Positions 1-64,000 of a stretch of DNA of 64,000 nucleotides are shown here, one piece after another. The translations under genes were made by a program, and so were the position numbers. Within the stretch, counting starts at the first letter, position 1, and each line of letters opens with the position of its first letter. The stretch spans positions 1 through 64,000 of IMG/VR virus record IMGVR_UViG_3300044568_003163; one strand, written 5' to 3'. The notes under the pieces are model-generated. The model was not told the DNA's origin. It did no database searches and saw only the letters and a program-made list of their open reading frames with translations.

Positions 1-2976
1 ATAATTGATATTAGAATATTCTGATCTATCTTTTATGATTACTTTAGCTCCTCTAAATAAAGTTTCTGAGAAATTACCATCAGTACCATACTCAAATATT
101 GAATATTTGTAATCTCTAGGAATATCTATTCCATCAATAGTTTCTCGAGTAAAATATGACAAAAAATAATCTTCTTTGATCGATAATAAATTTGCAGTTC
201 CACCGGTTCCACCGGTTAAACCTAAAAAGATTTCACTGCTGCCTAAAGTACCAATCTGTGGGATATTAGGAAAGTACAAATCTTCGTCGAAATAAGAAAA
301 CGAATTTTTCTTTTCGGTAAAACTCATATATGGTGGATATTTCTGTAGGTAATACCATTCATGAGTATAGAATTTAGGATTTCTATTCATCTCATCAAAA
401 GATGGTGAAAAATTACTATACCCGAATGATTGATCGGTATTTAATCGATATCCATTCTCTCTAACGTCGACTGATTCATTATCATATACCCACTTATTAA
501 TAAAAGGAACGACTCTAGAAGACAAAGCAATATCAGACAAAATATTTTCTTTAAGTCTATCATATTCATTCGTAACTAAAATATTCTGATCTAAGAAATC
601 ATCAGATAAACCACTTAGATTAGTAAATCCATTAGCGATAGCGAATGAAGAATTCGGTCCTATTAATGAATCAATATATCCTCTAGAAATATTACCGGTT
701 GGAGCAACTCCAAATCCTATATAACTAAAGGTTGCAGTTGACCCATTAGGTCCTGTCATTCCTAAATACCAATTATATAATGTGTTATATGAGGAATCTG
801 CATTTTTTGCGTAATCAGTACTTAAGAAATCGAAATCAAAATCTCTAATAGGGAAAATCGACAAATAGCCATTACTATTCTTAGATGATTGATATATTGG
901 TATTTGATTAGATGAAGTGAATTCAATATTTTCATTAGTTTCTTGTATACAATAGCTTATGTATTTGTCCCAGTGAAGAAAATCTAAAATTTCACCAAAT
1001 TCGTTATAAACCGGCTCTTCTAAGTATATTGAATAATCACTAATTAAACCAAAACCTTTATTGGTTTTAGTGTAAATTGGATCTGCATCATCATATAATT
1101 CTTGGAAATCCTCAGCATCTATAATAAATCTAGCGTTTGGATTGTCACACCCATTTACAAAATGATATTCGTAGTACTTACCAAAAGTGTCGGTAGATAA
1201 AGATATTGGAGAAGGACGGTACATCTGTTCAATATAATTAACAAAAATATTAGGCTTAGTAAAAGGATATATGTCAGAAGTACTAAAGAAAGAAAATTTA
1301 GATCGATTCCAATTTTCTGAGCTCATACGACTATAAACAATAACCGTATCTCCTCTAGACATAGATTCAAAAGTTACGTGTTCTTTATCATACTCATTTA
1401 TATGATTAATTGCCTTAGATATTGAAGTAGCTATTTGCGAAAAATCGCCGTTGATACTAAACGAATTTCCATTATTTTGACCGGCAATAAGAGAATCATC
1501 GGCAACGATAGTAAAGAAATCTATTACTTGAGATTCAATTGGATTAGTCCAATCAACCTTATTAATTCTAATCTGGTCACCGACAGTAATATCACCAATT
1601 ACGCTAAAAGAAAAATTAGGTCTACCTTTAAATTGAGTAGGTGTTGCATGTATATATTTTAATGGATCTCCAAAACCGCTGAAATTTTTCCAATCGACAG
1701 TTTTATCTTTTATTCTTAGGAATTTTCCATCTGAAATTGAGGTACTACCACTAATAGAATAAGTAGAAGTCCAACCTATCGATGAATTAATTGAATAAAA
1801 ATTGTTCTTTATATCTTTTACGTAAGGAAATCTAGGATTTTGGGTTTCACTCCATGTTATTAATCTACCTTCATATATACCGGTTCCTCCTGCATTTAAC
1901 TTAGGATAAATTTTTATCCCTTTATTGTTAGTTTGTATTTGTGTTTCATCGTTAGCCGAATATCCGATGTTATCGTAGAATGGAGTAGGCAATTGCTCAT
2001 ATTCGAAATTTCTATCATTAAATAATCTACTACCGTCTATTTCGAATTTACCTAATTCGGCTTCAGATACGTACATACCAAAATATCTGCTAAATTTAAA
2101 ATCTTCTTGGTTTAAATCGTCAAATAAAAATTCTAAATTTAAAATATTAGGATGTACTACTCCATGATTTTGAAATCCTAAGGTTAGGAAATCATCGCTT
2201 TCAGTTACAGTCTTATCTACTAAAACATAATCTATATAAATATCCTGAGACATTTTGCAAAACCCTCCGTAATCATATGAAATTCCTTGCCAATACGACA
2301 AATCGTTTTTCTCTATTGACGCATAAATAGAAGATTCTGGAAATAAAGGATCTTGAACATGATTTCTGATATATCTACCAATATTAGTCTTATCTGTTAA
2401 ATCAAAAGTTTTAATTATTTTAGAATTTTTGATATAATTTTTAAAGAAATTAGCTGGATTTTTTACTAAGTCATCTAAATATTTAGAATTATCTAGATTG
2501 ATAGAAAGATTTGCTTGTAACTCAGCATCATAATCGATACTAACAGGTCCTTCTAATTTAAAAATCACAAAATAATCAGGGATATTATCTCTCTCAGCCC
2601 ATAAAGGCGAGAATATAGAAAACTCTTCGCTATATATACGAGAAACTTTAGGTTGCATACCCATACAATATGTAAAATCGTATTGGTCTTTGTATCGATC
2701 TTTAACTTGTAATGACAAGTCCTTTTCGTAGACAGTATATGCAATAGTTTTGGGTAATGGTGTAGATCCTTGATCGTAGAATCTTTTTATGTCATTTGAA
2801 TACGATCCACCAGTTACATTAAATCCTTTATATATCGATTTTGACAATAATGGATCTGCATCAATAGACTCTAAAAACACTTGGTTTTTAGAGTCAGCAA
2901 TGATTTTTATATTTGTAGTTAATTTAGGATTTGTTCTAATTAATCCAAACGAAGTTCTTTTAAGTATTTCTGACAT
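1..2976 (-). CDS. Large putative virion structural (baseplate/tail) protein, truncated at the left window edge (>=992 aa)
   Basis: Not in the ORF track. Manual translation from ATG at 2976 gives MSEILKRTSFGLIRTNPKLTTNIKIIADSK..., and the same frame is open at positions 1-60 (the middle was only spot-checked). Follows the structural genes; contains GMTGPNGSTAT and GFTGGTGGTA motifs. Confidence 0.75.
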   Translation of the reverse strand, partial: MSEILKRTSFGLIRTNPKLTTNIKIIADSKNQVFLESIDADPLLSKSIYKGFNVTGGSYSNDIKRFYDQGSTPLPKTIAYTVYEKDLSLQVKDRYKDQYDFTYCMGMQPKVSRIYSEEFSIFSPLWAERDNIPDYFVIFKLEGPVSIDYDAELQANLSINLDNSKYLDDLVKNPANFFKNYIKNSKIIKTFDLTDKTNIGRYIRNHVQDPLFPESSIYASIEKNDLSYWQGISYDYGGFCKMSQDIYIDYVLVDKTVTESDDFLTLGFQNHGVVHPNILNLEFLFDDLNQEDFKFSRYFGMYVSEAELGKFEIDGSRLFNDRNFEYEQLPTPFYDNIGYSANDETQIQTNNKGIKIYPKLNAGGTGIYEGRLITWSETQNPRFPYVKDIKNNFYSINSSIGWTSTYSISGSTSISDGKFLRIKDKTVDWKNFSGFGDPLKYIHATPTQFKGRPNFSFSVIGDITVGDQIRINKVDWTNPIESQVIDFFTIVADDSLIAGQNNGNSFSINGDFSQIATSISKAINHINEYDKEHVTFESMSRGDTVIVYSRMSSENWNRSKFSFFSTSDIYPFTKPNIFVNYIEQMYRPSPISLSTDTFGKYYEYHFVNGCDNPNARFIIDAEDFQELYDDADPIYTKTNKGFGLISDYSIYLEEPVYNEFGEILDFLHWDKYISYCIQETNENIEFTSSNQIPIYQSSKNSNGYLSIFPIRDFDFDFLSTDYAKNADSSYNTLYNWYLGMTGPNGSTATFSYIGFGVAPTGNISRGYIDSLIGPNSSFAIANGFTNLSGLSDDFLDQNILVTNEYDRLKENILSDIALSSRVVPFINKWVYDNESVDVRENGYRLNTDQSFGYSNFSPSFDEMNRNPKFYTHEWYYLQKYPPYMSFTEKKNSFSYFDEDLYFPNIPQIGTLGSSEIFLGLTGGTGGTANLLSIKEDYFLSYFTRETIDGIDIPRDYKYSIFEYGTDGNFSETLFRGAKVIIKDRSEYSNINY

Positions 2977-3036
2977 ATTAAGTTATTTATTCAATCCATT
3001 CTCGTAATACTCATCCTTCATAGGATATTTGTATTA

Positions 3037-6000
3037 TTATTTAGAAGTAGATGAACCGCTTCTAATAGTCTGGTCTCGTGAAGTTGTTGGTGTTACCACC
3101 TTTATTGTTTTCGTAAGGTCATCTAATGCAGTTTCGAAAGTTCTTGAAGGAATATCCTTAGTGATTACTGATTTAGAGTAATATCTAGCAGTAACTTCAA
3201 CATCAAACGAAAATCTTTCTTTATCTAGAGGATTAGGGTATATATCAATTCCAATAGTTTTAGTATATTCTAAATTTGTTCCACTATTAGAAGTTGGATC
3301 TCCTTTTACATTACCTAAACCTAAGTCACCAACTCCAAAATAATCTGTCATTCGATATTGGAAAGTTATTGGTATAGATATCGAATTAGTATTTCCGAAT
3401 TTAATGTCTTTGTAAGATATTGCATCATCTCCATTAACTCTCATATCAATATGAGAATTTGGATTGATGAATAAATAAGCACCAACTGATTTAGGTCCTA
3501 GTAAAAATTGGTCATTGACATCAAAACCAATTTTACAATTAATCAAGCTTGAAGGATCTTTGTAATATGCGTTTTGTGTATTTGAACCGGTAGAACCCTT
3601 AACGATATTACCTAATATAGAATTTCTTACTAATGAAGGTACCGTTGTACTATTTATAGTTAAAGGAGTAACTCCAGTTGCAATCCAATCTGCGATATCA
3701 GGATGTTTTACGTGTACTTGTATATTATTTATTAATGCAGATTGTACAGCTGCAAGAGAATATGATACTACATCACTTAGACCTGTTCCACCTTTCCATA
3801 TAAAATCAGTAGTTGGATTACCGTTGGCTAATCCAGTTAATGTAGATAAATTAGTAGTCCATTCAAGTTGAGTCGATGTAGAAACTAGATTACCGGATAA
3901 ATCTAATATTTGATATGATGAAGCAGCTCCATCAATAGCACTATATAAAGCTCGAGTTCCATCTACTGAAGTATATCTAGAATTAATAAATTGACCCATT
4001 ACTTGAGTAGATTGATATGGAGTATTTCTAATGAATCCATAATTTAAAACATCATTAGCATCTGGATTTGATAAACCTAAAGGAACATAATCATATCTTC
4101 TTAAGCGATTATAATCTACGTCACTATTACTATATGTTAAGTTTGTAGGTTCTAATGTATTACTTGAATTTACAACCGAGAATCTAGATCCATACATTCT
4201 AGAATACAATTCTAGAAATGATGCAGCTTCGTTAGAAATCTTAATAAAGTAATTTTTAGATATAATAACACCCTTTTTAATTGGTAATGATGCAACCTGA
4301 TCTCTATAATTACCGGCAAATAATCTAACGGTTGAATTCTTCTGAACTGAGTATTCTTGTCCAGCATCATCAACAATAATAACTGATATAGCACCTTTAG
4401 CATTTGCAATAAGACCTCTAAGATTTTGAATTTCTAAATCCATAGAGTTTAATTTATCAAATAGCGTTATAATATTGTTTTCTGGTGTTAAAAACCCTGA
4501 AGCAACGTGAATTGCATCGGTAGTAAAGAATTTTCCATTTTGAGTTAAAGTTTGTTGTGAAACTTTATCCAAATTCATATTAGTTAAATCAGATTTTACC
4601 TGAACTCTAATCTGATCCATTTTAGCTTGCTCAAGAATATCTTTAGTATCTGGTATCGATTCAAATTCGGCTGGAAAATCGATTCTAACTATTTCTGACC
4701 ATTCAGATTCAATAGTAGTTACTGGCCAACCGGCTTCAGATATAGATTTTACTCTAAACTCAATACTTTCTCCAGCTTGAATAGGAAAATCAATTTGATT
4801 GATATTTATTGCATCGGCATTTTCTACATCTTCTACTGCCCAATAAGCTTTTCTTGAAGTAGGATTAATGTCACGTTTTCTTACAGGAGATTTATATTCG
4901 TTCCAGGTTGAAAATGTTCCTCTTCTAACTACACCATTGTTATCTACAAATTGTAATTGTTGTGGTTGATTGGCTGATCCATCTTTCTTAACATATCGAT
5001 ATTGCGTAACAAATTGAATAACTTCTTGAGGTTCTGTTCTATCTGATTTTTGTGCAACTGGCATAGGAAAAAATCCTCTAACTCTATATTTAGGAGCAGT
5101 ATCAATCGATTTTACTGTAGATAGTTTTGTTATATCCTCAACGATAGATGCATGTAAAGAAGAGTTAGTACTTCTATCATCAACTAATTTAGATAATTTA
5201 CTATTGTCAGTATCTTGTAATTTTTGTGACGAATATTTAGTTGTTTGTACTTTAGTTTTAACTTCGGTGATAGATTTATCTAATGCAGTTAATTGAGATT
5301 GGATTCTCAATTTATCTGATTGTAAACTTTTAATTTTTATAGCATTACCACTAGAAGTAATATGATCGTTTATAGGAAGTACTTGAAAATTCCCAGTAGA
5401 AACTAAAGGTGGAGTAGGCTGAACTGCAAAAGTAGAAGGAGGAGTTTTATCCTTAACTGTTGAGTATAAGTATGCACCAAAATCTACAACTTCATTTTGA
5501 TAGAATGTAGATAAAGCCATAGAATTACCAGTTGCCGGATCTATGATTCTTAAACTATTTGTATAAAGACCAACACCAGGAGACCAATTAACTGATTGAA
5601 TTCTAGAATCTGGATCGATAGGTTTCACGAAAATTACACAATATTCGTTGAATCCGATAGACACATTAGCAAATACATCAGATTTATCTTCGCCATAAAA
5701 AGTAAGAACATCCTTACCGATAGTTATGTTATCAAAACCTTCAATTAATTTAACCGCAACAGTTCTCGTAGAAGCATCAACTTGTAATATTTCGAATCTA
5801 GTATTCTGTCTTCCGGAATTAATTACAAGAGAATCACCTATTTTTAAAGATTGAGTTCCTAAATATTTAGATTGATTATCATTGTATGTTAATTTATCTA
5901 ATTGTACTCTAAGTACTCTATTTTGAACGCTAGCTCCATTTATAATTGAAGTTAGTGTATCATCGAATACATTTGTTACTGTATATTTACCAGAATATCT

Positions 6001-6621
6001 TAATGTTCTAGGAGGCATATCTACTACATCTTTATCTAAAAAGAAAGTAATTCCATAATCAATCAAGATTTTAGAGAAATCTGCAAATTTGATATTTGAC
6101 TTAGCCGAAAATCTAGAGTTAAATAATTTAAGCTTTGCTGGAGTATCAAGATTCAATATGTATCTTGCAACTTCGATTTTTTCAGTTTCATATTTTACCT
6201 GTCCGGTAAGATTAAATGAAACATATAGCAAAGGATTTAAGAATGATTCAAAAAACCAATTTTCTTTCTTATTGAAAGTTGTAGGTACTGGCATAGTTTG
6301 AATATCTTCAGCTTCTTTTAATAAAGAAGAAACTAAGATTTTTCTAAATGAACCGTCAGATAATTGAACTGATGTAGATGAATCACCTACTGCAGTTAAA
6401 CTTTTGATATTGTTCTCCATTTGAACCATTTGATTCTTAAGAGCTCCGTATGAAGGAATGTATACTTTTTGTATAGTTCCTGTACTATCCATTACATCTA
6501 CTTCGACAGTATCTGAATTAGAAGAAACTACATCAGATAGCTTCGTAATAATTTGATATCCGTTGTTTTGTAACTTTAAAAGATTGTTTAGAAGTGTTGT
6601 TAATGAGTATTTCGTATCCAT
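3037..6621 (-). CDS. Large structural protein (1194 aa) with central coiled coil and FN3-like segment
   Basis: Long ORF in the tail/baseplate operon; coiled-coil-like stretch at about aa 430-500; FN3-like EFRVKSISEAGWP...SEWSEIVRIDF. Confidence 0.6.
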   Translation of the reverse strand: MDTKYSLTTLLNNLLKLQNNGYQIITKLSDVVSSNSDTVEVDVMDSTGTIQKVYIPSYGALKNQMVQMENNIKSLTAVGDSSTSVQLSDGSFRKILVSSLLKEAEDIQTMPVPTTFNKKENWFFESFLNPLLYVSFNLTGQVKYETEKIEVARYILNLDTPAKLKLFNSRFSAKSNIKFADFSKILIDYGITFFLDKDVVDMPPRTLRYSGKYTVTNVFDDTLTSIINGASVQNRVLRVQLDKLTYNDNQSKYLGTQSLKIGDSLVINSGRQNTRFEILQVDASTRTVAVKLIEGFDNITIGKDVLTFYGEDKSDVFANVSIGFNEYCVIFVKPIDPDSRIQSVNWSPGVGLYTNSLRIIDPATGNSMALSTFYQNEVVDFGAYLYSTVKDKTPPSTFAVQPTPPLVSTGNFQVLPINDHITSSGNAIKIKSLQSDKLRIQSQLTALDKSITEVKTKVQTTKYSSQKLQDTDNSKLSKLVDDRSTNSSLHASIVEDITKLSTVKSIDTAPKYRVRGFFPMPVAQKSDRTEPQEVIQFVTQYRYVKKDGSANQPQQLQFVDNNGVVRRGTFSTWNEYKSPVRKRDINPTSRKAYWAVEDVENADAININQIDFPIQAGESIEFRVKSISEAGWPVTTIESEWSEIVRIDFPAEFESIPDTKDILEQAKMDQIRVQVKSDLTNMNLDKVSQQTLTQNGKFFTTDAIHVASGFLTPENNIITLFDKLNSMDLEIQNLRGLIANAKGAISVIIVDDAGQEYSVQKNSTVRLFAGNYRDQVASLPIKKGVIISKNYFIKISNEAASFLELYSRMYGSRFSVVNSSNTLEPTNLTYSNSDVDYNRLRRYDYVPLGLSNPDANDVLNYGFIRNTPYQSTQVMGQFINSRYTSVDGTRALYSAIDGAASSYQILDLSGNLVSTSTQLEWTTNLSTLTGLANGNPTTDFIWKGGTGLSDVVSYSLAAVQSALINNIQVHVKHPDIADWIATGVTPLTINSTTVPSLVRNSILGNIVKGSTGSNTQNAYYKDPSSLINCKIGFDVNDQFLLGPKSVGAYLFINPNSHIDMRVNGDDAISYKDIKFGNTNSISIPITFQYRMTDYFGVGDLGLGNVKGDPTSNSGTNLEYTKTIGIDIYPNPLDKERFSFDVEVTARYYSKSVITKDIPSRTFETALDDLTKTIKVVTPTTSRDQTIRSGSSTSK

Positions 6622-6623
6622 TT

Positions 6624-8693
6624 TTATCTTATTATGTCTATATTAAATGTGTATCGATTTCCATCAGTACACGTAATTTCTATTATTGGTTTGTTTGTTA
6701 TTTGCATTGATGCATCCATAGAACCTATTATTACTCCGTAAATTCCATTACCTAATCGATTTTTAGCATCGGTTCTAATGTATATAGTCTTACCTGCAAA
6801 ATCGACAGGATCTGCAAAAACTATCTTAAAAGTTTGACCCGTTTTCCAAAATATTGGATAATCTTGGATGTTGATTATTACACTATCTTGAAAAACTTCA
6901 ATTCCATTTACTATATTTGGATGAGATGTATTAAGTTGACGATAATAATTAGAAAACTCTCCTAAAGTTAATACGTTGTTTAAATATGTATCAGTTGGAT
7001 CTATTCCATTTGCATATGTTGTTCGTAAACTTCCTAATGGGTTTATTGTATTTATCGTATTTCTACATTGTGAAAATGTAGAAACTCCTTGAATTCTATT
7101 ACTTAATGTTATTTGATTAGGTACAGTTCTATCTAAAAATACTCCAGCTCCTTGTTTAAGAACGTCTGTATTATATGTTAAATTGACTGACAAATTACCG
7201 GAAAGTAACTTATTGATATTATCTGCATTTACGTTAATCAAATCTAGCAATGTTGTACTAGAAGAAAATGCAAGTTTAGCATTATTAAGACTAGATTCTA
7301 GTGCAGATAATCTTTGAGATAAAGTTGTAAGTTCTTCTTGAGTAAAATAGAAATTTTCTAGATTACGTAATCTATCTTTGATTGTAATGATTTCTAATTC
7401 TGAGTCGATAAACATTGCAGCAGCTTCTTGTAAACGAGTCGATGCATCAATGAATAAATCCATCGAGAAAGTATTGTAATCGTTTATGAGAGTTTCTACT
7501 CCTGCATTTTCTACAGTTGAATCGAATTTAATGTCAATTTTTAAACTATAACTATTACCATTAAGTTTAGTAATCTTATTTGGCTTATATTTATCAAATC
7601 TTTTGATGTAGCTATTACCAACTCCAGAGTTAACATAATCGTCTAAAATTAAAACTCCATATAAGTTAGTAGCCTTTTGACTTGAATTTGAAGCCGAATA
7701 TGAATCATAATAAACCAAAGCTGCGTTAAAAGAAAAATCAGGAGCAGCATCAGTACCGTTAAATTCGTCAATTGTAGATATTGTACCATCGTTAACAATA
7801 GGAGAATAGTTATTAGCGTCAAAATCTAAAATAATACCATCCATACGAGAAAGTAAAACTGGTTTAGATGATCCGGCAGCAGGTAATGCTACGAATCCTG
7901 ACCAATTTGCAGTTGACCCGAAAGTAGAATATGTATTATACGATAAACTTTGATCGTCATCGTAGTATGCTCTTAAATCTAAACCGCTAGGATGAACTGA
8001 TGATATATTTCTACCGGTGATATAAGTTTCACCATTAGTCCAAATTCTATTTGGAGCATAATTGTTATCTTCGTAAGTTTTCCATAAAACCACTGGAGTA
8101 CCTCCATGATTAGTAGGAATATTTATGTAAATTTCAGAATATGCATCACCACCTCTAGAAACGTTATTAACAATATCAATATCACCAATATATCTAACTA
8201 CTTTGTTATAATATTGAGTTGGATCTTCTTCCGTATATCGAAAATTGGTAGTAGATTCGGCAACCGATGCATCACGAAAACGCATTGCATTTAATTGAGT
8301 CATCCACTTCCAAAATATTCTTTCTGCTACGGTATAGGTTTGACTAGGATCGTAAGGTTTAACTATTGTATTAGTACCTTGACGTATTTCCTCTTCAAAA
8401 TTAAGTACATAATTTTGAAAAGACTCGGCTATATTTATGTTATTATCAACTGATAAAGCAGGTACAGAAGAAGTTCCTCCTGTCAATACACCACCAATAC
8501 CTTCCCAAACTACGTAATTTTCGTTGTTGCTTGAAGGAGTAGCTACATCCGGAATATTAAGAAGAGCAAATTTAGAGAAAACAAATCTTGCATCGTCATC
8601 AGTAAAAGTCTTTTGGATATCAGCTACTGCAGACGAAAATGTATAGAATGTCCCTCCAGATATTCTAAGAGGATTAATTAACGGTGTTGCCAT
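6624..8693 (-). CDS. Putative virion structural protein (689 aa) with C-terminal coiled coil
   Basis: Tightly packed in the structural operon; heptad-like region LEIITIKDRLRNLE...LSQRLSALESSLN. Confidence 0.55.
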   Translation of the reverse strand: MATPLINPLRISGGTFYTFSSAVADIQKTFTDDDARFVFSKFALLNIPDVATPSSNNENYVVWEGIGGVLTGGTSSVPALSVDNNINIAESFQNYVLNFEEEIRQGTNTIVKPYDPSQTYTVAERIFWKWMTQLNAMRFRDASVAESTTNFRYTEEDPTQYYNKVVRYIGDIDIVNNVSRGGDAYSEIYINIPTNHGGTPVVLWKTYEDNNYAPNRIWTNGETYITGRNISSVHPSGLDLRAYYDDDQSLSYNTYSTFGSTANWSGFVALPAAGSSKPVLLSRMDGIILDFDANNYSPIVNDGTISTIDEFNGTDAAPDFSFNAALVYYDSYSASNSSQKATNLYGVLILDDYVNSGVGNSYIKRFDKYKPNKITKLNGNSYSLKIDIKFDSTVENAGVETLINDYNTFSMDLFIDASTRLQEAAAMFIDSELEIITIKDRLRNLENFYFTQEELTTLSQRLSALESSLNNAKLAFSSSTTLLDLINVNADNINKLLSGNLSVNLTYNTDVLKQGAGVFLDRTVPNQITLSNRIQGVSTFSQCRNTINTINPLGSLRTTYANGIDPTDTYLNNVLTLGEFSNYYRQLNTSHPNIVNGIEVFQDSVIINIQDYPIFWKTGQTFKIVFADPVDFAGKTIYIRTDAKNRLGNGIYGVIIGSMDASMQITNKPIIEITCTDGNRYTFNIDIIR

Positions 8694-8709
8694 TTAAAAT
8701 TTTGTTTTA

Positions 8710-9282
8710 TTATAGAGTAGTTGCTCCAGTAGCAGAAATCTTATACCAAGTACCAGTTGCTCCAGCACCAGTAGTAGTTCCTACGCAATAAGCAAGAACA
8801 TTTTGAGTAGTATCATAAACTAATGAACCTAATTCTGGATTTTGAATAGTTCTAATGATTGCAGTAGTTTGTCTAGGTAGAATTGCAGCACTAAGATTAC
8901 CTGTTGCAGTACCACCAGTAGCACCAGCAAAATCTATGAAATATGTAGTAGCACCACCACCTAATTGTTTTAAGCTTCTTTTAATTCTACATCCAGAGTT
9001 TGGTCCAAATTCTAAGAATCCATTAGATCCAACTTTTAGATTACCTTGATAAGCAACGATATCTCCAGTCGTAGATGAAATTTCACCAAGAGTAGTTATG
9101 GATCCAGTGTTGATTTTAGGATTAGATCCAAATGTTGCATTGTCAAAATATCCAGTAGATATGTTAACCATTTGAAGTACGGAATTCAATGCATCGCTTA
9201 AAGTAGAGAAATTATCATTGATTGTAATTCTGGTAGCTGCGATTGAATCAGTACCATTGATTGTTGTTAATTGTATTGCCAT
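8710..9282 (-). CDS. Gly/Thr-rich small tail/baseplate-associated protein
   Basis: N-terminal DSIAATRITINDNFSTL resembles fibre-attachment segments; GATG/GTATG motifs; operon context. Confidence 0.5.
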   Translation of the reverse strand: MAIQLTTINGTDSIAATRITINDNFSTLSDALNSVLQMVNISTGYFDNATFGSNPKINTGSITTLGEISSTTGDIVAYQGNLKVGSNGFLEFGPNSGCRIKRSLKQLGGGATTYFIDFAGATGGTATGNLSAAILPRQTTAIIRTIQNPELGSLVYDTTQNVLAYCVGTTTGAGATGTWYKISATGATTL

Positions 9283-9285
9283 TGT

Positions 9286-12200
9286 TTAGACGATTTTTAT
9301 TAGTTCTTGTTTTTTAATTGTTTTCTTATTACCATTAGAATCCTCAATAGTTAAAGATAATGAATAACTACCTCGTAATGTAAACATATATGAGAAATAT
9401 GGATTATTGTAATATATATCCTCAAACGAAGTATCATCATCCTTTTGTAGCAACCAAGTGAAATTAGTTTTACCTACCATCTTAGATGAATCATATGTAA
9501 AGTTAACTGAAGTTAATATTGGTAATTCTTGTTGATATTTTAAAATTCTAATGTCATTCCATGAAGGATTTTTAATAAGTGATCGACCCATCCAAGTACC
9601 TTTTACTCCGGTTCCATATGTAGTATTAATAGTTTGAGGTTCAGTAAATCTTTTAGCAACTCCTTGAATTTTAACTTCAGAAAACGAGCTAGGTCCTGTA
9701 CCACCGGTCCAACCAGCAGCACCATAAACCATATTATAAACAAAATCACCTATTACCGGTAAAGCCTGAGCAGTTGCACCATTTAATTCTTTAACTAATT
9801 TACTTAAAGAAGTAGCACCAATTACGTACTCGTAAGAGGCAGTAGCACCTTCGTTGTATTGTACCGTAAATGTAGCTCCTGTACTTCCTGAAGGAATTTG
9901 ATATATTTCAAAATGAGTAGGAATATCTCCTAAATATCCAAAATATTGAGTATCATAAGAATTAGTTTCACCTATTAAATTATTGTAACCTATTCTATGT
10001 CTACCATATTTATCAAATCCCACTGATGCAGCTTTAACATATGGAATTAATGCATTTGTTGCATCATATTCTTCGTTATAGTAATATATGAAGTCTTTGA
10101 ATAACTTACTAGTAGGAGCAAATGTATTTAACGCATCTACGATCGATATCATATTATCTTTGTCGTTTCCACCAATTGGAAAGTTTACTTTTACTACTTC
10201 TAATTCATCCGATACTAAATTCCAAAGGGTTCCATCATTAACAAAAGTAGTATCTAAAGAAGCTACATATGCTATATCACCAGTTGTACCAGCTATCGTT
10301 GTACTAGTAGGTCCAGTCCATCCAGTAGGTCCTACTTCATAATATTTATTGTTACTTAAGTTTAATGTCGAGTTAGCCCTAGTCATCCATATCGTACCAC
10401 TAGTTGCACCTATTCCAGTTGTACCAGTTATCTTCCATTCAGTTATTCGTGTTCCTGTATTGTCCCACCATAAATGATATGCATCGTCCCAAGTAGGAAT
10501 ATTTCCTATTAGATTAAATCGATAAGGATAACGATCAACTAAAGGATTGTCTATTGGATTAATCATTGTTTGATAGAATTCAATTGAATCTAAAGAATTA
10601 CCTGTAATTTCTGCCATTTCGATAGCTTCATTAGGTTGTAAAGGTAAATCCCAATTAGATGCATATTCATCCCATGTAAGAAATTGATTAGGTGTTGGAA
10701 TTTGCCACTGACTGCCTGAACCTACTTTGTTAGTAGCTTCTATATTTTGAACTTGACGTCTAATATCATCAAATGTATAATCTAATTCTCTTTTTGTGTA
10801 CCATCCTATGAAATCAGCTTCTTTAGCTTCAACTTCTATTTGTTGCATGTTAGATGTATATGCTTGGTTATTAAATAAATCCCATAGCCTAAGCTCTACA
10901 TCATATTTACCAACATAAGGCAAATTTGTTGCAAATTCATTTATTTCATATATAGTCTTTGGTCCAGTATCTAATCGATAAGCCGGTGTTTCATCTTCAG
11001 ATTTACTAATAATCCATTGCATTTCATGGTAACCCATATATCCTATATTTTCCCATGAATATGTAAATTGATGAGGATAATTATTAGAAGGAAATCCAGT
11101 TACTCCAATCGTTATAGGATTAATAATACTCGTCGAACCAGTCCAACCTATTACTTCAAATGAATTGTTAAATTGAGAATATAGAGTAGAGAATGTCGAG
11201 CCTATTGAATCTACTTGATTAAAATTTGCATCTGCATTATCCCATGTAATATCGAAAGTTTTATTTTTTAATATGACCGGAAATCCAATAGGAATATTAG
11301 CATCATCGGAAAGACCACTAACTGGTAAATTCATATCTTCAAAAAATCCTACATACGCAGTATTGTATAAAGACACAGGTGGACCTGCAGCACCATAAGT
11401 TCCAGTTGCACTTGATATTATTGCCGGAATATTTAATTGACTACTAGGATATGTTGAAGGGAATCCAGTTAAAACGCTACATACGAAACTTATTTCAGGT
11501 GCAGTAGCAGAAGTTGCTCCAGGAACAGGACCTCTAGAAACTATTCGAACCCATCCAGGATTATCTAATTCTGGATACGCATATACATTAGCCTGTATAA
11601 ACTCTATATCTTGTTGATTATTATAAACGCTATATGTTGGATTATTTATGGATTTAGCTAATCTAGCGCAAATTTCCTCTTCAGAGATATCGTTTGTACT
11701 TCTTCGTGGATCGTGAAAATAAAAATCATATCCACCAACATATGAATTAGATCCGACAGTATATACTATCTCAGTAGATATTGCCTGATTTGCATTTGTT
11801 ATAATATTTGAGTTTACATGAAATCTCCAAACTAAATAGTTAGAATAACCAGCAGCACTCACATCAGGACCTATTGGTGCTCCTAAAAATTGAAGAGCAC
11901 GTAGGTCTTGAATATAACCTTTTTCGCTAGGATATACCTCATATTTAGGATGAATTCCCATAGAAATCGAATCAATTCGATTTCGAGATATAACATTGTT
12001 AATTTTATATTGTGCAAAGAATATAGCTTCTCCGGTTATATCTACAATTTGAGTATTTATTGGTAAGAAGTATTGTATTAATTTCTTTTTTAGGGCAAAT
12101 ATTTTAGTAAGAACTTCTTCAGGAGTAAATGTATAAACTTCTTCAACTATAGGAAGACCGTCATCATCATATTCCCCAGATTCTACAGTTATATCATAAA

Positions 12201-13107
12201 ACAATCCAAATTTACCAGTTTTTCGATATATTTTACTCGGTAATAAATTAGATATTTGTGGATCCGGTGCGGTAGAAAAAATATCGGTAATATCAGTTTG
12301 TCTGTACTTACCGAAATTAGGTGCAGTTGCATCTACGTTTTTCCAATATTCTTTAAGTCTAACGTTTTGATATCCATAAAATTTAAGAATATTGATTATC
12401 GCTTTATATGAACCTACATAAGGAAATATATTGTGATATTCAAGTAGAAGTTCTTTTCGTTTTCGATTAATCAATCGCCAATCTGTTCCTTCTTCTTTTA
12501 CTTCAGAAGCATCAAATATAATAGAATCAGAAGGAAGTATATCGTTCCCTAAAGACATTAATAAAGATTTTAACCTTTCGTCTTCGGACTCTCCTTCACC
12601 GTATATTTCTATTTCAGCGAATATTAAATTATTTTCGTCTCTAATATACATGATAGAAGAGAATCCATCTTCTCTACTAGGTTGAAATGCAATATTAATT
12701 TGTAAAGCTTTAGAATTAATCACCGACAAAGATTTCATATCATTAGGCAAGATTGTCATTGATGGATCGTAGTCTAGCTTACCCAAATTTTTATTTTGAA
12801 AATGAACAAATTCAGTATCAGTTATATCGTATATAAAAATTTCTGGTACCGGTAACTTAGGATTGAATCCGGCAGTAATACCTTGATTTCTGAGAGTTGA
12901 ACCATAATTACTATAAGGATATCCGTATTGAGGATATCCAGTGGCAGAATCTACTAACTCTTCTAAAATATATAGCTGTTGATTTTCTATCAGTCCCTCC
13001 GATATAGTGTGCATGTCAATTCGACCTGTCCATTTATCTAAGGTTGGATTATAATCGAAATTGCAATATTCTCCCTTTTTATTAAAAAATTTTAAGTGTT
13101 GGTACAT
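9286..13107 (-). CDS. Baseplate wedge protein (gp7/P2 gpI-like) with C-terminal PKD-like domains
   Basis: FPYVGSYKAIINILKFYGY gpI/gp7-like motif; PKD-like ends (YVGKYDVELRLWD; GSYSLSLTIEDSNGN); next to the gp6-like gene. Confidence 0.6.
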   Translation of the reverse strand: MYQHLKFFNKKGEYCNFDYNPTLDKWTGRIDMHTISEGLIENQQLYILEELVDSATGYPQYGYPYSNYGSTLRNQGITAGFNPKLPVPEIFIYDITDTEFVHFQNKNLGKLDYDPSMTILPNDMKSLSVINSKALQINIAFQPSREDGFSSIMYIRDENNLIFAEIEIYGEGESEDERLKSLLMSLGNDILPSDSIIFDASEVKEEGTDWRLINRKRKELLLEYHNIFPYVGSYKAIINILKFYGYQNVRLKEYWKNVDATAPNFGKYRQTDITDIFSTAPDPQISNLLPSKIYRKTGKFGLFYDITVESGEYDDDGLPIVEEVYTFTPEEVLTKIFALKKKLIQYFLPINTQIVDITGEAIFFAQYKINNVISRNRIDSISMGIHPKYEVYPSEKGYIQDLRALQFLGAPIGPDVSAAGYSNYLVWRFHVNSNIITNANQAISTEIVYTVGSNSYVGGYDFYFHDPRRSTNDISEEEICARLAKSINNPTYSVYNNQQDIEFIQANVYAYPELDNPGWVRIVSRGPVPGATSATAPEISFVCSVLTGFPSTYPSSQLNIPAIISSATGTYGAAGPPVSLYNTAYVGFFEDMNLPVSGLSDDANIPIGFPVILKNKTFDITWDNADANFNQVDSIGSTFSTLYSQFNNSFEVIGWTGSTSIINPITIGVTGFPSNNYPHQFTYSWENIGYMGYHEMQWIISKSEDETPAYRLDTGPKTIYEINEFATNLPYVGKYDVELRLWDLFNNQAYTSNMQQIEVEAKEADFIGWYTKRELDYTFDDIRRQVQNIEATNKVGSGSQWQIPTPNQFLTWDEYASNWDLPLQPNEAIEMAEITGNSLDSIEFYQTMINPIDNPLVDRYPYRFNLIGNIPTWDDAYHLWWDNTGTRITEWKITGTTGIGATSGTIWMTRANSTLNLSNNKYYEVGPTGWTGPTSTTIAGTTGDIAYVASLDTTFVNDGTLWNLVSDELEVVKVNFPIGGNDKDNMISIVDALNTFAPTSKLFKDFIYYYNEEYDATNALIPYVKAASVGFDKYGRHRIGYNNLIGETNSYDTQYFGYLGDIPTHFEIYQIPSGSTGATFTVQYNEGATASYEYVIGATSLSKLVKELNGATAQALPVIGDFVYNMVYGAAGWTGGTGPSSFSEVKIQGVAKRFTEPQTINTTYGTGVKGTWMGRSLIKNPSWNDIRILKYQQELPILTSVNFTYDSSKMVGKTNFTWLLQKDDDTSFEDIYYNNPYFSYMFTLRGSYSLSLTIEDSNGNKKTIKKQELIKIV

Positions 13108-13355
13108 TATAGGTTATATCTTCTATCGTTTTTATCGATGGTGTAATTAAAAAAGAATTGAATTTGTTTTACCGAATCAGTTAATTCTATTAATAACGGA
13201 TCAGTCATTTCCAAGAATTTTGCAATTCTAGGATTGCCATATAGAGCCGGAGAAAGAAATCTAGAAAGTAGACCATTTTTTGCATAGTCATATCCATTAC
13301 CTTCTCGATTCTCTGAGTCTTGAACTATTTTATTATATATCGAATCTTTATACAT
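13107..13355 (-). CDS. Small baseplate-associated hypothetical protein
   Basis: Stop/start overlaps with both neighbours (translational coupling). Confidence 0.55.
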   Translation of the reverse strand: MYKDSIYNKIVQDSENREGNGYDYAKNGLLSRFLSPALYGNPRIAKFLEMTDPLLIELTDSVKQIQFFFNYTIDKNDRRYNL

Positions 13356-15118
13356 TACTTAAGCGCAGATTTATTTGAGTTCATCATTCGGATCGGTAAT
13401 GATTCTCTGATAACTTCTTTGACCACTAGATTGACGGATGAATATTGATTATAAGATATACCATCTTCGTAATAATTTCCAAAGCGATCATACCAACCTC
13501 CTCTTATTATAGGTTGTTCGTTTAATCCAATCTTAACGTCACCGAAATCATCTAATCCTAAATTTGGATCGTCTCCAGAATTTAGCATTATTTGATTATC
13601 CGTAACAATGGTAATACCTCTAACTTTATCAATTGATGTAACCTTTTGTATATAATATCCATCTATTATAGCTCTTTCGTTAGCTTCAGATACAAAAGAT
13701 AGATTAACCGAATCTACTCCTTTAATGTTTTCAATCAAAGCAATTATATCAGATTTTGGAATTTTATCTCTTCGTTTCACTTTAAGTAAGTAATCTGTTA
13801 ATTTTGTGAGAATTTCTCCTTTTAATGTATTCTGATCTACCGTATCATATATCCTTAAATAAATATTTGTTACGTATTTAGTAATGATCGGATCTACTAT
13901 TTGTAATTCCGTACCCATAATTTGTCTACCGCTCATATCAATAAATTCTATCAGAGCTTGTTTTTCATCGGAGTCTAAATAAAAATTTTGTAGATTTGTA
14001 GTAAAATAATCAGTGTTGTTTGTTAATCTTTTAGCAATATCAGGTATCAAAAATAAATAGACTACATTATCATCTGCAATATAATCGTCATCAAATGTAT
14101 TGTATGCATCAACATATGCATAATTAAATCTTGATAGATAATTGATGTAGTTGTCAGCATTTGCTAATATAAAAGACCTACTCATCTTAGGTGCAATTAA
14201 TTTTGTCAACTCAGGATTTTCTGAATCAGCACCTAAAATTATAGGTTTTTCAATAGATACATTTAATATCGTATTCAAATCAACCTCTTCTCCGGTATTG
14301 CTATATCCTGGATCGTCAAATTTGAATTGTATGTCTGAAGATTTAGAATATATATTGCCTTCAAATCCATCAGTTTTAACATATTGCACATTTATCACAG
14401 AACCTAAAGCTGGTATAGTTCCAAAATCTTCATTTCCAAAATATATGTCTATTCCGCCAGAAATTCCAGTTTTAACTAAGCATTTTTTATCTCCTTTATT
14501 CATATCATATAATGAATCTATGATATCATAAGCTTCACCATTAACCGTGATATAAATTAAATCATTTTCTATCGTACTTTTAGAAATAACAGTAAAAGAT
14601 TGTAATGCTTTACCGGTACCTGTTAAGGTTTGATTTTCTAATTCTCCTTGTATAATTTTTAACGGAGTTATTTCCGTAGAATTTAATGGAATTCTTAAAT
14701 TACCATTTACATTACCTAATTGAACGAAATATTTTTTATTGTTATTAATACAGGTAATCTTAGTTTTATCTAAAATTAGGATATAACTTGCATTTATAGG
14801 TGCATCAGCACCAGGAGCTATTTTAACGTTTATTGTTCCTTGAGAAGAAATAGATCTAGTAGGATTATGTCCAGTCAATCTAGCCCAACCATATATAGAT
14901 CTTTGTTTCGTTGCTGTGTAAATATTTAACTCTACTAAAGAATCTTCTATATAGTAAAATATCAATTGTCCAAATTCTTGGATTACTGCAATAATTTGAC
15001 CAAATGGCGAAGATTTCGATAACACTGAGCCTGCTTGATTGTATGTATCAATCAACCAATTTCTGATCTTTAATTGTATATCATTAAAGGATATTTTATT
15101 TGTTTCTAAAAATTTCAT
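13355..15118 (-). CDS. Baseplate wedge protein, T4 gp6-like
   Basis: ISFNDIQLKIRNWL N-terminus, YVKTDGFEGN and GADSENPELTKLIAP motifs typical of gp6/baseplate J. Start moved to ATG 15118 (MKFLE) to remove the overlap with the gp25-like gene. Confidence 0.75.
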   Translation of the reverse strand: MKFLETNKISFNDIQLKIRNWLIDTYNQAGSVLSKSSPFGQIIAVIQEFGQLIFYYIEDSLVELNIYTATKQRSIYGWARLTGHNPTRSISSQGTINVKIAPGADAPINASYILILDKTKITCINNNKKYFVQLGNVNGNLRIPLNSTEITPLKIIQGELENQTLTGTGKALQSFTVISKSTIENDLIYITVNGEAYDIIDSLYDMNKGDKKCLVKTGISGGIDIYFGNEDFGTIPALGSVINVQYVKTDGFEGNIYSKSSDIQFKFDDPGYSNTGEEVDLNTILNVSIEKPIILGADSENPELTKLIAPKMSRSFILANADNYINYLSRFNYAYVDAYNTFDDDYIADDNVVYLFLIPDIAKRLTNNTDYFTTNLQNFYLDSDEKQALIEFIDMSGRQIMGTELQIVDPIITKYVTNIYLRIYDTVDQNTLKGEILTKLTDYLLKVKRRDKIPKSDIIALIENIKGVDSVNLSFVSEANERAIIDGYYIQKVTSIDKVRGITIVTDNQIMLNSGDDPNLGLDDFGDVKIGLNEQPIIRGGWYDRFGNYYEDGISYNQYSSVNLVVKEVIRESLPIRMMNSNKSALK

Positions 15119-15131
15119 TGTTTGTTTTTCT

Positions 15132-15503
15132 TTATGGTTCGACTGCGTAACCAGCAACTTTTGTTCCGTCTATTAATATGTCTAAAATTATAGTGTCCCA
15201 TACTTCTCCTTTTAAGAAGTTAACGTCGACATCTAAATTAATGCCTTTAAATGTTTCTTGATCGATATATTTTAAAAACTGAGTCATCGCATCTTGTTTA
15301 ATATGCGAAGATCCTTTTGATGTCGACCAAATATATGCATCTAAAGATAATCCAAAATCAGGATCGCCTAAAACACTCCCTTTAGGAGTAGTCAAAATCA
15401 TTTCTACTTCCTGCAAAAACATTTCCATTCGATTATTAGTTTCAATTTCATCGGCATCATAATAAGGATATGTGTCCATTTTGAAATATAGGTCTATAGC
15501 CAT
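15132..15503 (-). CDS. Baseplate protein, gp25-like
   Basis: MILTTPKGSVLGDPDFGLSLDAYIW is the gp25/GPW signature; 123 aa. Confidence 0.85.
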   Translation of the reverse strand: MAIDLYFKMDTYPYYDADEIETNNRMEMFLQEVEMILTTPKGSVLGDPDFGLSLDAYIWSTSKGSSHIKQDAMTQFLKYIDQETFKGINLDVDVNFLKGEVWDTIILDILIDGTKVAGYAVEP

Positions 15504-15519
15504 ATTAGTAGTTTATTTA

Positions 15520-16266
15520 TTAAGAACCTCCAGAAGTAAAGAAAAAATCCATTCCTTCTTCTTCTTTTACTTCAGTTTCGATTTTTTCGATTTCTTCTTT
15601 ACCTTCGTCTCGAATCAAATCATAATTAATTTTAATTCCACCGGGTAAATTGAAGTCGAAAGTTCCAAGAATACGAGAAAGTTGAACTTTACATTTAGCA
15701 ACTACATATCGGTAGAATATTTCGTCGTTCATCAAATGTTCTAAAGGTATTTTTGCGTAGCACATTGCAACACAATCTCTATTAGGAGTTTCTCCACCAA
15801 TAAATAGTCTATGCGAGTTTCTATTGTAATTAAAACTAATAGTGTGATTAATTATGTGTGATGCAACATCCATCCAATACATATTTAATGTATAGTACAT
15901 TAAGTTTTCAGTACCTTGTCCTAATGATACAGAATCAGAAAGAAACAATCTTTCAATACCAAAATCCGCAGTACCATCAAAAGACATAGATCTAGCAAAA
16001 TCTTCTTTTAATTTTTTAAGTTGCCAAACCGAAAATACACAATCTGGCATAGTAACAGTTCTATCTGTTTTAAATTGAGTTTGTTTAAATAACTCAGTCG
16101 TAATAAAATAATATCTTTCTTCGACTGCATCTTCGTATTTTTTATAAAACCAATCAGCTGAATATTTTATGATTCTATTTATTTCCGGAATAGGAACCGT
16201 AAATGGTAATGCACAAGCAACAGAAAGTTCTTGTTGTACGTTTGCTATGAATTCATCGTTCGTCAC
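15520..16266 (-). CDS. Neck protein, T4 gp13-like
   Basis: C-terminal KVQLSRILGTFDFNLPGGIKINYDLIRDEGKEEIEKIE matches the gp13 LPGG motif. Confidence 0.75.
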   Translation of the reverse strand: MTNDEFIANVQQELSVACALPFTVPIPEINRIIKYSADWFYKKYEDAVEERYYFITTELFKQTQFKTDRTVTMPDCVFSVWQLKKLKEDFARSMSFDGTADFGIERLFLSDSVSLGQGTENLMYYTLNMYWMDVASHIINHTISFNYNRNSHRLFIGGETPNRDCVAMCYAKIPLEHLMNDEIFYRYVVAKCKVQLSRILGTFDFNLPGGIKINYDLIRDEGKEEIEKIETEVKEEEGMDFFFTSGGS

Positions 16267-17627
16267 AGTTGGTTAAATTTTTTTGTAGGTATAATGATTT
16301 GGTCTCCGGCAACAACATAACCAGATTTTAGTGGCTGATATTGTATAACTTTTGTATCTTTCGATACATCAGCAAATAAACCTATTTTTCCTTTTTTGAA
16401 AATACCTTTAGTCATTTTGCCATTTAGTACTCCATTCATTCCATCGAACTCGCAATCTATTAAATTAGTAGTTCGATTAGAGAAAGAATTCATTAAATTG
16501 CAATTCGTAACAATAGAATCTAGATATACGTTTGATTGTATAATTGTTGCATTAACAATTTTACAGTCGTAGAAATCCGATCTATGGAAGATACCATTTT
16601 CAATTTCACAACTGATAAATTCAAGACCTTCTATTTCTTTACATTTAATTTTTGCATCTCTAATCTGTATTACTGAAAGTGTTGAATCGTAGTTAATTTC
16701 GAATTCGTTATTAGAAAATTGGCAATTAGTAAATATTGTAAAAAGACGATCTCGGAGTATATTGTAATAAGATTCAAGTACTTTTTGATCTGAAACTAAA
16801 TCTGCGGTAAATTTAACTTTAGGAAAGTTTTTCTTAAACAGAGCATAGTCTAAATAAGATTGTCTAATCTTTTCTTTTACGGAAATAGCCTTTTCAAAAG
16901 CCTTAAGATTTTCTTTTGTAAATGATTTATTTATTACGCAATCCCATGAAGTAACAATAAATTGATTGATAGTATCTAGAACAAGACCTACTTTAGATTG
17001 ATAACCGGAACCTCCAATATATTGCATTCTCAAAAATCCTTGATTAAGGGTTTCGAAATTAATGCCACAATTTTGAGTAGATGGAATATCATAAACTCTT
17101 GGATCTACGGCTTCTGCCTCTCTCGGTATAAATTTTTGGGTTGGTTCGAATCTTATTATTGATTGCGAATTAAACGAATCCTTCCTAGAAGGAAACGCTT
17201 TATAGACTTTCTCTTCGTCAAACTCTAATATAAATTTAAGTTTGTCAATATTGTCTATTTTTGTAGCAGTTGAAAAAAGAGTTCCTTTAAAAGGTCCTTT
17301 CTCTTCGTCTAAAAATTTTAGATCTACGAAGAAATTGTCGTTTCTTCCAGTAGAACCATTTCGTTCAATCCATTTTAATAAATCGATAGTAATTAATCTA
17401 GCATCTCTACATAACATAAAGCTAGTAGAAAAATGATACACACCATCTTCTGATCTTTTTAATTGGAAATTATACGAAGAAGCTTCATTTGGAGAAATCT
17501 TCGTCTTAAGTAATTTAGACAATTCGGAAACTGCTGATTTAGGCTCTTTAGTAGATTCAAAATCAGCAGTTATGCGAATTAAAGATTTTTCAAATAAAGC
17601 TGTTAAATTGTAGGAGTTGAAATTCAT
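16263..17627 (-). CDS. Hypothetical protein, possibly a degenerate amidoligase-like domain plus C-terminal beta-helix-like repeats
   Basis: GINF..L..GFLRMQYIGG resembles the phage amidoligase LEFRYIGG motif; short C/D-x4 repeats in the C-terminal third. Confidence 0.35.
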   Translation of the reverse strand: MNFNSYNLTALFEKSLIRITADFESTKEPKSAVSELSKLLKTKISPNEASSYNFQLKRSEDGVYHFSTSFMLCRDARLITIDLLKWIERNGSTGRNDNFFVDLKFLDEEKGPFKGTLFSTATKIDNIDKLKFILEFDEEKVYKAFPSRKDSFNSQSIIRFEPTQKFIPREAEAVDPRVYDIPSTQNCGINFETLNQGFLRMQYIGGSGYQSKVGLVLDTINQFIVTSWDCVINKSFTKENLKAFEKAISVKEKIRQSYLDYALFKKNFPKVKFTADLVSDQKVLESYYNILRDRLFTIFTNCQFSNNEFEINYDSTLSVIQIRDAKIKCKEIEGLEFISCEIENGIFHRSDFYDCKIVNATIIQSNVYLDSIVTNCNLMNSFSNRTTNLIDCEFDGMNGVLNGKMTKGIFKKGKIGLFADVSKDTKVIQYQPLKSGYVVAGDQIIIPTKKFNQL

Positions 17628-17660
17628 CTATAGCTTTCTTTTATTATATATTCCAGAAGG

Positions 17661-18824
17661 CTACATAGCAAAATCAACTTTTTTAGATTCTTTATCGATT
17701 CTAGTTATTTTAACGTCAATTTCTTGACCTACTTCTAATTCAATATCTTCTCTTAAATAAGTTTTGTGAAGTAGACCAACTATTTTAGGTTCAATCTCTA
17801 CGAAAGCACCATATCTAACGATCTTTTTAACTCTACCTGTAACTGTTGATGGAACTTTATATCTATCTTCGATATCGTCCCAAGCAGATGGTTGAACTTC
17901 AATAACTTTCTGTGAAAGTACAATTTTATCGTTATCAATAATTTCTTTGATGTAGAATTCAATTGCATCACCTGGTTTAATTTTTTGAGCATCGAAATTA
18001 TCAACATTTTCAGGAAGAATATCGTTTCTACCAATAAGACCAGTTAAGCAACCGTTGAATTCCGCAAATATACCATGACGTGAACATCCAGTTACAAATC
18101 CTTTGTATAAAATACCCATTTGTAACTCTGATATCGTTTGTGGTACTAAAGCCTTTAGATATTCTCTATGAGATACAACAATATAATCTTTCTCTTTTGA
18201 GTAGTTTATAGCAGTAACATAAAGAGATTTACCAATAAGGGCATCAAAATCGATTAATTTGTTCATTCCACCAAGAGAACCTGGCATGAAACATTGAACT
18301 CCGGCGATATTTACAAAATAACCTCCATGGATTAATTCAGTCACAATTCCAAGATAAGCCATTGGTTTTCCTATTGCATCTAATAACTCATCACGTTTCT
18401 TCGAGATAATGTTCTTAGAATAAGAAGCTTGAATGTTATAAACTGAATTAGTGTGGGTTGTACCAACTCGATCAATAATTACTTCAATAGGAAATCCTAC
18501 TTGAATGTATTTAAGGTATTCTGGATTTTCTTTTCTTAGCTCGATCATTGCATCTTCTCTCCAATTGATGTCAATAATTGCATGATCTGCATTAATAGAA
18601 ACTACTGTTCCTTGTACTACTGAACCAGTTTTAGGTTCAACGAAATTAGTAAGAGAACCTTCATAAAGCTCGTATAATTCTTGAGCATAAGGTGCTGAAC
18701 AATAAATTTTAGAAGAATCTCCTGTATGTTTTTTGATTCGTTTATTTATTGTAAGTTTTGTAGGATTTTCAGATTCAAAAGAATCCCAATCAAATTCGCC
18801 ATTTGGCGTTTTTAGTTCTTGCAT
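17661..18824 (-). CDS. rpsA: Ribosomal protein S1 homolog (about four S1 domains)
   Basis: Repeated S1 motifs (GSVVQGTVV, GGYFVNIAGVQCFMPGS, HGIFAEFNGCLTGLI, YGAFVEIEPKIVGLLHKTYL); N-terminal EFDWDSFE resembles the Bacteroidota bS1 leader. Confidence 0.85.
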   Translation of the reverse strand: MQELKTPNGEFDWDSFESENPTKLTINKRIKKHTGDSSKIYCSAPYAQELYELYEGSLTNFVEPKTGSVVQGTVVSINADHAIIDINWREDAMIELRKENPEYLKYIQVGFPIEVIIDRVGTTHTNSVYNIQASYSKNIISKKRDELLDAIGKPMAYLGIVTELIHGGYFVNIAGVQCFMPGSLGGMNKLIDFDALIGKSLYVTAINYSKEKDYIVVSHREYLKALVPQTISELQMGILYKGFVTGCSRHGIFAEFNGCLTGLIGRNDILPENVDNFDAQKIKPGDAIEFYIKEIIDNDKIVLSQKVIEVQPSAWDDIEDRYKVPSTVTGRVKKIVRYGAFVEIEPKIVGLLHKTYLREDIELEVGQEIDVKITRIDKESKKVDFAM

Positions 18825-18883
18825 TTTTTAAATGTTAGAAGGTTAAAGATTATTGTAGTATTTTATTATATATCCAAGGCATC

Positions 18884-19297
18884 TTATGAAATTTTGGCCT
18901 TAGGTGAATCTTCAGTAGATTCTCCGGTGTATTCAGTCGAATTTATTTGACTTGCTATGTCTGAAGCAGTAAGAACTGCAGCTGCTGGAGTAGCAGTAGC
19001 AGTAGTATCTGTGGCTGGAGTCGGAGCAGATGGACCTTCAGCAGCAACAGAATTAGCGTTTACTCCTACTTTGATTCCTTGTGGAATCACGATATCTGCT
19101 GATTTTATATAAGCATCAATTGCATCGGCTACTTGATTAGCAAATACTGTAGCTGCTTGTTCTATTGCAACTGGTTGAGGCTTTTCTACGGGATTTTCGG
19201 AAGCCGCATTATTATCTAAAACTGCGATAAATGTTTTCCATCCATCAGCATAAGCTTTTTGAATTTGTTGATTGAACGTTGGTTTGTCTAATGCCAT
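18884..19297 (-). CDS. Hypothetical protein downstream of the gp5-like gene, Ala/Thr/Pro-rich linker
   Basis: ORF coupled to the gp5-like gene (shared base 19297). Confidence 0.55.
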   Translation of the reverse strand: MALDKPTFNQQIQKAYADGWKTFIAVLDNNAASENPVEKPQPVAIEQAATVFANQVADAIDAYIKSADIVIPQGIKVGVNANSVAAEGPSAPTPATDTTATATPAAAVLTASDIASQINSTEYTGESTEDSPKAKIS

Positions 19298-20166
19298 TAT
19301 AAAGTTTTTACGGATTTTTGTGATAATTCTCCTGGAGTCATTTTTTGATTAGGAGGAGATGTAGGAGAACCTAAGTTACCTGTATGTGTATGCTTATTAA
19401 AGAGTGCCATAAATTTTTCACCTAAAACTAAACTTTGAGCAGCACCAGCACCTAATGATATAGATGATGCATGATTGATCGTAACAGAAGCTCCAGATTT
19501 AATGGTTATAGCTCCACCGGATTCGATATCGGTAGTGGCAGATGTCTTCACTAAAGTTTTACCGGAAGTAGTAACTGTAGTATCTCCGGTTATTGTAACA
19601 TTCAATTTAGCATCGCCAATTATATTGATGTTATTTTTATGATAGATGTTCATTGTACCATCATCTAACATTTCTACGATACTTTTTCGCGAATCCGTAT
19701 GTAAAATGATAGATTTATCCGGTCGTATATTAATTTGACTATTCTTATAATCTAACATCAATCCTTTTTGTTCAGTAAAGTAAACCTTTACAAATCCTTC
19801 GGTTATCGTGTCGTAAAGTAAAGAGTGAGCATTTGTATATGAGCCTTTGATTTCGTCTCGAAGTTGATCTGATATATTCTGTAAGAAAAAATACTCAGGA
19901 TGTCCAGTATTTCCACAATCAAATTTAATAGAAACTAAAGAACCTACTTTAGGTACAGAATAAAAACCACCACCAGTATCTGATCCACCAGTATGATTAT
20001 TTCCTGGATATGCCCACGGTATATCGGCAGTTGGAATTTCATCAAATTTCCCAAAAACTTTAACTTTAATTCGACCCATTTTCTGTGGATCTGCCACATC
20101 CATAACTTCTCCTAACCACGTAGTAGATAGTAAGTCATCAGCGTATGCATTTTGGTCATTTATCAT
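19297..20166 (-). CDS. Baseplate central spike, gp5/VgrG-like (Gp5 OB-fold plus beta-helix repeats)
   Basis: WLGEVMDVADPQKMGRIKVKVFG...IPWAYP...VPKVGSLVSIKFDCGN (Gp5_OB); C-terminal HTHTGNLGSPTSPP. Confidence 0.85.
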   Translation of the reverse strand: MINDQNAYADDLLSTTWLGEVMDVADPQKMGRIKVKVFGKFDEIPTADIPWAYPGNNHTGGSDTGGGFYSVPKVGSLVSIKFDCGNTGHPEYFFLQNISDQLRDEIKGSYTNAHSLLYDTITEGFVKVYFTEQKGLMLDYKNSQINIRPDKSIILHTDSRKSIVEMLDDGTMNIYHKNNINIIGDAKLNVTITGDTTVTTSGKTLVKTSATTDIESGGAITIKSGASVTINHASSISLGAGAAQSLVLGEKFMALFNKHTHTGNLGSPTSPPNQKMTPGELSQKSVKTL

Positions 20167-20199
20167 ATCTTATTATATGAGGTTTAAATTGTTTTGTTT

Positions 20200-21600
20200 T
20201 TATCCGTAAATATTACCTAAACTTGCTCTATCATCTGTATCATTTCGTAAAGATTTACTAGGTCCGGAATTTAATATAGCAGAAGCAGCATTGACTATTG
20301 CCGTTGGATCTCCGGTTAATGCTCCAGCGGCTAAACCTCCAGCAGTAGTAGCAGAAAATCCATATATGTTACCCATTAATAATTTACCAATTGATGAACT
20401 AATAAGTCTTTCTATTTTATCAGCGGCTAAAGAAGCAAAAGGCAATATTGCGTTATATTTTGGATTTAATACTGAAGATAATCCATAAGACATTTTAGTT
20501 GGATCGTCTCCGCTTTGTAATTGTCCAAAGGTCGATGTATTATCTTTACCACTAGCTTGAGACGATGATAGAGATGCATTATCTACTGCAGCACCATCTA
20601 ATAGGTTTATAATTGTATCTTGTATAAATTGATCGTTCGAATAAATGTTGTATAAATTTACTTCTTCTACCGATTTATAATTAAATACTATTTTTTGAGT
20701 AGCTTCTGCATCAGCTGAAGCAGAAGATATTTTAGTAAGATGAACGTTAGATTCGTCAGGTAGCCATTCACAGCTATCAAATTTGAATAAAAATCTATTG
20801 ATATATGGATTTATTGTATTTGCAGATTCGTTACCGTCGGATGGTGAGATTGCATCTTTAATACCTTTAATAGGATCTTTTTTAAATTCCTGAATTTTAT
20901 CTTTTATTTGACTTGTTGGTGATTTTTTAGAATCATTACCATACGGATCCTTACCTAAAAGTGTTTCATTTTGTTTTTGTTGTTCTGCATTAATATCAGG
21001 AATACCTGCCATCCTAGAAAGATCTAATAATCCACTAGGAGAAGGTTTTCCTTCTCTATTGATAGTTCTAAGTTCATATACGTAAATATAAACAGTAAAA
21101 GTTCGTAAATTATAAGGAACAATTTCTCTACGATATTGATAATCAAAACACGATTTTCTATAAAGGTCCATCAACGCCGACATTCTTAAGTCAATAGATT
21201 CTAAACAATCGATTGATATTTTTCTATCTTCTGGAAGTTTAGATATAAACTCCTCTTCATGAAATCCTCTTTTCCATGCATCAGCTAACCCATCGATTGA
21301 TTGAAAGAACCACGGAGTTGTTTTATTTATTAATTCTAAATGAGATACAAATTTCTTAAGATATTTAGCTCTCGCTAAATCTCCAATATTATTGAGATAA
21401 TTTAACGCGGTATTAGGCATTTCATCATTATAACATAATAATTTACCTTCTGGTTGATTAAAAAAGAAAAGTAATTTAAACCCAAGATATGTTGGATCTT
21501 GATAAAGCAAATATGGGTTCGTTGCAAAATGAAGATTAGTCTTTTTAAATTTATTAAGACCAGGATCTGTATATTTTGAACTTTTTAACGATAATGGCAT
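20200..21600 (-). CDS. Putative tail-tube initiator/baseplate protein
   Basis: QDPTYLGFKLLF and ISIDCLESIDLRM motifs; lies between hub and spike genes. Confidence 0.45.
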   Translation of the reverse strand: MPLSLKSSKYTDPGLNKFKKTNLHFATNPYLLYQDPTYLGFKLLFFFNQPEGKLLCYNDEMPNTALNYLNNIGDLARAKYLKKFVSHLELINKTTPWFFQSIDGLADAWKRGFHEEEFISKLPEDRKISIDCLESIDLRMSALMDLYRKSCFDYQYRREIVPYNLRTFTVYIYVYELRTINREGKPSPSGLLDLSRMAGIPDINAEQQKQNETLLGKDPYGNDSKKSPTSQIKDKIQEFKKDPIKGIKDAISPSDGNESANTINPYINRFLFKFDSCEWLPDESNVHLTKISSASADAEATQKIVFNYKSVEEVNLYNIYSNDQFIQDTIINLLDGAAVDNASLSSSQASGKDNTSTFGQLQSGDDPTKMSYGLSSVLNPKYNAILPFASLAADKIERLISSSIGKLLMGNIYGFSATTAGGLAAGALTGDPTAIVNAASAILNSGPSKSLRNDTDDRASLGNIYG

Positions 21601-23162
21601 TAGTAGTTTTTATTTTTAGAAGGGATATTCCATTCTCTTCTTATTAAATTCAATTTCATCTTCACTGGTCCAGGTGATGAATAAGTATATTTTATAGTGT
21701 TGATAACGTAATATCCACTAATATGTTCGTTCTTAATCTGATCTCTAGGATCCGTGCCAGATTTTTCTTTTGTAGTAGGGTCGGCATCTCCTGAACCACT
21801 TTCACTACTTCTTCCTCCAGTAGCATCTGCACTAGGATCAGGTGCTTTATCATATCCACCATCTTCTCCTAAAGCAGTATCTCGATCTTTCATTTTTTCC
21901 ATTCTAGTAGGATCCTTAGCAGAACCTTCATATATCAAAATAGGAATTCTCATATATCGATACAAATAGAAATTCATACCAGCTAATTCAACATCGATAC
22001 TAGTTTTATTAATTTCTTGTAGATTTTGGAAATTAAGTAAACCAGAAAATATATAGCTAGGATGTACGTTATCTGCCGATTGCTTTCCTAACCACTTATA
22101 TTTTACTTGGGATTTATAAGAATCATCACCCTTACGTCCTTTAGGTAGTATTGATTCTGTTTCTGATCCAGGAGTAGTTAAAGGATCTACAAACGTACTA
22201 ATATATTCTGGTTTACCGGCACTGTCAATATCTAAGTATTGAGAATATCTCTTATATCCATTTTTAATCCAAACAGCAGCACTATTATTATTTGGTGCCC
22301 AATTTTCAATAAATACATTAGTTCCTGTTCTATCAGCTCTATTTGTTAGTACTAATGTACCTTTAATAGAATCCTTTACGTCTTGTTGATTATATCCACC
22401 ACTGGCAGGAGATGCCATACTTATATTAACGGTCTCAGTTTTATCTTCTAAATCAAATTGCTTATTGACATTAACTAAACATAAATAATAATATGGGTCA
22501 ATATACCAAGTAAAAAATGAATCATCATCTTTATAAACATTACATAAAGTGTCTTTTACGAAATGTTCGTATGTATCAAATGCACATATACGAGTCATTG
22601 AATCATCGGTTGAAGTTTCATTAGATGCAAAACCTAATTTAACGTCTTCGCATACCGTTTGTAATTGATCGAATGAATTAGCGCTAGGAAATGATTTGCA
22701 TCTTTCTGCTAAAAATCCTGGTATTTTCATTATACCTCTAAAAGAATATGATTGAGTTGCAGGACTACCGGAAATATCCATTATATCAAAATCTATTCTT
22801 ATAGGTTTTTGATTATCTTCATCTGGTGGTTTTAAATATAAAGATATAACATCTCCATCAGTAGGAGCATCTAAAGATAATTTACCTTCACTGTCATTAA
22901 TTGCTAAGTCAAGAGTAGGTATATGGCTAGTCAAATCTAACGCCATATTAGTTATTTGGTCTTGATCGAATCGTGAAGAATTTACCATAATCAAAGGCAT
23001 ATAAGCACCCCATCTCGAAGTATTCTTCGTATTTACTGCTGGATCGATGGTTTCGGCAGCTTCGTCTCTGGCTTCTTTTGATTCTGTGTCTTGTTGAGTA
23101 ATCAGATCGACTTTAATCTTTGGATCTATTATTGATACAATACTTCTTGATATAGTACTCAT
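21600..23162 (-). CDS. Baseplate hub protein, gp27/gpD-like
   Basis: SFFTWYIDPYYYLCLVNVN and C-terminal SGYYVINTIKYTYS...MKLNLIRREW; position upstream of the gp5-like gene. Confidence 0.6.
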   Translation of the reverse strand: MSTISRSIVSIIDPKIKVDLITQQDTESKEARDEAAETIDPAVNTKNTSRWGAYMPLIMVNSSRFDQDQITNMALDLTSHIPTLDLAINDSEGKLSLDAPTDGDVISLYLKPPDEDNQKPIRIDFDIMDISGSPATQSYSFRGIMKIPGFLAERCKSFPSANSFDQLQTVCEDVKLGFASNETSTDDSMTRICAFDTYEHFVKDTLCNVYKDDDSFFTWYIDPYYYLCLVNVNKQFDLEDKTETVNISMASPASGGYNQQDVKDSIKGTLVLTNRADRTGTNVFIENWAPNNNSAAVWIKNGYKRYSQYLDIDSAGKPEYISTFVDPLTTPGSETESILPKGRKGDDSYKSQVKYKWLGKQSADNVHPSYIFSGLLNFQNLQEINKTSIDVELAGMNFYLYRYMRIPILIYEGSAKDPTRMEKMKDRDTALGEDGGYDKAPDPSADATGGRSSESGSGDADPTTKEKSGTDPRDQIKNEHISGYYVINTIKYTYSSPGPVKMKLNLIRREWNIPSKNKNY

Positions 23163-23719
23163 TAATTAGTTGTTTGAGTGAATTTTCCAGTTGATGACAT
23201 CGAAGGAGCAAATAAGATATTCTCTCCGTCTGTTTTATATGGTACTTCTCCATTTCTAAGGAGATTTGTTGGTTTTATTTCGGTTGCTCCATTAACTCTT
23301 TTATTTGCTATTTTTTGCAATTGAGCTATTCTAGCAATATCTTTCTGGCTAGCCTTAGTTGGATCTAAAAATAAAGCTTTTGTATCTATTATTGCCTGTG
23401 TTTGCGTTAGTTTTTCTTGTCGATAAAATTTAAGACCAGAAGCTAAAGTAGGAATTACTATAAAATCATATAATTCCATAGAAAATGGATTAGATATTTG
23501 ATTAAATTTTAAAATCATATCCACATAATCAATCGAATTATATGAATCATAAGAAATTAAATCCGGTCTACATATATGTCGATCTTCAATTAACATAACC
23601 TTAGCAATCTGTAAATTAGGATCAGAATAAGATATTTTAAAATTGTTCTCAAGAAAATCCATCACCATGATTCCCTCTCGTTTCATTTCAGATTTTAAGT
23701 CAAATAAGTGAATTTGCAT
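23162..23719 (-). CDS. Baseplate wedge protein, gp53/LysM-like
   Basis: RPDLISYDSYNSIDYVDMILKFNQISNPF is the gp53/LysM-type motif. Confidence 0.8.
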   Translation of the reverse strand: MQIHLFDLKSEMKREGIMVMDFLENNFKISYSDPNLQIAKVMLIEDRHICRPDLISYDSYNSIDYVDMILKFNQISNPFSMELYDFIVIPTLASGLKFYRQEKLTQTQAIIDTKALFLDPTKASQKDIARIAQLQKIANKRVNGATEIKPTNLLRNGEVPYKTDGENILFAPSMSSTGKFTQTTN

Positions 23720-23722
23720 TTG

Positions 23723-25426
23723 TTATCTTATTGTTTTTGCTGATTGGGTAACCTGTTCTGGTGTGTGATTAGGGAATCTAGAAGTAACAAAATCATGAGG
23801 TATTTGACTAAAATCTTGAGTTTTGAGCGAATCTGCTTTAGATTGACCTCTAGGCGTTACACCACCATTCTGTCCGCCATTTCTTCTATTACCTGCATAT
23901 TTAGTTTCTTGTGAAGGAGAAGTCAAATAAGTTCTACCGTTTCTAGAAAACATACCTAATATTTCAGTTCTATCTCTAGGTCTTGCTGGTGCTAATTTAC
24001 ATGTTACTCTTACCTTTGAAGGAAAATCGTCAAAACCTAAAGCTCCATATACCTCTACGTCAGTTTCAGTCAATACTAAGTTACCAATAGATATTATTGG
24101 ATTTGCTGGGTTTCCTACCATTAGGTGCCATTCTCCAGTAGATTCTCCGGAAAGTAAAGCATTAAGTGCTTGTACACCAGGTCTACCCATTTTATCTAAA
24201 GCTCCACCTGCTATCTGAGACATTAAATTACCTCCCATAGTTTTTGCAGCATTCTTAATTCCTTCCCATGATAAACCTTTACCTCCAGAAAGACCGTTAA
24301 GTTTTCCAGAAATACCAGAAACTAGAGAATCAAAATATCCACTATAATCACCAGCTGCTAATTTATCCGGATCACCAATAGGCTTCATTTGACGAGGATT
24401 TCCTCCATAATACCTAACATCACCTCCCCAGAAAGTACCTCTATTCATCGTACATATCATTATATTTGATAGTAAATCTAACATAGCAACTCTAGGATTT
24501 ACTCCATCGATACTTCTAAGTTCATATTCAAATACGACTGTCATATCTTGCTTAAATTCTAGCCCAGTATCTCTAATTTGCATAGTTTTGATAACATCGA
24601 TAGGACCAAATACTACATTTTCATTTTCGTATGGATTGAAACTATTAGTTGCAGGATTATTTGTTCGAGCAGCAGTTGATGCAGCGGTATCTGTAATAGA
24701 CATTAAAGATTTAATCAATCCACCACCTGGAAGTCCTTCCATTGCACCGGCCTCATTACCGTATCCAGGCTGAGATTCTTTAGTTTGTAATTCTGCAGTT
24801 AATTGCTTAAAATTTAATTTATGATTCCATTTAAGACCTACACTTTCCCATTTATTAGTATCTCCATCTACCCACGTAATTAAACGTGCTATATCCGGAT
24901 TCATATTCTTTTCTTTTGAAAATAAATCATCTTCAGGAGGCAGTTTAAATCTTCTAAGAGTTACCATATAATTATTAGGAACTCTACCATAATTTCTACA
25001 CCAAAGGAAATCTTCCCATGCATATTCAACCGCATTAGATTTTCCTTCTCTACTCCAAGCTATAATATTCGAAGACGTAGGATTAGTTCGTAATTTTTGT
25101 AATGCTTCATCCTTAATACGGTTTGGTGAGTCTAAATAATCTTCTGGAGCGATAGCTACGGAATTCTGTTGATTAACAAAGAAAATCGAGTATCTGTTAA
25201 AAATAGCAGGCTTTCCTTTTTTATCGTAAGTTAGGTATTTTTTACCTGTACCTTTACCGTCTTTACCCTTTATTTCTACACTAGATGGACCAGGAAAATC
25301 TTGGTCTTCAGTAGTGTAATATGTACCAATTCTCATTCCAGTGTTTGGCGGTTTTGGTGGTTCGTTTTCTGGACCGATAGCATTATTGGTATTGCCTGAC
25401 AGAATTGACGGTATGGGTGCAGCCAT
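23723..25426 (-). CDS. Tail-tube-fold baseplate protein (gp48/gp54-like)
   Basis: FEYELRSIDGVNPRVAMLDLLSN and LMVGNPANPIISIGNLVLTETDVEV...DDFPSKVRVTCKL resemble tube-fold proteins; preceded by a GATATATA motif. Confidence 0.55.
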   Translation of the reverse strand: MAAPIPSILSGNTNNAIGPENEPPKPPNTGMRIGTYYTTEDQDFPGPSSVEIKGKDGKGTGKKYLTYDKKGKPAIFNRYSIFFVNQQNSVAIAPEDYLDSPNRIKDEALQKLRTNPTSSNIIAWSREGKSNAVEYAWEDFLWCRNYGRVPNNYMVTLRRFKLPPEDDLFSKEKNMNPDIARLITWVDGDTNKWESVGLKWNHKLNFKQLTAELQTKESQPGYGNEAGAMEGLPGGGLIKSLMSITDTAASTAARTNNPATNSFNPYENENVVFGPIDVIKTMQIRDTGLEFKQDMTVVFEYELRSIDGVNPRVAMLDLLSNIMICTMNRGTFWGGDVRYYGGNPRQMKPIGDPDKLAAGDYSGYFDSLVSGISGKLNGLSGGKGLSWEGIKNAAKTMGGNLMSQIAGGALDKMGRPGVQALNALLSGESTGEWHLMVGNPANPIISIGNLVLTETDVEVYGALGFDDFPSKVRVTCKLAPARPRDRTEILGMFSRNGRTYLTSPSQETKYAGNRRNGGQNGGVTPRGQSKADSLKTQDFSQIPHDFVTSRFPNHTPEQVTQSAKTIR

Positions 25427-25453
25427 GGTATAAAAGACTATTTTATTATATAT

Positions 25454-26005
25454 CTACCCTATATTCTCGATGAATTTTTTAGCTTCATCCGAGGTTGCGA
25501 ATAAGTCAGAAAATGCTCGTTCGATTCTAATCGAATATTCTGCAGTAGAGTTTAATTTTAAAGGTCCATCATAAGGAGTTCTGAGAACTATTTTACGAAT
25601 TGCCCTTAATTTTTGAAGTAAGAGATATTCACCTATTCGATTAAATAATTCCATCATCTCATTTTTTGTTTTCACAACTAAATTTGATTCGATGCAAAAT
25701 CGATATTTAGAAGATTCCCCTAACCAATTCTCCATTTCAGTAATGGTCTTAATTTCTTTTGGTATTTGTATCGGTTTTGGTTTTCCTTTATAATTAGTAA
25801 GGAAAGATTTCCCTATAAAATTAGATTTAAGGAAATGAATATTATCATAGAATTTGATAATTCGTATAGAATATACTGGGATGTTTTCTTCGAAGTAAAC
25901 TTCTTCAATAATTCCTTTTATAGGAATCATTACTTCTGGGTCGTAAGTTGAAGTTAATAATGCATGGCAAATACTTCTTTTATCAAGGATTTGGGTTTTT
26001 ATCAT
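25454..26005 (-). CDS. Hypothetical protein
   Basis: ORF track; start moved to ATG 26005 (MIKTQ). Confidence 0.6.
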   Translation of the reverse strand: MIKTQILDKRSICHALLTSTYDPEVMIPIKGIIEEVYFEENIPVYSIRIIKFYDNIHFLKSNFIGKSFLTNYKGKPKPIQIPKEIKTITEMENWLGESSKYRFCIESNLVVKTKNEMMELFNRIGEYLLLQKLRAIRKIVLRTPYDGPLKLNSTAEYSIRIERAFSDLFATSDEAKKFIENIG

Positions 26006-26378
26006 ATTCGATTTGTGTTGCGGAATCAAATTCCGATAAGAGCAATTCGTCTTCTATATTTGTATCTATCAACAGATGATAGTATACTGGAACGTAACAC
26101 CCTACAAAAAATCCTTTTAATCGATCGATGAATTCTGCGTCTATACTTTCACTAAGCATATAAACAAAATCTGTTTTTCTACACAATCTAAATTTGTTTA
26201 GTTTTTTAACTATTTGAAAATTCACTATATCATCAGACGGCGGTATTTTAGAAGAATCATTGTTGGTCAGTTTTTGGTGTATTTCATAAAAATTAATTAC
26301 ATCGGAATTTTTCTTCCTTACAAAACTGCGCTCAAATGAATCTCTACCACATTTAACAATAAAAACATTTTTAGACAT
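25983..26378 (-). CDS. Hypothetical protein
   Basis: ORF track; start moved to ATG 26378 (MSKNV). Confidence 0.6.
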   Translation of the reverse strand: MSKNVFIVKCGRDSFERSFVRKKNSDVINFYEIHQKLTNNDSSKIPPSDDIVNFQIVKKLNKFRLCRKTDFVYMLSESIDAEFIDRLKGFFVGCYVPVYYHLLIDTNIEDELLLSEFDSATQIEYDKNPNP

Positions 26379-26721
26379 TATTGGCATTTTCTATTAAGAC
26401 CTTTTTTAGAACTTTTAGATTTTTAATCTCTGAATTTAGCTCTTTGATTCTATCATCTATTTCTTCTACTTTAGGTTGATATTTTTCTCCCCAATCAACA
26501 TAAAAATCAATTTGCTCAGCATCAAAATCCGAACCCAATTCCAACCCTAAATCGTTTGAAATATCTTGAAGCAAATCAATGATATCATCGAATGAATTAG
26601 GATTAGTTTCGTTGTCGGTCTTATAAACTTTAAGCTCTTCAGTTTTTTCTTGATTAGATCGAGTATCTGTTACGGTTCGGATTACTCCGTTTGACGAATT
26701 AATTAACTCAATTTTTATCAT
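26371..26721 (-). CDS. Hypothetical acidic protein with C-terminal coiled coil
   Basis: ORF track; tight packing. Confidence 0.6.
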   Translation of the reverse strand: MIKIELINSSNGVIRTVTDTRSNQEKTEELKVYKTDNETNPNSFDDIIDLLQDISNDLGLELGSDFDAEQIDFYVDWGEKYQPKVEEIDDRIKELNSEIKNLKVLKKVLIENANNV

Positions 26722-26732
26722 GGAATTTACAT

Positions 26733-27062
26733 TTAAGCTTTTTGAGCCTTTTTAATTTCGGCTAATTTGAGTGGTTTTTCAGATGAGCCCCAAACTTTTA
26801 TAGTTTTAACCCAATCTTCTATATACTCATCAATTTCTTCTGAAGTCTTACCGTCAGCTTTCATTGCTTGTATAATTTTAGTTTGTTTATCTTCATAATA
26901 AGCTTCTTCAGATTCAGCAACCGCTGATGCCATAGCATTATTAAGTTTTGCTCCTCTTTCAATAACACCAGACTTATATTCAGCGTATTTGGCAGGATCA
27001 GTTTTCTTTAACATTTTCTCATATGCTCTTCTTTGAGCACGTGATTGTGACATACCTTTCAT
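26733..27062 (-). CDS. Hypothetical charged helical protein
   Basis: ORF track; ATGA overlap with the upstream gene. Confidence 0.6.
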   Translation of the reverse strand: MKGMSQSRAQRRAYEKMLKKTDPAKYAEYKSGVIERGAKLNNAMASAVAESEEAYYEDKQTKIIQAMKADGKTSEEIDEYIEDWVKTIKVWGSSEKPLKLAEIKKAQKA

Positions 27063-27265
27063 TTTTTGTCGGGTTTAGCGTTAGTTTTCTTTGTTGTTAT
27101 TTTATATATCAGTGGTGGAAGTTCCTCTCCGTCAGTCTCACATAATTTGTAATACTTAATCATCGAAGTTAAACTGTTTCGGAATTCTTCCAATTCTAAA
27201 AGTGAATCGAATTCTATTTGAAAATTTTTGTCGGCATAGGGATTATCGACTAGTCGGCTTTTCAT
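27059..27265 (-). CDS. Hypothetical protein
   Basis: ORF track; fills the gap between coupled genes. Confidence 0.5.
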   Translation of the reverse strand: MKSRLVDNPYADKNFQIEFDSLLELEEFRNSLTSMIKYYKLCETDGEELPPLIYKITTKKTNAKPDKK

Positions 27266-27827
27266 TTTTTATGTCATCTTTTTCGACCTCTTCTTCAAAA
27301 TACGAAGAGATTTTTTCCTTAATTGAAGTTTTGACTGCTTCAGTTATGGATTCTATGTTTATTTTTTCGGTAGAAGACTTTATGATTTCATCGATGACTT
27401 CTTCTCTATCAAACATCAGATCTAATAATTCAAGTACTTTCTTTGTTGGTATTTCAAAATCGAAATCTACTAAAAGGGTGACTGTTTCTTTTTTCTTTTG
27501 TTTGTCGAGTATGATTTTTATAGGGTTCTGTTCTACTACCTGTGCAATATGTTGTGCTGGCTGAGGTTCGTTTCCTAAAAGTTTTTCCATTTCTATGAAA
27601 TGGTCTACGGTTTTTGGAGATTCGATCTCGGGTTGTTGACTGTTTTTATAATTGAAAGTTTCTTCGTCAATTTCCTTCAATAGATTTTGAATGTCCGAAG
27701 TAGGCACGACTCTTCCACTTTCAAAATATGTATTATTACTTTCGTCTTCTGCTAAATAAGTTTCAACTCTTCCTAAACGTGAAGTTGAAATCCATTCATA
27801 TCTTTTTTTAACTTCTCCTGGTTCCAT
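27243..27827 (-). CDS. Hypothetical protein
   Basis: ORF track, 194 aa. Confidence 0.6.
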   Translation of the reverse strand: MEPGEVKKRYEWISTSRLGRVETYLAEDESNNTYFESGRVVPTSDIQNLLKEIDEETFNYKNSQQPEIESPKTVDHFIEMEKLLGNEPQPAQHIAQVVEQNPIKIILDKQKKKETVTLLVDFDFEIPTKKVLELLDLMFDREEVIDEIIKSSTEKINIESITEAVKTSIKEKISSYFEEEVEKDDIKNEKPTSR

Positions 27828-27894
27828 AAAATTAGTTCTATTTAATTTTTATTTTATGAACTAAATATAAAACTGTTTCTATCATAAATTCTGA

Positions 27895-30854
<2,960 letters not shown>

Positions 30855-30855
<1 letters not shown>

Positions 30856-31400
30856 TATATAATGCTATTAATTTGTAGATCTACTCTAGGGTTATATTTA
30901 GTAATGTTGCTCTCAACATATTTTTCATCAACATAGCATGGATCCATATAAGAATTAAGTCTAACTGTTATAGTACTATTAATATTTCTTGAGTAATTAT
31001 TGAATAAAGTATTTAATAGGTTTTCATATCTAATCACTTCGCTATCTCGAAATTCCTTTCGAAAAGAATCGTATTGTATACTTTTTACGAAATATCGATT
31101 TTCACTAATGTTGTAGAACTTGTAATTATTGATAAAACCGATATTTTGATTTTCTAATTCGAGGTTTTCGATAATAGGGAAATCTCCAGCCGAACATAGA
31201 TATTTAGGCGAATTTAAAATACTAGCAAAAAAAGATGTAAAACTTTCTATTGTATTGAAATTTCTATATCGATGACCTTTCTTACCAACATCCCTAATTA
31301 AAAAACGAACTTTAATACTTTTGATTTTAATTCCTCGTTTTTGTAGATCTACGACAAAGTCGTTATTTCTTTTGATTAATAATCCGTCCACGTAGTACAC
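30855..31400 (-). CDS. Hypothetical protein (GTG start)
   Basis: ORF track; preceded by a GATATATA motif and a terminator; coupled to fibre I. Confidence 0.6.
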
Positions 31401-31420
31401 TTTATTTTATATATCCTACA

Positions 31421-31443
31421 AAAAAAGCTTCCAAGCGGAAGCT
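31421..31443 (-). terminator. Intrinsic terminator after ndk
   Basis: AGCTTCC-gctt-GGAAGCT stem followed by a T-run on the minus strand. Confidence 0.75.
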
Positions 31444-31470
31444 AATGAATATCTAAAACGATAGATTATT

Positions 31471-31899
31471 TTATTGAATTCTTTTAGTTTTGTCTATTAA
31501 TTCAGGAAAAAAGAAGGACACTTCAGTAAGTGCATTTTCATCTGAATCAGAACCATGTATTGCATTCGAGGCTATAGACGAGCCATACATACTACGGATA
31601 GTTCCTGGATTAGCTAATTTAGGGTCAGTATCACCTATCAAAGTTCTAAAATCTTCGATTGCATTTGTTTTTTGTAGTGCAATTGCAACAATCGGTCCAG
31701 AAGTCATGAATTTTATTAGGTCATCGTAGAAATCCTTAGATTTATGAACTGAATAAAATTCCGCAGCTTTATCAGGAGTCAGCATAGTAACTTTCATTCC
31801 TACGGTTTTGAAACCTTCAAAGCTAATTCGTTGTATTAATTGATCTGCCGATGCAAATACATCCGGCTTAATCATGGTCAATGTGTATGTTCCTATCAT
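31471..31899 (-). CDS. ndk: Nucleoside-diphosphate kinase
   Basis: TLTMIKPD, FMTSGPIVAI, PGTIRSMYG, NAIHGSDS (catalytic His). Confidence 0.97.
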   Translation of the reverse strand: MIGTYTLTMIKPDVFASADQLIQRISFEGFKTVGMKVTMLTPDKAAEFYSVHKSKDFYDDLIKFMTSGPIVAIALQKTNAIEDFRTLIGDTDPKLANPGTIRSMYGSSIASNAIHGSDSDENALTEVSFFFPELIDKTKRIQ

Positions 31900-31902
31900 G
31901 AA

Positions 31903-32394
31903 TTATTTATCTTCGGAAAGATAAATCTTGCTGTACCAATCGAGTTTTAATTTTTCAATGTTACCATATTTGATTCCACATTCGTCAAAGATGTGAAGAT
32001 GTCCTTGTTCTCGGTAATCTTCTATCCAATAAACATATTTGAATCCCGAATTAACTAAGATTTTTGTACACATCTTACATGGAGAAAGAGTTAAGAGGAT
32101 GATGTAATTCTTTGGATCGAATTCTCGGAACTTAGCAATCATATTAACTTCGGCATGAATGAATCCGCTTTCACCTGGAATTAGGGAATCCTCTTCAGTT
32201 CCTGTTACTTCATTTATTGGTGCACCTTTGTAGGAGCCATTATAGCCAAAAGAAGCTATTTTTGTAAAGTTTTTGTGCAATGCCATACATGCAACTTTTT
32301 TAGTTGATGCATTAGATAATGTAGCTATTTGCTGAATCATACCAGCAAAGGTATCAATTTTAAAGTCTATTCTTTCTTGTGTCATTATTTCCAA
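31903..32394 (-). CDS. dCMP deaminase
   Basis: FGYNG, IHAEVNMI, TLSPCKMCTKIL zinc-deaminase motifs. Confidence 0.9.
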   Translation of the reverse strand: MEIMTQERIDFKIDTFAGMIQQIATLSNASTKKVACMALHKNFTKIASFGYNGSYKGAPINEVTGTEEDSLIPGESGFIHAEVNMIAKFREFDPKNYIILLTLSPCKMCTKILVNSGFKYVYWIEDYREQGHLHIFDECGIKYGNIEKLKLDWYSKIYLSEDK

Positions 32395-32978
32395 TCTGAA
32401 TTTACGAGTCGAGTCTTAATACTAATTCCTTTTATTTCTTTGCCTAAAGCATCGGCAATCTTAATGTTTTCTCTATCATCGTCATAGAAAATAAAATCTC
32501 TAAAACCTATTTTAATAAGTTCCATAAAAGCTTGTTTCTTTCTATCGGCAATTGAACCATCAAATCCATTGTTAGGATCAGAAACTGCAAAGATATATTT
32601 CGGATTGACGTCTACTCCATGATGAGATAGGAATTGATAAATTAAATCTTTGTCGTCTCTAGCAGTAATGATACCTACACGCCTTCCTCTTTGCATTGTT
32701 TTCTTAAGTACATTGAAAACTCGTTCTATTAACTTACCGGCTTTTAAGATTTCTAAATTTTTAAAATCGGAAAAATCCATTTCATGATGAGCGTGCTTTT
32801 CAAATTCATTGAATTCTGCAGGTGACAAGGTAAAAGTTTCACCGGTTTGACTATCATTAACTTTGATTTGTGAATTGGTAATTACCAATGTATCATCAAC
32901 GTCAAATATAGTAATCGCTTCGAATTTTTCTTTACGAGTCGGATCTACAAAATCCTGATATTTTAAAAATTTATTCAT
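32385..32978 (-). CDS. HAD-superfamily hydrolase
   Basis: TIFDVDDTLV (motif I), IITAR (motif II), FYDDDRENI (motif IV). Confidence 0.75.
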   Translation of the reverse strand: MNKFLKYQDFVDPTRKEKFEAITIFDVDDTLVITNSQIKVNDSQTGETFTLSPAEFNEFEKHAHHEMDFSDFKNLEILKAGKLIERVFNVLKKTMQRGRRVGIITARDDKDLIYQFLSHHGVDVNPKYIFAVSDPNNGFDGSIADRKKQAFMELIKIGFRDFIFYDDDRENIKIADALGKEIKGISIKTRLVNSDWK

Positions 32979-32997
32979 AAGTGTTCATTTAGTTATA

Positions 32998-33058
32998 AGA
33001 CAAATATAACAAAAAAGCTCAACATAATGAAATATTGAGCTTAAAAGTTATTAACAAT
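32998..33058 (-). promoter_or_regulatory. Early promoter cassette 1 (TGTTAATAA box, hairpin, TATATTTG -7 box)
   Basis: Minus strand: TGTTAATAA (33056-33048), 39 nt including the AAGCTCAATAT/ATGTTGAGCTT stem, then TATATTTG (33008-33001), matching the Bacteroidota TAnnTTTG consensus. Confidence 0.75.
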
Positions 33059-33065
33059 TTATTAT

Positions 33066-33599
33066 TTAGTAATCGTTTTCGAAATCAGCTTCGGTCATGT
33101 TGTCATTAACCCATTTTTCTAATTTCTTAGCATCTTTAGTAAGACAAGCAACATGTTGGAAAGATGAATATTCATCACCTTCTTCCCATACTGCAACATC
33201 CACGTTTATATCTTTAATGTTGTAGATATAACCTGATAAATTAGAACCACCAAAAGGAGCTTCTCCACCAATACCTTTAAGTTCTTTAATGTTAAGATCC
33301 TTTTCTTCTACTCTGTGAGCTAATCCATAATATAAAGCTACTACGAATCGATAATCATCGTCTTCTGACATTGCATAAGTAACCGAATTGATATTTCCTT
33401 TCAATTGTTTAGCGATAGTTTCGAAGTTAGTTTTCATCTTAGCCAGCATATCATCATCTACCTCACCAGTTTCTTGTTGCATTTTAATCTGTGATGCTAA
33501 AGTAGTCTTAGTTTCAAAAGGGAATCCTGTATTATAATCGTATTTTTCGTTAATAAAATTCTCATTAACGAATTCTTGAAATGTTTGTAAATTTTTCAT
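33066..33599 (-). CDS. Putative internal head protein with capsid-targeting N-terminus
   Basis: MKNLQTFQEFVNENFINE resembles T4 CTS MKTYQEFIAE. Confidence 0.65.
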   Translation of the reverse strand: MKNLQTFQEFVNENFINEKYDYNTGFPFETKTTLASQIKMQQETGEVDDDMLAKMKTNFETIAKQLKGNINSVTYAMSEDDDYRFVVALYYGLAHRVEEKDLNIKELKGIGGEAPFGGSNLSGYIYNIKDINVDVAVWEEGDEYSSFQHVACLTKDAKKLEKWVNDNMTEADFENDY

Positions 33600-33611
33600 T
33601 TGTTTATTTGT

Positions 33612-34115
33612 TTAATATCTGTCGTCTTCTTCCCATTCATCATCGCTTCCATAATCATCGTCATCATCATATTCTTCTTCTTGGTACCATGATTGGTTAG
33701 GGTCGTTGTCAGGTTGTTCTGTAAAATCGTGACGATCTGCGTTAAAACGTCTTGGATCTTCTACTAAAGCAGGAAAAAGCACTTTACCACCTTTTACTCT
33801 AGTTTTTGCATGACCAAAAGCTAAATCAATACCTACGTTTCTTAATTCTTTACCAGGTTTTTTATCAGATTCGGTATAACCATTCATTTGGGCTAATAAC
33901 TCATAATAGTCTTTACCTCCAAATACTCCGTAACCTTCGTAACTATTTTCTTCGTATCTAGTACCTTTATCATCAAACATGTAAACGGTAATAGTATTTT
34001 GTCTTTCTGAACCAATTTGTCTTCCAGAATCTTGGGTCATCCATGAAAATTGACCTTCATTTAAAGGTTTAGAATTTTCATTAACAAACTCGCTGAAGGT
34101 TTTTAAATTTTTCAT
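33612..34115 (-). CDS. Putative internal head protein with capsid-targeting N-terminus, acidic tail
   Basis: MKNLKTFSEFVNENSKPLNE then GQFSWMTQD domain. Confidence 0.65.
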   Translation of the reverse strand: MKNLKTFSEFVNENSKPLNEGQFSWMTQDSGRQIGSERQNTITVYMFDDKGTRYEENSYEGYGVFGGKDYYELLAQMNGYTESDKKPGKELRNVGIDLAFGHAKTRVKGGKVLFPALVEDPRRFNADRHDFTEQPDNDPNQSWYQEEEYDDDDDYGSDDEWEEDDRY

Positions 34116-34116
34116 A

Positions 34117-34509
34117 TTATTTACCTAATCCTGAAGTTATTTTACCAACTGCAGCACCCCAATCGTCACCTTTAACGTCTTTAGAAATACCAGCAATTAC
34201 TTTGTCAGCAATTTTTTGATCGTATTTATCTCCGTGAGCTTTTTTCAAAAGCGTTTCTGCGTATTCTTTAAAGTCTTTTTCGTTTTTAATGTCAGCTTCA
34301 TTTACTTTACCTTCATTAACTATCGAAATACTTTTTATGTAATCGAAAAATTCCGCAGATTGCTCTTCATTTAATTCGATAGGTGAAGTAACACCAAATT
34401 GTTTAAGTTTGTTTTCGTATAGTTCATTGAACTTATGTGCTTGGTCTTCTTTAGTTTTTGCAACTTTTTGAAGTTTCTGCTCATTAACGAATTCTGAAAA
34501 TTTTTGCAT
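34117..34509 (-). CDS. Putative internal head protein
   Basis: MQKFSEFVNE N-terminus and internal IVNE/KVNE sites. Confidence 0.6.
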   Translation of the reverse strand: MQKFSEFVNEQKLQKVAKTKEDQAHKFNELYENKLKQFGVTSPIELNEEQSAEFFDYIKSISIVNEGKVNEADIKNEKDFKEYAETLLKKAHGDKYDQKIADKVIAGISKDVKGDDWGAAVGKITSGLGK

Positions 34510-34528
34510 TGTTTTATGTTTGTTTATT

Positions 34529-35071
34529 TTATCCGAAATATTCGTTTTCGAAGTATAACAACTCGAAGTTGTTTTCTGGGTTTATTAATTGTAGTGCATT
34601 TAAGAATCCTGCATACTCAGCAGTAGAAGATGTATTTTGCTTAACATAGTCTTGTAAGAATACGAAAGTAGCCATATCATTTAATCCAAAAATAGTTTTA
34701 GAATTTTCAGAATATGATTGAAGTAAACCATATTCCATGTCGTAAGCTTTTACGATGATGTCAGCCAAATTGTCGAAATTCATATCAGTCGTAACTGTAG
34801 GAATTGTAGGTTTAACATCCCAATCGGTCATATATTTTTGTAGACCTTGAGCATGAATTAGTTCATCTGTAGCTTCATTGTCAAAGAAAACAGCAGCTTT
34901 CTTATATTCCATGTTGTGGCACCAGTTAGCAGCACTACGATAGAAATAATGAGCAGTATATTCATCACCTATTCGTTGATTGATAAGTTTAACAACTTCA
35001 CTCCTAAGAGTATTAGGCTTTTTAACGATAGTTGGATCTACCGATTTAATTGATTCGTTTATGATATTCAT
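34529..35071 (-). CDS. Ferritin-like protein
   Basis: LINQRIGDEYTAHYFY, FFDNEATDELIHA (ExxH), AYDMEY, DMATFVFLQDYV four-helix ferritin pattern. Confidence 0.85.
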   Translation of the reverse strand: MNIINESIKSVDPTIVKKPNTLRSEVVKLINQRIGDEYTAHYFYRSAANWCHNMEYKKAAVFFDNEATDELIHAQGLQKYMTDWDVKPTIPTVTTDMNFDNLADIIVKAYDMEYGLLQSYSENSKTIFGLNDMATFVFLQDYVKQNTSSTAEYAGFLNALQLINPENNFELLYFENEYFG

Positions 35072-35104
35072 ATAATAGTTTTAGTTCTTTTATATATCCA
35101 ACAA

Positions 35105-35665
35105 TTACATGTTGGCGTCTAGAACTTTTTTGAATGATTTAGCATCAGTAACTTCTTCTCCGTGCAATTCAATAGTTTCTCTATCCAAATTGATGTAGAT
35201 TTCTGAACCTTGATATTTCATATCTAAGATAATAGTGCTGTAGTTTTTTCCAATAGCTGTACCACCACTAATTCTTTTGCCTGCCTTTTCTGCCCATGTA
35301 GCAGCCTTTTTAACTAATGCAGTTGCATAGGAACCTTTACGTTTAGCAAATTCCATGATATTAGAAGGTACAGATGCAGCTTCATTAATTACAGATTCTT
35401 CTACTTTAAAAGTTTTGTTTCCTACTTTAACGGTTTTACCTATCAGATCATCAACACCATAAGGTTTTCCTAATTTGTCTTCGAAAGTTTGATCGTCTGA
35501 CCAATCATCAGGAGTTTGTAAAAGTTTTGCAATCACATCGGCTTTAGAAGACGATTCAGTTCTACCCCAGTTGTCGATAACCTCAGAGTAATAAACTATT
35601 TCGATTGCTCCTTCATTAACTGAAGATTCGTTAATGAATTCGTTGAATGTTTGTAAGTTTTTCAT
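35105..35665 (-). CDS. Putative internal head protein, two domains separated by an xNE site
   Basis: MKNLQTFNEFINESSVNE N-terminus; internal VEESVINE. Confidence 0.65.
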   Translation of the reverse strand: MKNLQTFNEFINESSVNEGAIEIVYYSEVIDNWGRTESSSKADVIAKLLQTPDDWSDDQTFEDKLGKPYGVDDLIGKTVKVGNKTFKVEESVINEAASVPSNIMEFAKRKGSYATALVKKAATWAEKAGKRISGGTAIGKNYSTIILDMKYQGSEIYINLDRETIELHGEEVTDAKSFKKVLDANM

Positions 35666-36054
35666 TATTGATCGATGAATTCTCCATTTAGGAATCTAAG
35701 TAGAATTTTATCAGTGGGTTGTACATTTAAGTTTCCGTTGATAAAAATCTCATAAGAATCATCAGCATATTTGCCGATGCCATAAAGCTCATTGGCTTTA
35801 GAGAATTTTTTATTTATATATTCATATGAGAACTTAATAATTCGCTGAGTTCTGACGTTATAAAATCCTAGAGTTCGGATATGTTCTCGGATTTCATTTT
35901 CATCGGCATTAAGAACCGATTGTGGACTAGGCCATTTGTCAAAAAATGAGTAAATTACCTTTCTAACATTTTTGTTGCCTGTTTGATTTAACATAATGCA
36001 ACCAATAAGCATTTTCCAGGGATCGTGTTGAAATTCTTGTTGAATAATTGCCAT
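35665..36054 (-). CDS. MBD4-like HhH-GPD DNA glycosylase
   Basis: DPWKMLIGCIMLNQT, LGFYNVR, HhH LYGIGKYADDSYEIF, and PTDK Asp at the MBD4 catalytic position. Confidence 0.85.
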   Translation of the reverse strand: MAIIQQEFQHDPWKMLIGCIMLNQTGNKNVRKVIYSFFDKWPSPQSVLNADENEIREHIRTLGFYNVRTQRIIKFSYEYINKKFSKANELYGIGKYADDSYEIFINGNLNVQPTDKILLRFLNGEFIDQ

Positions 36055-36061
36055 ATCTATT

Positions 36062-36700
36062 TTATGCTGATTTTTTTAATTTGATTTTCTTTTCAGGTAC
36101 CGGATTAGGTACATATTGAGAAACTGCTGAATTTACAAACTCCGAAGTCCACCATTCAGGTTGATTATTTAATTTGTTCCAGGAGACATTCATGTACGTC
36201 GTCTTGAACGCATAGTATTTTTTATAAGATATTACAGCATCACTAGATTGATAACAGATTGGCATCGCAGTGGCAAAAGGAGTAAGGCCTTTTGATATAA
36301 TGTTTGGTGGATTTAATTTCATCCAATCAATAATTAATTTAACCGAGTGTGGATTGTTTTTCCATCGATTAAGAAATTCTTGACAAAGTTCTTCTGTGCA
36401 TTCAATTAGCCAATTGAAATTTTCTTTAGATTCTCGAGTCCATATAGTGCATGGATGATTAACGTGACTGATTGCATATGGATGATCTGTGCCATCTGGA
36501 TGCTTTCTAGGCCAGCCTTTAAATATTTTACTAACTGCATCTTGATTTTCTGCAATTTCTTTCTTTTTGGAAATTCCTAACGTATGATAGTATGCAGCTG
36601 CTAACATTTGTGTGTGTTCGATTATCATTTTTGAAATGTGTTTATCGCAATGCATCTGTGCCGCAATTCTAGGATTTTCATCCAATACAAATATGTTCAT
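36062..36700 (-). CDS. Pyrimidine-dimer DNA glycosylase family protein
   Basis: MNIFVLD...HCDKHISKMIIEHTQML...HVNHPCTIWTRES...NFNWL. Start moved to ATG 36700, just downstream of a promoter cassette. Confidence 0.8.
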   Translation of the reverse strand: MNIFVLDENPRIAAQMHCDKHISKMIIEHTQMLAAAYYHTLGISKKKEIAENQDAVSKIFKGWPRKHPDGTDHPYAISHVNHPCTIWTRESKENFNWLIECTEELCQEFLNRWKNNPHSVKLIIDWMKLNPPNIISKGLTPFATAMPICYQSSDAVISYKKYYAFKTTYMNVSWNKLNNQPEWWTSEFVNSAVSQYVPNPVPEKKIKLKKSA

Positions 36701-36719
36701 TGTAGTTAATTTATTTAAA

Positions 36720-36777
36720 GTAAAAATAATCAAATTAATTGACAAGAAAAAATAAAGTGAGTAGAAGTTATTAACAA
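36720..36777 (-). promoter_or_regulatory. Early promoter cassette 2
   Basis: TGTTAATAA (36776-36768), 39 nt, TTGAT-TATTTTTAC. Confidence 0.65.
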
Positions 36778-36800
36778 AAAAGGAACTCAATAGAGTTCCT
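36776..36800 (-). terminator. Intrinsic terminator
   Basis: AGGAACTC-tatt-GAGTTCCT plus TTTTT running into cassette 2. Confidence 0.8.
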
Positions 36801-36829
36801 TAATGTGTGCTTCGATTTGTGTTTGTTAT

Positions 36830-37198
36830 TTAGCTATTTAGCTGTTGGTATTCTCCGGTTGTATCATTTACTTTAGCCAATGAATCAGCATAAAATTTTT
36901 GATATAATTTATCGAATCTTCTATCTATCTCAGATTTGAGATTGTCGATATTATTTTCTGTCGCTAAAGTATATTCTTCGATTCGTCTTCCTCGTTCATC
37001 GATATTAGATATTAAGCTTTCTTCAACTTCATCAATTTTACGTTGAGTGTCGTCGTGTAAGTGGTGCAAATCTAAAATTTGCTTTTCGTGAGTTATGTCG
37101 TTTTTTTGTGCCTTACGTATTCCTCTAACCATCCATATTTGCAGAATGACCAAAAGAGTTGCTAGTACGCTCAACACCGATATTAAAATTGGTTCCAT
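36830..37198 (-). CDS. Membrane-anchored coiled-coil protein
   Basis: N-terminal hydrophobic helix (ILISVLSVLATLLVILQIWMV) followed by heptad-rich sequence. Confidence 0.65.
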   Translation of the reverse strand: MEPILISVLSVLATLLVILQIWMVRGIRKAQKNDITHEKQILDLHHLHDDTQRKIDEVEESLISNIDERGRRIEEYTLATENNIDNLKSEIDRRFDKLYQKFYADSLAKVNDTTGEYQQLNS

Positions 37199-37233
37199 GT
37201 GTTTGTGTTTTATTTTTAAATCGAAGCACCAAT

Positions 37234-38379
37234 TTATTTTTTATTCATTTCAAAATCGATCATTTGTTTGATGGTTTCGTGTAATGATATTGTAATTCCT
37301 TTCCATTCTGGATAATCAGTTTTAAATTTAGTCAAATCTGAAATATACCAAATATGGTCACCAATTCGATTGTCTTCTAGAACTGTGAAGTCGTTCCAAT
37401 CTTTATGTTCTGGATTTATTTCTCTTAAGATAGAATTTGCCGAATCGATTGCTTCTAGAATCGAAGTTGAATTTTCTCTACCACCACCTGCATTATAGAC
37501 TGCACCAGGTATAGGGTTGTTATGATATTCTAAGAACATACTTACTAAGTCATCGGAATGGATATTATCTCTAACTTGTTTTCCTTTATAACCAAAGATG
37601 TTGTAATGTTTGTTGTTGACAATACACTTAATCAAATAAGCAAGAAATCCATGAAGTTCTGCACCTTGATGATTTGGTCCGGTTAAACAACCACCTCGAA
37701 ATACAACCGTATTCATACCAAAATATCTGCCATATTCTTGAACCATAATATCAGCAGCTACTTTAGAAGCACCAAAGATTGAATGTTTTGTATGGTCAAT
37801 CGACATAGTTTCGTCTACTTCTATTTGACGAGCAGATAGATTCGAAAGAGCTTCATAACGAGTTTCTTGTTCAACGATGTTTAATCGATTAGGAGTATCA
37901 CCATAAACTTTATTAGTTGATGTGAATATGAATGTAGCAGTTGGACAATATAAACGAGTAAGTTCTAACAGGTTCATTGTACCTATTGCATTTACTGAGA
38001 AGTCAGTCAAAGGTTCTTTTGCTGCCCAATCATGTGAAGGTTGTGCTGCAGTATGTACGATCATTTGAATATCATAAACTTCATGAGATTTGCCGAATAT
38101 TGTAAGTTCGCTATCTTCTAAAGTAAGGCCTTTGAAAATTGTTTCTAATGTTGCATAATCTCGAATATCGATAGACAATGGATTAAAGTTTGTTCCATAA
38201 TCTAATTTCATTTTATTTTCTGATTCTTTCGTAGAAGCATCTTCACCAAAGAAATAAGCTCGCATATCATTATCGATACCAACAACATAATAACCTTCAT
38301 TAATAAGACGTTTAACAGTTTGAGAACCTATCAAACCTGAAGATCCTGTAACAATTGCAGTTTTAACTTTATTTTGCAT
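37234..38379 (-). CDS. NAD-dependent NDP-sugar epimerase/dehydratase (CDP-tyvelose 2-epimerase-like extended SDR)
   Basis: VTGSSGLIG, HTAAQPSHD, FTSTNKVYGD, SIFGASKVAAD (catalytic Tyr position is Phe), FRGGCLTGPNHQGAELHGFL, GYKGKQVRDNIH, RIGDHIWYISD. Confidence 0.85.
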   Translation of the reverse strand: MQNKVKTAIVTGSSGLIGSQTVKRLINEGYYVVGIDNDMRAYFFGEDASTKESENKMKLDYGTNFNPLSIDIRDYATLETIFKGLTLEDSELTIFGKSHEVYDIQMIVHTAAQPSHDWAAKEPLTDFSVNAIGTMNLLELTRLYCPTATFIFTSTNKVYGDTPNRLNIVEQETRYEALSNLSARQIEVDETMSIDHTKHSIFGASKVAADIMVQEYGRYFGMNTVVFRGGCLTGPNHQGAELHGFLAYLIKCIVNNKHYNIFGYKGKQVRDNIHSDDLVSMFLEYHNNPIPGAVYNAGGGRENSTSILEAIDSANSILREINPEHKDWNDFTVLEDNRIGDHIWYISDLTKFKTDYPEWKGITISLHETIKQMIDFEMNKK

Positions 38380-38941
38380 TTTTTATAATTGAGTTTTTAA
38401 TTAAGAGTTTTTCGATTTCTACTATTGATTGTTCAATAGATTTTACAGATGAATCAATTTCGATAAATCGATTTTTCCATTTACCAGAATCCGAATGATT
38501 TTTGTAATAGTCATAATACCAATCGAACGAATCTTTTTGTTTAATAAAGTCGTTTTGAGAATAGATGATTCGATCTTTTGGTTTTCGTTCTACGTATTTT
38601 TCGTATGTAGTTGAAAGATAAATTATGGCAAAATTATTATCAAGGAGTAAATCACTTAATGAATCATCTTCTTTGATTAGAGATTTTCTTTCAAAGAATT
38701 TTGAGTAAACTAATTCAGAAAGAAAAGAACGATCTAAGATGAAAGTTTCTTCAGGAAATGCAGAGTACATCATATTAGCCATCACATGAATTCCGTGATA
38801 GAATTCATGTAAGTTTTCAATACATTCAGGCATTTTGTCTTTTACTGACATTTGACGGAATCCGTATTTTTTAGAAAGTATTTCTGCAATCGAAGATTTT
38901 CCTGTTCGAGAAAGTCCTTCAAGTATAATTAGTTTTGCCAT
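38369..38941 (-). CDS. dNMP (thymidylate-kinase-like) kinase
   Basis: IILEGLSRTGKSS P-loop and ILDRSFLSELVYS motif. Confidence 0.8.
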   Translation of the reverse strand: MAKLIILEGLSRTGKSSIAEILSKKYGFRQMSVKDKMPECIENLHEFYHGIHVMANMMYSAFPEETFILDRSFLSELVYSKFFERKSLIKEDDSLSDLLLDNNFAIIYLSTTYEKYVERKPKDRIIYSQNDFIKQKDSFDWYYDYYKNHSDSGKWKNRFIEIDSSVKSIEQSIVEIEKLLIKNSIIKNAK

Positions 38942-38963
38942 AATTGTTATATGATGAAATCGA

Positions 38964-40253
38964 TTATTTGGTTAAGCAAGTGCGAATATCATTTACAATT
39001 CTATCACATGCAGACTCATATGATTCGTGGTCATATCCTACTTTGTGACATAATTCTCGCATTTGAGTTTCGCCGATAGTGCCAATCGTATGTAATGCAG
39101 TTCTTAATTGATATGCAACATCTTTTACGTCGGGTTTGTGAGTATTAACAGAATCAATTTTCGTGAAGTAAGGATATTCAGCATGACCAGCTTTTATCAT
39201 TTTGTGCAGGTAGTTATTTACTCGAGGAAATACTAAAATGTTTTTTGCCATCATAGCTTCGCAATGAGTTACACCACCATGAACTTCAGTAACAAATAAA
39301 TTACAAGCAATATGGGTTTTGTTGATAAACCTTAAATAATCTTCTCGAGTAAATTTTTCGTTATTTGGCATTACTTCGACGTGACCTTTTGATAAATCAT
39401 TAATCAATTGTAATTGTTCATCAGTTACTTTACGAGTAGGATTTAACATTACAGCTCTGAAAGGTTTGTCGGTGATAGTAGATAAAATTCCAATTGCTTC
39501 GGCAAATGAATCGTAATTAGTGTAACGATTTGCAGTATCTGAAATTCGATTACCAAAGTAAATTGTAGGAATTTCAAATTTTTCATCGTTATGGTATTTT
39601 GCAATTTCTGCATAATGAGCACCTACACCCCATACTGACTGAGGAGCAAGTATTTCTCGAGTTTTAAATAGAATATCATAAGCTTCCATTGCTTCTACTC
39701 TACCAGCTTCACATTGAAATGCAGCAATATCAGATGCAATAAAAGATTCCATTTGTCTTTCGTAATAACGAATTTTCTGCGGAACTTTATTTGCAATAGG
39801 AGAATCTAAGAAATAATTTGTAGAAATGATTTTCACTTCTTTGTTTCCAATAGTTTCAAATGCAACTCGCCAATTTTTTGTTAATGTGTTTTCGTCATTA
39901 ATCATTACATCGACATGAGGAAATCTTACAAGATTTGTTTGATGGTAATCGAAGTTGAAATTGTAACGAGAGGTCACAGGAGAAATAGGAATAATGTCTT
40001 CGTAAATTTGAATTGATGAATGATATTTCTCATCAAATAATTCGTAAATGTCGATCACATCATCGCAATGACCTGCAGGTGGTAATTTTACAATGAAATG
40101 GAATTCGTTAGGATTTTGTTCTAATATGGTTGAAATTATACCAACCGCAATATTAGTACATGCATCGTTTCTTAATAACCATTGAGGATAACCATTTCGA
40201 TTAGTGAAATTAGAAACTTGAATTGCATAAAAGATTGTTGTTTTTTTATTCAT
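38964..40253 (-). CDS. GT-B fold glycosyltransferase (GT4 / T4 alpha-gt-like)
   Basis: IYFGNRIS, REDYLRFI, TEVHGGVTHCEAM (GT4-like E...E motif). Start moved to ATG 40253. Confidence 0.65.
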   Translation of the reverse strand: MNKKTTIFYAIQVSNFTNRNGYPQWLLRNDACTNIAVGIISTILEQNPNEFHFIVKLPPAGHCDDVIDIYELFDEKYHSSIQIYEDIIPISPVTSRYNFNFDYHQTNLVRFPHVDVMINDENTLTKNWRVAFETIGNKEVKIISTNYFLDSPIANKVPQKIRYYERQMESFIASDIAAFQCEAGRVEAMEAYDILFKTREILAPQSVWGVGAHYAEIAKYHNDEKFEIPTIYFGNRISDTANRYTNYDSFAEAIGILSTITDKPFRAVMLNPTRKVTDEQLQLINDLSKGHVEVMPNNEKFTREDYLRFINKTHIACNLFVTEVHGGVTHCEAMMAKNILVFPRVNNYLHKMIKAGHAEYPYFTKIDSVNTHKPDVKDVAYQLRTALHTIGTIGETQMRELCHKVGYDHESYESACDRIVNDIRTCLTK

Positions 40254-40257
40254 TAAA

Positions 40258-40983
40258 TTACATTTTAGAATAGTTAATAGTAGAGTGTGGTAGGTTTTGT
40301 ATGTAATCAAAATCCTTTTTGAAAACGTGAGCAGAAACTACAGACGAAGAAAATTTACCTGGTTCAACTTCTAGTTTTTCTGCTAATTCGCAAGTAAATC
40401 GACCCCATAAGTACATATCAAGCTTAAGGACTTGTGCCATATTTTGAGATCGCATATGAACATGAACATTTAGCTTTTCATCTCGGATAAAGAAAGTAGC
40501 AGAATCGGTACATGGAAATTCTAAAGATTCGTTTTTATCTAAAAGATTAAGGTCATCTTTATCGAGAATCATAATGACTGCTCTTCGAGTATCAGGTTTA
40601 TCTCGCAATTCCTTTTCGATTGTAGGTAATTGTGATAAAATACGAGGACCATAGAAGGTATTGAAGTTTTCTGGAAGTTGGTCAGACTTTGGCTTTTCCA
40701 TAAACTTAGTGACGTTTGGATATTTGTCGATAATTTCGGTTGAGTCTGTGCAACCGTTCATCATCCAACGATAAAAGGTATCAGCATAATCATAGTCTAA
40801 TTTACCAATCAACTCGTTCGTAAATTGATAACTGGTTAAATCGAGTACATCATAACTCAATCCTGTAATTTCATGTACTTCACCAATGCGAGAAGTAGTT
40901 TGAAATTCAGGATTGTCTATAATATGCTGAGAAGTTTGTAAGAAAGCTTCTTCAAAAGTTTCAAATGTAGAATATTTGTGCAT
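40258..40983 (-). CDS. Thymidylate-synthase-fold enzyme with dCMP-type specificity residue (dCMP hydroxymethylase-like)
   Basis: YGPRI, PDTRRAVI, FPCT (catalytic Cys), HMRSQNMAQVLKLD with Asp at the E. coli TS Asn177-equivalent position, SAHVF. Confidence 0.8.
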   Translation of the reverse strand: MHKYSTFETFEEAFLQTSQHIIDNPEFQTTSRIGEVHEITGLSYDVLDLTSYQFTNELIGKLDYDYADTFYRWMMNGCTDSTEIIDKYPNVTKFMEKPKSDQLPENFNTFYGPRILSQLPTIEKELRDKPDTRRAVIMILDKDDLNLLDKNESLEFPCTDSATFFIRDEKLNVHVHMRSQNMAQVLKLDMYLWGRFTCELAEKLEVEPGKFSSSVVSAHVFKKDFDYIQNLPHSTINYSKM

Positions 40984-41015
40984 AAAAAATAGTTTTAAAT
41001 CTTATGCAAAATTTG

Positions 41016-41369
41016 CTATTTTGTATCAAGTAATTTTACTTTAGCAACACAAAGTTTTTCTTTGATTTTATCAGTTTTGATTTTACCAAATCTAGAGAAG
41101 ACCATTCGGGTCATATTAGGATTGATTCTATCCTTAATGATATTATCTAGTTCCTCACCTTTAATATTTGAATAAGTTCTCAATTCAAATCGATCTTCTT
41201 CAATGTGAGTTAACATAATTGAACCGTTCATAAAGAAAAGCCTTTTTGCAGTTTCGAAATCTTGCTTCAAAATGAAGTCGTTCATAAACTCGTTTTTCAT
41301 AGTCTTATTTAGTGTTAAGACTACCAATGATTCGTTAATGAACTCATCGTATTTTTTAAATGTGCTCAT
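41016..41369 (-). CDS. Putative internal head protein
   Basis: MSTFKKYDEFINES N-terminus. Confidence 0.55.
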   Translation of the reverse strand: MSTFKKYDEFINESLVVLTLNKTMKNEFMNDFILKQDFETAKRLFFMNGSIMLTHIEEDRFELRTYSNIKGEELDNIIKDRINPNMTRMVFSRFGKIKTDKIKEKLCVAKVKLLDTK

Positions 41370-41854
41370 TACTTATTTAATTTTACCTCTATGATATTTT
41401 TAGGTCCTTTAGAAATAGTGGCCTTAGGGAATTCATGTTTAATATATTTAGAATAGAGATTAAGTCTAGCTATGTTTGTAGTTTCTCCTTTCTTTTTTGC
41501 TGGTGTAAATACGAGAATATCTACTTCGGGATGTGTACTTAAGTCTTTCTTAATTACATCTACGACGGTTGCCATTACTTTAAATAGTTCTCCCTTATTT
41601 GTTACAATATCATCTCTTTCAATGTCTGGATCTTCATCATCCGGAACATAGAATCTCACAGATAAAACGTTGTTTGCACCTTCATAATCGTCTATGTCGT
41701 CGTATTGTAGTTCTACCGTATATGGATAGCTTGGTGTTTCAAATCCATATATTCTTGCATTGCCATAATCACCATAAAAATCAGGATGATATGCCTTTGA
41801 ACTGGAATCTCCTATTTCGTTTAAGAATTCGTCGTATGATGGTAAATTTTTCAC
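41369..41854 (-). CDS. Putative internal head protein (GTG start)
   Basis: MKNLPSYDEFLNE N-terminus; TNKGELFKVMATVVDVI domain. Confidence 0.6.
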   Translation of the reverse strand: MKNLPSYDEFLNEIGDSSSKAYHPDFYGDYGNARIYGFETPSYPYTVELQYDDIDDYEGANNVLSVRFYVPDDEDPDIERDDIVTNKGELFKVMATVVDVIKKDLSTHPEVDILVFTPAKKKGETTNIARLNLYSKYIKHEFPKATISKGPKNIIEVKLNK

Positions 41855-42216
41855 TAGTCTTGTTTTGGTTTTTCGCCTTTACCTTTTAACCAATCGGCAA
41901 CATCAGAATCCGTAGTTTCGTATCCTTTAGTTTTTCTAATGAAAGCATTTAAACGAGCATAACCCCATGCAGTATATGCTGCAGGACCTCTACCAATTTT
42001 TTGAATGTTAGGATTAACAGCACCCCAATTAGTTTCAGCTGCACCATAACCTCTTTTAAAGAGCATAGTTAATGCATCTTCGATTTGAGCAGGAGATCCA
42101 CCAATAGCTTTTTTAGTTTTTGGATCGTTTGCAAGTTCCTTTATTCTATCATCTACTTTGCTATCTTCATTTAATGCAAAATCGACGAATTCGTCGTAAG
42201 TTATTAGATTTTTCAC
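41854..42216 (-). CDS. Putative internal head protein (GTG start)
   Basis: MKNLITYDEFVDFALNE N-terminus; RGYGAA...AWGYARLNAFI motif. Confidence 0.6.
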   Translation of the reverse strand: MKNLITYDEFVDFALNEDSKVDDRIKELANDPKTKKAIGGSPAQIEDALTMLFKRGYGAAETNWGAVNPNIQKIGRGPAAYTAWGYARLNAFIRKTKGYETTDSDVADWLKGKGEKPKQD

Positions 42217-42224
42217 TTATTGAA

Positions 42225-43034
42225 TTATTTTGGTGTCCAAATCTTTTGAACTTTTTTATTTATATATTCAATGAGTTCGCTGAAATTAGGATCTAACGCC
42301 TGAGAGTCGAATGATTCTTTATTTGTAGAAAACGAAATCTTACCGTAAACTTCTCGAGTATCTAAATATTGAGATATTCCAGCTTTTCGCAAAGAATCTG
42401 AAAATATAACATACTCATATCTACCAGAATTATCGTCATATATAATATTAGGTAAAACTTCGTTCTTAACAAAGTATGTACAATGTACTACTGGAACTTG
42501 GATTAGTCCTTTATATTTTTGATATAATAATGTAGAGTACATATCATCATTTTCGAAATATCCATTGGTATCTATTGATGAATGGAAATTTGAGTACATA
42601 GAGTTAGAATCTACTGAATGCAATAAAGGTGCTACTACTGGTAAATTAGTGGCCATTAGAGAATTGATAGTATGAGGTTTGATTATATTATCACAATCTG
42701 CGATAAAATAATCTGCCTTTTCGCTCATGGCAAATTGAATAGAGTCTTGTCTAATTGCTCCTAATATTTTAAATCGATGAGTATTCCAATCGTGATTTTC
42801 TACTAACTTTAGGCTTTCATCTATCGATGAATCATCAAATACCATTTTCCATTTCCATTTCCACTTATTGTACCAATCAAATAAAACATTAGCAGTATCG
42901 TCGTTATTGTCGTTTGTTCGAATATAAAATACCGAGTCCCATCCAAGAGCAGTCTGAGCTAACATACTATCTAAATACAATGGTAGTATATGGGCTTTTG
43001 ATTTTGCGATAATAGGAATTACTAATCTACTCAT
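42225..43034 (-). CDS. GT-A glycosyltransferase resembling the N-terminal domain of procollagen galactosyltransferase COLGALT1
   Basis: IIAKSKAHILPLYL, IRTNDNNDDTANVLFDW, IRQDSI, ADYFIADCDNII (DxD), LPVVAPLL, YSNFH, GYF, VPVVHCTYFV occur in the same order as recalled COLGALT1 motifs. Confidence 0.75.
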   Translation of the reverse strand: MSRLVIPIIAKSKAHILPLYLDSMLAQTALGWDSVFYIRTNDNNDDTANVLFDWYNKWKWKWKMVFDDSSIDESLKLVENHDWNTHRFKILGAIRQDSIQFAMSEKADYFIADCDNIIKPHTINSLMATNLPVVAPLLHSVDSNSMYSNFHSSIDTNGYFENDDMYSTLLYQKYKGLIQVPVVHCTYFVKNEVLPNIIYDDNSGRYEYVIFSDSLRKAGISQYLDTREVYGKISFSTNKESFDSQALDPNFSELIEYINKKVQKIWTPK

Positions 43035-43450
43035 ATATGTTCTAGAATTTCAAGGTGAGCTTTAATCATTCTAGGTCTAGCCATTTCAAACGGCATAAAA
43101 CCAGCCCAATCAACTTCTGCAGCTTGTAATTGAGACTTAGGTATGATTTCGGATTGTAAACCTATTTGGTCTAATGATTTAATAGGTACAATATAATAAG
43201 TTAACTTCTTCCAGGGTTTTCCTGTTTTAGTTTTGATATAAAATAGCTCCATTTCTGGACCAATCAAATTTCGAGGAACATCAATACCAATTTCCTCTTT
43301 AGTTTCTCTGATTGCTGCTTCTATATTAGTTTCACCGGCATCAACATGACCTTTAGGGATCGAATAGGTTCCATACCATCTTCCATTAGTTGGATGAACT
43401 AATAAAATTTGGTCTTTATAGATTATTGCTAATCCTGACGAATGTTCCAT
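43031..43450 (-). CDS. Nudix hydrolase
   Basis: GHVDAGETNIEAAIRETKEEIG Nudix box. Confidence 0.92.
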   Translation of the reverse strand: MEHSSGLAIIYKDQILLVHPTNGRWYGTYSIPKGHVDAGETNIEAAIRETKEEIGIDVPRNLIGPEMELFYIKTKTGKPWKKLTYYIVPIKSLDQIGLQSEIIPKSQLQAAEVDWAGFMPFEMARPRMIKAHLEILEHI

Positions 43451-45366
43451 TATTGTTTGATTAAATTTACGATGTCACCATAAGTAACAATTTTAACTCC
43501 TAGCTTTTTAGCTTTTGCAGTTTTAGAAGTAGCAGAATCGATATCGTCAGTAATTAGATATGTTGAATCGGCAGATAAAGAAGTTTGAACATAACCATGA
43601 GGAGCAATTAATTTAACGAATTCCTCTTTAGTTTTAAATCCAAATTCTTTAGGAGAACCAGTCATTTCGAATTTAATTGAATTAGCATCGATTACTGTTT
43701 TAACTTCAGTTTCTATTATATATCCGTTAGCTTTTATCAGGTCGATTAAACGAATTACGGATTGATATTCAGGAGATGATTGATTATAGAAAGGTGCATA
43801 TGCCTCTCTAGATTTTCCTGAGAAATCTGGAGTTCCACCATCGAATAGTTTAGCAATTTGTTCGGATGTAGAGAATCCTACATTTTTAAAAGCTAATGAA
43901 GCAATGATTCGAGGCATTGTAATTGCTTTACGTTTTTCAAATGATTGTAAAATAATTTCTAATGCTCGACCTTTCTTAAAGTAACCTGACTTAATAAGAT
44001 TAGCTTCGTTGAATTTTGTTTTGTCGAATAAATCAAACATGGTTTTAATACCTGCATTATAGAGATTTTCAATAGTAGCACCACCAACATTATCTAATTC
44101 GAATGTACCAATTCCTACTGATAATCGACTAATCAATTGTTCTTTACAATTTGGATTTGTACAAAGTAAATGAACACCATCAATTTCAATTTTACATTCT
44201 AGAGTAGAACATTGAGCAGGTATGTGATCGTTAATGTCTTTAACAAATACTGGAGTGATTACGTGTCTTACGATAGGTATAATATCACCTGATTTTACGA
44301 TTACAACCTTAGCACCAGGAAATAATCCTTTGGTTTGAATATTTCCAAGATTATGTAATGCAACTCTAGAAACAGTAGTTCCATCTAAATCGATAGGTTC
44401 AAGTATACCAACTGGTTTGAATTCACCGGATTGTCCTAAGTTCCATTCGATTCTATTGATATATGTTACTGCTTCGGTTGGTGGAAATTTGATAGCCATT
44501 GCCCATTTAGGGTGATGGTCAGTTTCACCAATTTTGTTTCTTAATTCATGAGGAAATTTAATTACAAAACCATCAAGTCCATATTCACAATCATGAATTC
44601 GGTAATAATGAAACATATTGAAAATAGTTTCGAATTGAGAAGGAAAGAATGTATGAACAAAATCTGGAATAAGAAATCCATTACGTTTAAGTATTTCGAA
44701 TTGTTTAGTCCCATGTTCATAAGCATTATTTTCGTGGATTCGATATTCAAAAGCAATAAAATCAAAATCATTGATTACGCTTAAGTCTTTAATTTCATCT
44801 CGACCTAAGATACCGGCAACAAAGTTACGAGGATTTTTGTAATCCATCGAATATTTTTCGTTGAATAATTTGGTTTTGATAATTACTTCACCACGAATTT
44901 CGATTAAACCTGGAATGTTGATTTCGTTAGGAACGATATGCATTATTTTAGAAGTAATATCAGTTCCATGAGTTCCATTACCTCGAGTAGATGCAGTAAT
45001 TAGCTTACCGTTTTTGTAAGTTAAGTTACATGAAGAACCATCAAATTTAGGTTCAGCTTCTAATTGTAAAGTTTTTTGTAATAATGTACCAGCTGAATTT
45101 GTAGATTTTTCGATCCAATCGTTGAATTTTTGAATCGGTAAAGATTTATCTTCTAAATCGTTTACTTGTGTTTTTTGTAAAGATAACATTGGAGATAGGT
45201 GCTGATTTTCTTTTGAAGTATCATCAGATCCTACTATGTTGATTACGTTTGAACCTTCAGCTCTTAGTAAATCTTCTAATCTATCGAATGCGGTATCGGT
45301 CATTAAAGGATTACCATCGTAGTAAGCTTTCTTAGCGTCTAAATAAAGTTTTTCGTTTGTGTTCAT
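43450..45366 (-). CDS. ligA: NAD+-dependent DNA ligase
   Basis: YYDGNPLMTDTAFD, HLSPMLSL, EPKFDG (adenylated Lys), STRGNG, EIRGE, DGFVIK, WAMAIKFP, KSGDIIP, Cys4 Zn finger, C-terminal BRCT. Confidence 0.97.
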   Translation of the reverse strand: MNTNEKLYLDAKKAYYDGNPLMTDTAFDRLEDLLRAEGSNVINIVGSDDTSKENQHLSPMLSLQKTQVNDLEDKSLPIQKFNDWIEKSTNSAGTLLQKTLQLEAEPKFDGSSCNLTYKNGKLITASTRGNGTHGTDITSKIMHIVPNEINIPGLIEIRGEVIIKTKLFNEKYSMDYKNPRNFVAGILGRDEIKDLSVINDFDFIAFEYRIHENNAYEHGTKQFEILKRNGFLIPDFVHTFFPSQFETIFNMFHYYRIHDCEYGLDGFVIKFPHELRNKIGETDHHPKWAMAIKFPPTEAVTYINRIEWNLGQSGEFKPVGILEPIDLDGTTVSRVALHNLGNIQTKGLFPGAKVVIVKSGDIIPIVRHVITPVFVKDINDHIPAQCSTLECKIEIDGVHLLCTNPNCKEQLISRLSVGIGTFELDNVGGATIENLYNAGIKTMFDLFDKTKFNEANLIKSGYFKKGRALEIILQSFEKRKAITMPRIIASLAFKNVGFSTSEQIAKLFDGGTPDFSGKSREAYAPFYNQSSPEYQSVIRLIDLIKANGYIIETEVKTVIDANSIKFEMTGSPKEFGFKTKEEFVKLIAPHGYVQTSLSADSTYLITDDIDSATSKTAKAKKLGVKIVTYGDIVNLIKQ

Positions 45367-45384
45367 ATCGTTTTTAATTATAGA

Positions 45385-45451
45385 GTAAATTTAATCAATT
45401 TTTCCGATACTAGGAAATGTTTTGACAATTATTTACAAAACTTGTTAACAA
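45385..45451 (-). promoter_or_regulatory. Early promoter cassette 3
   Basis: TGTTAACAA (45450-45442), 48 nt, with TTTC-N20-TAAATTTAC. Confidence 0.7.
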
Positions 45452-45895
45452 TTACTCGTTTCTTGCTATGTCTCTTGACACATCTCTAGATTTAATTGTT
45501 TCTCGTTTATCATATTCTTTTTTACCTTTAGCTAGAAAGATTTCCATTTTGAAAAGTCCTCTTTCATTTTGAAATATTTTATAAGGTACAATTGAGTGGC
45601 CTTTGATGAGGTCCTTTTGTAGCTTTTTAAGTTCTTGTTTTCGCAGCAACAATTTGCGGTTGCAATCCGGTTCGTGACTATTAGGCGAATTCTTTGCAAC
45701 TGGAATATGAAGGCCTCTGACGTAAAGCTCATCATTCTCAAAAATACAATAAGTATCAGTAAGTCCAGCTAATCCTAGTCGAATAGATTTTACTTCACTG
45801 CCTTTTAATTGTATACCTGCAATTTCTGACCTCAATAAGTGATAATCAAATTTAGCTTTTCGATTGATGACGTTTACGTCTTTGACTTTTTTCAT
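45452..45895 (-). CDS. smpB: SsrA-binding protein SmpB
   Basis: NRKAKFDYHLL, AGIQLKGSEVKSIR, ELYVRGLHI, RKLLLRKQE, LAKGKKEYDKRETIK. Confidence 0.97.
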   Translation of the reverse strand: MKKVKDVNVINRKAKFDYHLLRSEIAGIQLKGSEVKSIRLGLAGLTDTYCIFENDELYVRGLHIPVAKNSPNSHEPDCNRKLLLRKQELKKLQKDLIKGHSIVPYKIFQNERGLFKMEIFLAKGKKEYDKRETIKSRDVSRDIARNE

Positions 45896-46368
45896 TATTT
45901 TAAAAATTTTCTAATTGATGAATTTAATCTCTCTAGATGTTCTTCATTTTGCAAACCAGCAAATTTCGTAACATTATCAGATATAAAAGGAATACAAATC
46001 TTTTTATTAAATACTTCTGCACCTATCCATTCAAGAATAGTGTCTAATTGAGTTATTCCTAAAATATTACCAAATGAGGTATTTGATGTACCTATTAGCA
46101 ATATGTTGGTTCCTTTAAGTGTTGATGGATATCCGGAATTATCTATCAATTGCTTAAACATATAAGGAAATGATCCGTTCCATTCAGGAACTATCATAAT
46201 GATATGTGTGAAATCTTTCATGTTAGGAATATCATCAGTAGCATTTGCTAAAGTAATAATACTTGTCGCACCTTTAAATATTTCGTATTGTATGAAAGAC
46301 TCACAACCTAAGGACAGCTTATAATTTAAGCCGTCCTTTGATGATTGTGTGAGTATGAGTATTTTCAT
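45895..46368 (-). CDS. NADPH-dependent FMN reductase (flavodoxin-like)
   Basis: IVPEWNGSFPYMFKQLID motif; TSNTSFGNILGITQL. Confidence 0.8.
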   Translation of the reverse strand: MKILILTQSSKDGLNYKLSLGCESFIQYEIFKGATSIITLANATDDIPNMKDFTHIIMIVPEWNGSFPYMFKQLIDNSGYPSTLKGTNILLIGTSNTSFGNILGITQLDTILEWIGAEVFNKKICIPFISDNVTKFAGLQNEEHLERLNSSIRKFLK

Positions 46369-47378
46369 TATTTTTTATCAGCACCACCGATGTTCATCAT
46401 AACGGATTGTCCACTACCCATCATATAAGTAGGTAAGGCACCATCCCATTTTTGAATCCATTCTAATTGAATAATCTTAGGATTAGTCGAGATAGAGTTA
46501 CCTTTGATTTGTAACGCTTTAGCTTCACCTTCAGCTTTTTCGATTGCAATGTTTTTATCGATTTGAGCTTGTTTTAAGGCTTCATCTTTTTGACGAGTAA
46601 TTTGTACCATTGTAAGTACTTTTTGCTCTTCTAATTTCTTTTGATTAATGGAAGCTTCATATTGTTTGTTGTAGAATACCTCTCTAATTTGAGCAACATC
46701 AACAATTATACGATTAGCCGCTAATTCTTTTTGTAGAGCTGCTTGCATTTTCGCTTGAATTTCTGCTCTTTTATCAGAGTAACAATCAATTGGTGTATAT
46801 CGAGAAACCGTTAATGGCATAATAGATTTGATAGCCGGTCTAATGATATTTTCTTCAATCCAATGATATTTACCGGTAGCATCATCTGTACCAGAAGAAA
46901 TATTTGAATAAATCCAAGAAGCTTCTTTAGGATCGATATGCCAGTTAATAGAAACATCGAATCCCATTTTGATACCATCAGAGGTTGGAGCCCAAATAGC
47001 ATCATCAGCCTGTTTAGCACCTTCTCCTTCAGTACCTGATAATGTATATACCCAAACAGTTTTGTCCATCAATTGAACTTGATTATAAGGAGCTACTAAG
47101 TGCCAACCAGTAGTTAGCTCATCTGGATCTACTCCAGCAGGTGTAACTACAACTCCTACTTCTTGTGCATCAATTTTGTATAATGTCATAGACAATAATA
47201 CTGAAACTGCGAAAACGATTGTACTAATTAATAGTGTAAGTTTTCCTGCAGGAAATTGCATGACTTCGTCATAATTTTTAGGATCAGCCTCATGTTTGGC
47301 GTTGATTCTAGATTGGATCGTTCCAATAATTCCATAAATAAGTCCTAATGCGGACGCAATAATTAAAAATGTTAACAT
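46368..47378 (-). CDS. SPFH/band-7 membrane protein
   Basis: Two N-terminal TM helices, KIDAQEVGVVV...GWHLVAPY, C-terminal AEGEAKA...IQKWDGALP. Confidence 0.9.
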   Translation of the reverse strand: MLTFLIIASALGLIYGIIGTIQSRINAKHEADPKNYDEVMQFPAGKLTLLISTIVFAVSVLLSMTLYKIDAQEVGVVVTPAGVDPDELTTGWHLVAPYNQVQLMDKTVWVYTLSGTEGEGAKQADDAIWAPTSDGIKMGFDVSINWHIDPKEASWIYSNISSGTDDATGKYHWIEENIIRPAIKSIMPLTVSRYTPIDCYSDKRAEIQAKMQAALQKELAANRIIVDVAQIREVFYNKQYEASINQKKLEEQKVLTMVQITRQKDEALKQAQIDKNIAIEKAEGEAKALQIKGNSISTNPKIIQLEWIQKWDGALPTYMMGSGQSVMMNIGGADKK

Positions 47379-47401
47379 AGTTTTTGTTTAAAGTGTTTGT
47401 A

Positions 47402-47851
47402 TTAATATTCAGATTTTAATTGTTCTCTTATTCTAGCCTCGTACTTTTGTTGGTCTTCGACGGCTTTCGCAACTTTTTGATTGCATGCTTCAATAAATGC
47501 CGGATCTAACAGAGCTTCTAGCTTTCTATCAGTGGTTTCCATTACCATTACTGCATAATCTAAAGCAGATTTTAAATCGTAAAAGGTTTGTAATCCTTGA
47601 GGTTCAACATGATTTCCTGCTCTTACTGTAAATTTGTCAGTTTTCCCTGGTCGTTCGATTTGATAAAATATCACATAGAATTTAGACAATTCTGCTTTGT
47701 GGTGAATTTTACCGTAACGAATAAATGTAACATATTTATTATCACACGAATCCATTTGAGTTTCGATCCTCCATTCAGGTGGTAATTCTGGTTTTAAAAT
47801 TTCAGCTCTCCAAATAGGTGCTAAATTTGAAATTTCTTTTTCTGTTTTCAT
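47402..47851 (-). CDS. Hypothetical protein
   Basis: ORF track. Confidence 0.6.
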   Translation of the reverse strand: MKTEKEISNLAPIWRAEILKPELPPEWRIETQMDSCDNKYVTFIRYGKIHHKAELSKFYVIFYQIERPGKTDKFTVRAGNHVEPQGLQTFYDLKSALDYAVMVMETTDRKLEALLDPAFIEACNQKVAKAVEDQQKYEARIREQLKSEY

Positions 47852-47860
47852 TTTGTTTGT

Positions 47861-48349
47861 TTAAAAGTTATGGTCTGTTAATCGAACGTCAAAATCTGTA
47901 AAATTTGCAAAGTCCTTTTCATCGGCTTCTAATCTTCGTTCTACTGTATCAGCATCACTTCGTAATGCTAATCTATCTTTTCGGATATCAAGTGCAATAT
48001 CGATGTAAATGATGAACGAATTTTTTCGATCAGCTGCATGTAATTTACTAATTCCGGAAGGCGTCATGATAAACACGTCATCAGTTAAGTGGAATTGTGA
48101 ATTTGAAGTTCCATAATTCCAACCATTAAATGAAACATGTTCATAGAAGAACTTTTGTTCAATCATCGTTTGGAACTCATTATCTTCTAAGAAGTAATAA
48201 TCTCTGCCATCAACTTCACCATCTCTTGGAGGTCGAGTTGTATAAGAAACTCCATAACGATAACCTCTGCCTTCTAGGATTTTTCGCAAATGGTCTTTGC
48301 CGGATGCGGCTTTACCGCAAAGTATAATTCTGGATTTTGTACCTGTCAT
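47861..48349 (-). CDS. gmk: Guanylate kinase-like protein
   Basis: GKAASGKD, SYTTRPPRDGEVDGRDYYF, YGTS motifs. Confidence 0.88.
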   Translation of the reverse strand: MTGTKSRIILCGKAASGKDHLRKILEGRGYRYGVSYTTRPPRDGEVDGRDYYFLEDNEFQTMIEQKFFYEHVSFNGWNYGTSNSQFHLTDDVFIMTPSGISKLHAADRKNSFIIYIDIALDIRKDRLALRSDADTVERRLEADEKDFANFTDFDVRLTDHNF

Positions 48350-48606
48350 AATAGGTTATTTAATTTTTGTATGTTTTCCTTTAGAGTTTCTCTCGTTCCT
48401 AAATCAAATGCATGCATTTCATCGGTCGACGAACTTTCTAGATGAAGACCTAATTGAAAAGGACTCATCAAATAAAATTCACGTTTTTCTTTAGGAATAG
48501 ATTGGAGATTGATACGGTCTTTGATGCATTGTTCAATTAGATGAAGTTCTTCTAATTGTTCTTCGATGAGCTTTTTAATTGCTTCGGATAGTGAACCGTT
48601 TTTCAT
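48346..48606 (-). CDS. Hypothetical protein
   Basis: ORF track; ATGA overlap. Confidence 0.55.
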   Translation of the reverse strand: MKNGSLSEAIKKLIEEQLEELHLIEQCIKDRINLQSIPKEKREFYLMSPFQLGLHLESSSTDEMHAFDLGTRETLKENIQKLNNLL

Positions 48607-48645
48607 ATTGTGTTTTATATTATATGCTGATTTCTAATTTTGTAT

Positions 48646-48927
48646 TTATAAAGATACTGGCATATTGTACATCATCATGCAATAGAATTTTAATGCATGA
48701 ATATTAGTACCATCGGCATTCGCAATAGCACCTTTTAAATCGTTGTTTACGACGGATTGTACGAAAGAACCACCAGCATAACCTATTTCATGGCGAGTAC
48801 AAATAATAGATGTACCTATATTTACAATGTGTTGTTTATCTTCGTTGCTTAAATTTGCAAAGTTAAGAATGTAATTGTTGGCATATTTATCGAAGTATGC
48901 TTGAACTTGTTTTTTGATGTTTTCCAT
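48646..48927 (-). CDS. Hypothetical protein
   Basis: ORF track; GGSFVQSVVNNDLKGAIANAD motif. Confidence 0.6.
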   Translation of the reverse strand: MENIKKQVQAYFDKYANNYILNFANLSNEDKQHIVNIGTSIICTRHEIGYAGGSFVQSVVNNDLKGAIANADGTNIHALKFYCMMMYNMPVSL

Positions 48928-48929
48928 GA

Positions 48930-49454
48930 TTAAAATATTCTTGAGTTTTCGTTAATATAAGCAGTTGGGTCGTAAGATACAAATTGAATTCTAGCAATAT
49001 CTTTACAGTGGTTATCTCGAATACCACCAGTATCATGTGAGAATGCTTCGGCTATTTCCATTTCGATTTGTTTGTAGGTTTCAGGAGTTGCTTTTGATTT
49101 GATTACAACTTTTAAACCTTTACCTGAAGGAGTAATAAATGTTGCATGAACATAGTTTAACTTTTCGGCTTTAGCCTTTAATGTGATTACATCTTCGACA
49201 TTATCGATATCTAAACAAATTACACCATTGTATTCTTCTAATCCAGCAATTGAACGGTAGTTGAATTGACCGGTTGGCGTAAATACTGGCAGTTTGTCCT
49301 TTTTATGAGATTTTGAAGGATTTTCGTCTTGACGAATTTCTTCGATAATAGATTTGTACTTGTCACTACGAATTTCTTCGATGATAGTAGATAATGTAGA
49401 GACTTCCACCGGTTTGGTGTTTTTGACTGACTTGAAACGTGTGATTTTTAACAT
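48930..49454 (-). CDS. BT4734/VirE N-terminal-like (AEP primase-polymerase-related) domain protein
   Basis: KDKLPVFTPTGQF, YNGVICLDID, FITPSGKGLKVVI, CKDIARIQFVSYDP. Confidence 0.8.
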   Translation of the reverse strand: MLKITRFKSVKNTKPVEVSTLSTIIEEIRSDKYKSIIEEIRQDENPSKSHKKDKLPVFTPTGQFNYRSIAGLEEYNGVICLDIDNVEDVITLKAKAEKLNYVHATFITPSGKGLKVVIKSKATPETYKQIEMEIAEAFSHDTGGIRDNHCKDIARIQFVSYDPTAYINENSRIF

Positions 49455-49475
49455 AAGTTTGTTTTAATTAGATAA

Positions 49476-49543
49476 GTAAAACTAATCAATTTAGGTGACA
49501 TATGGAAATGTTTATTGATTTATTTTTTGAAAGTTATTAACAA
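49476..49543 (-). promoter_or_regulatory. Early promoter cassette 4
   Basis: TGTTAATAA (49542-49534), 49 nt, with TTTC-N20-TAGTTTTAC. Confidence 0.7.
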
Positions 49544-49544
49544 T

Positions 49545-49844
49545 TTAGTAATTAATCCAAGTTGTTAATTTTGTAGTACCATCTTTCCAAGGCCAGGATT
49601 CCATAGCGGCAACCTCATCGCCATTACAGTATTTATGAATCCATAACCATTGTTCCCAATAATCGTCATCACCTAACACTGAATAGAAACCAAAACATAA
49701 CCATTCGATTTTTAACGAAGGCACAGATTCGCATCTAGGAGTATTGAACTTGTCTTTCCATCTTAATGATTGTTTTCGTACAATAGGAAGCCATGCAAAT
49801 TCGTAGTTCCAATAAAATTGAGATGTTCTTTTTGGTGATTTCAT
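49545..49844 (-). CDS. Hypothetical Trp-rich protein
   Basis: ORF track. Confidence 0.6.
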   Translation of the reverse strand: MKSPKRTSQFYWNYEFAWLPIVRKQSLRWKDKFNTPRCESVPSLKIEWLCFGFYSVLGDDDYWEQWLWIHKYCNGDEVAAMESWPWKDGTTKLTTWINY

Positions 49845-50062
49845 TATCTTTCAAGTATTACAAATGAACCAAAATAACCATCAAAAACCTGCAATAGATT
49901 TTCATAATCTCCTGACATCATTTCGTTTATAATTTTTTCTTTGTCTAATCCTAGTTGCTTAGCGAAATTAGAAGCATAACCCATTAGAGCAAATGCATTT
50001 CCATCAGGTCCAGTTAAGTCAATAACAATAGGTCCAGTTTTTTCTTTTTTCTCTCGTATCAT
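49844..50062 (-). CDS. Conserved small hypothetical protein
   Basis: IDLTGPDGNAFALMG motif, familiar from phage small proteins. Confidence 0.65.
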   Translation of the reverse strand: MIREKKEKTGPIVIDLTGPDGNAFALMGYASNFAKQLGLDKEKIINEMMSGDYENLLQVFDGYFGSFVILER

Positions 50063-50064
50063 AA

Positions 50065-50271
50065 TTAATTAAAAATGTAATTGTATAACATAGGTCCGTA
50101 AATAATTGCAGATGATATGAATCCGCAAAATGAAATAAATACTGAAGCGACCATAACTAAATCGTCATTCACTCGATCATTAGTTTTCCTAAACCAGAAT
50201 CCAGGATCGTTGTGATATAGTTGATAGCCAATGTTTCCAATCATAAAAATAATCCAAGGTAAGTGTATCAT
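50065..50271 (-). CDS. Small membrane protein
   Basis: Two hydrophobic segments. Confidence 0.5.
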   Translation of the reverse strand: MIHLPWIIFMIGNIGYQLYHNDPGFWFRKTNDRVNDDLVMVASVFISFCGFISSAIIYGPMLYNYIFN

Positions 50272-50273
50272 AA

Positions 50274-50537
50274 TTAAGCTTTATAAAAGTTAAGTTCGTA
50301 GTTTCCTGAATCCATTCGGTACAAAATGACAGTTAAACATTTTTTAGCAAGATTACCAGTTCGCTTTACTATTAGGTCCAAATGATAAAATACGGTTTGT
50401 CCATATGCTACATGTTCGGTCCATATGTTTTCCGGAAATTTGATTTCGTAATGATTTTCATCAATGATAGATTGATATGCATTTTGCAATGCTTCATTTT
50501 GAGTAGCGAAATAAGTAGTTGGTTGGTATTTTGACAT
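50274..50537 (-). CDS. Hypothetical early protein
   Basis: First gene after promoter cassette 5. Confidence 0.6.
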   Translation of the reverse strand: MSKYQPTTYFATQNEALQNAYQSIIDENHYEIKFPENIWTEHVAYGQTVFYHLDLIVKRTGNLAKKCLTVILYRMDSGNYELNFYKA

Positions 50538-50560
50538 AATGAATTAGTTTAATTTGATAT

Positions 50561-50617
50561 ACAAATATAACAAAAAAACTCGATATTAAAAAATATCGAG
50601 TTAAAAGTTATTAACAA
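50561..50617 (-). promoter_or_regulatory. Early promoter cassette 5, with embedded hairpin that probably terminates the tmRNA transcript
   Basis: TGTTAATAA (50616-50608), 38 nt with AACTCGATATT/AATATCGAGTT stem plus T-run, TATATTTG (50569-50562). Confidence 0.75.
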
Positions 50618-50629
50618 AATAACCAGTAG

Positions 50630-51004
50630 TGGACCTAGTGGGAATCGAACCCACGTCTTGGAAAGATGTACAATGTATTCATTCACAGGCTTAGCAATAT
50701 TTTCTAACTTTGCAAAATATAAGGTTGGGTTAACACAGTTCCTTACCTTCAACTAACTGAGTGATATTATACTCCTGACACTAAGGAGTAATCGCTGTCG
50801 AATTTCTGTTCCTGAGTAATCGAGACTCGATTGCTTATGCAGCCATTAAGACTTCACCAGCACCAACGAATGCCATAGCATCTTCGAAGGTCATTGTTGA
50901 CTTGTTGTCATTTAAAAAGTTACATAGGTGATTTAAGAGTTTCCGATGCTAACTCTGCCTGCATATCAAAGAACTGGTCTACCAATCAAAGCCTGGTTAG
51001 GCCC
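50630..51004 (-). ncRNA. ssrA: tmRNA, 375 nt; tag (A)DNKSTMTFEDAMAFVGAGEVLMAA
   Basis: Acceptor GGGCCTA/TAGGTCC-A with G3:U70, T-arm GTGGG-TTCGATT-CCCAC, tag ORF 50909-50835 after TTTTTAAAT ending in Ala-Ala-stop; smpB lies 5 kb away. Confidence 0.93.
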
Positions 51005-51044
51005 ATTAGAACTTCGAGTCTAAATCAATAGACTCGAAATTAAA

Positions 51045-51242
51045 TTAATTAGCTGGTGTAGCAGCTGGAGTAGTTGTAGGAGTTACAACTTTTAATGAAT
51101 CAACTTTAGTTGAATCTACTTTTACTGAATCAACTTGAACTGCAGTTGAATCTGTTGAAGTTTCTGTTGTAGCAGTTGTTTGTTTACAAGATACTACTGT
51201 TAATGCAGCAATGATTGCTAGGCTTAAAATTACTTTTTTCAT
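51045..51242 (-). CDS. Small lipoprotein (SPase II signal), Thr/Ser/Asp-rich
   Basis: MKKVILSLAIIAALTVVS-C lipobox; repeated DST/DSV/DSL. Confidence 0.8.
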   Translation of the reverse strand: MKKVILSLAIIAALTVVSCKQTTATTETSTDSTAVQVDSVKVDSTKVDSLKVVTPTTTPAATPAN

Positions 51243-51300
51243 TTCGATTTGTTTTTATATTTATTTAAGTTCTGTCAACATCCATGACAGTTTGGATTAA

Positions 51301-51585
51301 TTATTCAGTGATTACTGGTTGGTATTCAAAGGTATCTAAATTCAGGTTGAATTCGCCGTATTTTGCAAATAAGACAGATCTAAATTCCTCTTCGTCTAAA
51401 CGAATTTGCTCGATTTGCTGAGACATTTCTGTAATTTTTTGAATTAGCTCAGTTTTTTCTCCTTCAATTTTATTTACTTCTTCGCTCATACTTTCAATAA
51501 GTTCGAACATTTCTGAATATCTTTTAATAAAGGATTTTAATTTTTCTATCTCGCTAGGAGCAAGTCTTTTTACTTCTTCTGACAT
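51301..51585 (-). CDS. Coiled-coil hypothetical protein
   Basis: Heptad pattern; FAKYGEFNLNLDTFEY tail. Confidence 0.6.
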   Translation of the reverse strand: MSEEVKRLAPSEIEKLKSFIKRYSEMFELIESMSEEVNKIEGEKTELIQKITEMSQQIEQIRLDEEEFRSVLFAKYGEFNLNLDTFEYQPVITE

Positions 51586-51815
51586 TATGATTTTTCTATT
51601 TTTTCGAAAGGATATACCTTACTAATTGTTTTATTGAATTCAGCACCTACAGAATCTGACGTTGAAAATTTCACATAATCATCTTCAGTTACTCCATCAT
51701 AACGATACATTGCATCGCCTTTAAAAATTACATAAAGTGATTGTGATTTAAAATCATAACTTGAAGATTCGATTGTAGATGAATCATAAGTAACATTTTC
51801 GGTAGTTTTTCTCAT
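51585..51815 (-). CDS. KTSC domain protein
   Basis: DSSTIESSSYD...LYVIFKGDAMYRYDGV...SDSVGAEFNKTI. Confidence 0.88.
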   Translation of the reverse strand: MRKTTENVTYDSSTIESSSYDFKSQSLYVIFKGDAMYRYDGVTEDDYVKFSTSDSVGAEFNKTISKVYPFEKIEKS

Positions 51816-51830
51816 GTTTATTATATGTTA

Positions 51831-52097
51831 TTAGTTAGTTCTAGAATCAAATTTAAACTTAATTCCATTTGAAATTCCAAAAGATTTTCGATTTCCTAAA
51901 TGGTGAAGTTTTTGTGCAGTTTCTTGGTCAACAATTTCTATTTGCGAGTATTCGTTTTTCCCTGAAATTATTGTGTGACAGGCTACAGCCTTTGTATCTG
52001 AACATTTAACACAGGTAGTAGTAAAAGGTAGAATTTCTACTCGCTTAGGATGGATTTGTTCGCCACATCCTTTGCAATATTTCGTAGTTTCGCTCAT
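51831..52097 (-). CDS. TraR/DksA C4-type zinc-finger protein
   Basis: CKGCGEQIHPKRVEILPFTTTCVKC. Confidence 0.8.
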   Translation of the reverse strand: MSETTKYCKGCGEQIHPKRVEILPFTTTCVKCSDTKAVACHTIISGKNEYSQIEIVDQETAQKLHHLGNRKSFGISNGIKFKFDSRTN

Positions 52098-52100
52098 AGT

Positions 52101-52223
52101 TTATTTATTTTCAGTTTCGAATTGATTAGCCGTTTCACTGAAACTAGGTGAGTAATTAGCCATTGATGCATAAGAATTACGAGATTCTTGTTGTTCTTTT
52201 AATTCGATTTGAATAGAGTCCAT
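52101..52223 (-). CDS. Unlisted 40-aa ORF (MDSIQIELKEQQESRNSYASMANYSPSFSETANQFETENK)
   Basis: Manual translation; fills the gap between promoter cassette 6 and the zinc-finger gene. Confidence 0.5.
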   Translation of the reverse strand: MDSIQIELKEQQESRNSYASMANYSPSFSETANQFETENK

Positions 52224-52247
52224 AATGTGATTGTTTAATTTTGATAA

Positions 52248-52304
52248 GTAAAACTAATCAATTTCTACAACATAGAGAAATTTTTCATCATAAAGTTATT
52301 AACA
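52248..52304 (-). promoter_or_regulatory. Early promoter cassette 6
   Basis: TGTTAATAA (52304-52296), 39 nt, with TTTC-N20-TAGTTTTAC. Confidence 0.7.
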
Positions 52305-52326
52305 TATTATACATACTTTTGGGTAT

Positions 52327-52334
52327 GATATATA
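52327..52334 (+). promoter_or_regulatory. GATATATA putative late-promoter motif for fibre II
   Basis: Same octamer occurs on the minus strand upstream of other genes (18874, 25454, 27110, 31415, 35098); here it follows the gene onto the plus strand. Confidence 0.6.
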
Positions 52335-52372
52335 TTATAAGCAACACCTAGGGCTTAAAACAAATACTACTC

Positions 52373-55354
52373 ATGCCAACAGCAAATTACCCTAATAATC
52401 AAGATTATCGTTTAAATAAGACTCGTCCTCTTACATGGAAAGAAATGGACGATATGTTCAGAAAACCAAATATTTGGATTGGAGATTTTAGTTACGTTCA
52501 AGGAATGGTCGTGATGTGGGATGATTCAGTTCCACCAGTTAATAATGGAGATGATGGAACTTTATCTTTTTGGTTATGTGATTCCGATCACGTATCTTCC
52601 AATACTAATACTCCAGGAATATTAAATAGTCCATGGAGAAGAATAGGTGGATTAAGTGTTCCAGGACCTACAGGAGAATCGGGTGGTCCTATAGGACCTA
52701 CTGGAATGACCGGTGCTACTGGTAGAACTGGAATGACAGGTGCAACAGGTTCTACTGGAATGACTGGTGCGGTTGGACAAACTGGTGCTACTGGACAAAC
52801 TGGAATGACTGGTGCTGTTGGACCTACCGGAGTTGGTTTACCCGGATCTAAAGGTGATACTGGAAATATTGGTGCTACAGGAATGACTGGGTTAGTAGGA
52901 CCAACTGGAGCAGGAGTAACTGGTGCTACTGGACAAACTGGACAAACTGGACCTACCGGTTTCAACGGACAAACTGGTCCTACAGGAATGACTGGTGCAG
53001 GAGAAACCGGTGCTACAGGAATGACAGGAATGACAGGTGCTACTGGAATGACAGGACCTATAGGACCTACTGGTGCAAATGGAATCCCGATGGGTAAACC
53101 ATCTGATGCATTAGATATGTATTACGATGATGATCCGTCTTCACAAGGTTGTAATCCTGGTGATCCGCTCAAACTATCGTTTGATGTAGTACGAACTGGA
53201 GTTACTTCACTTGCATATGTAGTAGATAATTCCGGTATTTCGACTGCAGGAGGTACAAAAATATTAATACAAAAAGAAGGAAATTATTTTATATCGGTAA
53301 ATGTTAATATAAAAATTCTAACTCCGGTCGACGGTAGAGCCGAAGTTTCTTTAAATTTATATTATGATGATACCTCTGGAAGCTATACTAAATTCGACGG
53401 ATTTCAAGGAAATGTTATATTAGATGCAGAAGGTTTAACTCCAACTGGAACATTAAAAGATTCTATTATGATTCAAGGAATTTTTAATGTAGATGCTAGT
53501 TGGATTTCTTCAAACAGAAAAATATATGCCGTATTAGAAAATGCTGCAGCAGGAATTTCTCTTTCATCCATCGTCGTATCACCTATTTCTACTTCATTAT
53601 CTATCATCTCGTTAGAAGGTGGAATTGGTGCTACTGGAGCAGGAGTTGCTGGACAAACTGGTGCTACTGGTATGACTGGATTAGTTGGACCAACTGGAGC
53701 AGGTCAAACTGGTGCTACTGGACAAACTGGTGCTACCGGAGAAACTGGAATGACAGGTGCTACTGGAATGACTGGTCCTACTGGTGCTGGACAAACTGGT
53801 GCTACCGGAATGACTGGTCCTACTGGTCTAGGGTACGATCTTACTTCTTCAATATCTGCTACTGCTGGATTAGGGGTAAAAGTTTTTACCGTAAATAAAG
53901 ATGCATCTCTTTCTGCATTTTCCATTGGAAACCGAGTAAGAGTAAGTTCATCTTTCGTAATTTGGATGGAGGGAGAGATAACATCATATGCAGGAAATAC
54001 CTTAATTGTGAATGTTGATAAAGTAGTTGGTAGTGGTGCTTCTGCGAGTAGTTGGGATATCGACATTGCTGGACTTCCTGGACCTACTGGAATGACTGGA
54101 ATGACTGGTGCTACTGGAAGAACTGGTAGTACAGGAATGACTGGTGCTACTGGAAGAACTGGTAGTACAGGAATGACTGGAGCTCAAGGTCCTATCGGAC
54201 CAGCAGGACCATTTGGTGCTACTGGTATGACTGGATTAGTTGGACCAACTGGATCAGGCACTACATTTATTCATGAAACTGCTACTTTCGTAGATCCTAA
54301 CGGTAGCAACAGTACTGGTGCAGTAGGAGATAAACAAAAACCATTTTTGACGATAGAAGAAGCAATAGGTCAAGCTCGTTCACGAGCAAACGAACAAGGC
54401 GGACCATTTACTATCATCGTATATCCGGGTATTTATGAGGAAAACAAGCAATGGAATTTTGAAAACGACGAAGGAACTATTAAATTTATCGGTCAAGTTT
54501 ATATAGAATTTGATAACCCAAACCCGGTAGATTATTTTATCAAAATGAGTAATTCGTATATTAATTTCGTTGGAGATGACCGAGGGACGAATAATTTCCA
54601 AATTGGCGGTACTTGTAATACTGGAACATATTTAACCATATCTAGTAAATTCGGTACTAATGTGTATTTATTCGATGTTCGAAATACTAAACTTAAACTA
54701 TCAAATATTACAATAGATACAGGATTTTTAGGAAAATTTGGAGTAGATTGGAAATACCCCGGTGGTGGTAGTAAAGTAGATATTGATAATTGTAGAATGA
54801 GATCTATTATACATCCTAATATCGAGGTTTCTGCCGACGGCGCAGTTGATGGTCTTTCTAGATTACCAGATATATTAATTAGAGATTCAATTCTAGCATC
54901 GGCTTTTGGACCTAATATTGGATATTATGCATTTACTAATGGTTTAGAATCTGAAGCTACTTTATTGATTGATAATAGCACAATCTATCAAGATCCTACC
55001 TATGGAGGTTTAGGTAAATTAACACCTGGATTTCCAACTCCAGTAGGAGGAAAATTACCTCACGTAGACAGTTTCATATATTCAACGATGAATCTGGATA
55101 ACCAATTAAGGTTGATATTTTCTGGGACGAAATTCCATATGAACAAATGGTCTCCACCAGCAGAAGGAAGTGGTGGACCTGAAGCTTGCGTACATTTTGA
55201 TAATTCTGGAAATGATTTCAAACATGACACGATGTCAACTTACACTAATACTCGAAATTTTTTAGGAGCCAGCATCTGGACTCATGTAGTTGACCATATA
55301 ACGGAGTTAAAAGGTAGTACGAAATCTCCAATTGAATATATGAACATACTTTAA
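52373..55354 (+). CDS. Collagen-like fibre protein II (G-X-T repeats, C1q-like domain, C-terminal parallel beta-helix)
   Basis: N-terminus paralogous to fibre I ([26 protein letters not shown]); collagen runs; [11 protein letters not shown]...[10 protein letters not shown]...[10 protein letters not shown] beta-helix cap motif. Confidence 0.85.
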
Positions 55355-55824
55355 CCTCTTCGTTTATTATTTCTCTTAATTAAATGGGCATACGACCAAA
55401 TACCTTCATTGGTAAAATTAGTTGGTGCCCATTTGTTCATATCTAATGAAATCCACTCTTCGGTGCCGTCTTTGTTATTTGCAATATACATATGGATTTC
55501 GTCAACTAAAGACTCGAATTGTTTAAATAGAGAGGTGCCACCTAAAACATAAATTGGTCCTTCTGTGTGCAAGTGTAAATCATCCGTATCATGAATTACG
55601 TTTACATTCATTCGCTTCCATTTTCTATTTCTGGTAATCACCCACGTATTACCACCTTTCCATTTAGTAATATCATAGGTTTTTCTTCCAATCAAACATA
55701 CCTCTTTCTTGAGTAAATCTCTAATCAAACATTCATGATGCCAAATCCTTAATCCAAGGTCTGGTACAGTATTTGATTGGTTATCTACTATTGCAACAAA
55801 TATGATTTTTTGATTGTGTAGCAT
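55351..55824 (-). CDS. Divergent dihydrofolate reductase-like protein
   Basis: [27 protein letters not shown]...DEIHM; the N-terminal IG..N.LPW motif is absent. Confidence 0.65.
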
Positions 55825-56120
55825 TATTTAATCCATTCTAAATATCCAAAACGTAAAGCCATTGCCGGTGAAAGTGAAGAATTTTCTTGCATAGCTTTTA
55901 GAGCAAAAATAACAACTTCTACTTCTAATTCGTTTCCTATAGCTTCAGTTAACATTGTGCTAATCCACTTCATTTCGTCGTCAAGATCTTCTTCGTAATT
56001 GAATACTGAAAATCCTTCTTCTCTTAACTCATCTTCATCTAACGCATAAATATTGGTAGCCCAAATTAGCTCTCCGTTAGAAGGAGCTTCAAATCTTGCA
56101 GGTATTCTTTTATCGTTCAT
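55824..56120 (-). CDS. Hypothetical acidic protein
   Basis: ORF track. Confidence 0.6.
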   Translation of the reverse strand: MNDKRIPARFEAPSNGELIWATNIYALDEDELREEGFSVFNYEEDLDDEMKWISTMLTEAIGNELEVEVVIFALKAMQENSSLSPAMALRFGYLEWIK

Positions 56121-56496
56121 CGTAGTGTCTTTTGAATTGTTGAATTAAGAATGGATTAGCCCATTCTTTAAAATCTGGTTTTGTTTCAATTGCAGTAATT
56201 TCTGATAATGAATTTTCATCACCTACTAAAACTAGAGTTTGCCTCATTGAGGTTCCATCTTCCATTATTTTAATAGCCTTATTTGCATCATCCCATCCTC
56301 GTTGAAAGACTCCATCTAACGTACCAATAGCCTTATTAGGTTCATACATTAAATTAGTTAGAGTAGCATTCAAAGTATCAGAGACTGCCTGTTGTCGCAT
56401 TTTGTCGACCTCTTCTTGCGGTACAACATAATCGGTTTTCTCATACCAATAGATTATACCTACTGCTCCTTCTTGGATTTCGTATAATGGATTCAT
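56110..56496 (-). CDS. Hypothetical protein
   Basis: ORF track. Confidence 0.6.
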   Translation of the reverse strand: MNPLYEIQEGAVGIIYWYEKTDYVVPQEEVDKMRQQAVSDTLNATLTNLMYEPNKAIGTLDGVFQRGWDDANKAIKIMEDGTSMRQTLVLVGDENSLSEITAIETKPDFKEWANPFLIQQFKRHYDER

Positions 56497-56503
56497 GAGT
56501 GTT

Positions 56504-57463
56504 CTATGATAGTATCAATTCAAAAGTTTCAACATAATCTGAAGGTTTTACACCTTCGTTCATGTAAGAAATAATTGATTTTTCTTTAAGTTTAGCTTCG
56601 ACCATAATCCAAGCACCAGTACCCCAATCGGTAATTTCTTCGTAAATCCAATCGGCATGAGCCCTTGCCATTTTTTCAGGTTGTTCGTGATTTATCGTAG
56701 ATGAAAAGTGAAAACCTGCTGGTATATTACCCCATGTTGATGCAGCAAGTTTAGCGGCTTCTTCATGAGTTAAATTACCACTACAAAATTTATGGTGATG
56801 TGAATCGAAAGTAATTGGAATTTTGATATCGGCATAGAGTAAGTCGTACAAATCTTTAACCGAATATTGAGAAGCTTTGTCGTCGTTTTCAATAACCAAA
56901 CGAGCTTTAGTAGTAGGATGTAGCTTTTTGAAGTTTTCAATAAATCGTTTAGCACATTCTTCTTTACCGCCTTGTGTAGTATTTAAGTGAATGTTGATTT
57001 GATTCCAATGAGAAGGTTCAAGACCCATAGCATCGAAAATTTGAGAGTGCTGATCTAATTCCTTGATGGTTTTCTTAACTACAAATTTACTTTGTGAGCC
57101 AAGAACATTGAAAGGTCCTGGATGGAATTCTAGACGTTGGCCATATCGAGTAGCTAATGTACCAGCTAATTGAAGATTCTTTTCGATCATTGACCAATCT
57201 GGTAAATCTTGCAATTCATATTCGGACATCCATGGAAACATATTAGAAGAGATACGAAAGAACTTTATTCCTTTACGTTCATTCCATTGTATGATTTTTA
57301 CAAGGTCTTTAACATTTTGCAGGGCTAAAGATGAGACTACTGCATTTGTTTCTCGTTGAGCTTCGAAAGTTTTCTTAATCATACTTCGATTAGTAAAAAT
57401 TCCTTCGCTTTCTTGTAATTCTAGGTTGATGCAGCAATAGCCGATTCTTTCGTGTATATTCAT
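56504..57463 (-). CDS. uvsE: UV-damage endonuclease (UvsE/UVDE)
   Basis: RIGYCCIN, FFRISSNMFP, FHPGPFNVLGS, INIH, RLVIENDD, ITFDSHHH, HFS, AHADW, MVEAKLKE. Confidence 0.93.
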   Translation of the reverse strand: MNIHERIGYCCINLELQESEGIFTNRSMIKKTFEAQRETNAVVSSLALQNVKDLVKIIQWNERKGIKFFRISSNMFPWMSEYELQDLPDWSMIEKNLQLAGTLATRYGQRLEFHPGPFNVLGSQSKFVVKKTIKELDQHSQIFDAMGLEPSHWNQINIHLNTTQGGKEECAKRFIENFKKLHPTTKARLVIENDDKASQYSVKDLYDLLYADIKIPITFDSHHHKFCSGNLTHEEAAKLAASTWGNIPAGFHFSSTINHEQPEKMARAHADWIYEEITDWGTGAWIMVEAKLKEKSIISYMNEGVKPSDYVETFELILS

Positions 57464-57479
57464 AGTATATTTTTATAAG

Positions 57480-57536
57480 ACAAATATAACAAAAAACCTC
57501 GATAAAAGAAAATATCGAGGTGAAAGTTGTTAACAA
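57480..57536 (-). promoter_or_regulatory. Early promoter cassette 7 with embedded terminator hairpin
   Basis: TGTTAACAA (57535-57527), 38 nt with ACCTCGATA/TATCGAGGT stem plus T-run, TATATTTG (57488-57481). Confidence 0.75.
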
Positions 57537-58619
57537 TTATTTAGAACCAAATCCGATAGTTTTTCTATCGACTTGCATTTCTGAATAAACCTCTTCTTGA
57601 TTATATACTTCTGATACGGTCATTGGTTTATCGATTGTAGTGTTTTTACCTAAATGGTCAGATAACTTTTGAGCAGCTTTTTGGTCTAGCTTTTTAAATT
57701 CATGTTTTAAGATTAGACGACCTTTACGCAATAGAGCTTCATCGATAGTAGTAATGTCACTGTTGAACGTACAGATAATTTGAGTACCTAAGAAGTCTGA
57801 TATAATTCCATCTGATAGATTTAGCAGTTTATCTACAGTTGCACCACCTTGTTTACGAGATTTAATAGCTTCTTCTGCATCTTCGATAATCAAAACTGAA
57901 TTTGGGAAATCTGCCATTAGTGGTAAAAATCCAGGATCAGTTAATGAATTGATTAGTTGATTAGGTAGATAAATCATCGTTCTCGTTTCAGCTAACAAGG
58001 AAATCAGATATCGAATGTACATAGATTTTCCTGTTCCAGGGAGTCCATGTAAAAGAGCAATTCCTTTTTTGTTTTCTCGAGAAAGAGATTCCATTAAGTA
58101 ATCATGTTTAGTAGCCCATTCTTCACCATAATTCATTTCGATATCTAATTCGGGAATGTTGATGTCAAACGATCTTAAATCTAAGCCACCATCATCTTGA
58201 ATCACCATATACACTTTAGTTTTATCTACTTTGTATACTTGCATTTTCATTATATCTTTAATGAATTTTTGTGCAAGTTCTGCTTTATCAAGCGACCAGT
58301 AAAATTCAACTTCTAAGGTATATTCTTTCTTAGTTTCTAAATTGTATTTCACGTAAACAACTAAGTCCTTATCGCCGGTCTTTAATTTACCTCTAACATT
58401 TTTAGGAGCCATTAACTCTTTTTTGTTTTTGAATTTGTAATTGGCTGAAAAAACTTCAAAGTTTTCGTTGAACCATTTATCCCATTTACGTTTTGGGATT
58501 ACGATTCCATTTTCACTCCATTCGCTAGGACAAACATCATTATGCATCCACCAAAAGATGTCTTGATGATTGTAAGCTTGCGTAGTTTCTAGAGTTTTAA
58601 TGTGTTCAGATGGATTCAT
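57537..58619 (-). CDS. AAA+ ATPase
   Basis: LLHGLPGTGKS (Walker A), LIIEDAE (Walker B), LLNLSDG, IDEALLRKGRL (Arg finger). Start set at ATG 58619. Confidence 0.9.
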   Translation of the reverse strand: MNPSEHIKTLETTQAYNHQDIFWWMHNDVCPSEWSENGIVIPKRKWDKWFNENFEVFSANYKFKNKKELMAPKNVRGKLKTGDKDLVVYVKYNLETKKEYTLEVEFYWSLDKAELAQKFIKDIMKMQVYKVDKTKVYMVIQDDGGLDLRSFDINIPELDIEMNYGEEWATKHDYLMESLSRENKKGIALLHGLPGTGKSMYIRYLISLLAETRTMIYLPNQLINSLTDPGFLPLMADFPNSVLIIEDAEEAIKSRKQGGATVDKLLNLSDGIISDFLGTQIICTFNSDITTIDEALLRKGRLILKHEFKKLDQKAAQKLSDHLGKNTTIDKPMTVSEVYNQEEVYSEMQVDRKTIGFGSK

Positions 58620-58642
58620 ATTTTCTTTTCTTTTTATATGCA

Positions 58643-58666
58643 ACAAAAGAGGGCAAAAGCCCTCTT
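58643..58666 (-). terminator. Intrinsic terminator
   Basis: AAGAGGGC-tttt-GCCCTCTT followed by TTGTT. Confidence 0.7.
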
Positions 58667-58687
58667 AATTGTATGGTTGTTAAAAAC

Positions 58688-59032
58688 TTATTTTGATAGG
58701 TCTCGTGTAGCTTTACCTAATTCCATATCGTTAGGAATTGAATTAACAAAATGATTAAACGAAACATGATATGGATCGATGTTATATTTTTCTTCGATAG
58801 CTTGGCTTCGTAGTAGTTCATGAGTAAATTCAGTAGAATCTCCGAATTCAACAATTACATGAAATTGGTCTTCCCATCCTGAATGGAAAATTGCTATACT
58901 AATAGGTTCGCCTTCTACCCATCCGATTTTAGCAAATCCAGTCTTTGTAGTAAATTCTGCTGGTTTATCATTTGGCAATAAGAATCTTTTACCTATAATT
59001 CTTTGCATTAATCTGTCGTCTATTTGTCTCAT
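58688..59032 (-). CDS. Hypothetical protein
   Basis: ORF track. Confidence 0.6.
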   Translation of the reverse strand: MRQIDDRLMQRIIGKRFLLPNDKPAEFTTKTGFAKIGWVEGEPISIAIFHSGWEDQFHVIVEFGDSTEFTHELLRSQAIEEKYNIDPYHVSFNHFVNSIPNDMELGKATRDLSK

Positions 59033-59033
59033 A

Positions 59034-59810
59034 TTAAGAATCTTTTTTCATACTTGATAATTTTGAATAAATTCTTTGTGCAATCATTTTTGTATCAGAA
59101 GGCATTTCTGCTTTCTCATATATCCATCTTAAATATTCCTGATCTTCGGCAAATATAGCTTGAACTGTTTTGCCTGAATGTTTACCAAAAGTCAAAGTAA
59201 CTTCACCAGCTTCATTCTTTGCAAACTTACCAGAAAGGTCGAGTTTTTTGTCTAGTCCAGTAGTTTCATTATGAAGGTGGTCGAATTCAGTTTCATCAAA
59301 CCACATTTCCATTTGTTTGAAAAATATGCCAGCAGTTGCAGTTACATCAGCTTCTGCACTATGTGCATTTTGCAAATCAATTCCTAAGAAACGATTAACT
59401 GCGCCTTTAAGGTTACGGGTTTCATATTGAGTCCAGATTCTATATGAATCTAAAATTCTGCGCTTTCTATAATCAAAAAGCTTTTTAGCTCTCAAAAATT
59501 CCTCGAATATTAAAGGAATATCATAATGCAAAATGTTATAGCCACCTAAATCAGAATCACCTAAAAATTCTAAAATCGAATCGGCAATATCTGCAAATGT
59601 AGGAGAGTCCTTAACATCTTCGTTTGTAATTCCATGAACAGCCGAAACTTCTTCTGAAATATTAATGGTTGGATTTACTAAAGAATAGAATTTGTCAGTA
59701 GTTCCATCTGGATTGTACTTAATAATACAAATCTCGACGATTCGATCTTTTGTTGTGCTCAATCCTGTGGTTTCCACATCAAAGAACGATATTGGCTTTT
59801 GTAATGTCAT
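59034..59810 (-). CDS. DEDDh 3'-5' exonuclease (DnaQ-like) with C-terminal FGKH domain
   Basis: FFDVETTG, GYNILHYD, AHSAEADV; LTFGKHSGK...YLRWI. Confidence 0.9.
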   Translation of the reverse strand: MTLQKPISFFDVETTGLSTTKDRIVEICIIKYNPDGTTDKFYSLVNPTINISEEVSAVHGITNEDVKDSPTFADIADSILEFLGDSDLGGYNILHYDIPLIFEEFLRAKKLFDYRKRRILDSYRIWTQYETRNLKGAVNRFLGIDLQNAHSAEADVTATAGIFFKQMEMWFDETEFDHLHNETTGLDKKLDLSGKFAKNEAGEVTLTFGKHSGKTVQAIFAEDQEYLRWIYEKAEMPSDTKMIAQRIYSKLSSMKKDS

Positions 59811-59812
59811 AG

Positions 59813-60019
59813 TTATATTTCTCCTTTAATTATTTTCCATCTTATATTTCTTTGCTCTTCTTCAGTAGCAAACTCTAGCAATTCTAGTGTATTATCTGAC
59901 CATTCATCTTCAAATGTATAAACATCTGGATCGATCATCCACGAAATAAACGTTTCAAAATCTTGCTTTGCCTTTTCTCGAATATTTTCTTCGTTTAAAA
60001 CTCTAATAGTTATCGGCAT
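59813..60019 (-). CDS. Hypothetical protein
   Basis: ORF track. Confidence 0.5.
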   Translation of the reverse strand: MPITIRVLNEENIREKAKQDFETFISWMIDPDVYTFEDEWSDNTLELLEFATEEEQRNIRWKIIKGEI

Positions 60020-60020
60020 C

Positions 60021-60665
60021 TTATTTTGCTTTATGGTGGTCTAATATTGTCATTGGCTCGTTTCTTTCATTTAGGATTTGCATAATCTCTTCGATATGAT
60101 ATGGCCTAAATTCAGGAGAACCACATATACCTACATCCATTCGTTTACCACCTCCGAAACGATTATCTCCTTTAAGGTGTTGATGTCCATGTAACATATA
60201 AGCACCATAGTGCATTTTGTTCCAACTAATAATTGGATAGTGACATAAAGTAAAGTTAGAAACTTCAGATGCAGCATTTGTGATTTTTAATTCTTCATAA
60301 TGCGCAACATGAGAAAATAACTTTCGATACTCACCACCTAATTTATCTCGTTGGATATGATGATCGTGATTTCCTAAAATAAGAACAATGTTATGACAGT
60401 TAATTTTCTTACGAAGTTCTTTAACTTCAGCTTCACCACCAAAAGACCAATCACCTAAATGAATCAACCAATCTTTAGCACCTACATTATCGTTGATGTT
60501 TTTAATCATTGCCTCATTCATTTCTGTAGTAGTATCAAAGTCTCTAACGCTATCAATAGGAACATTACCATCGAAATCTCGCCAGTTAGTTTCACCTCTA
60601 ACAATATTAGAATGTGAGAAGTGAGTATCTGCAGTTATCCAGATATTTTTAGCCGTTAGTTTCAT
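60021..60665 (-). CDS. Calcineurin-like metallophosphoesterase
   Basis: ADTHF, HLGDW, GNHD, LCHYP, LHGHQH, DVG motifs. Confidence 0.92.
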   Translation of the reverse strand: MKLTAKNIWITADTHFSHSNIVRGETNWRDFDGNVPIDSVRDFDTTTEMNEAMIKNINDNVGAKDWLIHLGDWSFGGEAEVKELRKKINCHNIVLILGNHDHHIQRDKLGGEYRKLFSHVAHYEELKITNAASEVSNFTLCHYPIISWNKMHYGAYMLHGHQHLKGDNRFGGGKRMDVGICGSPEFRPYHIEEIMQILNERNEPMTILDHHKAK

Positions 60666-61248
60666 TTAAGTATTTTAGTATTTGTTCTTTGATTCCTAAT
60701 TGTTTTATGCCTTCGGTAGATTTTGGTGTGAGTACAAAATTCGATAAACCCCAAACTCTGGTAAAATTAACAGACCACCTCATAACTTCGATTGCCATAT
60801 CTAAATCATCAACAGCTACCCAATGAGTTACTTCAGGATGGTCTTTCAAGTATTGCATAATTTCTAAAGAACGTTCTTGCTCGTATTGTTGATGACGATC
60901 CCATTCAAATCCTTCAGGCTTTTCACAACCTATAAATGAAGGTGTAAATGCAATAGGTGCTTTTGAAATTCCTTGTGCCAAGTAATATGAACTCAATTCT
61001 TCTAGATTTGCATGTTTCTTCCAATCTGAAGAAACTACAATTTCAGCACCGGTTTCAGCTAATATTTGATTTAATACCTTTACCGCTTTTTTATCAAAAT
61101 CGTCAAAACGATATTCAATAGGAGCAGTCTTATACATTCGATCCCATTCAGGATTTGACTTAAGGTATTTTTTCATTTTATTAGCTCTGCCACCCCAATT
61201 GTTGGAAAGACAAATTACACCGTCGTTATCTAAAAATATTACTTTCAT
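60649..61248 (-). CDS. HAD-domain phosphatase (RNA-repair-type HAD) I
   Basis: MKVIFLDNDGV, IVVSSDWK, WVAVDDLD. Start set at ATG 61248. Confidence 0.8.
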   Translation of the reverse strand: MKVIFLDNDGVICLSNNWGGRANKMKKYLKSNPEWDRMYKTAPIEYRFDDFDKKAVKVLNQILAETGAEIVVSSDWKKHANLEELSSYYLAQGISKAPIAFTPSFIGCEKPEGFEWDRHQQYEQERSLEIMQYLKDHPEVTHWVAVDDLDMAIEVMRWSVNFTRVWGLSNFVLTPKSTEGIKQLGIKEQILKYLNETNG

Positions 61249-61273
61249 AATAGTTATATGCAATTATTTCTAT

Positions 61274-61603
61274 TTAGTATAAATCCTCTGAATAGAGGGT
61301 AGTTTTTAATTCTTTGGTTTGTTTAGCTGCAAAAGCGATTTCTCCACCTTCTTTTCGATTAACAAATCTATTTTTACTCGTTAGGAATCCTTGTTCATTT
61401 TCTCCAATACCATCTTCGGCATGAGTAACGGCTCGTAATCCAGTCAAACAACCGATAGTCCAAATGCATTGTCCATGTCGATGTCCAGTTACAACAATTC
61501 CTCGGTCACAATTTATAGGCAGAACTTGAGGGATGTCTTTCTTTAATGGAATTTCCTTACACCAAATTGCTGCACATAAAATGTATTCTGGATTATCGTA
61601 CAT
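61274..61603 (-). CDS. Conserved hypothetical protein (Cys/His motifs)
   Basis: ILCAAIW, GHRHGQC, QGFLTSKNRFVNR. Confidence 0.6.
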   Translation of the reverse strand: MYDNPEYILCAAIWCKEIPLKKDIPQVLPINCDRGIVVTGHRHGQCIWTIGCLTGLRAVTHAEDGIGENEQGFLTSKNRFVNRKEGGEIAFAAKQTKELKTTLYSEDLY

Positions 61604-61779
61604 TAGACCTTTACTATTTTTTCAACAATAGTTGCTCTTATTGGATAGCAACAAATTCGATCACCTTCTTTATTATAGAAGACATATGCTCCATTGTCGA
61701 TAACCATTCGTTGGGCTTCAACCGATTCAGTATACATACTGTTATTTCCGGGTAAAATTCTTAAGCGATAAACTTCCAT
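61603..61779 (-). CDS. Unlisted 58-aa ORF (MEVYRLRILPGNNSMYTESVEAQ...IVEKIVKV)
   Basis: Manual translation; TAATG overlap with the next gene. Confidence 0.6.
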   Translation of the reverse strand: MEVYRLRILPGNNSMYTESVEAQRMVIDNGAYVFYNKEGDRICCYPIRATIVEKIVKV

Positions 61780-61780
61780 A

Positions 61781-62269
61781 TTATTTTCTGTTTAAAATTC
61801 TAATTGCTTTGTTTGTGCATTCATTTGTTAGGCCATAACCTATGTCGATACAATCTGGATGATTGATGTTATTTGAACAACAAACAAAATTACCTAATTG
61901 ACTATCTAACATATCTTCGTCATCATCTAAAATAACATAATTGGTGATTTGATAATATTGGTCTAAGATTGCTTGGATCTCATCACCTCGTTGTAACTTT
62001 TCACGGAATTCCTCATCTTTTACGTTTCTCCAAAGATCTGGTGTAACTCCGATAAGTTCACCAGCTAATCCTCTCTTTTCCCACATTGCTTGCATTTTAG
62101 CAAGTCCAGCATGTCTCCATGAAGAACTCATTACAATCTTAGCTCCAGTTTCATCTACAATTCGTTTTAGATTGTCCATGAAATGTTGATGGAATATTTG
62201 ACCAAACTCATCGTGACCTTGTCCTATCACGTTAAGCACTCCGTCGATATCAAGAAATATTACTTTCAT
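61781..62269 (-). CDS. HAD-domain phosphatase (RNA-repair-type HAD) II
   Basis: MKVIFLDIDGVLN, IVMSSSWR, RGDEIQ, YVILDDDED. Confidence 0.82.
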   Translation of the reverse strand: MKVIFLDIDGVLNVIGQGHDEFGQIFHQHFMDNLKRIVDETGAKIVMSSSWRHAGLAKMQAMWEKRGLAGELIGVTPDLWRNVKDEEFREKLQRGDEIQAILDQYYQITNYVILDDDEDMLDSQLGNFVCCSNNINHPDCIDIGYGLTNECTNKAIRILNRK

Positions 62270-62535
62270 AACTTAAAGTATTTGCCTACTTTATCTAGCA
62301 TTACCATATCTCGATTATCTTTAAAGGGCAGATCATCAATATCTTCGTATAAGTTTTGAACAAATACGTCTGCTTTATTTTTTGCAATGTAATTATTAAG
62401 TTCCTTACGTTTTAAAGCAATTACAATTTCTTTAAGTTCGTCGACAGATAAGCCATCCAAATCACCAGATCCATCACTATAAACTTTGATTTCTCGAGCA
62501 AGTGTAATAATAAAATTTGGTGATGATTTAACCAT
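62266..62535 (-). CDS. Hypothetical protein
   Basis: ORF track; ATGA overlap. Confidence 0.55.
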   Translation of the reverse strand: MVKSSPNFIITLAREIKVYSDGSGDLDGLSVDELKEIVIALKRKELNNYIAKNKADVFVQNLYEDIDDLPFKDNRDMVMLDKVGKYFKL

Positions 62536-62707
62536 TTGATTTGTTCATTACGATTCCTAATTTATTCATATCAGCAAGATTTCCTTTAACATACTTTTTA
62601 TTCCATTCTCCGTATGATAGGTTATAATTAATTTCCACCCAAAGATTAAAACCGCCAAACCATCTGCGAGTCCAAAAGTATTTTCCTGTTAGTCTTTTTT
62701 CGTTCAT
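62528..62707 (-). CDS. Unlisted 59-aa ORF (MNEKRLTGKYFWTRRWFGGFNLWVEI...)
   Basis: Manual translation; ATGA overlap with the upstream gene. Confidence 0.55.
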   Translation of the reverse strand: MNEKRLTGKYFWTRRWFGGFNLWVEINYNLSYGEWNKKYVKGNLADMNKLGIVMNKSNG

Positions 62708-63000
62708 ATTAATTGGCCGTTTTCAATTTCTTCGGATCTCTTCAATAAACTAACTTCCTTTCTAATTTCACGTCTCCACCATTCCTTTGTAAGCTTAGGA
62801 TTATGAATGTCCTTATAAATAGTAAATGCTACTTTAGGTTTTGCAATTTCTATTTCTTCACCCCATAAAATCCATTTCTTACGTTTAGTAATTTCCATAC
62901 CATCGTAAAACTCGGTATATTCATAACTGTCGCATTCATTAGCTTCGCATTGAACGGCATATTGAAATTTTCTACCGTCGATTTCTATTTCTTTTAACAT
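62704..63000 (-). CDS. Hypothetical protein
   Basis: ORF track. Confidence 0.6.
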   Translation of the reverse strand: MLKEIEIDGRKFQYAVQCEANECDSYEYTEFYDGMEITKRKKWILWGEEIEIAKPKVAFTIYKDIHNPKLTKEWWRREIRKEVSLLKRSEEIENGQLI

Positions 63001-63191
63001 TATTCATTAGATATTAAGGCACCTAGCCAAGTTAATTCAAGTCCAACAACAAGTATTCTTCCACCGATAGAGTCAAATAACCACCAATGCATAGGATTAA
63101 AGTCCATAGCAACGAAAGAACCTACTACATAACATGATATATGCAATAGAATATAAAGCGCGAGTTTAAATAGATTTCTCTTCATTATCAA
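63000..63191 (-). CDS. Small membrane protein
   Basis: Two hydrophobic segments. Confidence 0.5.
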   Translation of the reverse strand: MIMKRNLFKLALYILLHISCYVVGSFVAMDFNPMHWWLFDSIGGRILVVGLELTWLGALISNE

Positions 63192-63411
63192 GTATTTGAT
63201 TTTGGGTAGTATTAACTGATGCCGGAAATAACATTCGAGTAAGTAACATCATTAAGAACATATCGTTATACGATACGAAAGGTCCATCAAAAATTCTTGG
63301 TACAGTAAGATTCCAAAGAATCATGGTTGGAAATGCAAATACGGCAATTACAATAGCAGCAAGAATAAAATACTGAAAAGTTGCACTTATTCCGAGTAAG
63401 ATTGTCTTCAT
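63166..63411 (-). CDS. Small membrane protein
   Basis: Hydrophobic; first gene after promoter cassette 8. Confidence 0.55.
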   Translation of the reverse strand: MKTILLGISATFQYFILAAIVIAVFAFPTMILWNLTVPRIFDGPFVSYNDMFLMMLLTRMLFPASVNTTQNQILDNEEKSI

Positions 63412-63443
63412 AATAAATAGTTTATTGTTATATGTTTGAAAGA

Positions 63444-63501
63444 GTAAATATAATCAACATTATCTAAAAATGAAAACTTTAGAGCATTTAGTTATTAACA
63501 A
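63444..63501 (-). promoter_or_regulatory. Early promoter cassette 8
   Basis: TGTTAATAA (63500-63492), 39 nt, with TTTC-N19-TATATTTAC. Confidence 0.7.
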
Positions 63502-63506
63502 ATACA

Positions 63507-63535
63507 ACAAAAGCTCAATCTTACGATTAAGCTTT
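63507..63535 (-). terminator. Intrinsic terminator after the tRNA cluster
   Basis: AAAGCTTAATCG/GATTGAGCTTT imperfect stem plus T-rich tail. Confidence 0.6.
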
Positions 63536-63592
63536 ATCGAAGGTATATTAGGCCATACCAATAACCAGGACCTTTTCCCTAGGGAAATGTCG

Positions 63593-63675
63593 TGACCAAA
63601 GAGGGACTCGAACCCTCACGCTCAAAGAGCACCAGCTTCTTAGACTGGCGTGTCTACCAATTCCACCACTCGGCC
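63593..63675 (-). tRNA. tRNA-Leu(AAG), type II, no encoded CCA
   Basis: GGCCGAG/TTTGGTC-A acceptor, Leu-type D arm GTGGAATTGGTAGACAC, CCAGT-CTAAGAA-GCTGG anticodon arm, GCTC-TTT-GAGC variable arm, GAGGG-TTCGAGT-CCCTC T arm. Confidence 0.85.
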
Positions 63676-63679
63676 GTAA

Positions 63680-63800
63680 TGAGCAATCCTATGGAATTAC
63701 TGCAGTTTATCCAAAGGTCGTATATAGCTTGCAGACTAAGATTCTGCTGGATTTTCACCTTCATAAAGCTGGATATCAACGACCCTTATCGCGATTCTCA
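63680..63800 (-). ncRNA. Candidate structured RNA between the two tRNAs
   Basis: Nested complementary segments: TGAGAATC/GATTGCTCA, AAGGGTCGT/ACGACCTTT, AGCT/AGCT, GCAGA/TCTGC. Confidence 0.35.
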
Positions 63801-63803
63801 TTG

Positions 63804-63877
63804 TACCCGAGATGGGACTCGAACCCACACTGTACAGGGTTTAAGTCTGATGCCTCTTCCAATTGGGCTACCCGGGC
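63804..63877 (-). tRNA. tRNA-Leu(TAA) with short variable loop and imperfect anticodon stem
   Basis: GCCCGGG/CTCGGGT-A acceptor, TCAGA-CTTAAAC-CCTGT anticodon arm, 5-nt variable loop, GTGGG-TTCGAGT-CCCAT T arm. Confidence 0.75.
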
Positions 63878-63880
63878 AAA

Positions 63881-64000
63881 TTAAAGAAGTAAGAAAATGA
63901 ACTCCTTAACAGCTGAACGTTCAATAACTTTAAGAATCATTTTGCTTGTATCTCTAGGATTTGCAACTCCTATAAATTCACAAAATGCTTTTTGTTTATT
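63881..64000 (-). CDS. 3' end of a gene truncated by the right window edge (...NKQKAFCEFIGVANPRDTSKMILKVIERSAVKEFIFLLL*)
   Basis: Open frame from 64000 to TAA at 63883-63881. Confidence 0.55.
   Translation of the reverse strand, partial: NKQKAFCEFIGVANPRDTSKMILKVIERSAVKEFIFLLL

What the first reader, a model, noticed from the sequence alone, without database searches (positions are those of the whole stretch)
42225..43034. Phage COLGALT1-like glycosyltransferase in a genome with collagen fibres: possible virion collagen-glycosylation system
Seen: the motif order IIAKSKAHILPLYL / RTNDNNDDTANVLFDW / IRQDSI / ADYFIADCDN / VVAPLL / YSNFH / GYF / VPVVHCTYFV parallels my recollection of human COLGALT1 N-domain VLARNAAHSLPHYL / ATDHNMDNTTGMLREW / LRQAAL / ADYILFVDADN / VVAPML / YSNFW / GYY / VPMVHSTFLI. 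The same window encodes two G-X-T collagen/C1q fibres and a sugar epimerase. Established: collagen glycosyltransferases are known in animals and mimiviruses. Inference: a bacteriophage that glycosylates its own collagen fibres, on Thr because Lys is nearly absent from the triplets, for stability, shielding or host recognition. Alternative: second-sugar addition on modified DNA.
Basis: partly seen in the sequence, partly recalled or inferred. Interest (0 to 1): 0.87.

Follow-up and report, generated by a model that had tools for sequence, protein, structure and literature searches.

The report
Collagen-family glycosyltransferase inside a DNA-sugar module
A jumbo phage carries a small sugar-transferring enzyme whose relatives usually sit beside collagen-like fibre genes, but here it lies inside a gene cluster that decorates the phage's DNA with sugars, so it most likely adds a further sugar to DNA rather than to fibres.

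Summary
ORF 42225-43034 (-), 269 aa, is a high-confidence GT-A fold. Its closest solved relatives are human COLGALT1 (phmmer E 1.7e-19; Foldseek TM 0.81), LH3 and mimivirus R699. The match is to the non-catalytic GT1/AC accessory domains, not to the collagen-galactosylating GT25 domain. The phage protein keeps the GT1 donor-site residues (W83, D113, D115, E207) and six further acidic positions that COLGALT1 has lost, so it is probably active.

G-X-T collagen genes lie within 10 kb in 27 of 80 bacterial and 14 of 75 viral loci (0 of 68 controls), usually with an SgtA-like GT2+TPR initiator.

The window's own clade differs. It has no SgtA-like partner. The gene sits in a tightly packed block: ligase-NUDIX-GT-...-TS homologue (D169N/N177D, the 5-hydroxy-dCMP synthase signature)-GT-B-kinase-epimerase. 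This matches the published DLP3/RB69/RL38J1 glycosyl-5-hydroxycytosine clusters. Related phages shuffle the gene order, yet the GT stays inside the module. Other relatives lack it altogether.

Best reading (about 0.5): an accessory transferase that extends the sugar on 5-hydroxycytosine DNA. Main rival (about 0.3): Thr-glycan synthesis on the phage's collagen fibres. No biochemistry exists for either.

The parts
42225..43034 (-). Target: stand-alone GT-A glycosyltransferase, 269 aa, homologous to the COLGALT1 GT1 and LH3 AC domains. It has an invariant DXD (D113/D115) and conserved W83, H184 and E207.
43031..43450 (-). NUDIX hydrolase whose stop overlaps the GT start by 4 nt. It may be a dCTP- or NDP-sugar-directed pyrophosphatase, but its substrate is not established. 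It travels with the GT in L004.
43450..45366 (-). NAD-dependent DNA ligase, the first gene of the co-directional block. It is the syntenic anchor in related jumbo phages.
41854..42216 (-). 120-aa ORF of unknown function between the GT and the TS homologue.
41369..41854 (-). 161-aa ORF with a weak, sub-threshold DUF6934 match.
41016..41369 (-). 117-aa basic ORF that is conserved immediately upstream of the TS homologue in related phages, whether or not they carry the GT.
40258..40983 (-). Thymidylate-synthase homologue predicted to be a 5-hydroxy-dCMP synthase. C146, R166 and S167 are kept; D169 is replaced by N and N177 by D (E. coli ThyA numbering).
38964..40310 (-). p448: a GT-B fold (GT4/GT20-like) glycosyltransferase in the kinase-GT-TS slot, predicted to be the base-proximal DNA sugar transferase. 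Its true start is probably the ATG at 40253.
38369..38941 (-). dTMP-kinase-like nucleotide kinase, predicted to act as a 5hodCMP kinase.
37234..38379 (-). SDR nucleotide-sugar epimerase/dehydratase, closest to CDP-tyvelose 2-epimerase. It probably supplies the donor sugar.
36780..36801 (-). Terminator-like hairpin (9-bp stem plus a T-run) after the last gene of the block. This is a consensus match only.
31471..32394 (-). Nucleoside-diphosphate kinase (31471-31899) and dCMP deaminase (31903-32394). They complete the route to the modified triphosphate and the balancing of pyrimidine pools.
52373..55354 (+). Collagen-like G-X-T tail-fibre protein of 993 aa, 9.3 kb from the GT. It is the candidate acceptor under the rival explanation.
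27895..30855 (-). Collagen-like G-X-T tail-fibre protein of 986 aa, 11.4 kb from the GT at the edge of the baseplate/tail module. It is the candidate acceptor under the rival explanation.

Best explanation
The ORF encodes an active, metal- and UDP-sugar-dependent GT-A glycosyltransferase that serves as an optional extra step in this jumbo phage's DNA hypermodification pathway.

Proposed pathway:
1. dCMP is converted to 5-hydroxy-dCMP by the thymidylate-synthase homologue. The dCMP may be supplied partly by the co-translated NUDIX enzyme.
2. The adjacent kinase and the phage NDK phosphorylate it, and it is incorporated into DNA.
3. The GT-B enzyme p448 puts the first sugar on the 5-hydroxyl. 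The donor is made with the TyvE-like epimerase.
4. The target GT-A adds a further sugar to that DNA-linked sugar.

The enzyme belongs to a family that elsewhere partners SgtA-like initiators in cassettes next to G-X-T collagen-like genes. In this phage clade it appears to have been recruited from glycan extension on protein to glycan extension on DNA.

Shown here: the fold, the conserved donor site, the signature of the TS homologue, the GT-B fold of p448, and conserved linkage despite shuffled gene order. Inferred: the catalytic activity, DNA-linked sugar as the acceptor, the order of sugar additions and the identity of the sugars.
For: (1) Operon. Ten co-directional genes run from ligase to the 122-aa ORF with gaps of at most 35 nt. 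NUDIX and GT overlap by 4 nt. One terminator-like hairpin follows the block.

(2) Nature of the module. The TS homologue matches PDB 9IQU at E 1e-72 and is about 51% identical to Straboviridae homologues. It carries D169N and N177D. D169N is the diagnostic residue of experimentally verified 5hodCMP synthases (PMC13326640).

(3) p448 is a GT-B fold. Its PDB neighbours (sucrose-phosphate synthase, MshA, BshA 3mbo, 7qsg, 7fg9/8x3q, BGluT) are the ones the paper lists for the DLP3, RB69 and RL38J1 DNA glycosyltransferases. It lies between the kinase and the TS homologue exactly as in those clusters.

(4) Linkage survives rearrangement:
- window and L004: ligase-NUDIX-GT-..-TS-p448-kinase
- 226-kb contig: ligase-GT-114aa-TS
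- L010: TS-p448-GT-kinase-epimerase
- L009: GT4-GT-TS-kinase-..-SIS isomerase-NTP-transferase, a different sugar route and a different GT-B

(5) The TS-linked GTs form one clade with 100/100 support.

(6) The GT is accessory. L090/91, L093, L094, L095 and L097/98 keep TS-p448-kinase without it. This resembles the variable number of sugars in known systems.

(7) The window clade lacks the SgtA-like partner that accompanies the family in collagen cassettes: 0 of 4 loci, against 47 of 156 elsewhere.

(8) Catalytic competence is plausible. DXD, W83, H184 and E207 are invariant or nearly so, and six further conserved acidic positions are ones that non-catalytic COLGALT1 GT1 has lost.
Against: No DNA glycosyltransferase of this GT-A family has been described, and the known 5hoC sugar transferases are all GT-B.

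The family-level signal points to collagen-like proteins, not DNA. The closest cellular homologues, at about 50% identity, are themselves collagen-linked.

G-X-T collagen fibres are encoded 7-11 kb away in the window, L009 and L010.

The protein is acidic (pI 5.5), which gives no hint of DNA binding, although p448 is acidic too.

The same GT, about 59% identical, sits beside two different sugar-supply routes (window versus L009). That is awkward for an enzyme that must recognise a specific acceptor sugar.

The three gene arrangements may descend from one ancestral insertion followed by local shuffling, which would weaken the linkage argument.

There are no chemical data on the DNA of any member of this clade, and no cultured relative in INPHARED.
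Confidence: 0.5

Rival explanations
1. One reading: the GT builds or extends O-glycans on threonines of the phage's own G-X-T collagen-like tail fibres. It would act in the host cytoplasm before assembly, as Bcl-type spore collagens are glycosylated in Bacillota. Its place in the DNA-modification block would then reflect shared nucleotide-sugar supply or ancestry.
For: The family is associated with G-X-T collagen genes within 10 kb in 14 of 75 viral loci against 0 of 68 ligase-anchored controls (Fisher p = 8e-5, about five independent viral lineages). In bacteria the figure is 27 of 80 loci, with a median distance of 2.2 kb and 12 loci within 2 kb.

Same-strand adjacency occurs in Paenibacillus L196 and in L182. 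Full cassettes of collagen, SgtA-like GT2+TPR and this family occur in L196, L213, L221, L080 and L086. Fusions with GT25, GT2, GT8 or GT11 sit next to collagen genes in L235, L011 and L053.

SgtA is a proven Thr-O-GlcNAc transferase for GPT repeats (PMC7157674).

The window, L009 and L010 all encode G-X-T fibres within 7-11 kb.
Against: No SgtA-like initiator, GT25 or GT4 partner is found in the 64-kb window or in any window-clade locus. None surfaced for these contigs in an IMG/VR scan, though that is a weak negative.

The fibres are 7-11 kb away, separated by unrelated DNA-metabolism genes. That is farther than in any bacterial cassette.

Collagen genes stay in the same neighbourhood in relatives that lack the GT (L094, L095), so their proximity is a property of the clade, not of the GT.

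The GT tracks the TS homologue through three gene orders.
Confidence: 0.3
2. The protein is not a catalyst. It would be a UDP-sugar- and metal-binding accessory or scaffold subunit, like COLGALT1 GT1 and the AC domains of LH3 and R699, that stabilises or regulates a neighbouring true transferase (p448 here, SgtA-like enzymes elsewhere).
For: Its three closest solved relatives are all non-catalytic accessory domains that pair with a catalytic GT. COLGALT1 GT1 also keeps DXD and binds UDP-Gal and Ca2+ purely for stability. The family almost always occurs beside, or fused to, other GTs.
Against: These are stand-alone proteins with an invariant DXD and H184 and six extra conserved acidic positions that the inactive human domain has lost. 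The family is large and strongly conserved: 469 representatives at E <= 1e-10. The next-closest folds are active GT2-type enzymes: SpsA, RmlT, TarP and WrtF.
Confidence: 0.08
3. The GT acts on some other acceptor: a host envelope polysaccharide or teichoic acid, another virion protein, or a nucleotide or small molecule.
For: After the collagen-enzyme domains, the nearest folds are wall-teichoic-acid and polysaccharide GT2 enzymes such as TarP, RmlT, SpsA and WrtF. Most family loci (48 of 63 distinct viral and assembly-derived loci) show neither a TS homologue nor collagen within 10 kb. The Paenibacillus massiliensis copy stands alone among unrelated genes.
Against: The protein shows no membrane or lipid-carrier features. 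Nothing in the window points to envelope modification. Both context signals that do exist, the DNA module locally and collagen cassettes family-wide, point elsewhere.
Confidence: 0.1

Closest known systems
Human COLGALT1/GLT25D1, N-terminal GT1 domain (PDB 9EVJ/9EVK, 8ZGC, 9U7H)
   Same: Best sequence match (E 1.7e-19) and best structural match (TMq 0.81). Both are GT-A Rossmann folds. The donor-site residues W135, D166, D168 and D265 correspond to W83, D113, D115 and E207.
   Different: GT1 is non-catalytic and is fused to the catalytic GT25 domain. The phage protein is a stand-alone 269-aa domain with no GT25 part. It keeps six conserved acidic positions that GT1 has lost. Its genomic context is DNA modification, not hydroxylysine chemistry.
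AC (accessory) domains of LH3/PLOD3 and of mimivirus R699
   Same: Same GT-A subfamily. Sequence matches fall on LH3 residues 364-510 and R699 residues 291-455. Foldseek gives E 5e-17 and 1e-13.
   Different: Those domains do not bind cofactor or catalyse a reaction, and they sit beside a catalytic GT domain in the same chain. The phage protein has an intact DXD and stands alone.
Glycosyl-5-hydroxycytosine DNA hypermodification clusters of phages DLP3, RB69 and RL38J1 (Lee et al., NAR 2026, PMC13326640)
   Same: TS homologue with D169N, an adjacent nucleotide kinase, a GT-B transferase in the slot between them, nucleotide-sugar supply genes, and a variable number of extra transferases.
   Different: The host phages here are uncultured jumbo phages of 200-300 kb with about 31% GC, not Straboviridae or Pootjesviridae. 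A NUDIX gene stands where those phages have a MazG-type dCTPase. The sugar gene is TyvE-like rather than an arabinose route. The extra transferase is GT-A of the COLGALT1-GT1 family, whereas all described ones are GT-B.
SgtA-BclA3 system of Clostridioides difficile (Thr-O-GlcNAc on GPT collagen repeats; PMC7157674)
   Same: Homologues of the target lie in cassettes with a G-X-T collagen-like gene and an SgtA-like GT-A+TPR gene of about 350 aa, in Bacillota, Negativicutes and phages.
   Different: SgtA itself is the initiator and belongs to a different GT2 subfamily with TPR repeats. The enzyme that extends the BclA3 glycan was not identified in that study. The window has no SgtA-like gene.
T4 alpha- and beta-glucosyltransferases (hmC DNA glucosylation)
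   Same: Phage enzymes that transfer sugar from UDP-sugar to a modified cytosine in DNA after replication, which protects against restriction (established knowledge; PMC13216743 listed).
   Different: They are GT-B fold, act on 5-hydroxymethylcytosine, and show no sequence or structural relationship to the target.

Membership tests
COLGALT/GLT25D collagen galactosyltransferases (CAZy GT25) | Catalytic GT25 (GT2) domain with the Glu-Asp-Asp Mn2+ site | tested here: not met
   The match covers only the GT1 region (chain residues 13-252 of 520). Pfam gives no PF01755 hit. The protein is 269 aa with a single domain.
COLGALT/GLT25D collagen galactosyltransferases (CAZy GT25) | Two-domain GT1+GT2 architecture | tested here: not met
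   Stand-alone single GT-A domain. GT25 does occur fused to, or beside, family members in other genomes (L011, L086, L235), but not in the window.
COLGALT/GLT25D collagen galactosyltransferases (CAZy GT25) | Acceptor is hydroxylysine in collagen triplets | not testable with these tools
   This needs biochemistry. The window's collagen triplets are dominated by Thr at the Y position with few Lys, and no lysyl hydroxylase was seen among the annotated ORFs.
GT1/AC-type GT-A domain family (COLGALT1 GT1, LH3 AC, R699 AC) | GT-A fold closest to these domains | tested here: met
   Foldseek top 22 PDB hits are COLGALT1, LH3 and R699. Top BFVD hits are giant-virus PLOD-like proteins.
GT1/AC-type GT-A domain family (COLGALT1 GT1, LH3 AC, R699 AC) | GT1 donor-site residues (Trp135, Asp166-x-Asp168, Asp265) | tested here: met
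   These align to W83, D113, D115 and E207, which are invariant or nearly so across 55 family members.
GT1/AC-type GT-A domain family (COLGALT1 GT1, LH3 AC, R699 AC) | Non-catalytic accessory role | tested here: inconclusive
   The protein stands alone, and six further conserved acidic positions are lost in COLGALT1. This argues for activity.
Glycosyl-5-hydroxycytosine DNA hypermodification cluster (DLP3/RB69/RL38J1 type) | TS homologue with D169N (5hodCMP synthase signature) and the catalytic Cys | tested here: met
   Alignment with E. coli ThyA: C146, R166 and S167 are kept, D169 is N and N177 is D, in the window and in L004, L009, L010 and Bp7 (criterion).
Glycosyl-5-hydroxycytosine DNA hypermodification cluster (DLP3/RB69/RL38J1 type) | Gene order nucleotide kinase - glycosyltransferase - TS homologue | tested here: met
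   Kinase-like 38369-38941, GT-B p448 38964-40310, TS homologue 40258-40983 (compare Table 1).
Glycosyl-5-hydroxycytosine DNA hypermodification cluster (DLP3/RB69/RL38J1 type) | dCTP-depleting pyrophosphatase | tested here: inconclusive
   No MazG-type dCTPase was seen. A NUDIX hydrolase is translationally coupled to the GT, but its substrate is unknown (best NCBIfam hits are all far below cut-off).
Glycosyl-5-hydroxycytosine DNA hypermodification cluster (DLP3/RB69/RL38J1 type) | The target itself transfers sugar to DNA-linked glycan | not testable with these tools
   Only genomic linkage supports this. The described extra transferases are GT-B, and this protein is GT-A.
Glycosyl-5-hydroxycytosine DNA hypermodification cluster (DLP3/RB69/RL38J1 type) | Virion DNA contains glycosylated 5hoC | not testable with these tools
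   The phage is uncultured, and INPHARED holds no relative.
Bcl/SgtA-type Thr-O-glycosylation cassette for G-X-T collagen-like proteins | Collagen-like G-X-T gene adjacent to the GT | tested here: inconclusive
   In the window the fibres are 9.3 and 11.4 kb away, with unrelated genes between. Homologues elsewhere are often within 2 kb.
Bcl/SgtA-type Thr-O-glycosylation cassette for G-X-T collagen-like proteins | SgtA-like GT-A+TPR initiating transferase in the cassette | tested here: not met
   tblastn finds none in the window or in L004, L009 or L010. It is present in 29 of 76 viral and 18 of 80 bacterial family loci.

The most novel reading that the evidence does not exclude
An undescribed, widespread family of stand-alone GT-A enzymes is the active prokaryotic and viral counterpart of the inactive GT1/AC accessory domains of the animal collagen-glycosylating enzymes COLGALT1 and LH3. 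Its ancestral job would be extending O-glycans on G-X-T collagen-like proteins, alongside SgtA-like initiators and often GT25 enzymes, in bacteria, phages and giant viruses. One jumbo-phage clade would then have redeployed it to extend sugars on 5-hydroxycytosine in DNA. That would make it the first GT-A DNA-glycan transferase in phages, and the first enzyme family shared between collagen glycosylation and DNA hypermodification. The co-occurrence of this family with GT25 next to collagen genes (L086, L011, L235) would also point to a pre-metazoan origin of the COLGALT1 domain pair.
Probability: 0.35. Interest if true: 0.85.

Novelty: new variant of a known kind. Interest (0 to 1): 0.7.

Why it matters
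If the DNA reading is right, glycosyl-5-hydroxycytosine hypermodification, described only in 2026, extends to uncultured jumbo phages and uses a transferase fold not previously seen in these pathways. That adds a new enzyme class for glyco-diversifying DNA and for evading restriction.

If the fibre reading is right, it would be a phage-encoded collagen Thr-glycosylation system.

In either case the comparative result stands on its own. A large bacterial, phage and giant-virus family homologous to the non-catalytic domain of human COLGALT1 is genomically tied to G-X-T collagen-like genes and SgtA-like transferases. This gives a concrete candidate for the unidentified enzymes that extend Bcl-type spore-collagen glycans. 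It also bears on how the animal collagen-glycosylation machinery was assembled.

Tried and rejected
- Pfam, PHROGs and NCBIfam scans of the target gave nothing at the thresholds used. tblastn of the target and of p448 against INPHARED, and megablast of 12 kb of the window, found nothing. There is therefore no cultured relative to lean on.
- A literature search for PDB codes 9IQU/9IQC found no paper.
- Net charge and pI were tried as a discriminator for DNA binding. This was rejected because the predicted DNA GT-B is acidic too.
- Promoter scanning found fewer sites than shuffled sequence gives, so it was uninformative. Only one terminator-like hairpin was used, with caution.
- Active-site geometry could not be measured because model coordinates are not exposed.
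- The C1q claim for the fibres was tested by Pfam and by PDB sequence search and was not detected.
- An IMG/VR scan with an SgtA-like alignment did not return the window-clade contigs, but the list was truncated at 80 of 171, so the negative is weak.
- The idea that the protein is a bona fide COLGALT-type collagen galactosyltransferase was rejected, because it has no GT25 domain.
- Treating L069-L086 as many independent collagen-linked lineages was rejected, because their neighbouring GT2-TPR genes are 70-79% identical and they form one phage group.
Full report
**1. The observation**

ORF 42225-43034 on the minus strand encodes 269 aa. phmmer against all PDB chains returns only collagen-modifying enzymes as significant hits:
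- four COLGALT1 constructs at E about 2e-19, aligning query residues 3-234;
- LH3/PLOD3 at E 5e-6, aligned to LH3 residues 364-510;
- mimivirus R699 at E 0.008, aligned to R699 residues 291-455.

An AlphaFold2 model built on 55 homologues is very confident (pLDDT 95.2, pTM 0.92). Foldseek ranks COLGALT1 first (E 5e-23, TMq 0.81), then LH3 (TMq 0.74) and R699 (TMq 0.61). Generic GT2-type GT-A enzymes follow at E about 1e-9: SpsA, RmlT, TarP and WrtF. In the viral structure library the best hits are giant-virus PLOD-like proteins.

The two collagen ORFs are real. They lie at 52373-55354 (+) and 27895-30855 (-), carry G-X-T triplets, and match Pfam Collagen and PHROG tail-fibre families. The epimerase at 37234-38379 is real as well. 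A C1q domain could not be detected. The window is the first 64 kb of a 294-kb IMG/VR contig, so this is an uncultured jumbo phage.

**2. What the similarity does and does not mean**

The matched part of COLGALT1 is the N-terminal GT1 domain. The 2025 crystal-structure paper shows that catalysis resides in GT2, the GT25 domain. GT1 binds Ca2+ and UDP-Gal only for folding stability, and it is most similar to the inactive AC domain of LH3 (PMC12003778). The R699 region matched is also its accessory domain (PMC12279948). The homology is therefore genuine, but it carries no information about a collagen acceptor.

Chain numbering is offset by 27 from the numbering in that paper. With that offset, the GT1 donor-site residues Trp135, Asp166, Asp168 and Asp265 align with phage W83, D113, D115 and E207. 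All four are invariant or nearly so in the family.

Of eleven acidic positions conserved in the family, COLGALT1 keeps five. It has replaced the other six: D67 to R, D82 to H, D155 to T, E192 to A, D213 to F and D225 to C. The paper states that GT1 lacks the acidic residues needed for catalysis. My inference is that the stand-alone phage and bacterial proteins are active enzymes and that the animal domain is a degenerate derivative. I could not check the geometry because model coordinates are not exposed.

**3. The local context is a DNA hypermodification module**

From the NAD-ligase (43450-45366) down to a 122-aa ORF (36830-37198), ten genes are co-directional with gaps of at most 35 nt. NUDIX and the GT overlap by 4 nt. 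The only strong terminator-like hairpin on that strand follows the block.

The 241-aa thymidylate-synthase homologue matches PDB 9IQU at E 1e-72. It is about 51% identical to homologues in Acinetobacter and Dhakavirus T4-like phages, where it occupies the gene-42/beta-gt slot next to a kinase. Lee et al. (NAR 2026, PMC13326640) showed that these homologues make 5-hydroxy-dCMP and that D169N is diagnostic. Aligned with E. coli ThyA, the window protein keeps C146, R166 and S167 and has D169 replaced by N and N177 by D. So do its orthologues in L004, L009 and L010.

Immediately downstream lies a 448-aa protein with no Pfam or PDB sequence match. Its model (pLDDT 88.7) is a GT-B fold. Its PDB neighbours are sucrose-phosphate synthase, MshA, BshA 3mbo, ManT 7qsg, 7fg9/8x3q and BGluT. 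The NAR paper lists the same structures for the DNA arabinosyl- and hexosyl-transferases of DLP3, RB69 and RL38J1.

Next come a dTMP-kinase-like protein and an SDR closest to CDP-tyvelose 2-epimerase. The order kinase, GT-B, TS homologue reproduces DLP3 gp78-79-80, RB69 gp45-46:47-48 and RL38J1 gp214-215-216. NDK, dCMP deaminase, guanylate kinase and DHFR are nearby.

**4. Linkage within the clade**

Close homologues of the target (58-62% identical) always lie inside this module, but at different places:
- L004 (210 kb): ligase-NUDIX-GT-p117-TS-p448-...-kinase.
- A 226-kb JGI contig: ligase-GT-114aa-TS-446aa-kinase-epimerase.
- L010: TS-p448-GT-kinase-epimerase.
- L009: ATP-ligase-GT4-GT-TS-kinase-542aa-SIS isomerase-NTP-transferase. 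This module has a different GT-B and a DLP3/RB69-like sugar route.

These TS-linked GTs form a single clade with 100/100 support. The reciprocal search from p448 shows that several related jumbo phages carry ligase-p117-TS-p448-kinase-epimerase without the GT: L090/91, L093, L094, L095 and L097/98. Their contigs, up to 254 kb, were not among the GT hits.

The GT is therefore an accessory, mobile component that stays with the 5hoC module. That behaviour fits an optional extra sugar-adding step. Known systems likewise differ in the number of sugars and transferases.

**5. The family-wide context is G-X-T collagen**

The family is large. An exhaustive HMMER search finds 469 representatives at E <= 1e-10, many of them domains of multi-GT proteins.

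Outside the window clade, no viral homologue has a TS homologue within 10 kb. However, 14 of 75 have a G-X-T collagen ORF within that distance, against 0 of 68 viral loci anchored on the NAD-ligase (Fisher p = 8e-5). The phage loci L069-L086 count as one lineage, because their neighbouring GT2-TPR genes are 70-79% identical. That leaves about five independent viral lineages, including giant-virus MAGs.

Examples of the arrangements:
- L086: collagen-GT4-GT25-GT25-GT2/TPR-GT.
- L080: collagen-...-sulfotransferase-APS kinase-Anp1-like-GT2/TPR-GT.
- L053: a collagen gene immediately followed by a 955-aa protein combining GT8, GT2 and this domain.
- L011: an 823-aa fusion of GT25, this domain and GT11.

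In bacterial genomes, 27 of 80 loci have G-X-T runs within 10 kb. The phyla include Chlamydiia, Babeliales/Dependentiae, Paenibacillus and Bacillus, Negativicutes, Methylobacter and Bradyrhizobium. The median distance is 2.2 kb, and 12 loci are within 2 kb. Examples:
- Same-strand GT-collagen pairs in Paenibacillus L196 and in L182.
- Collagen-ManC-GT-GT2/TPR-GT4 in Bacillus L213.
- Collagen-GT2/TPR-GT in Veillonellaceae L221.
- In Bradyrhizobium L235, a 1913-aa collagen gene with 543 triplets next to a 1882-aa protein combining TPR, GT2, this domain, GDSL and GT25.

The recurrent GT2+TPR partner has the architecture of C. difficile SgtA, the proven initiating Thr-O-GlcNAc transferase for the GPT repeats of BclA3. 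The enzymes that extend that glycan were not found in that study (PMC7157674). SgtA-like genes accompany the family in 29 of 76 viral and 18 of 80 bacterial loci, in 0 of 71 controls, and in 0 of 4 window-clade loci. The COLGALT1 paper found GT1 homologues only in animals and giant viruses, so this prokaryotic and phage family appears to be undescribed.

**6. Synthesis**

Two independent lines of context disagree, and both are real.

Family-wide, the enzyme belongs to collagen-linked glycosylation cassettes. There it is most simply read as a glycan-extending partner of an SgtA-like initiator.

In the window's clade it has lost that partner. It sits beside a different initiator, a GT-B DNA glycosyltransferase, together with the 5hodCMP synthase, and it tracks them through rearrangements. 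The collagen fibres are 7-11 kb away, and they remain in place in relatives that lack the GT.

The most economical account is that a sugar-on-sugar transferase was recruited from protein glycans to DNA glycans. I put this at about 0.5. A non-catalytic accessory role (0.08) and other acceptors (0.1) remain possible. Nothing here is biochemical, and the tests listed under next steps would separate the readings cleanly.

**7. Novelty and verdict**

Glycosylated 5hoC clusters and Thr-glycosylated Bcl collagens are both known kinds of system. What is new:
- the GT-A, COLGALT1-GT1-like transferase inside a 5hoC module;
- the extension of such modules to uncultured jumbo phages;
- the family-level tie between GT1-like enzymes and G-X-T collagen genes.

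I classify the finding as a new variant of a known kind, with interest 0.7.

Noticed in passing
window 45452-45895 (-): Phage-encoded SmpB, the tmRNA-binding protein (Pfam E 4.7e-43). It is conserved at the same place in the related 210-kb contig L004.
   Followed up: partly
window 35665-36790 (-), 56504-57463 (-), 59034-59810 (-): DNA-repair genes surround the modification module: an HhH-GPD glycosylase, a weak Pyr_excise-like protein, UvdE endonuclease and an RNase_T-type exonuclease. The HhH-GPD gene is syntenic in all relatives. It might act on unmodified or mis-modified cytosine.
   Followed up: no
window 31471-32394 (-), 47861-48349 (-), 55351-55824 (-): A broad nucleotide-metabolism set: NDK, dCMP deaminase, guanylate kinase and DHFR. 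This fits a phage that rebuilds its pyrimidine pool.
   Followed up: partly
window 34529-35071 (-), 45895-46368 (-), 46368-47378 (-): A ferritin-like protein, an FMN-reductase/flavodoxin-like protein and an SPFH/Band-7 protein. The flavin protein sits near a TS homologue whose relatives were examined for bound flavin in the 2026 paper (method headings).
   Followed up: no
window 38964-40310 (-): The listed TTG start of p448 is probably too far upstream. Homologues align only from residue 19-26. The ATG at residue 20 (coordinate 40253) leaves a 4-nt gap after the stop of the TS homologue.
   Followed up: partly
window 52373-55354 (+): This collagen fibre gene is the only large plus-strand gene in the 64-kb window. 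It lies among DNA-metabolism genes rather than in the baseplate/tail block at 3-31 kb.
   Followed up: no
L080 5601-7222: A phage collagen/GT cassette contains a sulfotransferase and an APS-kinase-like gene, which suggests sulfated glycans on a phage collagen-like protein.
   Followed up: no
L011 9173-11644; L235 6767-12415; L053 5787-8654: Multi-GT fusion proteins join the target-family domain to GT25, GT2, GT8 or GT11 next to very long G-X-T collagen genes. They occur in giant-virus MAGs and in Bradyrhizobium, where the collagen has 543 triplets. GT25 together with this domain are the two parts of animal COLGALT1.
   Followed up: partly
L009 13664-15890: A window-clade relative carries an SIS isomerase and an NTP-transferase, a DLP3/RB69-like arabinose-type route. 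The window instead has a TyvE-like epimerase. The DNA sugar therefore probably differs between close relatives.
   Followed up: partly
L004 13216-18757; L010 13752-14396: Relatives add a hexapeptide transferase, a PIG-L deacetylase, a second dehydratase (L004) or a DegT aminotransferase fragment (L010) to the module. These hint at amino-sugar chemistry.
   Followed up: no
L007 and L008: Two IMG/VR contigs from the same sample, 129 kb and 294 kb, are identical across the fetched 20.8 kb around the GT at the same contig coordinates. They are probably redundant assemblies of one phage.
   Followed up: no
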